Positions 1-64,000 are shown, counted from the first letter of the stretch. The stretch: 64,000 bases of DNA from Podospora anserina (GCA_017654855.1 CM030336.1:930001-994000); one strand, 5' to 3'. Notes: generated by a model not told the origin, from the sequence alone. Numbers and translations: made by a program.

Positions 1-534
1 AACAATTAGCGCCGCAGGGCTCACGAGAGCAGCGACCCAAACGGGCGGGTGACCCTAATTTTAGCCCCCCGAAACAGGTCCCCGGGCCTGTTTTGAATGG
101 GAAAGGTGCAATAGCACTGCAGGGTCTGAGGGTTTGAAGATGGGCCCAGGACGGATGACCGCTATTGTAGAGTTATTTTGTGAGTGTCATTATTCGGCTG
201 TGGTGATCATCCGCCGACGGGTAGCTGAGACATAAGAGATAGCCCAGGTCAGTGGTCGCCGCTGGATATGACCTCGAGGTGTTGACATTCGGCTTGAACT
301 ACATCGTTGCAGTCGACCACGGCCTTTTCTTCCTTTTGTCCTTTATTTTCTTATCAAGAATTTTTTGCCCTGGTGTGCGTTACGTTCTTATCGTGTGTGG
401 CTGCTGTTGATCACAGTGCACTGTTGCGTCATCGTCAGCAAATACCGAATCCTTTTGCATTGCACAACATTATCACCACCAACACATTTTCGTGGTTGTG
501 CCAGCACACATCGACAAACAACCTCCCTCTCAAA

Positions 535-1188
535 ATGTCCTCCTTCCACTCCCACCGCCTGTCCCTCCCGGACCGCACCCTCCGCAAACCCCAGAAACTG
601 CGGTCCTCTCCCAAGATGGACGAAATGGAAGACATCGTGTACGATTCTCCCTCGTACACCAAACCCTCCCACCACGGGCCCCCCTCCCTCACCTCGAGCA
701 CCTCGACCCTGGTCCCCTCCGACGGCGGGTCTTTGCTAGACCACTTCGACCTCCCCTCCCCTCCCTCAACCCCAGTCAAGTCAACCCATCAGTACTCCTC
801 TCTCAACAGCTTCCAGTCGCCAGCTCTCTCCCCCGACCTTTTCTCCTCCTCCCTGTCACCCCCTTCGTCACCAAGCCCAAGACGTGACCGCCACAGTGGT
901 CGTCGGAGATCTCACTCGAGGAGTTCATCATCCTCGTCAGTGTCATCGAGCTCATCAGCTATGGAACTGGATGGTGGTTATGGAGGAGCGGATGGGGGTG
1001 TAGTCCCTGTTGTGAGATCGAGCAGACGGACGCCGTATTATCCCCCGAACTCGTCGCGGTCGGTGGACAGGGCGAGGGTGTATATGAATCGGGGGCCGCA
1101 TTATGTCCCGAATTGGACGCCGATGAGCAGTTTGCCTAGGCATGTGCAGTTGCAGATTGAGGAGAGGATGGTGAAGTTTACTGCTTGA
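535..1188 (+). CDS. Hypothetical Ser/Pro-rich protein (~217 aa)
   Basis: ATG at 535 in CAAAATG context, in frame with the 307..1188 ORF. Low-complexity Ser/Pro body and an ordered-looking C-terminus (DRARVYMNRGPHYVPNWTP). Confidence 0.7.
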   Translation: MSSFHSHRLSLPDRTLRKPQKLRSSPKMDEMEDIVYDSPSYTKPSHHGPPSLTSSTSTLVPSDGGSLLDHFDLPSPPSTPVKSTHQYSSLNSFQSPALSPDLFSSSLSPPSSPSPRRDRHSGRRRSHSRSSSSSSVSSSSSAMELDGGYGGADGGVVPVVRSSRRTPYYPPNSSRSVDRARVYMNRGPHYVPNWTPMSSLPRHVQLQIEERMVKFTA

Positions 1189-2269
1189 TCTTGAGGCGGG
1201 CTGTGTGTTGGGTTTTCTTTTGTTCAAGGGGGTTTGGGTCGGTTGGCATTTGGCAGGTATGGGAATTGGTGCATTGCTTTTTGGGTTGGGTTAGGATGCA
1301 TTATGGTTAGATGGTTGGGATGGGAACAGGGCTTTGGGTGGGAAAAGGGGCGTTTTGGGTATTTGGGTGTTTGATGGGCATAGGTAATAGTCTTTTTGAC
1401 AGGGGGGTTTAACTTCGCTGTTCAATCTTGACGTTTGTATTGACTTGAATTGTTATGCTACGGTGCTTTGCCATTCTCTATTCTGCAAGTATTGTTGTGA
1501 GTTGAGATGGTACCATCCCGGTGCCGTGTTCCTGGTGTTCCCTTTAACTGACCTCTCGAATCCAACATCCAGTACTGAGACTCTTGGCAGTGGAAATACG
1601 GCAGTAGTATTTAGCCAGGCTATGTCTTAAGACATGAGAGGTTGTACTAATCAACGAAATCATGCCTCTTCACTGTCTCCGACGCTGTACCCAAGCACAC
1701 ACCTTACTAACCTAATTCCAGCCCTGTATGGGCAGTGATACTTCTCGTGTTACTCTGATAGTACCAACCCAAATTCAAACCCAGAATTCTTATTTTGACA
1801 TGATTCATTTCTATGCTCAAAATACAGCAAAACCCGGTGCTTTCTGGTGAAGGGTATATCCTCATTGGCAGTCCTTCCTGCGCCCCTGAAGCAGGGCTAG
1901 CCACCAAGTACCAAGACTGCGGGCTTTGGGCCAACAAAACCGGCCTCGGTTAGCACTTATGGAATGGGTCGGGGAATTTGGAAGCAGTTGGTGCAAGGTT
2001 TGAAAGGTGAAACGCGTCACAGAGAGCTCATGGGCTCACAAGTGTGATTTTGTGCGATGACGTGTGTTGAGGCTCAAAGAGTGCCAAGCGCCGGTATTTA
2101 GGTGACATGAAAGAACATTTCGATGGTGGATGGGATGTGGCATTGTGAGTTGATTGCAATAGGTAACTGATATTGTATTGGTTGGAGTACGGGAGTTGGA
2201 TAATAACCGCAAGGAATGGATGCGGTGTGTCTATGACAGCCTCAAGAACCAGGAAGAGGGAAACAAGAA

Positions 2270-2542
2270 TTATGGGAAAGCAAGACGGTTCGGTGTGAGA
2301 AGGGGAGCGTGAGAGTTGAAAGATGTATTCGACCGGACCTTCATGGTCACTGGCAGAGGAGATGGCATTCCCCTTGCATCCATCGTAGGCGCTGTGAACC
2401 CCCAAGGCGCCAATTGCTTCCCTCTTGTTGGTGGACGACGGGTTTCAGTCTTGCCATTTTCTTCGGGAGGCCAGACAATCTTTTGGAACTTTGGCTTTCG
2501 GTTTCGTGGTGATAGCTTTCGTAGCACTTGGCGAAGCCCCAT
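2270..2542 (-). CDS. Possible small basic hypothetical protein (90 aa, MGLRQVLRKLSPRNRKPKF...)
   Basis: ATG at 2542 in CACAATG context after a pyrimidine-rich leader. No recognisable domain. Confidence 0.35.
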   Translation of the reverse strand: MGLRQVLRKLSPRNRKPKFQKIVWPPEENGKTETRRPPTRGKQLAPWGFTAPTMDARGMPSPLPVTMKVRSNTSFNSHAPLLTPNRLAFP

Positions 2543-3540
2543 TGTGTGTGATAGAGAAAAGAAGGGTAAGCTCAAGTTGGCGATTTTTCGTGATGGCGCA
2601 GTGTAAGCCTTGCCGCGGGTGGATCTGCTGCAACATGGCGTCTGAGTGGTTATAAAGCATCTAAATATGATTTGTGGGTTAGCACACAATGGGTTGGTGT
2701 TTTGGTTGATGGGCAAGGCCAACAAAAGGACGTCCGTTTTTGGCTGCATTGTCAATTGTTTCAGGGGATCTGTACTTTGTGAGCTGCATTGTTGCATTGT
2801 TCGGTCCCAACTGTGGACACCACACCCCTTACCCGTGCGGCGGGGATTTTTGTGTACCTCGTTGGGGTCCAAGTCTTACCTGTGATCCCATTCTTAGACA
2901 CCCTCGTTGGGCGGTCCGGCAGCTGCCGAATGGGTCGATGTTTACCTCCGTGCCGCAGTAATGGTGGAGCGGGCCGGGGTTGGCATCGGCCCAGCAAGCC
3001 GGGTCCGGGCGCAAGTCACCGTCCCCCTTGACCAGAGTCTGAAACAGGTAGACGAGTGGGCTTCAAACATCAAGCGGTCTACTGAACTGACGGGCAAATG
3101 CTGGGAATGTGACCGACACAGCCCGGAGATAGCTCTTTTACCCTGTGCAAAGCCCTCTGTGCACTCCGAGCTGACTCCGCCCGGACCGGTCCACCGGGAC
3201 CGAGACCAAAACAAACCACGGTACACGTCATTGAGAGAGCCCCGTATTTGACCGTTCAGTCATAGTCTGGCACCTTGGTCCGGATCACGGTCGACCTGTA
3301 GTACACCCATACTTTCGACACAAATATAAGTGTCTGTACGTACCCACCATCCGAATACTCGACGATCACTCCCTTCGCAATCTGTTTTTGACTCCATTCG
3401 GACCCTCAACGCCGTCGGTAGACCTGACGGACTCGCCTTGAACCAGCCATAACCCAGCCAAGACAGCTGCAGATCTCCAGATCTTCATTATCCCTGCCAG
3501 AGCCAAGACTGTAATTCAACAACACCAATCCAGCAATATT

Positions 3541-4323
3541 ATGAACCGCTCACGATATGTACCGCAGCAGTCTGCATATACCGCTGCTCAGTTCCAGCCG
3601 TTTGGTCCCGGACCTGTACCAACCCCAGCCCAGATGCCAGGCATGATCCCGATGGGATACCCACAGCAACAGATGTTCGGTGGCAGCCCGAACCCAAATG
3701 CCATGGGCGCTTCGCCAATACTCCAGCAACAGCAAGCCATGTCTCCAAACGCTCTGTGGGCAGCCAACTTTGCCAATGGGCCGATTATTGAGGATCTTTG
3801 TGCGCCTCCACAGATGGGACTGCCAACCTCGCCACCCATGAACGCCCTTCCACCTCGGGGCATGCCAATGGGCGCAGCAATTCACCCGTCATCCATGCCG
3901 CAGGTACAGAATGTGTTTGGCCTCCGTCAACCAGGAACACCACATCCAGGACACGGTTTTGCGCCGATGATGCCGGGAGTGCCAGCTCGCATGGTTGGAT
4001 CGTACCCTCCAGGTTATGCTGCCCAGCCACAAGGAATTGCATGGTCGCATCCCCACCAGCTTCAGTTCCAACAGCAGCTTCAGCAGCAGGCAGCTCAGCA
4101 ACATGCTCAGCAGCAGCAACAACAACAGCAGCAGCAGCAGCAAGGTCAGTTTCTGGATCCAACGATGATGCTTGGGAGGCCAAGAATGGAGCCTGGGTTT
4201 GCTACGGGAGGGAATGGTACCGAGCAGATGGGGTCGCCGTCGATGGGGAATTCGCCAGGTGCGCAGCCGTTGACGCCGGTGGAGAGTACGTTACAGGGTT
4301 TCATGTCGCCTGATTCGATCTAG
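3541..4323 (+). CDS. Gln/Pro/Met/Gly-rich low-complexity protein with polyQ tract (260 aa)
   Basis: Single ORF with ATG. CAG/CAA-rich tract at ~4070-4143. TATA-like ATATAA at ~3324. Confidence 0.75.
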   Translation: MNRSRYVPQQSAYTAAQFQPFGPGPVPTPAQMPGMIPMGYPQQQMFGGSPNPNAMGASPILQQQQAMSPNALWAANFANGPIIEDLCAPPQMGLPTSPPMNALPPRGMPMGAAIHPSSMPQVQNVFGLRQPGTPHPGHGFAPMMPGVPARMVGSYPPGYAAQPQGIAWSHPHQLQFQQQLQQQAAQQHAQQQQQQQQQQQQGQFLDPTMMLGRPRMEPGFATGGNGTEQMGSPSMGNSPGAQPLTPVESTLQGFMSPDSI

Positions 4324-4822
4324 ATTATTGTGTCTAGGTGCTGGTCGGATTGTTGGCGACGACGGCTGGGCGTGAGAACGACGACAATGACGATTTCATG
4401 ATCAAACATCGCATCAGAAGGAGCGTAGCATCGGTTCGGAAGGGAGGAGGGTATGGTTTGGAATTTCGTACTTGTCTGGGAATGGTTTCATTAGCGTTCT
4501 TGTCATCAGCGGGCGTATAGGAGTTGGGAATGGGTATAAGGCCTGGGAACTCCTAGAATATATTGTCTTATTAATTCCAACAAAAACTGTTAAATGAGGT
4601 TGTTCCGATCATGATGTGCCGTGCAGCCTGCAGGTATGGGATCCGATGCCACCAATAGGTGCCAGAGCGAGCGACCAGTCACAACGCTTGCTACGATGAT
4701 GAACCCCGCCCACAGAGGCCGCCATCCCTCACACGCTCTCCCACTTCTGTGGCGGCCCGACGAAGTTACTGACAGTCGTCTACCTAGCCACCAGAGCAGA
4801 TGGCAACACAATTGCAGTCGTC

Positions 4823-7800
4823 ATGTATCTTGTCAACGTAGCAACAAAAAAGCTCGAGACTTTTTCGGCAGACGACATTCCGCCCTACGCCATATTGTCT
4901 CATACTTGGGGCAACGACGACGAAGAACTTTCTTTTCGCGATATCATTGACGGACTCCTCAAGCCTGGAACACTGGGCGTCTTCAAACTCGATGGCTGCT
5001 GTAAACAGGCCCAGCTCCACGGGCTTGGTTACGTTTGGATCGATACCTGTTGCATCAACAAGTCCGACCATGTTGAGCTGAGCGAGGCAATCAACTCGAT
5101 GTTCAAGTGGTATCGCGATGCTGTGATTTGCTACGTATACCTTGCCGATACTACACCAAACACTCGCCTCTCGAACAGCCGTTGGTTTCGGCGAGGATGG
5201 ACGCTTCAAGAGCTCCTGGCACCTCAGGAGCTGAGTCTGTATGGTTCGGATTGGACCTTTCTCGGATCCCGAGAAGACCTTGCAGTGTCGATTGAGCACG
5301 CCACTGGGATACCCGAAGGCTTCCTTTATGGAGATGGTGATTTTTACCGGGCAAGCGTCGCTCAGCGATTCTCCTGGGCATCAAAGCGAACCACCAAGCG
5401 CAAAGAGGACATGGCTTACTGTCTCCTTGGACTGTTTGACGTTTCGCTGCCGATTATCTACGGTGATGATCATGCTTTCGCTCGGCTTCAACGCGAAATC
5501 ATGCTTAAGCTGCGCGACGATTCCATATTTGCCTGGTGAGAACAGCAAACAGGTGCAAAGCTCGTGTTTGACCTGAGCTAACCTATCAGTAGGGGTCTAA
5601 GCTACGAACATCCTACCAAGGAACAGTCACAGGACACAATTAGGGCATCTGCTGGGGCTCTCGCCGAGTCTCCGAAGGACTATGAGTACTGTGGGGCTAT
5701 TGTCTCTCATGGCTCCCACAGCTCTCCGTCAAACAAGTTCGTCATCGAAAGCGGATTCCTCTGTATTACAACAACCACCTACACAGCTCAAGAGGGCGGT
5801 ACCTACGGGCTTTTGAATTGTGGAACAAAAGATCACACAAGCGAGCATGTCGTTGGCATCCCTCTTCAGCACAGCACCTCTGGAGACTATTACTTTCGAC
5901 CCCACAGCTACAGCGCCAGGATATTCCCTAAGCAAACGATGGATTCCAGAAGCGTTAGCCAATCGATTCACATTCAAATGTTTCGGGATCAAGAGATATC
6001 GAGGTTGTCGAAACCGAGCTGGTCGATCCGACTCAGGACATCAGGTTGTTTACTCAAGGTCCTTGAGGTATATCCTCCAGGGCGTTTACACGACAAACTG
6101 ATCCACGTAGACCCCGACTTTGATTCCGCCGATGCTGTAGACCGGACCTGGGTACGGTTACAACGACACGGTAACGAGAGTCACCTGCTACCCGACTTCA
6201 TTCTAATATTGACCATCACACGACACCCTGAAGACGTACAAGGCAGACTGACTTGCGCCCTTGCAATTTGTTCATGTTTCACCACCTTGAAAGAGATCGC
6301 AGACAATGCGCAATTGTTATGGAAGAGCATCTTCATCCGAAAGCAAGCCAGCAACGTATCTCAGCACATCGGTGCCGCTTTGTGGCGAAGCTCCGATTCG
6401 CTAAGTGGCCACCCAAGGATTTCTGTTGTGATGTCGGAGATTGTCTCACCCCCTGATACCACAATCGATTTGACTCAGCAGCTGTCGAGGGTCAGATTGC
6501 CAGACAGGTTTCTTAGCGCCTTGGAGCACGAAGACTGCCTCAATCAGCGCTTGGCTCGGAAAGGTAACGAGCTTGAAGCCAGAGAAAAGCAGCTAAACAA
6601 AACACGCGACATGCTGACCGAGCTCAATAAGCAAATTGAGAAGCTGGAAGCGTCAAAGAAGTCATTGAATGCCGAGGACCACATCTCTGCAATGGAGGTG
6701 GAGAGGTTAAAGAACGAAAAGAGCAAACTGGAATCGAAGAGATTCAAGGTGAGCTTGAATCGAACATACCTTGAAGGATGTCTGGATGAACACCACGACG
6801 GGCGCAATGAATGGCTTCGGAAAATCAGGCTACCCATTGAAAAAGGGGATGTAACAGCCGGCGATGACTCGTTTCTTGACCATCGGCTTGAGAATCTGGT
6901 CAGGCTTCTGATTTCCGTGGAACGTTCCGCTCCGTTACCTTCAACAAAATACAACCCACCCCAGGATATGACACCACTGGCTTATGCCATCCAAGAAGGC
7001 TGCTACGAGCTTCTGCAGCGGCTTCTTGACCAGGGCGCTGATGTGAATGAGATATATTCGAACGGCAGGACTGCCCTCTTGGCCGCAGTAATCTGGGATA
7101 AAGACATGGTGGTCCAGGAACTGCTTGAGCATGGAGCAATAGTTTGGCCGGCACTGCTATGGTCGGTTCAAAACTGCGACAGAGCTGACACACTCTCACC
7201 ACTCCTCAAGCTAGAAGAGACGGCTCTTGAAGTGGATGCCGGGAGGTTTCGTATGCTACTGCTGCTGGCTGCGGAGCAGGGATCGAAAGAAATTATTCTA
7301 GAGCTTTTGTCGTGGGGCGAGGGCAGGCACACTTTCGATCTCAGCATTAAGTCGAATCAAGACGTTGTCTGGGCTGCTGCAGTCAAAAATCACGACTCGA
7401 CAGTACGGACTCTCATCAAGCATGATTGCAGTCCGAATCCGTTGAGCTGCCAGCGCTTACTCCTTCGATCGGTCTTAGAGAATTGTGCCAGCCTTCCCCC
7501 GGTCTTATGGGAGAAGAAGAAGGCGGACATACACGCCAAGTACATGGGCGGCCGCAATCTTCTATGGTTGGCAGCAGACCGGGGGTACGATTCTGTGATT
7601 GGGTCCTTGGCGCTGATCCAAACAGTGATTGACCCTGGCAGTATGGGGAGGCAAATGACCATCGCAGACGATTTTGGCCAGAACGCGCTTTCCCGAGCTG
7701 CCGAGAATGGACATGTTAACGCTGCTGTCAGATTGCTGCTCTGGGAAGATCCGACTGTCAGAGATCATGACGGCCACACAGCACTTTGGTACGCCGTAAT

Positions 7801-8290
7801 CAACGGACATGCAGATGTATTGCAGGCCCTGATGAAACACAAGTCCATCAGGGAGGATCTTTGGGAAATGGGAAAACTGTTGTGGTGGGCAGTCGAGACG
7901 GACCAAGAGCAAATGGTGGACGTTATCTTGGCCAATGACGGAGCTCTGGCCTTTCAGCATCGCTACCACGACCCTCATGCGCTTCTCTGGAGTGCGCTTG
8001 GAGAAGGTACTACCAGGATTGTGGGAAAACTCTTTGCATATCGAGAGTTTCAGGTTCACAGTGTCGAAATGCTCCAATATGCGGAGAAACACCGATATGA
8101 TGACCTGGTCAAGCTCTTGTCCAACCCACTGACATTGGCGCTCCAAGGTCGAATGGTTGTGGTTGATCGGGTGAAGCCTGAGACGGGAGACAAAAAACAA
8201 GTGAGGTTTGGGCACCACGATGGAATTGCCAAGTTTGGAGGAAGTATGGTACCGGTTGAAACGTTGAGAGAAGTAGAGGATGAGAGCTAG
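4823..8290 (+). CDS. HET-domain protein with DUF8212-like segment, coiled coil and C-terminal ankyrin repeats; intron 5536-5592
   Basis: HET motifs YAILSHTWG, WIDTCCINK, ELSEAINSMFKWY and SRWFRRGWTLQELLAP. Intron GTGAGA..GCTAAC..TAG joins SIFAW|GL in frame to the 5813..8290 ORF. Heptad region ~6540-6740. Ankyrin motifs TPLAYA, GRTALLAA, GQNALSRAA and GHTALWYA. Confidence 0.9.
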
Positions 8291-8483
8291 AGCCCCCTTC
8301 ACCGGAACTTTGGGCTCTCGGATATGCTGTCAAGGTATTAGGAGCCTGGTTCTGTCATTACGCCACAAGAATGTATTCATCTGAATGACATCTCGCACAA
8401 CAGCACTCACAGACTTGACCATGATGGTATTTTTCAGCTACCTACAATAGCCATGAGCTCAGCTAGCTCTACCCTCCCCCATC

Positions 8484-10548
8484 TCAAACACGACACAACC
8501 TCCCATTCTGCCCAGCAGGGTACCCATCCGCCGTCGCAACCCTCCACTCCTCACTTCCCACCGTCGTCTGCGCCCAAAACAACCCCCACGGATCCCTCCT
8601 CCCCTTGATCTTCAATAGTTTCTTATAATTCACTCCGAAAAAGCTACCCTGCCAATTCTTCTCCGCCGGATCCCCCTCATTCATATACGACCCCGCCCCG
8701 GACGTCAACTGCTTGAACACATCGGTGTATTTATATGTGTGCTCATCATTCGCCTTTGCCTGAGCAGCTGTCCACCTAGCAGGGATAACCTCCATGAGCG
8801 CAGCAGAGAGAACAGTCTCCCTCCAGGCGGGGTGGACAGCACTGTTCTCACACCCGGGATACCCAGCCTTTTTGCATGTTGGGGCGTAACCCCAGCCGTG
8901 GAAGACGAGACCGCCTTCTTCAACGCCCGAGCGGATGGCGGCGAAGGTCTTGTTCCACAGGGCGGGGTCGACGAGGTTCTTGCGAGGAAAGAGGCGGGAG
9001 CGGTAGCGGGTGTTGGCTGGGTTGGAGGAGCCCGTTCTTTGGCCGTTGCCGGCGTAGAGGGTTGGGGGGATTTGGCCTGATGAGGGGAGGGAGACGGGGA
9101 TGGAGAGGGCGTTGAGCTGAGTGTATAGGGGTTGAAGGGCGGCAATGGCTTCGGAGGCGGGGATGTTGGGGATGATTTGGTTGGAGGTAAAGGCGAAGCT
9201 ATTGTTACCGAGGGGGAAAATGTAGCTGAAGCAGTAGCCGCCGAGCTCTTGGACTTTGAGGCAGTAGTGGTAGGAGATCTTGACGCCTTCCCAGAACTGG
9301 TCTGGTTTATTATTCATGAAGTTAGTGTTGGGGGGAGGTTGGCCTGTAGCGACTCTGATGGGGAGGGGGTAGGTGCCGTCGGTGGAGTTGCTTGGGAAGC
9401 CGATGTTGCCGAAGTTGAGGGGAACGGTGACGGTGTTGATGGGAGGGTAGGCTTTGACCACGACGGAGGTGATGACGCCCCAGGTGCCTGTTCAGTGTGT
9501 CAGCATACATAGGATCTCCCAAGAAGCCATTTCACGAAGACTTACTGCCACCACCACCCCTCAACGCAAACCACAAATCCTCATGGTTGAACGGATCGAC
9601 CGTCAGAAACTGTCCGTCGGCAGTAACAACATTGATTGACAAGACCTGGTCCGCCCCAAGCCCATACTTGGATGTCAACGTCCCATGCCCAGCAACAGAC
9701 ACCCAACCCCCCACAGCACCAACCGTCCCCCAGCCCGGTCCAACAAGCGAGATATTACTCTTGAACATGTGGTTAAACAACTCAAAAGACTCGATCCCAG
9801 CCCCGACGTGCGCCGCAGGACCGGTGTACTTGCCCATCGTGAAGCTGGGCAGATATTCGAAGGTCTTGAGGTTATGTACCCAAATACTCAACGACCCAGC
9901 ACCCATCGACCGTCCACCAAAGTCATGGCCGGTATTTCTACGCTCTTTGGTCAGCGATATACTACCCCATCCTCATCATCACCGCAAGACCACTTACTTG
10001 ATCACCACCCTCAAGTTCTTATTCCTCGCAAAGTTCACCGCAGCCTGCACATCCCTCACGCTCGTCACATTAACCACATACTCTGGCCACCCACCCCTCT
10101 CACACTCCCCCGTGGCGTTAGCACTCAACACGCACGTGCTCCCCTGAGGCCACTCCGTCAGCGTCGTCAACGGCTCATCAAGCCAGAAGTGTGTCTGTCC
10201 TGCTTGGGTGGCGAGCCACTGGCAACGTGTCTGGTTTTGCAGCGGGCCAGGGTAGCACGCCGCCTGTGCTGGCTCGGGTCGAAGCAGTGAGCCGTTGAGG
10301 AAGTTGCCGAACTTGGACCATTCCGTGGCCGAAGGCCAGTCAGATGTCCCGGGAAAGGCGCGGCATTTGGGCTTGGAACGGACAGGTTTGGATGCGTCGC
10401 CGAAGGAGAGGGAGGGAAAAGAGCGGATGGAGGAGGGGGTCAGGACGGTTTTTTCGTAAGGGAAGAGGACTTTGGTTTGTTTAGCGGGTTTGGGACTGCC
10501 GGCCGCGGCGAGACCGAGGAGGGAGAAGAGGAGGGCAGCGTGCATCAT
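8484..10548 (-). CDS. Secreted FAD-linked oxidoreductase (FAD_binding_4 + berberine-bridge-enzyme domain); two introns
   Basis: Signal peptide MMHAALLFSLLGLAAA. AVNFARNKNLRVVIK|NTGHDFGGRSMGAG covalent-His motif, YGLGADQVL, DLWFALRGGGG, and C-terminal YMNEGD..NYKKLLKIK..DPWGLFW. Introns near 9940-9997 and 9493-9545. Confidence 0.9.
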
Positions 10549-11986
10549 TGGGACGTTTACCACGCGAGAACTTGAGTGCTATGCCGCTGTCTATGGCTGT
10601 GGGATGGTGGGCGGTGGGAGGGCATTTGTACGAACTTTTGTTATGAGAGCTAGGTACCAAGTTACGTGCAGCCAACAAACTCCAGCTGACTGCATATGTT
10701 GGTAGAGACAGGCATGCATTGGCGCTGAGGAATATTTGATCGGGGGATGGGATGTGTTGAGCTTGTCTCGGAAGACTTCCCTCGTGGCAGAAACCTCTTC
10801 AGGAAGGGGGTTGCATTCTTTTGTTGTGATGAACTACAGGACATAGCACCCTTGTCCGTCACCGGATTTGGCCCTGTGCGGTTGTTGTTTTAGCCCTGGA
10901 GGTGAGAGGTTGGGGGCTAGGATCACAATCCAGAATGGTCCCAGAAGGGAAACCCAGGCTGTGATCCAGCTCCGGTGCCCTGTCCGGGGAAGCTCTGGAA
11001 AGTCTCCCATCCTTTTGCACATACAGCAAGGGTACAATTCGCAAGAATAATTTGTCTCTTTCCCTCTTCCAACCACGTTCCTTTTGCCCTGGTCCTGGCT
11101 CGCCACGTCTGCATATGCACCTCATTCGACGGTTGGATGGCCACCTCTTGCAGCTTTCGTCACCCTTAATCAGCAAGGGCTGGATGGAGGTGTGAGTTGA
11201 GGCTGGAGCTCATTCCCGGGCTTTGTGCTTGCAGGGAGACGATCCCTTCTCCAAATTGTACTGCATCCCGTGACAGGGAAGCCATTTATTGTTCTATAAA
11301 TTGATTCAATGTCGTTGGGTGGGTGGGAGAGGGGTTGTCAAGGTGTGACAACGCTACCTAAGACGTCGTTGCTAATTTATGCAGCAATAAATCCTACCAG
11401 AAGAACTAATCTGGAAAGCTTGTTGTTGGACGTAGGTTCGCTGTAGTCATAGCCCAGAACCGCGGGACGGCACGGAGATGGTGGGGAGCACGTCCGTTGG
11501 TCGGCCGACGTTAGAGTTCTATTGGTGTGCGCTGCGGGAAGGGTCGGTGTCGCTTAACGGGCCATAGTGGGTGAACTTGTAAATCCCTCTCCGCCATATA
11601 CCGTCACTAGACAGGAATCATCTTAGCACGAGACGATAAGGGCTTGTTCCGCCTTGGTGGTCTAGCCAGGCAAGATGGCCCACCCCGCCCTCACGACAAA
11701 AAGCAAAGCGCCAAAAACATAGCATGTCATCTTGGCCCCAATGGCTTACCTTGGAGCTCCTCCTATCCCCGAATTCTGCCCAACTGATTAGCTAAAGAAT
11801 AGGACCAAGTCCCGGTTCAGCAGCACTAAAAACAGTCAGGGTATAAAGTTTCCACTACACCTACCCAAATGAGGTCAGTCGGGTCTGGTGGGGGGGGGGG
11901 CGGGGGGGTTGTTGAGATGTCCGGCCAGAATAAAGAGGAGTGGCAGAGGCCCAGAAGGAGAAACATGATCGGCTCAATCAGCAAAC

Positions 11987-13652
11987 ATGGCGTCCAACAT
12001 CCCCATGACCCCATGGTCCTTGGTGCTCTCCTTGCTGGCCATCTACTGTTTCTACGGCATATGGCTAGCCACCTGCCGCCTCTTCCTGACCCCCCTATCC
12101 CGATTCCCCGGCCCCAAACTCGCAGCAGCAACAGGATGGTACCAATCCTACTACGAGCTCGTTACATGGGCCAAAGGCCACTTCAAAATCAAGGACCTCC
12201 ACGACAAGTACGGCCCCATTGTCCGAATCAACCCTTGGGAAATCTCCATCAACGACGCAGAGTTCTACTCTGTCCTTAACGTCTCCGGCTCTGTCAGGCA
12301 CACCAACATCGACGTTCGGCAACGAGCTGCTCTCGGATTCGGAGAGTCACACGGGTTCACCGAAGACCACAACTTGCACAAGATGCAGCGGAAGCCCCTT
12401 GAGCCCTTGTTTTCTCGACGTGCGATTGACCTGGCCCAGGAAAACATCTGGACGTTCGCGAAGCGGGTGGAGGAGCTGTTCAACAAGTCAAAGGGGACCA
12501 GGAATGTGATTAGCCTCAACCGGGCGTTTTCCGCCTTTGTTGACGACGCTGTGTCCGAGGCTTGCTTCGGCAAGAGCATTGGTCTGCTAGAAGACGAGGA
12601 CTTTTCCCCAAGCTGGCATAAGCTCCTCGAGGGCCTCGGAACGCAGACACCGCTGCTGTTCAACTTCCCCATTCTCCCAAGGATGCTCAACCTCCTCCCA
12701 ACCGCCGTCGTAGCTAAGATCCATCCCGAGGGGGCAGCCTACGCCCTGCTAAAAAGCGTACCCTTCCCCCCTTCCCCTCCTGTCCCCATCCATCATTCCA
12801 ACCACTGACACTCCCCTTTCTTAGTACACCGAATCCATCGTCGACACTGCCCTCTCCTCCCCCGACTCCAAACCCCCCACCTCCAGCAAACTAATCCAAA
12901 CAATTCTCTCCTCCGACCTCCCCCCCTCCCAAAAAACCCGCTCCCGCCTCGCAACCGAAGCCTCGGTCGTCCTCGCCGCAGGCGGCATAACCACAATGAG
13001 AATGCTGACCATAACCTCTTATTACCTCCTCTCCTCCCCCTCCAAACTCCACCATCTCCAAAGCGAACTCACCTCTCTCATGCGCAGCTACCCAACCACA
13101 ACCCCCCGCTGGTCCGACCTGGAAAAACTCCCTTACCTGAGCGCCTGTATCAAGGAAGCCTTGAGGTTAGGCATAGGCGCAACCCGACACGTGGCCAAAT
13201 ACTTCCCTAACGACGAGATAGAGTACAAGTCGTGGGTGATACCAAAAGGGACGTCAATCTCTGTGCCCATGTACCCCATGCACTACGACCAAGAGGTTTA
13301 TCCCAATCCATGGGGGTTTGAACCAGAGAGGTGGTTGGGGGAGTACGACAAAAGGATGGACAGGAATTTGAACCCTTTTAGCAAGGGGAGTAGGGTGTGT
13401 TTGGGTAAGAAGTGAGTCTTTTGCCTACCTACCAGATAGAGAATAGAGGAGTGGTGTGAGTTGCTGACAGGCAGGTGGTGTGACAGTTTGGCATATGCCG
13501 ATATGTATATCATGCTAGCGGTGCTCTTCCGTCCTGGGGTTCCCCAGATGAGGTTGTACGAGACTGACGAGTCGGACGTCAAGTTTGAGTGTGACTTTGG
13601 GGTGTCGAGTCCACGGTTGGGGAGTAAGGGGGTGAGGGTGGTGGTTGAGTAA
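11987..13652 (+). CDS. Cytochrome P450 (trichodiene-oxygenase/CYP58-clan-like); introns ~12758-12824 and ~13412-13487
   Basis: N-terminal TM anchor, PLSRFPGPKLAAATGWY, YGPIVRINPWE, ExxR (KEALR), PERW and heme motif FSKGSRVCLG. Confidence 0.92.
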
Positions 13653-13944
13653 CAGGTGGCAAGTTACCATGGTGCAGTTGGATAGGAGCCTTGCATTTCC
13701 GGGGAAGAGGGCAAAAGGTAGGTAATGAAACGAAGTAATATTATCCAAATCTATGCTGATCGGCCATCTATCATCTACATCTAGATGTATGTCAACCGGG
13801 ATGTCTGTTATGTCAAGTCCAATGTATCATCCGAAACCAACACCCAAACCGATACCCAAACACCAAAAAGAAATCTCAACAACCCAAAGAAACAGCCCCA
13901 TTATTCGTACCATCACCCCCCACAGCCACCCAACCTCCCCAACC

Positions 13945-15654
13945 CTAGACGCCAGGCAATCTGGGAGGTCTCGCATTAGCCGCAGCCACGAAGTGCCCCC
14001 AGGTAATCAACTCCCGACTGCAATCATCCTGATCAATCGAGCACTCAATCAACGTCGGGCCTTTTGTGTTCTCCTCCGCAGCCTTGATCGCATCCTGCAA
14101 CTCTCCCGCCGTCTTGGCCGTCAGCCCCTTTGCATTGCCATCCTCCCCATTGAAAGCCTGCACCAGCAGCGCATAGTTCCAATTCTTGATCTTGTTGTAG
14201 CTGCCATCGTGAATCTCCACCTCGATCGTGTACCCCCGGTTGTTGATCAAGACGATGGTGATGGGGAGGTTGAACCTCACCATCTGTGACACCTCTTGAG
14301 CAGTGACCTGGAACGATCCATCACCCACCATGACGATGATCTTCCTGTCCGGGTGACGGAGGGCATACCCAAAAGCAGCGGGGATAGACCAGCCGATGTG
14401 ACCCCACGCCATCTCGATCTCGAATAGGGCACCTGGTGGAAGCTTGAGCTGAACGCCGTTGAACCAGCTGTCGCCTGTCTCGACAAACAGGGTGGTCTTG
14501 GAGTCGAGAAGGGCCTGGATTTGTCTCGAGATCTCCTTGCGGGTGAGCTCGTCGCTTGGGGTGGCCGTGCGGACAAGCACTGGGTCAGGCTTGAGACGGT
14601 TGTACTCGATCATGGTGGAGTTGTTGAACTTGACTGTCGTAGCCAAGTGGGAAAGGAATTCCCCAAGGCGGACGCGGCTGAAGTGGGCGCCGGGGAAAGT
14701 GACATGGTCCATCTCGGCGGCCATGAGGGGAATGTCGGGCATGGCTGTCCACCCTACTGTGCTGTAATCGGTGAAGACGGTGCCGACACATAGAAGGGCA
14801 TCGGCCCAGTGGACAATGGAGTCTGCCGCGTCGGTGCTGACGGTGCCCCAGAAGATACCCACGAACTGTTTGTGGTCCTCTGGGAACATGCCCTTGGCTG
14901 CGGGTTGGACAGCAACGGCACAGCCCATGGCTTCAGCGAGCTTGATAAGAGCCTGTTCAGCGCCATCACCTGCACGACGGAGCTTTGGACCCACGAGGAT
15001 GACAGGCTTGAGCTTGCCGGAGAGGTACTCGGAAGCGCAATTGGCAGCTGCCTCGAGGGCGGTCTTGTCGCTTGTGACGGGATCGGTGACGGCGCTGATG
15101 GGTCCAGGACGAACACACTCGGCTCCAGAAAGGTTCGTTGGGATCTCAATGTAGCATGGCTTGCGGGCTAGGAGGGCATGGCGGATGGCACGATCGATCA
15201 GCCTAGGGGCTTCGTGTGCTCGGGCGACGGCAACTGCGCAGCAGGTGATTTTCTTTGCCATCTCAAGCTGGTAGCTGTAGTCAGTCGTACCAAGGGTGTG
15301 GTGGAGGAGGTGGAATTGGCTGGCGTCATTGGTGTTTGGTGAACCGCTGATGAGAATCAGTGGCAGGTTCTCGGCGTAGGCACTGCCGGTGCCATTGAAG
15401 GCGGAAAGGGCGCCGACGCTGAAGGTGACGACGCATGCCGAGACGCCGTTGGCACGGGCATACCCTTCAGCGGCCAGCGAGCAGTTGAGCTCGTTGGCAC
15501 AGCCCACCTCTGTGAGATTGGGGTTGGCTTGTAGTTTGTCGAGGAGGACGAGGTTGTAGTCACCCGGCACGACAAAGTGATGGCGAATGCCAATCTGGGC
15601 GAGACGTTCGGCAAGGTAATCTCCAACAGTGTACTTTGTTGGTAGTGACGACAT
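13945..15654 (-). CDS. cfp: Pyruvate decarboxylase (ThDP-dependent), Neurospora cfp / Zymomonas-type
   Basis: 569 aa intronless ORF with YTVGDYLAERL, VPGDYNL, NELNC and the ThDP motif GDGSFQVTAQE..NNRGYTIE. It closely resembles N. crassa CFP as recalled. Confidence 0.93.
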   Translation of the reverse strand: MSSLPTKYTVGDYLAERLAQIGIRHHFVVPGDYNLVLLDKLQANPNLTEVGCANELNCSLAAEGYARANGVSACVVTFSVGALSAFNGTGSAYAENLPLILISGSPNTNDASQFHLLHHTLGTTDYSYQLEMAKKITCCAVAVARAHEAPRLIDRAIRHALLARKPCYIEIPTNLSGAECVRPGPISAVTDPVTSDKTALEAAANCASEYLSGKLKPVILVGPKLRRAGDGAEQALIKLAEAMGCAVAVQPAAKGMFPEDHKQFVGIFWGTVSTDAADSIVHWADALLCVGTVFTDYSTVGWTAMPDIPLMAAEMDHVTFPGAHFSRVRLGEFLSHLATTVKFNNSTMIEYNRLKPDPVLVRTATPSDELTRKEISRQIQALLDSKTTLFVETGDSWFNGVQLKLPPGALFEIEMAWGHIGWSIPAAFGYALRHPDRKIIVMVGDGSFQVTAQEVSQMVRFNLPITIVLINNRGYTIEVEIHDGSYNKIKNWNYALLVQAFNGEDGNAKGLTAKTAGELQDAIKAAEENTKGPTLIECSIDQDDCSRELITWGHFVAAANARPPRLPGV

Positions 15655-16665
15655 GGTTATGTGTGAAGTGTGTAATGTTGTTGTAAAACCAAGAAGAGAA
15701 TGTCTCTTGGAAACGATGCTAAAGAAGCTTGCGAAGGCATGATAGCGACCGTGTTGAAGGCGATGGGTTGCTGACCTTTCTTTATCTCTTTTTGATCAGA
15801 TGGTCTCGACTGCTTCGTGTTGCCGCATTCAAGTGATGTTGGCGAAGCCGGCGACGGCACTGTGCCCACTGCTTCCGTTGATGTGGATCCCCGGTGGTAT
15901 TTGACAGTGGCCAGAGCCACCGAAAAAGCTTATCTCGACCACCCCACGTCCAGTCTGCAACGGCGACGTTGCGGCTCTGGCATCTGTGGCGTGAAAGGCG
16001 TCGATACGAAGAACTGCTATCGTGTAAGCGCCTGTCCATCATGATCATCATCAGCTTCCATGCGTCCGATGTCGTTTAGGCAGGACGTTGGACGGTCGGC
16101 CCGACCCAGGGGCTAATCAAACGTGGACGTTCTGGCTTGATCAGACCACGGTCTCGATGCGCTGGTTCAAATGTAACCGCGGGGACACCCGGCGGTAAGC
16201 GCGCCTGCGAGGCCTGAGTAAACATGCAGATCCATCGAGATTCGAGATTGTGTGCGACGGGAATAGCGTGGGTGTATTGATAACGCCAAGATCTCGTGAT
16301 GCTGACGAACTCACATCTTGGCAGGTGTCTCTTCGGGCCCCACAGCTGACAGCACCCGCCACATTTAAAATCATTCGAGCCTCGAACTGTCATGCTGTGC
16401 ACCTACTTCCATGGACAAATGCGTGTTTTCTCGTACTAACATGCCGATTTTCTCGCGTCGACGGTTTGCCTCTGCCCAGGCGTCTTCTCTTCGTTGACCC
16501 AGTCATCAACCCACAGTCCGATGATGATCCGCCTCTCCGGATGCCCTGCTCCGGGGGCAGGCCCCACTTCCCGGTTCGTCGGTCCCAGAAACCTGAATCA
16601 CCATGCCCAATAAATACCATCAACAACACCACTGTTTTTCTCATCCTATGGGTTTGCCTGCTATC

Positions 16666-18233
16666 TCACACCTTGTCAAGTCTCAACCCACAGCCCTCTT
16701 CGCTCTTACACGTCTGTCTCTTGCCATCCTTCACCTGCCGTCGTTTTCCCTTGACATCGCTATAACCCACACTCAGTGAACAGAGGAGGGCCGCTCCTGC
16801 AAAGCACACAGCCACTAGAAACGTCTTCATGATACCTTCGTTGTATCCCCGCACAACCTCGCTGAGCATCTCACCGCCGTCATTGACTGTCCGTACAACA
16901 CCCTTAGCCCCATTTTTCCAGAGAATCAGAGGAAGTCGCTCGCCCAATGCCGTGCAATCTAGCTCCAAATATTCCGCCAGAATTTCCGGGTGTTCCACCT
17001 TCCACAGCTTTGAAATGTGCGCCATCAAAAGGTGATGGGCAACCGGTAGTGCTATAGCTGCGCCGAGGCCATGAAGAAAACATAATCGCCACTGTTGCCT
17101 CCGTCGAATCTGCTGAACCAAGGCTTGCCCGTGAAATGATATTGGGATCCAAAGATGAGCCCATCCCAGCGCCTAAACTAAGGACAATCTAGGGTGCAAT
17201 CCGCTGTGTTTCTGCGGTCAAGGGCGCAAACATGGTTGTGAACGTAATTCCAAACAACCCTGTAACCACGACATGCATGACGCGAATGGATAACGGAGTG
17301 CCTTCTTGTTGACCAACCGCACGAGTAAAGCATGTAAAGGAGAAAGCAGTTGCCAGTGTGAATGGAAGAATCGACATTCCTGGTTCCAGCGCTGTTTGAT
17401 TCTGTATGACTTGAAGCCAGAAAGAAAAGCTACGAGGTCAGGCTGTTAGTGACCTCTATTGAAGTATTAGAGTGGAAGAGCATGGGAACTTACATAATAC
17501 TGCAAAACTGCAACACTCCCAGACATGAAGAACACATGGAGACTGCCGGAGGGAGTGCGATTCTTTGCTCTCAACCTGAAGACCGCCAAGTCTTCAACAA
17601 CAAACAACAGCATGGCGCATCTCATAGCCGCGAAACATGTACTCATCATGTTGAAAATGCCACGAGAATAAAACCAGGCCGTGCCGATCCCCGAGATACA
17701 GAGCCAGGTCGAAAAACATCATATCGCCAGGGAGCGGTGGAATATGTCTGATATATCCACCATTGAAAGTTGTTCCAGCCGTCCCGGGGATCCTGGTTTT
17801 GTATCCCCAGTGTGGAAGAACGCAAGCACCCCAATAATTCCCAATACACCAATCAAGTCATTGACAGCAAATCACCACCGCCGATTGTTCTTGGTTGCCA
17901 GCGCTCCTGCGAGCATCGGACCCAGAAAAGCGGCAAGTCCATGCACCACAGCATTGTAATATGCAACGAAGTTCGGTTAGCCTTTCAAAGAAGCTTCCTA
18001 TGCGGCCCCGTACATCCCAATGTCCGAAAGAGACTTGAAGTAGTCGATAATGTCCGGCAGCACCGTGCCGATGAATGCTCTATCCAGGGAGGAGCAAAAG
18101 TATGGAAGCGTGACCGAGGCCAGGACAAGGCCTAGGCGAAGCCTGTGGAGATACGTAGTGTCCATGCTGGCGGGTGGCGTTTAGCTGCGGACTTTTCGGA
18201 CCTGATGAGGCTCGAGAAAATACTTTCGGACAT
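16666..18233 (-). pseudogene. Degenerate MFS drug:H+ antiporter (DHA2/aflT-like)
   Basis: Fragments LDRAFIGTVLPDIIDYFKSLSDIGMYGAA*, LGPMLAGAL, FWFQVIQ..GMSILPF and YNEGIMKTFLVAVCF, broken by stops, frameshifts and deletions. Confidence 0.8.
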
Positions 18234-20041
18234 GGAATGTCGATGGTGAGTATAAGATTGAGTTGCGATGATCCATGAGAGAATGGTCGTGGACAGTGTC
18301 TCCGCAGGAGGGTGATTGTCGGGCTAGGAAGCTGCCCTATCCCAAAACATGTCTGAGAAGGAGCGCATACGTAAGTCCTGGCATCGCACCAACGGTCGGT
18401 CGTGATTGCTCTGACACTCGCCTGTCAGGCCTCCGGACCTTCATCGAATCTCCATACATCTCTTTCTTGGCCGGTTGATGATATGCTCTCAAATCGCCTC
18501 ACCATTCATCATGCCTTGAATATACGCTTCCCCTTGTAGTCTGTAGGAATGCCACTTCTCATCAACCACGTCGTCATCCTCTTCTTTCTTTTGCTTTCCT
18601 TTCTTTTAAACGCAGCTTTCGGAAACATGACTCCTCCACCCAGGAAGAAAAGTCTCTCAGGCTTCAACATCATCTTCCAACTCTTCGTTCTCCAAGTCTT
18701 TATGCGACTCTTTGGGATTGCGACGTAATATAACGGGTACTAAGTATCCAACGATGATGCAGACCAGATCCCCTTCACCGACGTCCTGATTTCCGAGACC
18801 TAGCGTACCATTCTATGTCCTGATCATGCAGCGGTTCTAAATGGATGCATGAACTCGTCGGGAGAGCCCAGTAATGAATAAATATAGAATCGGGATTCTA
18901 AGCTCTGGTTTTGGAGGTGGATTATCGACTGGTTGTCGGAGGTTCAACGCCATTGCTTGCCCAGCCTCGCTGACACAAGAACAGATCACAGCCGTCATCA
19001 TCTGAAAAACTCAACACACCCGGACGGCCTGGGATCTCGAATGATGGTGTTCCAAGGTAGGTAGGGCGGGTATCGGGGTTCGTTGGTATACTTCGCTTGA
19101 CAGGCCTCACTTGATAGGATCTGACGATCTGGTCAACCCATCATCGCTGCCGCCAGCCTGTGCCTGTAGGTCCACCCAAACGTGGAGAAATAGCCATGGT
19201 GCCATAAAGGGCTCTCAAATAATCCAAGAGTCTTCTGAGTATGTCAGAGGCAACTCGCCACAACGGCGGCAGGTCCAAGGGTGTGTTCGAGGATATGCCA
19301 AGAGCTGTCCCCAATTCCGCTCAAGTCTGACGGTGCCCCGCCCCTGGCATTGGACTTCTCCCCACATTTTCTCCAATTCTAGCACCCCACCACCCTCCAC
19401 CACGGACCTGTAGCTATGGCGAACGATTGCTATGCTGACGATACCTTATCAGCAAACATCCACATCATGCCCGACTTACACAAGTCCCTGGCGTCAGCTC
19501 TTTTCGGAGCGGAAGAACTAGTTCCACGGCACTCTAGTGGTCAGTCGCCTTTTCTGGCGGTTCTCACGGCACGCTATTGGCACTGAACAGCCAATGGTTG
19601 TGATTCCCGTAACACCAAAGATAAATCTATTCAAGGACCTTGAACGTTGTTGGCCCCGGGAACAACGAGGCTTCCCATGCGGCTTTCCCCTTGGTAGTAT
19701 GAGCTATGGGTGCGGGGGTCCTACCGGCCGTGTCATTCCCGCCGTAGCGAGCACCGGTTCCATGGCATGCTGGCTCCTCCATCAAGTTTAACCGTTCCTA
19801 TTCCCGCGCGAGGATTCTGCCTTGCCCTTCAGGCCTTTCGAAGGAACATGTCGATGCTCTCACTACGACTGGGAAGGATGAAGATTCCACCTTGCCCCGC
19901 AACCAAGAAAAACTTACAAAGCCAACAGTATCACAACATGATCCCCGCCATAATTCTCAGCTATAAATGATGATGTATTCCAGGGCTCTTGAACAAACAG
20001 CTCTCTCATCAATCAGAGAGCCAGCATCGGCCATTGCAAAC

Positions 20042-21876
20042 ATGCTGCTCCATTATCTCACTCTTCTTCCTGTTGCGTTTGCTGGGAGCCACAAAGCCCC
20101 CTCAGCAACCACGCTCAACGGTACCTACATCGGCCGTTACCTCCCCGAGTTTTCTCAGGATCTGTTTCTCGGAATCCCCTTCGCCAGAGCTCCCGTCCTT
20201 GGAAATCCCACCCCTTGGGACGAGTCCTGGAGAGGTTCCCGCTCCGCCGAGTACAATGGTGCCATTTGCTATTGCTATGCGCCGCCGGCAGACATGGAAA
20301 GGGCAAATGTGACCGAGAAGTCGGACGAATGCCTGAATCTCAACGTCATTCGACCATCTGGCATTGGCAAGAAGAAAAAGCTCCCTGTCGTTGTCTGGCT
20401 CTACGGCGGCGGGTTTGTTGACGGTTTCGGCGCCGATATCAACTCGAACATGTCCTACATCGTCCAAGCGAGCGTGGCCCAGCAGATGCCCATCATTGCC
20501 GTCACACTGAACTATCGTGTCGGCTTTCTTGGGTTCCCCGGCGGTGCTGAGGTAGCTAAGGAAGGCGTCACCAACTTGGGCTTCAAGGATCAACGGATAG
20601 CTCTGCAATGGGTCCATGAAAACATTGCCGCTTTTGGCGGCGATCCGGACAAGGTCACACTCTGGGGTCAATCTGCTGGAAGTCACTCCATCACTCATCA
20701 GATCTTGGCCTACGGAGACCAACGTGGCGAGAAGAGGCTTTTTCGGGGAGCCATCATGGTCAGCTCGTCAGTGGGCGTCGGAAACTCTCACCACCCAACA
20801 CGCTATGACGCTCTTGCCGGCTACAAGGGGATTGTTCGGGCGACAAACTGTACTGGCGCCCAAGACACTCTGGCCTGTCTGCGGAGACTGTCTGGGGACC
20901 AGCTGTGGGAAGCAAGTATGACAGTGGCCGACTTGGAAGTCTGGAAGCCGATGGTAGACGGAGACTTTGTGTCCATGCCTCCGACGCTCCAGCTTCTCTC
21001 GGGAAAGTTCCGTCGCGATGTGTCTGTCTTGATCGGAACCGGTAGTGATGAAGGCCTGGGCCCCTCCAAATCATTACCTCAAGACCTGGACACGGACGAA
21101 GATGTCCACGCGATGCTTAGATTGTTACTCCTTGACGCACGGAATGAGACACTCGACCTCATCATGCGAGCGTACCCTGCGGAAGCCCAGGGCCCGCCCT
21201 ACGCTTTGCCAATGTCGGAGACAGATCGTCTGTGCGAGGAATTCAGGATTGCTGGGGGCTTACGCTGTGGGAAGCAGTTCCGGAGATTTGCTTCGATGTT
21301 TGGTGACTTTTTCGTGATCGCTGGTCGCCGGGCTGTCGCGCAGAAGTTTGCTGAGCTAGGCATGACGGCATATTCGTACCGGTTCGATACGTGGCCGACC
21401 TCCTTTCCGATCACCAACTTTACAAACTTTAAGCCTGGGTTTGCTGGTCACTCCACAGACTACTCTTACTTTTTCCGTTTCCCAAGGGAACACGACCTCT
21501 ACGGCAACAACCCGCCAATTCCGAAGGGCTCTGAGGCGCATCTTCAGCTGTCACAGGGCATTGCTGCCAAGCTCATTGCCTACATCTACACTGGCAACCC
21601 CAACGCGGTCTCTGGTATGTTCTTGCGCGACGATGCGGTTGTAGTGACAACGCACTAACCTTTCTTGTACTACTAGTCCCCGGCTTTCCTGTCTGGCCCA
21701 AGTACGACGTCAAGAAGCCGACTAATATGGTATTCAACGCCACCGAGCATCCCGACCGTCTCAACGTTCACATCGAGCCTGATACCTGGCGCAAGGAGGG
21801 CATGGCAATCTGGCCAAGTCACCCGATCGAGCTGGACTACCGGAAGACTGTCCCTGACAATCTTAGAGACCTGTAA
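20042..21876 (+). CDS. Secreted carboxylesterase/lipase, type B; intron 21615-21676
   Basis: Signal peptide, FLGIPFA, DECLNLNV, WLYGGGF, NYRVGFLGF, nucleophile motif GQSAG and AGHSTD. The spliced last exon ends RDL*. Confidence 0.93.
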
Positions 21877-22769
21877 GCCTATACGTGGAAGGCTTGAACC
21901 ATGTGGAGGAGCTTAAGCTTGTAGACCTTGGGTTGTTGCTGGATGTGAGACATACCAACAGCGCCTCAAAAGTCTAAGCGTTGTTTGTAACGCCACATCT
22001 CGAGCTTTATCTGGTTTCTAGCAACTAGAGTTTGTATTCCCAGCACGTGGCATAATTTCTACGATAACTCTTCAATTCCATCTTGCTGTGGGTCAATCAA
22101 CATGTTTATTCGATGACTTTGTCACCTGTATGACCCCCTTAAATAATGACAATGATGTGTTTGCAAGGCTGTCAGAGTCAAAAGACCTACACCTCAGATC
22201 TCTGACAGATCGAAGCACACAGTCAAAATGCTCGATTTGCGATTTATTTTTCCGTAGCAGCAACTGACGGTCGTTCGACTCGAAAGATAATCCATCCAGC
22301 TTTGGATCTCTACTCTACCTACTTGATCAAGATATTGAGATTCTTGTCAACACTATCCATCCTGCCTCCATTCCCATTTTTTGCTGCTAACAATCCGATC
22401 TGACTCGGGACAGCCATCAGCGAGCGCGGAGCAACTGGACCTCTGGATGCGCTACACAGCTGGCTCCACGTGGTAAGATGCTTTGATCAACCAAGGCAAA
22501 CAATGATGGAAAGAGGTTGATTGGCCCATCGTATATATGTAACACCCATCTCACTCTCATCTGAACATCGAAATGCCCCATGGAAGTCCTCAGACGGGTC
22601 CGTCGAACAAGGAGTTTGCTTCACCTGCATTGAACCTGCTACTTTGGAACCGTCAACCCCGTACGTGCCGTTGTCCTTGGCCTGAGAAAGGCGATCTGGG
22701 GGGCGTTTTCCACATGCCTTCCCGTCGGCAACCCACCAACCCCTCCGCGCTGCGATTAGGCACGAGCTG

Positions 22770-23100
22770 CAAGGCGGACGCCTGCTGGTACAATTGTAAG
22801 ACCTCCTAGTGTTGGGAAGACGCCTGAAGATGTCAAATGAAGGTCTCCGATTATGTGATGAAGGCCTCAGGTTATCTAATGAAGGCCTAATTAATAACTT
22901 CAAATGCCTCTCCAAAGGTTCAATCGGCCTTCATTGGATAGTTTGATGCCTCTTGACTATCCAGATAGGCCTGTTCACTATCCAAATAGGCCTAATAAGC
23001 TTTCGAATAGGCCTTCAAGCTGCCTGCATAGACCCTCGAACGCTCCTTCCACGTCTAGCCACCATCTGTCGAGGCCTAGGGCACACTTTTGACGCCTATT
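22770..23100. repeat. Degenerate 21-bp-period tandem array (~15 units; core xxAGGCCT)
   Basis: GGCC/TGCC/CGCC/GACC cores at 22776, 22797, 22818, 22839, 22860, 22881, 22902, 22923, 22944, 22965, 22986, 23007, 23028 and 23070, all exact multiples of 21 nt apart. Confidence 0.8.
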
Positions 23101-23191
23101 AAAAGACTTTCGACGCGTTCAATTTTCAAACTTTGACCTTTTCTTCAAGCCTTCACAAAACCAGATCACCACCACCACCATCGCCAAAACG

Positions 23192-24815
23192 ATGGAGACC
23201 TCGGACCGGACGGTGGAGTTCATCTCCACCGTCACCACAATGACGGTGATTGCATTTTGCGCTGTGTTCCTCCGGCTTTTTTCAAAAGCCAAGTACGGAA
23301 AGGAGGTGATGCTGGACGACAACCTCATGGTGGTCGCCTGGGTACGCGTTTCCCTCGTTTGCGAACCCTCACACACTCGCCGCGTGCTAACGGTCAACAA
23401 CAGCTCCTCACGCTCGGAAGCCTGGCGCTGCTGCTAGCGTCGGTAGCCAACTTTGGCTACACCCTCCACCAACAGGTGGAGGACAAGTTTCCCAAGGGCG
23501 CCGCCGCCCTGATCTCGGTGGCCCAGGCCCTGAGCTCTTGCTCAGGGGCTGCGGCCAAAACTTCCGCCGCCCTGCTGCTGTGGAGGATCACCCCGGTGTT
23601 TTGGCAGAGGGCTCTGCTCAAGACCACCACCGCCATCACCATCTTGACAACCCTCATCGTCGCGGTGGTGATGTCGGTCAAGATCAACGACAACAACATG
23701 CAGCAAGAGTGTGTCAACAAGACTACAGCCTGGAACTTTGGAATCTTCTATGCTGGTAAGTTTACTCTGTCTGACGGCGACAAAGCCTGGTAACTAACAA
23801 TGCTGGGGCTGGGACTAGTATGGGGCGTTATCTCCGACTTTATTTTGTCCCTTTTACCCTGGATCATGGTCTGGAAGCTTCGGATGAAAAAGGCGGAGAA
23901 GTACGGTCTCGCCGTCGCGCTGAGCATGGGTTGCGTGTGGGTCTTTTCTTCTCCTCTCCCCATCCCATTCTCGCACCGTAACTCACCACCACTACTCCTA
24001 CTATAGAACAAGCATCCTCGGGATTATGAAACTCTCGTACATCAATTGCGTCTCTGTCCTCGACCTCGATCTCTCTTGTAAGTTCTTTTATTTAGACCGC
24101 CCTAAACCTCCACTGACCACCCTCCTGTCCAGACACCTCGATAGACCTCATTACATACCACTTCGTTGAACCGACCGTAATCATCACTGCGGCCTCCATT
24201 CCTGCCCTCCGCTTCTTTCTTCATAACCAAGTTACCGCCATGCGCCGCTCGTGCCGCGCAAGCGAGCTACTCGATATGACCAACCCAATCACGAATCCTT
24301 CACGAGCCAGCCGAAGAAGCTTCCTCCCCCGGCCCCCAGCTCAAGCACATCAACATCATCACCCCCTTGCTGATTCCGAGTCCATGATCTCTTTGTCCGC
24401 AATTTTGAGAGGTTTACCCCCCTCCGCGGAAGACCCACCACCTATGCCACCGATTCGGTCTATGCCCGTTGCCCGAGTAGGCGTTGCTGGCGCGAGTTCC
24501 AGCGAAGGAAGAAATATGACGACTGTTACCACCATCACCGGAGGACATAACAACATTAGATCAGCTAGTTCGAATGAACAGCAGCCCAAGGAAGGAGGGA
24601 TTCTCAGGACGGTGAGAGTTGTTGTTAGCAGCGAAGGAGAGGACTCTACGTTGACCTCGGAGCCGACGGCCAGCATCAGAGAGAGTTACAGAGAGGCCAG
24701 AGAGCCTAGAGAGCGTTCGTGGAATACTTGGCCCAGTGGGCGCAGAGAAAGCGATTTGGAGATGGGGGATGTGATTAGGGAGAACGAGCGGAAGGGTGGG
24801 AAGAAGAACGAGTAG
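23192..24815 (+). CDS. Pth11-like / fungal rhodopsin-domain integral membrane protein without CFEM; about four introns
   Basis: VFLRLFSK..LDDNLMVVAW, AAKTSAALLLWRI, SDFILSLLPWIMVWKLRMKKAEKYGLAVALSMG and EPTVIITAASIPALR. Introns near 23342-23403, 23756-23818, 23935-24006 and 24078-24132. Confidence 0.85.
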
Positions 24816-25090
24816 CATTTGGGACGGCATTTTGCTTGCTAGATGGATGGGAAGATTTGCTATCGCGAGTTTATGCATGTGTACTACCTGGCATAGACCT
24901 GCTATATGAGCATCAAGAGGTCACAGGTGAGAGCCAACTCGGCCAATTGAAGACATGGAGATATTTTTGTCTCTTTTTTATTCTCATACATTTTCCACTG
25001 TCCAAATTCCGGCTGTTGAACCTACATCTCACCCGGGGTATCACTGTTGAACGCCAGTACACTCACACTCGCTGCCTATCAGACAACAAT

Positions 25091-26245
25091 CTAAACAGAC
25101 AAATCCCCCCCCCAAACCTCCTTCGCAATCTCGACCTCCAGCCTCACCTTGGCCCACTGCTCCTCTTCGGTAAGATCATTCCCCTCCACCGTCGAGCTAA
25201 ACCCACACTGATGACTCAAGCAAAGCTGGTCCAGCCCCTGCGGACAATACCCCGCCGCCTCCTTCAGCCTCCTCTTGATATCCTCCTTGTCATCCAACGC
25301 GGCCTTCTTGCTGCTCATCACCCCCAAAACGACAATCTTTCCTTCGGGCAAGAACCTCAACGGCTGGAAATCGCCCGACCTCTGGTCGTCATACTCCAAA
25401 AAGTAAACATCCACATCCAGCTCCTTGAACAGCGTCTCCGCGACGGGTTCGTAACCGCCCTCGGCGAACCACTGAGACCGAAAGTTACCCCTGCAGAGGT
25501 GGATGCCGATAACCATATCCTTTGGCCTGCCCGCAATCGCCCGGTTGATCAACTTTGCGTACTGCTTCGTGAGGGCCTGGGGGTCGTCCACACCGTGGCG
25601 CTTGGCCGCCTCGGCGCGCATCCCCTCGTCGCAGAGGTACGCGAGGTTGGTATCGTCCAGCTGGACAAACCGACATCCAGCAGCGTAAAGGTCGGCAATT
25701 TCAGCCTGGTAGACTTGTACCAAGTCATCAAAGAATTCCGGGTCGAGGTTGGGGTAGGCCTCTGTAGAGATCGCCTCGCGACCACCACGGAAATGGACCA
25801 TGGTGGGGGAGGGGATGCAGACTTTGGTTGTGATCTTTGTCTTGCCGTCGGATACCTTGGCGACTTCCTTTTCGACAAACTTGTAGTCCTCTACCTGGAT
25901 GGCGTTTGGGTGGCCTAGCTTGCCCGAGACGACAATCTTGGGGGGTGTCACGCCGTGGGAGGTGACGTTGGTGGAGGAGAGGGAGCCGTGGCGCTCGACG
26001 CCGGCGAGGTGCTGGAGAAAGTCGATGTGGAACCAGGCGCGGCGGAACTCGCCGTCGGTGATGGACTGGAGGCCGGATTGGACCTGGGACTTGACCACGG
26101 TCGAGATGTGCTCGTCTTCGATGGCGCGGAGGGAGTCGAGCGTGATGGACTGGGTGTCGAGCTTTTCGCGGGCGTCGAGGATGGGTTTGGGGCGGAGGAA
26201 GGAGCCGACGTGGTCGGCGCGGTAGACGCCGGCGGGGAGGGGCAT
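25091..26245 (-). CDS. Single-barrel cobalamin-independent methionine synthase-like protein (YxjH-like, 384 aa)
   Basis: ATG at 26245. Motifs RADHVGSFLRP, ITDGEFRR, VQLDD, zinc ligands HLCRGN, FLEYD and CGFSS, and QWAKV. Intronless. Confidence 0.9.
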   Translation of the reverse strand: MPLPAGVYRADHVGSFLRPKPILDAREKLDTQSITLDSLRAIEDEHISTVVKSQVQSGLQSITDGEFRRAWFHIDFLQHLAGVERHGSLSSTNVTSHGVTPPKIVVSGKLGHPNAIQVEDYKFVEKEVAKVSDGKTKITTKVCIPSPTMVHFRGGREAISTEAYPNLDPEFFDDLVQVYQAEIADLYAAGCRFVQLDDTNLAYLCDEGMRAEAAKRHGVDDPQALTKQYAKLINRAIAGRPKDMVIGIHLCRGNFRSQWFAEGGYEPVAETLFKELDVDVYFLEYDDQRSGDFQPLRFLPEGKIVVLGVMSSKKAALDDKEDIKRRLKEAAGYCPQGLDQLCLSHQCGFSSTVEGNDLTEEEQWAKVRLEVEIAKEVWGGDLSV

Positions 26246-27400
26246 TTTGACTTTTTGTTTTGTGGTGGTGATACCGGGTCCGAGGGGTTGGGAAAAAAAT
26301 AGGCGTCTTTTACGGATGGGGACAACGAGAGAATGCTGAACGGGATGAACTTGACACACACTACGCACACACGTCAGAAGATGAGGAAGAGGGGGGTTAT
26401 ATACAACCGTCCCGTAGGTGAGGAGTAGAATGCCATTGTATGGAGAAAAGGACTTGGCAAAACCGAATTGTGGATCTCTAGATATCCATAGTCTGTTGAC
26501 TCCATCACCTTTCCCACTCCAACAACCTTCCTGTACCGGCATCTACGTCCTCTACCCGCTGTATCCGAATTAGCGATCGAATGGCAGCTCACCCATTATC
26601 GTCAGCCATGCCCCAAACGGGCCTGGTCTGCCTTCTTATGGTGCGGGGTAGTGGGACTATTCGCTCGTACCTTGCGCTGTGTTGTTTGCCTCCATCAGAC
26701 GGGAGTTGTATAGCGGAGAATAGATTCCCCTCATGGTGTGTGGTGCTGTTGAGGCTGATTTTGCTGCAGGTGGCGAGGAGACCAGTCCGGCAGTGCGGGG
26801 AGCGTGGTCCGGTTTGCCGAGACGCCCTAGGAGAGAAGCGACATGCGCCGGTCCGTGGGATGAAGGCTGGGCGCTTCGGCATATGGAGTTCAGCTGGGGG
26901 CGAGGAACACTTGTTCGGAGATCTGCGAGATGGCGATCGAAACAGCGACGATGGGAACTTGGGAGAGGGGAGATTTGTGCAGCCGCGCGGATGGTAGCTT
27001 TGGGGTGTTGCATCCTACGAACAACGTCAACGATTGGCCAATTGCAAACACCACACTCACCTTGATTTTGACCTGAAAACGAACCCCTCGAGACTCTGCC
27101 AATTGCCGTGAAGTTTCCAAACAGTCGTCAATGGCAGGTCGTTGTTGGCCGGCATCCGAGATCGCATTCAAAGTGGATCTCCAGGACCCCCCCCGTTTTC
27201 ACGTCTTGGCATCAACCTTGCACCGGATGGCATCATGTGAAATTGGACTCCACGCTGTCTTGAATGTCTAATTCCACATCTCTACCTCTACTCTGAGTAG
27301 GTTCATTCTTAGATCCCGCGGGAGCTTCAACACTCCGAATATGTAGCTACCTATATAGTCACACCCGACAAATTTTTTGGCTCAGTCTGTATCGGTCTCA

Positions 27401-27465
27401 CAAGGTGAGCAAAAGGTGAGCAAAAGGTGAGCAAAAGATGAGCGCCAGTGAGCATTACCCTGAGC
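27401..27465 (+). repeat. 11-bp tandem array (CAAAAGGTGAG)n decaying into TGAGC units
   Basis: caaggtgagc aaaaggtgagc aaaaggtgagc aaaagatgagc gccagtgagc attaccctgagc. Confidence 0.85.
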
Positions 27466-27658
27466 TGAAGTGTGTCCAAGGACCGTTCGGCTATACTTGC
27501 CGCAACCAAAACTGATCATAACTTTCGTTTTCTCCTTGCGCGTGCCAGTAGCCCGTTATTAAACCCACTAGAACGACTATTTATATTAGAATTGTAACTT
27601 TGCACATAGACGATTTTGTCTATTTTTCTAATAGAAGAAGACACTTATAAATTGCATA

Positions 27659-28262
27659 ACGTATATTATAAGCGAGCCACGCATATAAGCTAGCTCTGTA
27701 CTCTCCGTTACTCTACCACAGCTATCCTCAACTACACTATAACATTCGGAAACTACAAGAATTAAATTAGAAACAGATGAATTAGCTGATTCTGCAGCTT
27801 CCTAGCATGTACGTGTATCATAGCCAGACTTACCGCACACACTATAGCACTGAACTTTCGTACGAGCCCTTCCTGCATTACCGCTATCCTGCTGCGTTTC
27901 TTACGCTGCTTCCCCACCTACGGCCTTCTAGCCAAGTATATCATTTGCATTTTGTATACTAAGTGATCCTCCGAGCCGTACACGTGTTTTTTTAGCTCTT
28001 CGGCGTTTATTTAGTGCCTCGTTGGCCTTGTAGAGTAAAGTGTTCTCTGCGCGGAAAAGAGCTACGTAGTATATTATAGCTATTATACTTTTAGTAAGCT
28101 AGTCTACAGTAATTAATATTAAATTTGGGCGCTATTTTAATAGTTAGTAATGTAAGTCTTAATAAACGTTAACTACGAGTCAGCCTTTTAGGGGTTATAT
28201 AGTGTTTGGAAGACTTAAAGTTGTATAGTGCCGGATCGTAAGTTTAAAGGTGTTAGCGTACG
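27659..28262 (-). mobile_element. Truncated, RIP-mutated Fot1/pogo transposon 3' end, related to the 58691-60655 element
   Basis: TA followed by the degenerate TIR ACGTATATTATAAGCGAG.. at 27659. The minus strand reads KANEALNKRRRAKKTRVRLGGSL..CYSVCGKSGYDTRTC (CCHC tail) and aligns by eye with ~60060-60655. Confidence 0.88.
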
Positions 28263-28506
28263 ATGCTTTTCAGTAGTGTTATTTTTGTCGCTTGTCAGCT
28301 ATGAATGCGAACTTGGGTCTTGGTCCCTTGATGATTGTTTACTTTATTGGAAGATATAGTGTCTACCTAATAATATCTCCACTTATTACTCGACGACTTC
28401 CCGTCAACCTACAGTGCCCAACCACTTTCCAAGCGTCTTACATTCTAACCATCGACTTGTACATCTTGTCTCTTTGCACTTTTTATCAACAACATCAAAA
28501 CCAACC

Positions 28507-28917
28507 ATGGCCTCTCTCTTGAAGAAAGCTGCTGCGAAGGCCCCCCCTGCCAAAGCTCCTGCTGCCAAAGCTCCTGCTCCTGCTGCCAGGGCTCCTGCTG
28601 CCAGAGCCCCTCCAGCTGCTAGCACAGCAAACGGTACGCAATCCAGAAAGTTTCCAAGGATAATGCTCTTGTTGCTAACTTGGCTTCTTCCTCACCATAT
28701 AGTGCAGGCAGTGACCGCCGCAATGGCCAAAACCAACATTGGCAGCTCTCAGGGTGATCCCTGGGCAGCCCTCAAGGCGAAGAATCCTGCCATGTACGCC
28801 AAGATTATTGGGGCACAAGCGGCGAACGATGCTGCCATCAAAGCCGGCAAAATCAAGCCGTTCAAGGTCGTTATTGCCAAAGTCAGGGCTGCGGCCCCGG
28901 TCGTCGGAAAAAAGTAG
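28507..28917 (+). CDS. Small Lys/Ala/Pro-rich basic protein with AKAPA repeats; probable in-frame intron 28634-28708
   Basis: CAACCATGG start, 15-nt repeat units (GCCAAAGCTCCTGCT), and intron signals GTACGC..GCTAAC..CAG. Confidence 0.7.
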   Translation: MASLLKKAAAKAPPAKAPAAKAPAPAARAPAARAPPAASTANGTQSRKFPRIMLLLLTWLLPHHIVQAVTAAMAKTNIGSSQGDPWAALKAKNPAMYAKIIGAQAANDAAIKAGKIKPFKVVIAKVRAAAPVVGKK

Positions 28918-29400
28918 ATATCGGGACCAAGAGGATGGGAGGGGCAATGATCGGGCGGTCTGGTGACTTGGGGCGTTCAGAAACTATGCAATACAATTAG
29001 ATGATAGAGATGGTAACGGGGCTGGAACCCAGATTACTACATTTACTCACAAACTTATTGTCTGAATTGTGTTTTATCTTTCCAGGCGATGCGTTAAAGG
29101 GAATAGCAGCCCGGGATAACGTAATTGTGGTGATGAGACGCTATAGAGTTAATCCAGGTACGGCAGAGTACATAATAATATACCTCCGTAAGAGGCTAAG
29201 TTTTGGAGCACGACGCAAACTGCGCCGTTCTAAAGGATTCCGGGCCACCCCACCTTTACACCGAACAGTTCTTTAGGAGGGGTAGACGCTCACTGCCAGT
29301 TATATTATGTAACCCCCATTCCCAAACCTTCTTCGAAGTTCCATTGCAGCAGCCATCGCCCATCGTCATATCTATTCCATTAACTTCACCATCAACAAAA

Positions 29401-29892
29401 ATGGGCTCAACGACCATCATCCGCGGCTTCAAACTCTCCGTCGCAACCCTCGACGCCTTCCTCTCCGCCAACAATGTCGACGAAACATATGGAACCCCGC
29501 CCTTCTACGAGCACCACCTAGAAGACAAGGATCCTATCTCAAAGCTGCTCTTCTCTAAGATTTCCCACTTCGATCCCAACGCCGATAAAAATAAATTCCG
29601 CGTATTGATCCCCTCCATCGAAGGCATAGGCCGCGCTAAGACAGCGTATGTTGCTTACGCATGGGCTGCGGTACGGGTGCATCGCGAGGTTAAAATGGAC
29701 GAAGACCTGCCCGAGGAAATTCCCAAGGGGTTTGAAGAGCTTCGGCAGGAGATTCTGAGCTACTCCGGAAAAGGAGACGTGAAGGAGGAAGATAAGGTTC
29801 AGGAAGAGGGGAAGATTGGGATTTATTTGGTGGTTACCTATAATATTAGGGGGTATTATGGGAAAGAATTTTCAAGTAAGGAAGGTTTGTAA
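29401..29892 (+). CDS. Hypothetical protein (163 aa, MGSTTIIRGFKLSVATLDAFL...); 3' end shows RIP-like AT drift
   Basis: CAAAAATG start, gene-like codon usage and a globular-looking sequence. Confidence 0.75.
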   Translation: MGSTTIIRGFKLSVATLDAFLSANNVDETYGTPPFYEHHLEDKDPISKLLFSKISHFDPNADKNKFRVLIPSIEGIGRAKTAYVAYAWAAVRVHREVKMDEDLPEEIPKGFEELRQEILSYSGKGDVKEEDKVQEEGKIGIYLVVTYNIRGYYGKEFSSKEGL

Positions 29893-30029
29893 TATAAGGT
29901 TGTATGGAAGGGAGGTATACGGCGAAGAATTAAAGTGGAGGTCCGGAGGTTTTTAGAGATATTGTTAGAAACACGGTGCACTCTGCAATGGACCAAATAA
30001 TGGGGTTTTCAACTATGTGATTGATTTTT

Positions 30030-30497
30030 TACTATTAAACTAATTAGCTTAAGCTAGTTAACTAAAGAAATAATATATATATATATATTTATAACCGAAA
30101 GTATAATATTTCTCGAATAATATTATTTTTACAATGCCAGCCCGCTGTAATTATTTCTCATACGCTATAACTATTCCGTCCGTTAAATTTGAATTATATC
30201 TTATACTATTAATACTAAATATAATATCATTTATAAAATCCTTTGAAGTTTTAAAGTCGTAAAGGCTCGTACAGAGATAGTCTTCCGTATATTTAAAACG
30301 GATATTAAAAGCAGATAATTAATAGGAGATTAAGGACCTTACTGGTTCTACAAATTAACTATACGCTAATAACTTTTTATAATTTCATCCGTAATCTTTT
30401 CATAAACTACGGAACCATTTATTTCCTCCGTGTAATTTTCTAAGCCCCTATCTTTTTCCCGGCGAAAGAACTTTTGAGGGCTCTTCTTTTTCGGCAT
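30030..30497 (-). pseudogene. RIP-eroded N-terminus of a DUF3435 tyrosine recombinase (Starship captain-like)
   Basis: Manual translation from ATG 30497: MPKKKSPQKFFRREKDRGLENYTEEINGSVVYEKITDEIIKSY*RIVNL*NQ|YTEDYLCTSLYDFKTSKDFINDIIFSINS..IVIAYEK*(F)TAGW..RNIILSVIN, with intron 30293-30342. This resembles the recalled DUF3435 pattern W-K-x-F-T-A-G-W..ITLSVTN. Confidence 0.65.
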
Positions 30498-30875
30498 TAT
30501 AAAAGGTATAGCAGAGAGCTAGTGTAGCGAAAATGTAAGGCCGATAACGATGAAGTGTGTAAAGAAAAGTTTTGCGGCAGTGATATAGACATAGGTGGAT
30601 GGGAGAGAAGTCGTGTGGTAGGTGGTAAGACGGATGGAATAGCCTCTTTATGTAGCCAGAACTGGAAGAAGAAAAGTCGCGCAGAAGGCAGGTAGGGAGT
30701 GACGGATTTATCATATCAAAATAGCTACCACGTCCCAGAGTCCCCTAAAACGGAGAGCAAATACGCTGGCGAGCCCATTTCTTGGTCCCCGTTTTGGCGG
30801 AAGATTCGTCCCTGTAGGAGAGGGAGACTCCACGGATTATAAGAGCGTCGCGTAAAGTTGGCGATTTTGGAGAAT

Positions 30876-30932
30876 GACGAGCGTAGGGTGAGCGGTGGTG
30901 AGCTCAAGGTGAGCCGAGGGTGAAGCGAGCCT
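30876..30932 (+). repeat. GGTGAGC array with 10-12 bp spacing
   Basis: tagggtgagc ggtggtgagc tcaaggtgagc cgagggtgaagc gagc. Confidence 0.7.
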
Positions 30933-32267
30933 GATGTTGGGCTAACCGTGCTCGGACGAGACAAAAATGTTTTTAGAGACCGACTACCCAGGTAGGTACT
31001 CAGTAATTTTCATCACGTCATGCCCAAACCCCAACTCATGTCCGGCCGAGAGAAAAACGGCTACACGCATCACAAGACTCGGGGATTTAAACTTTTCAAT
31101 CTATCTGGTACCTCCCCGTCATCAAGGCGGTTTTAAAGCTCTCGCCTTATACTATACAACCGTGATACGGAGCACCATGGTACAAAAACCCCCGTATCGT
31201 CACTGCAGGCGACCGTGTCACTGTTCCGCTATTCTTCATTTCAAATTACCCGCTTCCTCGTACCACAGCATTGTGCCTGTTTCGTTGGGACGCCGCGTTG
31301 TCGTTGAGACTGTGTCACCTGCGGTGATGAGAATTTTGAGATCGACTCATGTGGTTTGAGAGGAGAGTGGGGTGAGTGAGAGTAGGTGGTGAGTGAGTGA
31401 AGTTGATGAGGTAAGCAGTAACTGCCGCTGAAGACTGTGGGGATGTCGATCATCGAAACGTCCCCTGAAAATCTTTTCTGTATCCTTGGCTCGTTCCTGC
31501 AGCACATGTAAGACAATTCATTGAAGATTTCTCACTGTTGCAGTTCCCGTCGTGATGGGACAAGGAAGTTTCCGCAGCGGTTGCTTCCGTGTAGTTTGGG
31601 GCTCTTCAATGAAAACAAAGATCACACAGAAATCACATGCAAAATCCCGGAGACGACAACATTGTCTTTTTGAAGAATGTAGATATGGTGTCCCGCATCG
31701 GAACAAGAGAAATTAGAAGTTATTATACACATAGGGAATGAGGTAATTCGCAAAACATGAGAACAAAAAGCCACCACCCATTTACACGTAGAGGGTTTAA
31801 GTAACCTTTTGCCCATGGCTGCGCTTTCCATCAACAATAAAAACACACGAGATATACCACTCATCAAGGTCACACCTTCCCGTCAGTCACCCGGGGAAAG
31901 TTCACCAAGAAAAGCCAGTTTCAAACCATCCAATCATCAAGAACAAATGCCTCCTTGTCATGTCGCCCTCGTCCTCGTCAAGTCATCTCTGTGATGGGTT
32001 TTCTTTTTTTTTGTGAAAGAACTCTTCTTTATTTGTTGTTTCTCCAAAAGTGTCGAAACTAGAGGGAAAAAAAAACTCGTTTGTCGCTGCAACGAACGCG
32101 CTCGCGATATGGGGTATATGATATCAGACCAGAACGACTTCTCCTGCATCCTCCGAAAAAGCCAAAGCCACCACAACTATTCCTCTTCCTCTTGACGACA
32201 CACCAAAAGCACTCGTCTATTCTTCATAGATGGTTGGAAAAGCCGAATCGAGCAAAAAGAAGCCGAT

Positions 32268-34073
32268 TTAAACAGACTCCTGCTTGAGGTAGGCGCTGTT
32301 GGTGGGCTGAGACCCGGCAAAGGTGGTGTGGGGCTTCCACTTGGCCGAGGTGCGGGGGGTGGTCTCCTCCATCATCTTGTCGACCTGCTCGAGGGAGAGA
32401 CCCTTGGTCTCGGGGACGAAGAGGAAGGTGTAGATCAAGGCAAAGGTACAGAGGGCGCCCCAGACGAAGAAGACGGACGACTTCATGTTGCCCTTGTCGG
32501 TACCGACCATGTAGGGGGTGATGACGGCGATGATGGTGTTCCAGAGCCAGTTGGAGGCGGTCGAGAGACCAACGCCACGGGAGCGGATCGGCAGAGGGAA
32601 GATCTCACCAATGAGAATCCAGGCGCCGGGACCCCAGGTGGAGGCGAAGAAGAAGATGAAGATCGCAATGAAGGCGATCTGCGCGTTAACGGCAGAGATG
32701 TTGTTGGCGAGGGTGCGCTCGGGATCCTCCGCCGTGGGGGCGGGGAAGGTGTGGTTGAAGCCGACCGTGACACCGATGATGGCGACGAGGAACTGACAGA
32801 TGAGCATGCCAAGAGCGCCCCAGAGGAGGATGGTGCGGCGACCGAAACGCTCAACGGTCCAGAAGGAGATGGGGGTCGAGCACACGTTGATGACGGTGAA
32901 GATCATGGAGATGACGAACGAGTTGGAAATGGCACCGGTGGACTTGAGGAAGGGGGTCGAGTAGTAGAAGATGAAGTTGACACCAGTCCTAAACGCAAAA
33001 GACATGTTAGCCAGCCGATCTTTTTGATTTTCTCTTTCGCGTCTTGTTCAGTAGAAACCTACCACTGCTGCATCATCTGAAGAGAGGTACCGAGGATGGT
33101 CTTGCGAAGGTTGGAGTTGGCCTTGAAGAGGGAGCCCTTGAAGCAGTTGGCCCACGAGCCGAACCAGGTGGTGTTGGGAATGAGCTGACGCTCGTACTCC
33201 TCGTTGGCGACAATCTCGGCAAGCTCGACCTGGATGTACTCAGAGTCCTTGGGCTGGCCACGGAGGCGAGCGAGAGCATCGGTGGCGGCGGGAAGGTTGG
33301 CCTTCTTGACAAAGTAACGGGGAGAGTCGGGGAGCATCATGAGACCACCAGCGAGGATGATGGCCCAGAGGAACTGGATGGCAATGGGAATGCGATACGA
33401 GCCAGTGTCGGTTCTACCCTCAGTGGCGTACACAACGCAAGCAGCCAACATGATACCGATGGTGATGCAGAATTGGTAACCAGCGACCAGAGCTCCACGG
33501 ACCTTGCGGGGGCACTGTGAAGCAGAAGCAGTTAGCACACACATTGGCATCCCTTGGCTCCGGCGAATATCTCCTACTTACAATCTCGGACATGTACAGA
33601 ATGACGACAGCAGACTCGAAACCGACACCGATACCAGCGATCAAGCGACCGGCAACGATGGCAGCGAGGGGATCACCGAGGCCAGTGATCATCTGAATGA
33701 CAACACCGATGATATAGATGAGGCAGCCGAGAATCACAGTCCACTTGCGACCAATCCAGTCGGCGGCGTCACCAGCAATGAGAGCGCCGAAGAAGGTACC
33801 GCAGGAGAGAATAGAGACGATGAGCGAAGTCCGGGACTCGGAAACAGCCTTGGCACCGGCGAATTCGACGGCGTCGATGAAGATCTGGGAGCCGAGGACA
33901 CCGTTGATGTAACCGGAGTCGTAGCCGAAGAAAATACCACCAAAGGAAGCGAAGGCGCAGAGGAGGTAGGCCTTCCAGGTGACGGGAGCCTCAATACGCT
34001 CGACGTCCTGGGTAGTAGCCAGGCCGCCGACGTGGGAGGCGGCCGGGGCCTCCTTCTCGTCGTGAGTCGACAT
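32268..34073 (-). CDS. MFS sugar porter (high-affinity hexose/pentose transporter); introns ~33514-33581 and ~32989-33062
   Basis: FGGIFFGYDSG, DWIGRK, GRLIAGIGVG, PDSPRY, QQWTGVNFIFYY, ERFGRR, EIFPLPIRS and PETKG. Confidence 0.95.
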
Positions 34074-36051
34074 GATGATGAAAAAGGTTTCTTATACGCC
34101 TTGCTCGATGAAGAGATTGTATTGTCGATATGGTGGTGGGGGAGGGGCGATGCCTTCTCTTGGTTGTGTAAGTGGTAACCGTGACCCGAGGGGTTGGATC
34201 GATGGGAAAGGGTGTAGAGCGGGATGGGGAGAAGAAAAGAAGCTCGACCGGTGAGACGGGAGAGAGGGTTGTGATATTTGAAGTGAATGACAAGCGGGTG
34301 CCACTGGGATGGAAGGGCCTTTGGATTTTTTGGCTGGCATGGGTTACATCTCTTTGGGTTCCAGGTTTTGGAGCATGTCACTCTGCGGAGCGTTGGCTGC
34401 TCCTGGCCAGTCAGGAGACGCGGAGTACTGGGGAAGAGTCCATTACCCCCGACTTGGCAAAAGTATGCTTGGGGTATTTCGCCGCGTTCCCGCCGGGACG
34501 ACTGCATTGTTTGCGGGGACCCTACTTACAAGGTGGCTTCGAATATGATGCATAGGGTTGGCCAAGCTCACCATGTAGCTCGGTAGCTATGGGGTCCATG
34601 CAGAATACCGCCGAGCATCTGAGGCACCCCCCTGGCCCATTGCGACTCTTGCAACGCCCGGGGACACGCCGGTCGACTGCTAGCCGGTCCTCTTCGTCCC
34701 ATCTCTTACCACTCCCCCGGGCTTGCTCCAGCTTCCACCGAGCCACCCCAGAAGCCGCCGGCCCTCTCGACGTTGCAGCTCCCGTGGCCGCGGTGCCCCG
34801 TGTGTGTGTGTGGTGGTGCACACCACCTTGAGCCTAGAACGGGGGTGGTCAGGCAGGCAAACGAGCAGCATAAATTGACCGAGTCGGTCCGGAGCGTTGC
34901 ATCTACACTTGCTCGCCTAACCCCAGATCTTGCGTTGGCCTCGATGAGATGAGCCTGGGGGGAGAGGCGGAATTCAGGCGGATGGCGGATGCGGGTTGTG
35001 TAAGGTACGGTAATATTACCGTGGCATTCCACGCTTGTGACAGTCTCTTCCGTTCCCGAGGCCAACCCCCGACCGAACGCGGGCTGGTTCGGCCCCACCG
35101 ACCAAAGCCGCTGACATTCAGGATGGCCCATGGCAGACACATGATGGCTCCAAAGAAACTTTGCCGTGAACCTTGCCGCCGGGTTTGGGTCACCATTGCC
35201 CTCGTGAGGCTCCATAGTGACCCCCATACAACGATGACGGCCTCAGCACTTACAACGATACACTAAACTACATGGCTACAGTACATTCCACAGGGTTTGG
35301 TGATGGCCACGTGCGCCAAGTCCCTGAACAGCATCATCACCTGTTTCCGGTATTGTCTTGTATGAGCTTGTCTCGATCGTTGAAGATAAGCGGGTTGTGC
35401 GGCTCCCTCACAAGCGAGCGCCAACTTCAACCGCTAGGACCGATCAGAGGATTGTTTCTTTTTTTTTCTCGCTGGCACATGTCGCGTGGTCGCCAGAATG
35501 TGGAAGGCTTGCCGAGCGTATTGGATCGTGAAATCGTCGCGCCACCAAAAAAAAACAAAAACGGCACCACTCGGCCATTGGCACGGCGATACTTTTTGAA
35601 CTACAGCCCATAAGGGCCATCACGCTTCGGACTCGTCAAGTCAGCACCAGTCAACTGACCCGTGCCTTTGGAGCCGTTGGGCTGCACGTCAAAAGGCAAC
35701 TGGCCAGAAGGACGTTGGCGCGATGGGTCTTCAATATTGGCTAGCCCGGAGCATTAGCCAAGAAGGCAAGGAGTCGCCGGCTAAAAACGGTCCTTTTCTG
35801 GGGACTTTTTCTTGTCATTTCCCCGTGCCCCAGTTTTTGTTGTTTGGGGTCCCCATGGGTAAAAAGCTCAAACCCCAGATTCACCTGGAAAAACTTGGAG
35901 AAATTCGGGGAAGCTCCATCATGCTCATCGCCATACTTGCATTTTTCACCGATCATCTGGGGAATAGCGGGCATTGTGTGGGATACACTATCTGGGGAAC
36001 AGGGGGAGTCGGAAAAACTTCTTGACAATAGTTTCTCGATGAGAGTCCGGA

Positions 36052-36078
36052 CTGGAGAGCCTGGAGAGTCTGGAGAGG
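36052..36078 (+). promoter_or_regulatory. Triple tandem CTGGAG (SYGGRG, CreA/CRE-1 consensus) upstream of the sugar transporter
   Basis: CTGGAGAGC CTGGAGAGT CTGGAGAGG at 36052, 36061 and 36070. Confidence 0.35.
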
Positions 36079-39000
36079 TGGGATAGGTAGCGGAGATCAG
36101 ATAAGCAGCAAGCTAGTCCATGTTCTAGCTTGGGGATGGCGGGCCAAGCACAAAAGGAACTTTTCTTTTTTGTTCTTTGCTAGTGCTTCCCCAAGTTTGC
36201 CCAGAAAGTGCCCACCAACGATCGTCCTCACCACCACCACATCGTCCACGACAATTTATTCTGCCAAAATCTTGTGGATGCAACGTCTTCCAAAGACTTG
36301 GCTGCTGTCCCAGGATCATGGAGATGCTTATTTTTGCAGATCAGGATACGTTCAGCTGTCGAACGCATGGTGAGGAGAGCTCCACCTTGCGACGTCGAGC
36401 TCCGCTGCATTTCCCCAGCTTCAACCCTGAGCTGGAGAGTCCCCTCAATTTCATGCGTCCAGGAAGCCCCGGTCTCCATGCCTCAAACAATCCTGGTGTT
36501 TCTCGGTCCAGGCCGATGATGCATTTGCAGTCCACCGAGTTGTGGATGTTGCTGCTTGTGCAAGTGTCACTCAAAGGCTGAAGCTTCACGCCTCTTTCTT
36601 CGTATCACCGGTGTACAATTCCGCCAGACTCCGAGTCTTGCCGTCCCCTCGAATCTCGAACGGCAACCGCTCAGATGGTCAGAAAGGGGGGCACAGCTTT
36701 TCTGGTGCGAGGATGGTTGCACTGAGCAGCGCCGGCGGTGTCTGATTTCCCATGCAACGTTCCGAGTCCTGTCCGACGCGACAAAGTCTTGTGCTACACA
36801 GTTTCAAGTCCACTTCATGGTTGAGCAACTTTCCTCTTGCAATGAAAACCAGCACACTGTCTTGCTTGTCGATTTTGCCCTGATGGTATGCTCCTACACT
36901 ACCTAACCAGGAACTAGACATGTCGTTAACTTGTCCCAGGATTATTACCTAAAGCATTCCCAAAAAGGCGAGTGTGCATCAGCTCTCAGCGTCATCACTC
37001 CTGACAGGGACAAAGGCACCACCGGCTAGCTGAAAAGGTCCTCAGAGGCTCAGAGACAATGTTCACGTGCGGGCCCCGTTCCCCTCGTGCTGGCTAATAA
37101 TGGAGCATGATGGTTTCCCCGGACTTTTCGCCAAACGCAGATTCCCTATGTCACCGTCCTCGACCTCGTGACAGATCTCGTTCTTTGTTGACCGTCAAGC
37201 CACTGAACCATTCCAGTCAACAACTCCTCCAACCTGGAAGCGCCACCGATTCTGTGGCGCTTCCTCGCCCATCAACCGCGCCAAGTGGCAAGGGCTGGCG
37301 GGGCAGCCGGGGGCGGGAACGAGGGTGCGGCAGACGGTTGATGCCAAGGAGAAACCGAATGCGGGGGAAAAAAGCTTGAGATTTTTGGGGGGTGGTGCGG
37401 GAAGCGAAAGTCGGTTGCTTTTCGACGAGCGCCGGGATGGGAAACTTGACCGTCGCTGTCGCTGCATTGGGCACCGTGAAGCGAAGGGATGTGGACGATG
37501 AAAGAAAATGCCATTCTGCGATGTCGAGACATCAAGCCTTGTGATCATTTGAAGGTGCCGCTTTCTTTTGGATAGCATCCATCAGAAGGTAATAACGGCA
37601 AGAAACATTACGGTACGTTACGCACTTTTCACCTCTCCCGTGTCTCTCCCACAACCCGCCATCTCTTGTTCCCGATCTGACACAGTTTCTCGCAGGTCCC
37701 AAAAAATATTACGCCCTTTCTGGTTGCAGAAATCACGCAGACCGATCCCTAATCCCGTTGCGGACGACGGCCAACGGCATTGAAACGATCATCGAGAAAA
37801 CGGCTTCCCCCGTGGCAAGGATTGGCAATCCTCGCAATTATTAGCAGGCGGACCTTGCGAGCTAGTGGCTGTCTGCCGATCGCACACACGCCACACCGCG
37901 GTTTTTGAAGGTCTTGTGGAAAGGGAAAGGATGAACAAAAAGGTACAGATTGGCGTAGGTGCCGCTTCGTTGCACCGCAGCGAATTAGAAGGACAAGAAG
38001 TGGACAAATTGTGGGTGAGTTCAAGGCTCCAACAAGGAAACTTGAGGAGCTGGTATTCTCTGGTCGGCGAGGAAGCTGGCCAGTCATGGCTGTCGGTGGC
38101 TGCCCTCCATGTTGGCCCTCATGCTGCAACCAGCTGTCCACCACCCGAACCGTGCCGTAACATGTGCGGACATTGCGCTCCATGGCTGTCTTGATATGCC
38201 AACCAACCAGTCCCCAGGAGATCTCGATGGCAGGAAAATGGTGAGAGGATCATGGGGGGGGGTTCCTCTGCTTCTTATCACTTTGTCCACATGTTGACAG
38301 ATAAGACCAAGGTGAGACTTGCACCTCCCATCTGCCGGATCTGCAGCCCGCGCACGCCCATCGTGAACCCCAATCAAACCCAACCTCATGGCGTTGTTGA
38401 CATCGGGAGGGATCTCTTTGTGAATTGGGATCGACAAGGCTGCGATGATGACTGATGATGTTGACCTTGCCCCTCGTGCCCCTGTTCAACCGTTTCTTCA
38501 ACAAGGAAAGGAAAGAAGCAACGGGATGCTTGCGCAAGCACAAGAAAAACGAAGGAAGAGCCGGCTTGTCAAGTCCAAGGAGATTTATTTGCAACCGTTT
38601 TGTGCCAAGATCCTTGCCAAGTCTTCAACGTTTATGCATGACGATGGCACAGCACGGGCCTGAGTCGTGATGGGCACATCCTGGGAGCCTGGTCGTGGGC
38701 TTGGTCTGGGTTTGATGAAAATCTTTTATGAGGGATATGCTCGATAGAATGCAGTTCAATTGTGAATAGAACTAAACTATTTGAAAATATGACTTGTCAG
38801 GTGATGATCTGTGAAAAGACTAACAAGCGCTCCCTTGTCAACGAGACTTCCTCGATTATGAAGTCATGTTGAAATAACTTCTATTTCTAATTCCTCTTTG
38901 CATGCGTTTATATGAGGCAGGCTCATGACTGGCGCATATTCATGTATCAAACCTATTGCTGAACTAGGTTGATTGTAGAGCTACCATTTTACACACGTCA

Positions 39001-39170
39001 GCTTATGTTGGTATACCGTTCAGTACCCATCGTATAAAATTGTAACTGCATATGACCAAGTTCTAATCTCACTTCAATGTCTTTGCATGCTGACTTTGTA
39101 TATGCAATCCAAACCATAAAAGACAAACTCCATACAACGCCCGTGATACCTACCCTACCTTATGCTCTAC

Positions 39171-40865
39171 TCACAACTGCCCATACCCCAGAACCCTAGC
39201 CAAATGCCCCCTCGCCTCCTCAGCAAACCACTCAACCACCTTCCTCTCCCCGTTCTTCTCTTTCATCTTGTCTGTGACCACCATCTCCATCAGCTCCCGT
39301 GCCTCGGCAGTCATGGACTCAGCCCTTTTCTCATACCCACCCGCGGGGTTCTCCCCAAACAGCCTCTCGTCGATAAACTTCCAGTAGATAGGGTCTAACC
39401 CATATGATCTCCTCGCAGCATAGTTGATCCAAAAGCTCCCATCTTCCCAGTTCTTTCTCATCCTGACGGAGAGAGGTGGTTCTTTTGGTCCTTCCTGGTT
39501 GGTAGATATAGTGGTAGTAGTGGTGGTGGTGGTGCTGCTGCTGCTGCTATCTCCCGATATATGAAGGTTGTCAAGCCGCTCTGACACCGTCCCGTCTTCT
39601 GCCACCTTATCGTCTTCCAACGGCTCCCCAAGACAAGGTACAGTCACCTCCTGTCCCTTTCCCAGTTTTTCCTCCTCCTGTTCCAACGCCCTGAGGAAAA
39701 TCCCCAGATACTTCGGATACTTTCCCACCCAATCATCTAACCCCCCTTCCACCCCACCATTCCACATATCTGGCTTCCTCAGCATCAACCACCAGGGCGG
39801 ATCGGCCGCCATCGACCTCGGCCCGAACCAAGCCCATTCCCAATCAATCACCGCCCTCACCTCCCCCGTCTCGGGATCAACCAGCACGTTGTGCGGCGTC
39901 AAGTCGTCGCAGATGAGCTTGAACGTCTCGGGCGTCGGTGTGATGTGCTCCTGCCGACTCGTGTAGCTTGGTGACGGCAGCAGGTTCATGTACGCCGCCC
40001 TGCGGAGCATGTGCCGGGCCGTGTACTTGTCCCGGGCGTCGTCCGCCGACTCAACGGCGTCGTTGCGCTGGAAGACGAGCTGGGCAATGTGGAGGTCGGT
40101 GAGGAACTGGTAGACCTCGTGGGAGGTGTTGAGGACGCGGTTGGAGGGGCCGAGGACAGACTCGGGGCAGCCGGCCATGGTGATGGTGTCGGTTAGGGTC
40201 TGGGGGAGGGCGCGGGCGTGGACGGTGTACTCCCCGTCCACGTAGCCGAGGCAGCCGCTTTGGGGCATGGTGAGTTTGTCGAGTTGGAGGAGGATGTTGC
40301 TCATCTGGCGGTAGAGGGAGAGGATCTTGTCTTCGGGCATGGTTGGGTTGATAGTGTTTGGGGCTTCGGGGTCGGTGTCTGGGTCTGCGAGAAAGGTGGA
40401 CAGGTGGACTAGGTTTGGGTGGTAGTCCATGATGATGAAGGGTCCGAGGCCGGTGGGATTTTGCGAGGCGGTGCCCGAGTGGTAGATGTGCGGGATGGGG
40501 ATGGTGGTGTTTGCCGCGACGTAACGCATGAGGTTGACTTCAGCTTGGACTTTCTCTTCTCTCAGTTCCAGGCTGAAGCGCGGGAGCGGGACGCGCATCA
40601 TGCCGTAGCTCTCGGGATCTTGGAACTCAATGACGAAGACGGCGTTGTAGCTCCCGCAGAGGGATGAGTGCCATTTCCCAGCTCTTCCGCCGTGGTACTT
40701 CTTGACTATGCGGATGATCTCTGTGCGCAACTCGGGATTCTGGATCTTTTCATTGACCCAGTCATATGACGCTTCTTGACGCTCTTCCACCATTTCATCT
40801 CCATACATGGCGACCTCGCGCGTCCGGCGATCCGGTCGAGGTTCCGGTGAAGGCTGTTCGGACAT
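39171..40865 (-). CDS. Aminoglycoside phosphotransferase / choline-kinase-like protein (564 aa)
   Basis: GSYNAVF, MRVP, EVNLMRYV..TIPIP, FIIMDY and Brenner-type CDDLTPHNVLV..VIDWEW. Confidence 0.88.
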   Translation of the reverse strand: MSEQPSPEPRPDRRTREVAMYGDEMVEERQEASYDWVNEKIQNPELRTEIIRIVKKYHGGRAGKWHSSLCGSYNAVFVIEFQDPESYGMMRVPLPRFSLELREEKVQAEVNLMRYVAANTTIPIPHIYHSGTASQNPTGLGPFIIMDYHPNLVHLSTFLADPDTDPEAPNTINPTMPEDKILSLYRQMSNILLQLDKLTMPQSGCLGYVDGEYTVHARALPQTLTDTITMAGCPESVLGPSNRVLNTSHEVYQFLTDLHIAQLVFQRNDAVESADDARDKYTARHMLRRAAYMNLLPSPSYTSRQEHITPTPETFKLICDDLTPHNVLVDPETGEVRAVIDWEWAWFGPRSMAADPPWWLMLRKPDMWNGGVEGGLDDWVGKYPKYLGIFLRALEQEEEKLGKGQEVTVPCLGEPLEDDKVAEDGTVSERLDNLHISGDSSSSSTTTTTTTTISTNQEGPKEPPLSVRMRKNWEDGSFWINYAARRSYGLDPIYWKFIDERLFGENPAGGYEKRAESMTAEARELMEMVVTDKMKEKNGERKVVEWFAEEARGHLARVLGYGQL

Positions 40866-41674
40866 GGTGTGGGAAATTAAAGGTTGAGCACTTCGACCAA
40901 AAAGTTAGCATTGAACTTTCCTGTGTAATGTCGATTGCTCGTTGCTGATAAATGATGTTGTAGAATTGAACCAAGACGCCTCAAAACGCAGGAGTTTGTT
41001 GGTGTTGGTCCAGCACGCATTTGGGGCCCCTGGCCGAGAATTTGGCGCCGTATCATTGGGGCTGTGTTTTGCAGCCAACCCCCAAACTGTGCCCCCATCA
41101 AAACATGAGTGTTTCCCGGTTCGTCGTTCGTCAATAGCGGAACTCGATCCCGACAGTCTGGTTCAATGCACTTTGCCATGTCCGATCTGCGCTCAGGTCG
41201 TTGCACTGAAACAAGAAGCCGAACGCGCCGAGAAGAGGTGTGATATCTATGGAAGGCTCGCGTCCCAGCAGAAACTTGGAGAGTGGGAATCGGGGCCTAA
41301 TCGAGCAGTGCAGAGTGACTTCCAACAGCATCATAGCATCTTAAACCCCTTTCTGGAAGTCGCATGATGCACCGCGGTGGGCTTCTCACCATCTTTGGAC
41401 CTGTTGAAGACCTGTGTGAGCGTCTTTTTTGAGACCAACAGGCCTAGGACGCCACGAATAGTTCTGTTGACGTAAATTTTGATGCCAAAAATGGCTACAT
41501 ACCTAGAAAGCCTTGAAAGAGTCCTGAGATGTGTTGCGTATAAGAAGACAGTAAATCCAACCTAAGAAGAACCCGATTTTCTCACTCCAGCTCATCATTC
41601 GCACTTTTCCAGTCCGGCACTGAAACCTTACAAGATCGCATACCTCTATTTCAAACACCCAAGCAGCCTTCAAA

Positions 41675-42214
41675 ATGTCCAGAAATCCCAGCCGCTCCAA
41701 CTCTCCCGCCCCTCGCCAGAGCACCATCACCGAGAGCACCCTCTCCTCCGGGTTTGGTGATTATGGCTCCCCCGGAGTAGAAGGCTTTGCCCGCCCTCCT
41801 TCTCGCAGCTCTAGCACGGCTGCCCAGCGTGGAAGCGCCAGCACCTTCAGCAGCACTACTGCTCAGCGTGGAAGCACAACCACCACGGCTGGCCGCACCC
41901 CCTCAACTCCGGCGCGCCCAGCCTCTCCCGGTCCTCGACCAGGGAGCTCTGGCGGTGTTCGCCCAGGCAGTTCAGGTGGCGGTCGCCCAGGCAGCTCAGG
42001 CAGTGCAGGCTCCGGCGACTCCATCATTCCAACCGAGGGTAATGTGCCCGCAGCACTCCTCAACCGGGGCAAAAGGTCGCAGGAAGACAGGCAGAGGCTT
42101 GCCATTGGAGAGTCCAATGCTTCTATGCTGGATTCCCGTGGCCGTTCGGCTCGCCCCTCCCGTGACAGGAAGTCCAGAAAGGACGGCTCCAAGTCTTCTT
42201 CTCGCTCTCGCTAA
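41675..42214 (+). CDS. Small disordered Ser/Gly/Arg-rich protein with RPGSSG repeats (179 aa)
   Basis: TTCAAAATG start. RPGSSG x3 and STAAQRGS/TTAQRGS x2. Confidence 0.7.
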   Translation: MSRNPSRSNSPAPRQSTITESTLSSGFGDYGSPGVEGFARPPSRSSSTAAQRGSASTFSSTTAQRGSTTTTAGRTPSTPARPASPGPRPGSSGGVRPGSSGGGRPGSSGSAGSGDSIIPTEGNVPAALLNRGKRSQEDRQRLAIGESNASMLDSRGRSARPSRDRKSRKDGSKSSSRSR

Positions 42215-42803
42215 GCAACTCGATGGGCTTGAGCGTGCAGGTGTCCGGCATTCAGAAAGGAACTTGATTTGATTTCCCGCTTGGATGGCGTATTAGGTTA
42301 CATTTATCGCTTTGCTTTGTCGAGTTCGTTTTCGTTCTAGAATGGGTATGGATACATGGAGGAGGAGTTCTGGTTTGGGTGCTCGTTAGTGTCTGTGGTG
42401 TGGAAGAGATAACAATAGAAATTTGGGATGCCTTGCTGGACAAGGCTATGCAAACCAATCCCCCGTTCCGTCTCTACGCCACCGAATGTGAATTGTTGCG
42501 CTGTACAGATGAGGTTACCACTCCGACTGCCTAGCTGGTCCTGTGGAGGGAGCCGGGCAAGGTCAAAAGAATTGCTGAGGCGCTAACCGCCATGTGTGTC
42601 GGAACACACATTTATCTGTTAGCGCGGTAGCACTTGCACCCAGTTATGGTGGCTGTGCTTAGGAGGCGGTGCTCCCGAACGCTGAGCTCATCAGCAACCT
42701 ATGCGAGATCAACACTCACGAAAAAGCGCCAATCCACCCATGGTTCCCTTCCACAAGCCTTCATTCCCGGCGTTTCTTGACCACTTCGAACCACCACGAC
42801 ATC

Positions 42804-43190
42804 ATGGAACGCCCAACCCGACGACCCACCCGGCATGCCGGCCCAGACAAGTCCTACTCAACCGATCTTGGCTCGACCTCTACCGGGCCGAGCCACTCAG
42901 CAACTGTGTCCACAATCGCCGAAGCTGGCGCCGAAATTGAGGCCAACCGGCAGCGGCGCCTCGAAGCCGAACAGGCGGCCGAGCGGGTCCGCCAAGATAT
43001 TGAGCGGATCCTCCAGCGGGGTCCGCTATCGGAGGAGAGAATGGAGGAGCTGTCCATCGCGGCAGAGGAGTTTTATCGGCAGTCAATGGAAAGGAGAAGG
43101 AAGCGGCAGTTGAGAGAGCTGGCAATCGCTGCTGGAGTGTTTCTCGTGGCACTGGTTGCCTGGTGGGCTTGGTGGAGGATTGAATGGTGA
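42804..43190 (+). CDS. Small tail-anchored membrane protein with coiled coil (128 aa)
   Basis: ATCATGG start, E/R-rich helix and a single C-terminal TM segment (LAIAAGVFLVALVAWWAWW). Confidence 0.65.
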   Translation: MERPTRRPTRHAGPDKSYSTDLGSTSTGPSHSATVSTIAEAGAEIEANRQRRLEAEQAAERVRQDIERILQRGPLSEERMEELSIAAEEFYRQSMERRRKRQLRELAIAAGVFLVALVAWWAWWRIEW

Positions 43191-43943
43191 CTAGGATTAT
43201 AATTCTCAATTCGCAAGGCTCCAGTGACGATGATCGATCGACGTAACGTCAATTCTCCCAGCTGGTAGGTAGGATCTAAGATGGTGTTTAAACGGTCTGG
43301 TAGTAGAATGGGTGTTCGTAGGAGGAATGGACGGTCGAGGGATCAACGTCTTCGAACAGGATCTGCTTGAAAAGTAGGGATCGCGTCGATGACGAGATTG
43401 CTAGTGCTGATCTTCTAGTCTTTTTTAAACAGAATCAGTCAGTGGGATCCTGTTTTTAGTAAGGTACATGTGGTAATACTAGCCGTCAGTGTAATGCGTG
43501 ATGATGAATTCAAGGAGAAACTGTGGGGTAGTTGTTGCAGGAATAAAAATGACGCGGTTGCTCTGGTTGGAGTGTTTTTGTCAAGGAACGGAGCTCCTAA
43601 GGGCAGTGCCTTCCCGCCGGAATTCAGCTACAGTCGGGTGGTAGGCTAGCAGGATTGCACTCAGATGTCGCGCCGCCAAAGTAGGAGAAAGGGACTACCG
43701 CACCTACAGTACAGGTACTCCGGCTTCCGCCTTTTCATTATGCCATGCCCAGGCTCACCCTGGCCGCACGTTTGACGGTCCGCCCGAGCCGTACCTGACC
43801 TACTTCCAACCGTCAAAATTTCCATCGATTCTGGCCATACGTTACACGGGCAGGCAAGACACACAAAGCTCCTATGTGCACGATTTGTAGTTTTCTAGTC
43901 CTCCGCCATAGTCCCTGTCTCTCTGTCTCCTTTACTAACAGGC

Positions 43944-44534
43944 TTATGCACCGATCTATCAAAGTTTCTCGCGTTAGCATCGAATTCTATAGCTGCTCAT
44001 GCGCCCAAAGGTCCCAAGAAGCGAAACTTTGACATACCTGCCAAACATCCAACCCAACCCCAACCTCATTCGGTCCTCCAGTGGCATACGCAACAGCCGA
44101 GTTCAACCACTCGTACTTTGGGCTCGCCGTCTCGAACAGGATGTGCACATGAGGCGCGTGTCCCTTCTCGAAGATCAAGATCGTGGCGTTGTCATCGGTG
44201 TGCAACGAGTAGAGGGCGTCTGGGCTGAACACACCCTGGCGTGAGGTCAGGCCCCAGTCGAGGCCCTTTCCAACTGTCCCTATTTGTGGTATTAGCGACA
44301 CAACATTCGTTTAAACGGGTCGCAGTTCCTACCACTGATCTTCGGGCCTACAGCATTCCCGCCCGAGATTGTCAATAGATCCCTTGTGCCGTAGGGGACA
44401 GAACCGATGGAAATGGGTTCCGCGAAGGTCAGGTTAACGCTGAAGAGGTAGGTTAGGGTCGGAGGGGCGGGATCGACAGCTAGCGCTGCCACAGCGAGGG
44501 CACAGAGGGCAGATAAACTACTAAGGGATAACAT
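43944..44534 (-). CDS. Secreted DUF3237 (UPF0311-like beta-barrel) protein; two introns
   Basis: Signal peptide, ISGGNAVGPKISG|..GLDW..LHTDDNATILI..FETASPKYEWLN. Introns ~44281-44332 and 43956-44037. Confidence 0.85.
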
Positions 44535-45283
44535 GATGGTCACTGAGCGCTGACTAGGTAACAAAGGGTTGGTTTGGAGCCAACTCCACAGCTCAGAAAG
44601 GAAGGAACAATGATCATTTATGCTTGCTGTTTTTCATGTGCCCCTGTCAGCACTACGAGCCGCCACCTCATATCCTCCCGCGTTCGCACAACAGAGTAGC
44701 TAACGGCTAAACTGGAACCGCAACAGAACCCTGCAGTGATTAGGTGCCCTCTTTTGCCTGAAGCAACCAGCGCATACATCGCAGTCAGATCTGTCTCGCA
44801 CATCACCGGGAATCCCAAGAGTCCGAGGAGATAGATCACCTCGAGATGAGATCGCCTTGTTCCTGCAGGTAATATCTGAAGCGAGTCGGTTCCTACATAC
44901 ATCCGTGGGACAGTTGGGCCTAGAAGTTCCTATCAATATGCCAAATATCATCAGGGAACAGCTAAAACAATTCATGAGGATACATTATCGCATGCGCAAA
45001 AGAAATCGAAGTCAATTGACCGTCTCCTCTACTAAACGCTCAAAGCTATGGATGCCAAAGATAGGAATCCCGTTCCCATCCTATGCGACCAGCCTCAGGT
45101 CAGCCACTCCACTCCCATAAATTCCTTGCCCATTCCAGACGGGTGTCGACATGCCCCCAAATAGCACCCGATCCTCCTCCCCCAGATCTCAATCAGATAC
45201 CATCAGTTCCATGCCTACTCATCCATCTCTCAAGCAAGATCCATATCATCGCCATTGTTGGTATTCCCCGGTAGTCAATGAAT

Positions 45284-45746
45284 TTAGAGCCAGACCCAAG
45301 AACCCTGGATGCGGCCACGGCCGAGATCAGCGAGCTGCGAGAAGGCAGCGGGGCTGAGATCCAAGCTGCCGGCGGAGCAGGCAGGGCAGCGGTCGATAAC
45401 GGCGACCTTGACGGACTTGCCCTCGAAGCTGGCGCGGAGGCGGCGACCGCAGAGGGGGTTGTTGTTGGGGTTGCCGCCAGGGGTCTGGGGGTCGAAGTCG
45501 GCGTGGGAGAGGGCGACGACGAACTCGCTGTCCTGGTGGAGCTGGCCGCAGGCGCCGAGGCCGGCAGAGGGGCCTGTCTAGGTAGTGGTTAGTAACTGGC
45601 ATTTAGAGTTGTTTGAGATATAGAGTGGACATGCTGTAGTGGGTGAAGTCACCGGAGGCGGCGGCGGCAGCGTTGGTAGGGGCAGCCATGGCAGAAGAGG
45701 CGAAGATGGCGACGAGACCAGCAGCGAAGGTGGTGAAAGAGACCAT
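45284..45746 (-). CDS. Secreted RlpA-like double-psi beta-barrel (expansin-like/loosenin-like) protein; GC-AG intron 45574-45634
   Basis: Signal peptide, GDFTHYS|PSAGLGACG..FVVAL..NPNNNPLCG..VAVIDRCPAC..LDLSPAAF. Confidence 0.88.
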
Positions 45747-46702
45747 TTTGACGGTTGTGGAAGGTTGGTTGTTTGTGAGTGGTGAAGGTGAGTTGTGAGA
45801 GTTGCTTGAGAGGTCTCAAAGAGTGAAGTGATTGATGTTGCTGCGTGGTGAAGAAGAGAAAGGGGAGGCAATAGAGGTAGGAGAACGATGTCTTTATTGG
45901 TTTCTGGAAGAAGTCTCTGGCGGAGGGCGTCGAAGGTCATGATGGGTCATCTGGAGCCCATCCGTACGTACCCCACTGCTTGGGTTAAAGGAAAGGAGCG
46001 GTATTACAGGAGATAGTGGGTCTGTACTTGGGATGAGGCCGGCTATCTCTATCACGAGGTCTCTTTCGGGAGCCATAGGGGGTCATTCCGTTTGCTGCGC
46101 CAAGTTCATTACTTGTGATGATCGCCTGTAGTCTTTGTTTCGGAGCTCCTCGAGGTCACGGCAGCCTCAGCCCAATGGAGATCGAGATATCAACAAATTC
46201 CAGTACAACGGAATGCAGTGGTCATTTAGTATCTGAGACCCTGCACATTCATTTCTAGTTGCTCCTCCTTTTCCGCCGACAGTCACACCCTGCCGTTTGG
46301 GGCCGTAAGACCCCGCCTGACACTCTGTTGAATCCCGATATCCAGAGCTCTGCTCCGGCTTGCTGGAGCAAATGGCAGAAGAATGAAGAAGGGAATCAGA
46401 TCGTTTGGGGACCTCGTCTGTTGAGGGTGTCATCTTTCAGCTTGGAGCTCTCATCCGGTTGCTGATAGCTCACGAGAGACTCGAGCGTGGGTTAGGGTTG
46501 ATACCTCAAGCCCCTTTTTCTTTGTTTACAGCTGTGGATCCATACTTCCATCACGACGGCAACGTCCCTTTTGCTGATGTGACACTAGACGTAGAACCAT
46601 TTCAGGGACTTCTTCAACAACGTTGGTCTAAGTTCTGACCATGTATCCAATGCTACGATCGATCTTTGATACTATTCCACCACGATATACCCAACCTAAC
46701 CA

Positions 46703-47689
46703 TTATCCATTCAGCGCCGCCTCCAGCGTCATCTTACCCCAAAGCCAGTCATCCACCTCCGACCCCTCCATCCTCGCCACCTCATCAGGGGGAGACCTAC
46801 CCCTCAACTGCCACGACGCATGCTGAGAAGGGTTCTCCACATACCCCCTCAACTTCGCAACCTCAAGACTATCCTCCCCCTCAATTACAACCCTAACATC
46901 GAGCGCCCGCTGAGCAAAGATCTTGGCCCTCCTCTCATCCGCATACATGCACGCAATCTGAAACGCAACAACATGCACCTTCGGAATCGACTGATCCCAG
47001 ATCCCCTCCTCCCTAAAAACCGCAAATATCTCCCGCAACAGCGCCAGCGCCTTTGCGTAATAGAAGGTCCCATTACCATCCTCGAGTTCATGCTCAATCG
47101 CCGCAATCTCCAACAAGCGCATATCGCTCTCCTCGCTCGCCCCCGGCGACAAGCCACACAGCTCACACTCGCAGTGAAAGAAGAAGCAATCCTCCAGAAA
47201 CTTTTGGCGGTGCACCCGCGGTCCAGTCTGCGTCATGTACGAAACGGTGAGCTCCTCCCCGTCTTGAATATCCCTCAGCGCGTGGATGGTCAACCGCTCG
47301 GTCTTGTTATTCCAATTGTAATGTGTGTTGGGCCGGCAAGAGTGATTCATGCAAGACATCTCAAGGAACAGCCCACCCTCCGGTTCGTGGGTGCCAAAGA
47401 GGAGGACGTTGGTTTTGGCGATGCCGAAGATAGGCCTGACACCCGATTCTTTGCTGTACGAGTTGCGCAGGGAGACGTAGGCACGCTTCTGGTCCTTGGT
47501 TAGGTGGTGAAGCTCCGAGACGATGAGCGCTTCTAAGACGTCGGGACGTATTTCGACAGATGAGACCTGGAATAAGGGCGCTTCGGAGAGGATGCGGGTT
47601 CCTTTGGGGATTTTGGAGGTGGCGATGAGTCCTTTGCCTTTGCCAGGGACTTCGCGCATGACGTAGGGTTTTGTGGCGGCTTTCTCCAT
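46703..47689 (-). CDS. SET-domain lysine methyltransferase (SET5/SMYD-like, with TPR-like C-terminus)
   Basis: GKGKGLIAT..GTRILSE, MNHSCRPN, GEELTVSY and post-SET FHCECELC. Confidence 0.9.
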   Translation of the reverse strand: MEKAATKPYVMREVPGKGKGLIATSKIPKGTRILSEAPLFQVSSVEIRPDVLEALIVSELHHLTKDQKRAYVSLRNSYSKESGVRPIFGIAKTNVLLFGTHEPEGGLFLEMSCMNHSCRPNTHYNWNNKTERLTIHALRDIQDGEELTVSYMTQTGPRVHRQKFLEDCFFFHCECELCGLSPGASEESDMRLLEIAAIEHELEDGNGTFYYAKALALLREIFAVFREEGIWDQSIPKVHVVAFQIACMYADERRAKIFAQRALDVRVVIEGEDSLEVAKLRGYVENPSQHASWQLRGRSPPDEVARMEGSEVDDWLWGKMTLEAALNG

Positions 47690-61272: not shown

Positions 61273-62208
61273 TCACTCCCCCTTTCCCAACCTGCCCGCC
61301 ACAAAGTCAGCATACACCACCGCATCAAACGCCGCCTGGGCAGTACTAGCAACCGTATGCGGCCTAAACCCCGCCAGCGCATCCCCAATCAACACAACCC
61401 TCCCATCCAAAAACTCATTCCTCGGATTAATCACATCCGCCGCCTTCTGCACAAACGGTCTGTCTGCCTCGCAGACAATCTCCGCAAACTGCGTGTGGCA
61501 AGCTATCCCTCGCAATCTCCATCTGTCTCTCCCGCGCAACAGTGTCTGTCATGCCCGGCAGCGTAATCCGATGCCGTCGACCGTTGGAATCCGTCATCAT
61601 CCCATCCAGCTCCGCCGAGCCCTCCGGGACGTTCCCCTGGTTTCACCGTCCCGTTCTTGCCGGGGATGAGATACGCCAATATTTGAATCCCATCCGCGCG
61701 GAAAAATGTTAACCTTTCTGCAAAGGTCGCCAGGGTCGAGGGTGTGACGTCTTGTTCGGGGACCCTGGCGCGGAGGGCGAGGAGATTCCATCGAAGTTGG
61801 CGCGCATGAGGAAGTAATTTAGGTCCCAGGAGCTCATGTCGTGGCTAGCCGTAACGGTGTGGATGATGTAGCCATCGCGGTCGAGGTATTGGCGGCAGGT
61901 GGAGATGTCTTTGCGTTGACAGCGGTGGTACCTGTTGAAAAACTCAAGGGCGTGACCGCCAGCAACGATGCCGGCTCTTTGGTCATGGAGGAGGGGAGTG
62001 GGGTGGTGTTCGAGGATTGTAGAGTTGTGGCCCAGGATCTTGAGAGCGATGCCTGTCGCCAGGCCGCCTAGAGATCCGCCAACCTGTTGCTGCGTTAGCA
62101 ATGTGCCTCTGGTCAGGTGCTGAATGATGGGGCTTGAAGCCTTACGATGACGAAATGCAACCTGTCGGGTTTCTGTGCTCCTGTTATCGTGTCGGTTATC
62201 GTGGCCAT
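61273..62208 (-). pseudogene. Degenerate FAD-dependent monooxygenase (2,6-dihydroxypyridine hydroxylase-like)
   Basis: LHFVI|VGGSLGGLATG, GIV, MSSWDLNYFLMRANFDG and VVLIGDALAGFRPHTVASTAQAAFDA, split over several frames with internal deletions. Confidence 0.8.
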
Positions 62209-63086
62209 TGCTTACTCTCCAAAACTGCACAAGTTATGCTTTCCTTTGTGAATGGTCAAATACAGGGAGCGTATGGAATGCCTATCCATGACAGCATCCA
62301 CTGAGAGCCCCCCACTTATTCATCCTGCCCCAGACTTGTGCTACCTTACCTACCCTAATCTCAACTGCCGGCTTACGACCTTTGTACCGTGTTCGGATAA
62401 AAAGTGTTGCTCCGGCTTACTCAAACCATGATCATTGTTCTCTTCTCTGTATGACTTCAAGTCTTGACCTCCCTCGTCCCACAGTTTAACGTGGTGCCCC
62501 CTCAGCAGGCTGAGCATTGATGTTTTCGCCAAGTACCCTTGCCGTGATGGCATCGCCTGATCTCTACAGAGTGGCTGAATGCTAGACTGTCACGAATCAA
62601 TAAAGGCTCTCGTTCCGCGGACAAAATGCCTTGGCCCTTCGTGTCGTTTGGGAAGCATCGAACCAGGCGGTGGTTGCAATGGCTTCAAAAACATCGTATT
62701 GCCTTGTCAAAGAAAGTGTGACGTTGGTTGGTCGGCGAATCTTTCGGCGGGATGCGTGTGACAGGCACCGAAGGCAGGTAGGGCTGAGGTTCAGCTCAGC
62801 TCACTCTTGGTGTCGACAGCTTATTTGGGCAAGCAGTGCTCACGGTTTGGCAATGCCACGCTGGTGTCTGCCGCGAATATTGCAGCGAACATGCAGTCGA
62901 CAATTATGTGAATGCAAGCCCTCGCTTGTCAAGCAAGCCATTGACAGAGGTGTTCTGGTGGTAGAGCCTTGAAGAATTGAGATATAAGTAATGTAGAGAT
63001 CCTCGCCATGAGTCTGAAACAGCTACCAATATTCTAACATCTCACAAGATTGCCAGTGCATGAGAATACTTTCAGTGGTGACCAGC

Positions 63087-64000
63087 ATGGCAAACTTAAA
63101 GACAATTGTGGCTCTTGCCGTCGTGTCACTTGCTGGCATCAGCGCAGCTGCCGGATGTGCTGCTGACAAGTAAGTTCAAAGCATGACCCGCTTGGTAGCT
63201 ACCCAGGCTGACACTGAAAACAGTTGCTACCGGGCTCTCTTTCCTTGCCCGTCTCCCTCGGCCTTGTCTGTCGCTTCCGCCTTCTGCGCAACCATCACAG
63301 CCTCGGGCACGACTGCCACCAACTATCCTACTCGGGCCACCAACGCCTGCGGGACGACGGCTGATCGGTACATCTCGGCCTGTCAGTGTGGCCCGACATG
63401 CTCCTACTCAACCCTTGCCACGGCGACTTCCTTATCGTCCACCACAAATGCCCCGGCCTGTGAGCCGCCTTCCACATCGACCACTTTCACGTCAACCACC
63501 TCCACAGCGCCACCTGCCTGCGAGTCAACCCCCGTCAACGGCAACCTCCTATACGGAGACTTTGAGTGCGATTTCACCCCCTGGAACCCCCTTGTATTCG
63601 CCCCCTTTGCCAGCGTCTATGGGTACTCAGTCACCACACCTGGCTTCACCAAAGTCAATTCATTCCAGACCGAATTCCTCGGCACTCCCAACTGTCCCAC
63701 AACTTGTACATATTTGCGTCTCACATCCCCGGTCTTCCCAGTCACTCCGGGTGTCAAATACAAGTACACCTTTGCCACATGGTTCGATGGGATATCCAGA
63801 GGGTTTGTGGGCACAAAGATCAATGACCGCGCCGGTAGGACTGTCAGCGCTCTTGATTACCCAGTCACAAATTGGCGATTCCATCAGGTTCCTTTCCAAG
63901 CCAACGCAACAGAGAATGAAGCTTCTGTTTTCTTTGAGTGGCTCAATGTCGAGTCTAGACTTGACAGCGTCACCTTTGCCCCCCTGAGCGCTTACTGTGG
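63087..64000 (+). CDS. Secreted protein with Cys-rich N-domain, Thr/Ser linker and CBM-like (galactose-binding-fold) domain; intron 63170-63223; runs off the window
   Basis: MANLKTIVALAVVSLAG signal peptide, CAADN|CYRALFPC..ASAFC..YISACQC, and YGDFEC..W..VTPGVKYKYTF..WRFHQVPF..LDSVTF. Confidence 0.8.

Follow-up and report, generated by a model that had tools for sequence, protein, structure and literature searches.

Organization of the locus

The window, that is, the whole 64,000-nucleotide stretch of Podospora anserina DNA that was analysed, contains a 3.6-kb segment bounded by short direct repeats, whose features are listed below in window coordinates.

27347-27352, minus strand: 3' direct repeat and putative target-site duplication (TSD), AGGTAG (plus strand CTACCT)
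27353-27601, minus strand: 3' terminal repeat, putatively schoutedenella, to which it is likened by published description
27656-28221, minus strand: end of a Fot1/pogo-type (TA-flanked, with terminal inverted repeats, TIRs) transposon, ~570 bp, RIP-mutated and internally truncated
28507-28917, plus strand: small Ala/Lys/Pro-rich gene, 113 aa if a 69-nt intron (28634-28702) is spliced and open unspliced too
29401-29892, plus strand: intact 163-aa gene, conserved across Sordariomycetes and antisense to the orientation of the segment
29990-30287, minus strand: AT-rich, RIP-like stretch at the position expected for the start of a captain gene, interrupted by stops in every frame
30288-30983, minus strand: 5' terminal repeat, putatively bufo plus extended Enterprise 5' homology, likened to bufo by published description
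30984-30989, minus strand: 5' direct repeat and putative TSD, GGGTAG (plus strand CTACCC); RGGTAG is the published Enterprise TSD
30990-30995, minus strand: CTACCT, flanking half of the palindromic target, outside the element, which forms CTACCYRGGTAG with 30984-30989

On the minus strand the segment starts with CTACCT-GGGTAG followed by tcggtctc and finishes with gtgactatat-AGGTAG, exactly where the initial annotation had placed its borders. An RGGTAG direct repeat is present at both ends in the same orientation, the two copies differing at their first base (G in GGGTAG, A in AGGTAG). Near-palindromes had also been described at the borders and were found at each: the CTACCT-GGGTAG 12-mer provides a palindromic target context of the CTACCT-AGGTAG type at the 5' junction, and the left border lies within the short palindrome GTAGCTAC-CT. 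The RGGTAG/CTACCY 6-mer itself occurs at chance level in the 64-kb window (28 + 31 = 59 sites), with five plus-strand CTACCY sites within 26000-32500; the CTACCYRGGTAG 12-mer at 30984-30995 occurs nowhere else in the window and was matched in 0 of 100 shuffles, or in 27 of 100 if one mismatch is allowed. No Rfam family was matched over 26000-32500, which therefore contains no 5S rDNA or tRNA target.

Repeated ends and a single-copy interior

Copy structure was assessed in four runs from four studies, with contigs aligned at a likeness of at least 80%. Summed depth reaches 2.4 to 34 times baseline at 27348-28470 and 30340-31140 and remains at baseline, that is, single copy, across the interior (28471-30072); the ends repeated elsewhere in the genome are 27348-~28470 and 30288-~31000. 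The 5' terminal repeat spans ~700 bp by contig alignment and, in run X1, shows a summed contig depth of 394-953 where the baseline is ~109; other contigs match it at 30288-30824/30858 and 30476/30527-30801, and up to eight of them cover position 30733. At the left end, position 27388 is covered by four to five other contigs, and a second copy, recovered in each of the four runs, aligns 232 letters of its own to 27348-27601 with 26 mismatches and 24 gap letters. This copy breaks off at 27348 and is surrounded by unlike DNA on both sides, extending 464 to 8336 letters past 27348. Taken with the run sizes, the depths indicate ~5-13 other copies of the end-repeat family in a genome of ~36 Mb. Both borders of the segment coincide with edges of genomically repeated DNA and, because the 12-mer at the right border is unique, the ends are repeated around a single-copy middle and the left-end copy stops at 27348, they are real.

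In run X1, 210 of the 276 listed places at which the ends differ from other copies are transitions, as expected for RIP; the ends carry RIP-type changes. An inner boundary at 30527, which would give the 5' repeat the 463-bp length of bufo, is seen in two of the four runs, the other two aligning the same copy from 30476; since the boundary varies between runs, this coincidence of length was given no weight.

The best inverted alignment of the two ends scores 19, against 19.2 ± 2.4 for shuffles, and 26 against 22.3 ± 3.1 when transitions are tolerated, so that no TIRs are detected by either scoring. An interpretation as a TIR element flanked by a TA duplication, based on TACCT...TAGTC on either side, was rejected on the same grounds, its inverted similarity being at shuffle level; what inverted similarity is apparent results from the palindromic target and the TSD. 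Long terminal repeats were likewise discarded, the direct similarity between the ends being limited to a 27-nt match, the only one that stands out, which consists of minus-strand GCTCACC heptamers. Three of these lie in the 5' end (30887-30914) and three in tandem, with 11-nt spacing, in the 3' end (27404-27432); the arrays are phased, have the same orientation and are located 58-103 nt from the tip of each end.

Genes and transposon sequence inside the segment

The two interior genes had been described as intact. This is confirmed for the 163-aa gene, which is single copy by contig depth and whose product retrieved 76 homologues at E ≤ 0.001 out of 100 candidates, at identities of 94% in Podospora comata, 70-77% in Chaetomiaceae and ~58% in Fusarium and Stachybotrys; the protein matches no Pfam family and has no PDB relative at E < 0.1. 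The gene at 28507-28917, for which a single in-frame intron of 69 nt is predicted by reading of the sequence, is plausible: its product matches no Pfam family and has a weak relative (36% identity over 67 aa, E 4e-5) in two metagenome loci (L003 and L004). There, the relative is located ~1.1 kb upstream of a homologue of the 163-aa gene, among wholly different neighbours that include neither methionine-synthase-like nor sugar-transporter genes. At L003, CTACCY and the 12-mer are absent from the expected border, and the ORF upstream of a DUF3435 gene is not similar to the AT-rich stretch of the window. The proximity of this DUF3435 gene to the homologous pair in L003 is recorded here as a lead.

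The presence of a Fot1-type fragment was borne out: 27656-28221 is 71% identical to 60658-60089, the end of a related full copy at 58688-60658 that is 1.97 kb long and has 49-bp TIRs (98% identical) and TA flanks. The fragment has the highest repeat depth of the region, ~30 times baseline. Fot1/pogo elements, which belong to the Tc1-mariner superfamily, are characterised by TIRs, a TA target duplication and a DDE transposase; neither the fragment nor the full copy matched a DDE or HTH domain in Pfam, probably because of heavy RIP.

Between the 163-aa gene and the right-hand end, the initial annotation had proposed a first ORF ruined by RIP and, within it, a relic of the captain. The sequence is indeed AT-rich across 29990-30527 (GC 25-26% at 30001-30400) and, on translation, contains stops in all three minus frames; its 29990-30287 portion has a positive composite RIP index and is not repeated at a likeness of at least 80% by contig alignment. 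None of the searches pointed to a former gene there, still less to a captain. After read-through with X, no frame of 29990-30990 or 27353-28500 matched DUF3435 in Pfam, and a full HMMER search with frame 1 gave no DUF3435 and one marginal match, an orphan 152-aa protein. This orphan yielded no DUF3435 in Pfam and no match in a word-based search, its weak leads in the ESM Atlas being to DUF3684/DUF8348 clusters (score 0.92). A word-based search with frame 2, which starts with ATG, found no match, and DUF3435 is absent from the 39 scanned of the 54 window ORFs of at least 170 aa. A captain relic is not supported, as these searches returned no DUF3435 or Kirc signal; at most ~170 codons of room remain, which may hold a short N-terminal relic.

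A probable derelict Enterprise-type Starship

Enterprise, which corresponds to Starship family 6 (Gluck-Thaler and Vogan 2024, PMC11162782), is described in the relevant sections of Vogan et al. [quoted passage not shown] According to the same sections, the end repeats are scattered as relics of partly deleted copies, with homology that often extends beyond bufo.

We consider 27347-30989 to be a derelict, captain-less, internally deleted and RIP-affected copy of an Enterprise-family Starship, inserted on the minus strand in the Podospora anserina complex, with a probability of about 0.78. The evidence supports an internally deleted Enterprise-type Starship retaining both ends: RGGTAG lies at their outer edges, the full palindromic context is present at the 5' junction, TIRs are lacking and repeated ends enclose a single-copy interior. 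This part of the initial reading stands, whereas those concerning a captain relic and mobility in trans are not supported. That the ends are bufo and schoutedenella is suggested by the published description, and the length of the 232-letter solo 3'-end copy agrees with the 231 bp of schoutedenella. Because no DUF3435 or Kirc signal was found, the segment is a putative Enterprise remnant, and not an Enterprise, by the definition given in PMC8092012, which requires a TSD together with a homologue of the Kirc tyrosine recombinase gene (DUF3435), expected as first ORF at the 5' end.

An alternative that we regard as unlikely is that two independent Enterprise relics flank genes that were always resident, an insertion at 30984-30989 having kept its 5' end and another at 27347-27352 its 3' end, so that the genes were never cargo. 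Repeated insertions at the same site and solo ends are both reported in the corresponding part of PMC8092012, and RGGTAG is a frequent site, occurring 59 times in 64 kb; however, two insertions in the same orientation would be required within 3.6 kb, each losing exactly its inner end, in a family with only ~5-13 other copies in ~36 Mb. An inner RGGTAG partner with bufo-like sequence is moreover lacking, the sole inner CTACCY (28363) being followed by no end-like sequence. Conservation of the 163-aa gene extends from Podospora to Fusarium and is wide among Sordariomycetes, so that the gene could be resident rather than cargo; as it is paired with its small upstream neighbour in another fungus too, the two resemble an ordinary resident pair, but the entirely different neighbours of the L003/L004 pair weakly favour movement of the pair. 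On balance, a single insertion would best account for the structure, and the two genes would have arrived as cargo. It is highly improbable that the ends represent another, unclassified repeat family, or two unrelated ones, with coincidental RGGTAG edges and no Starship origin for the segment: no captain was found, the ends are likened to Enterprise termini by description only and the 6-mer occurs at background frequency, as remarked in the portion of PMC8092012 concerned, yet the 12-bp palindromic context, unique in the window, falls exactly on the repeat edge, the 232-letter copy ends within the 6-mer and matches the 231-bp schoutedenella with its 3' RGGTAG, the ends are not otherwise explained by TIRs, LTRs or TA or other TSDs, and the host belongs to the species complex in which bufo and schoutedenella were defined (the 163-aa protein being 94% identical to that of P. 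comata).

If the segment is a single derelict Enterprise, its history may be reconstructed as follows. An Enterprise would have inserted in the interval separating a cobalamin-independent methionine-synthase-like gene from a sugar transporter gene, its Kirc tyrosine recombinase using a CTACCT-RGGTAG palindromic site and duplicating RGGTAG. A Fot1-type transposon would subsequently have inserted into it, deletions would have taken away the captain together with most of the inner part, and RIP would have mutated the repeated sequences and spread into the adjoining DNA. The remnant would then retain a bufo-like 5' end of ~700 bp, a short AT-rich stretch that can no longer be read, the two small genes in intact form, an end fragment of a Fot1-type transposon and a schoutedenella-like 3' end of ~250 bp.

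Comparison with known elements

The segment shares with the Enterprise and Spok block of P. anserina and P. comata the RGGTAG repeats at both ends, the CTACCT-RGGTAG context, the lack of TIRs, termini made of dispersed repeats of ~463 bp or more (5') and ~231 bp (3') and the host complex. Unlike these elements, whose sizes range from 39 kb in Wa139 to 247 kb in the Wa137 Spok block, it is 3.6 kb long; no Kirc/DUF3435, Spok or named crew genes were detected in it, and, whereas Enterprise is polymorphic, it is fixed in all sampled runs and its ends have RIP-type changes. The smallest element called by starfish measures 15,020 bp (PMC11162782). Starship accessory genes (DUF3723, FRE, PLP, NLR) and large cargo were not encountered in these 3.6 kb, whose two interior genes belong to no Pfam family.

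The closest parallels are the degraded Enterprise copies and solo repeats of Podospora, as exemplified in PMC8092012 by a 5.5-kb copy in P. comata TD and, at the Psk-7 site, a 5' remnant of ~1200 bp. These are captain-less, keep end repeats and TSD, show homology beyond bufo and are read, as here, as past insertion points; the segment differs in being smaller than the 5.5-kb example and in having retained its two ends on either side of two genes that are intact and conserved. It appears to be a derelict Enterprise of a kind already described for Podospora. The novelty implied by the initial annotation is not supported, such relics having been published, and the finding mainly confirms known biology because the general phenomenon is on record.

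Derelict Starships of Macrophomina phaseolina, as presented in the relevant part of Gluck-Thaler et al. 2022 (PMC9156397), are also old copies with a degraded captain and some persisting cargo; those are large, recognised by DUF3723, FRE and OCH1 cargo and without defined ends, whereas the segment is very small, with defined ends, and lacks all three.

Should the reading be right, the locus would be a further relic of past Enterprise activity in Podospora and would illustrate how a giant cargo transposon decays to a few kb, leaving intact conserved genes at a new chromosomal address, one route by which ordinary genes may be reshuffled by Starships. In practical terms, the locus is useful as a compact natural example with both recombination ends. 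The phased heptamer array shared by two otherwise unrelated ends is a candidate Kirc binding site, worth testing as such because the published account of the ends (PMC8092012), in the sections concerned, found no structural features in them.

Presence in strains and mobility

The segment is present in all 20 holder runs of the species from seven studies, seven of which runs may be the source sample. Each keeps at least 96% of the sampled words of 24500-33500, of which an empty site would leave ~60%; no presence/absence polymorphism with a clean empty site was seen among these 20 runs, and the locus is fixed in the species sample.

The suggestion that the segment might be mobilised in trans finds no support in this fixation across the seven studies, nor in ends whose differences from other copies are mainly RIP-type transitions. 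That it is a natural minimal Enterprise substrate, whose ends of ~250-700 bp with their heptamers would be recombinase-binding arms, and that Kirc from a Spok block could, in a cross, still act on it in trans to excise or move it, is very unlikely, but would, if true, provide the first defined cis-acting requirements of a Starship without TIRs. MITE-like and Ds-like deletion derivatives similarly keep both ends, have lost the enzyme and depend in principle on supply in trans; the segment, by contrast, bears no sign of amplification or recent movement, its interior being single copy and its locus fixed.

Repeat-bounded borders and ends resembling those of Enterprise

The segment at 27347-30989, oriented on the minus strand so that its right end is the 5' end, is probably (at roughly 0.78) a derelict Enterprise-family Starship with both ends kept. 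It lies in an ordinary gene-rich fungal chromosome region, which also carries HET/ankyrin, BBE, P450, TPP-enzyme and carboxylesterase genes; its GC is below that of the flanks, and RIP-like patches occupy 27400-28400 and 29800-31000.

Features of the segment and its neighbours
25094-26542, minus: cobalamin-independent methionine-synthase-like gene
27404-27432: GGTGAGC array of the left end, three copies, 11-nt spacing
28507-28917: Ala/Lys/Pro-rich small protein gene, likely 69-nt intron
29401-29892: conserved 163-aa protein gene
30887-30914: GGTGAGC array of the right end, three copies, 10-11-nt spacing
32271-34091, minus: sugar transporter gene

As the initial annotation had it, the minus strand starts CTACCT-GGGTAG (30995-30984) and ends AGGTAG (27352-27347). 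The RGGTAG hexamer alone is uninformative; it or its complement occurs at 59 sites in the 64-kb window, and CTACCY at five plus-strand sites between 26000 and 32500. In Podospora, RGGTAG is duplicated by the Spok block/Enterprise where the surrounding sequence is palindromic in part or throughout (ATACYT-AGGTAG, CTACCT-AGGTAG; Vogan et al. 2021, PMC8092012), the true Enterprise target being apparently a 10-12-bp palindrome (Gluck-Thaler and Vogan 2024, PMC11162782).

Four runs, each of a different study, had their contigs aligned to 25000-33000 at a likeness of at least 80%. In one of these runs (X1), the flanks and 28471-30072 had a baseline summed depth of ~109-113, against 262-3721 across 27136-28470 and 394-953 across 30340-31140. 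Every run compared had assembly breaks at ~27504, 27989, 30763 and 30906; de Bruijn graph assemblies break at repeats. At most five other contigs lay over 27388 and at most eight over 30733. In all four runs another contig matched 27348-27601 with 232 letters of its own (26 mismatches, 24 gap letters) and was unlike the window on both sides (464 letters of a 750-letter contig, 8336 of an 8623-letter contig); this solo left-end copy therefore stops inside the hexamer. At a guess, its gap letters could partly reflect a different heptamer repeat number. At the right end, other contigs aligned over 30288-30858; an inner edge that seemed to fall at 30527, 463 bp inside 30989, showed in just two of the four runs and was given no weight. 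Transitions made up 210 of the 276 places differing from the window in run X1, a mostly-transition divergence that fits RIP, as expected. Over part of the sugar transporter gene (32209-32742), summed contig depth at 80% likeness was up 1.5- to 2.5-fold and several 'skip' joints occurred; paralogous transporters, rather than a mobile element, are the likeliest cause.

Enterprise has been described with just this anatomy (PMC8092012). The ends of the published element are two repeats once listed as 'unclassified', namely bufo (its first 463 bp) and schoutedenella (its last 231 bp); both occur dispersed in the genomes where partly deleted copies were left behind, and homology often reaches past bufo (PMC8092012). 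The published 231 bp of schoutedenella agrees with the 232-letter solo copy, and the ~700-bp repeated right end with bufo plus extended homology. From length and anatomy, set against the published description rather than the repeat sequences, we infer that the two ends are bufo and schoutedenella.

The best inverted alignment between the ends is at shuffle level, in keeping with accounts of the Spok block/Enterprise (PMC8092012) and of Enterprise (Gluck-Thaler et al. 2022, PMC9156397) as lacking TIRs; a TIR-plus-TA reading of the ends is accounted for by the palindromic target itself. Nor are the ends LTRs, since their sole direct likeness is a 27-nt match in the GGTGAGC heptamers (score 29 vs 18.9 +/- 2.4, maximum 27, in 200 shuffles). 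Of the 15 GGTGAGC sites in the window, six fall in the two arrays, which lie on the same strand, 58-103 nt from the element tips. Because the published description calls the Enterprise ends mutually unrelated and devoid of structural features (PMC8092012), these arrays could be candidate recombinase-binding arms. Just beyond the right border, in single-copy DNA, a GGTGAGT-rich 17-nt tandem repeat (31363-31410) resembles them.

The main alternative, two relics lying around resident genes, appears improbable. That unrelated repeats carry coincidental motifs is very unlikely: the 12-mer CTACCYRGGTAG at 30984-30995 occurs once in the window and was matched in 0 of 100 dinucleotide-preserving shuffles of the window exactly, and in 27 of 100 at one mismatch.

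A probable derelict with no captain match in its interior

In the published Enterprise the first ORF is Kirc, a DUF3435 gene (PMC8092012). The captain relic initially proposed falls at 29990-30527, which is AT-rich with stops in every minus frame. Its minus frames gave no Pfam family, a word-based search with the ATG-started frame 2, run over longer proteins, came back empty, and a full HMMER search with frame 1 (1.84 billion representatives) gave one match (E 1.9e-4), an orphan 152-aa protein with neither a family nor longer relatives; with no captain match in these searches, the proposal stands on position alone. DUF3435 was likewise absent from 39 scanned ORFs, drawn from the window's 54 ORFs of at least 170 aa.

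The suggested Fot1 fragment was borne out: 27656-28221 reads as a RIP-mutated Fot1/pogo-type element end. It shares 71% identity with one end of a copy at 58688-60658, which is 1.97 kb long and has 49-bp TIRs (98%) and TA flanks. A DDE domain was undetectable in either. The longer copy appears as a full-length Fot1/pogo-type transposon in extreme RIP decay (GC down to 9.5% in 59001-60000, microsatellite-like AT arrays), adjoining a minus-strand FAD-binding-domain gene fragment at ~61.6-61.8 kb.

Sampled words of 24500-33500 were 96-99% present in 20 of the 24 listed runs (seven studies), where ~60% would be expected from an empty site; seven of these 20 may be the source sample. Present-day mobility, initially suggested as possible, finds no support, given a locus that is fixed across this sample and mutations in both ends. 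'Derelict' is the recommended term for inactive RIP-mutated copies, and the smallest Starship called in that study is 15,020 bp (PMC11162782); captain-less 'Derelict' regions (PMC9156397) and a degraded 5.5-kb Enterprise in P. comata strain TD (PMC8092012) are described. Derelict Enterprise remnants are a kind already published; this particular two-ended 3.6-kb example, and phased heptamer arrays common to both ends, may be new.

The two small genes and their relatives

Neither small protein has a Pfam family, and no PDB relative of the 163-aa protein was found. Among 100 candidates, the latter had 76 homologues at E <= 0.001, the closest named one in Podospora comata (94% identity); identity is 70-77% for Chaetomiaceae and ~58% for Fusarium and Stachybotrys. 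These matches place the window in the Podospora anserina species complex. It differs from the P. comata protein at ten residues; on codon reading, the window mostly has the G-to-A or C-to-T state at these, and they cluster toward the 3' end beside the AT-rich stretch; against that orthologue and the family consensus, several are Glu-to-Lys, Asp-to-Asn or Ala-to-Val. Such substitutions in an intact gene fit RIP leaking from the adjoining repeat.

Scanning metagenomes with the 163-aa family yielded 11 loci, two of which (L003 and L004, one organism, overlap 99.9% identical) carry a weak small-protein relative, placed 1.1 kb upstream of their 163-aa homologue; the gene pair therefore predates Podospora. 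No other genes are common to this neighbourhood and the window. In L003, two features lie 2-6 kb upstream of the pair: a DUF3435 gene (1762-3537, minus; Pfam E 1e-44 to 1e-64) that is directed away from it, and an end fragment of Fot1 type, nearly equal in extent to the window's and 76% identical to it in nucleotides. A CTACCY border is absent. The places concerned are 1762-3537 (minus), 4788-5326, 7655-8143 and 9146-9622, the two small-gene homologues lying ~4-6 kb from the Starship-captain-type gene and ~2-4 kb from the Fot1-type fragment. This proximity could be coincidence or recurrent association, and is a lead rather than evidence for the pair as Starship cargo.

Many homologues of the 163-aa protein (P0003-P0016) lie on very short contigs (~1-7 kb), and some Chaetomiaceae (Parachaetomium inaequale, Staphylotrichum tortipilum) have three paralogues, which hints that the family is often in repeated or hard-to-assemble DNA.
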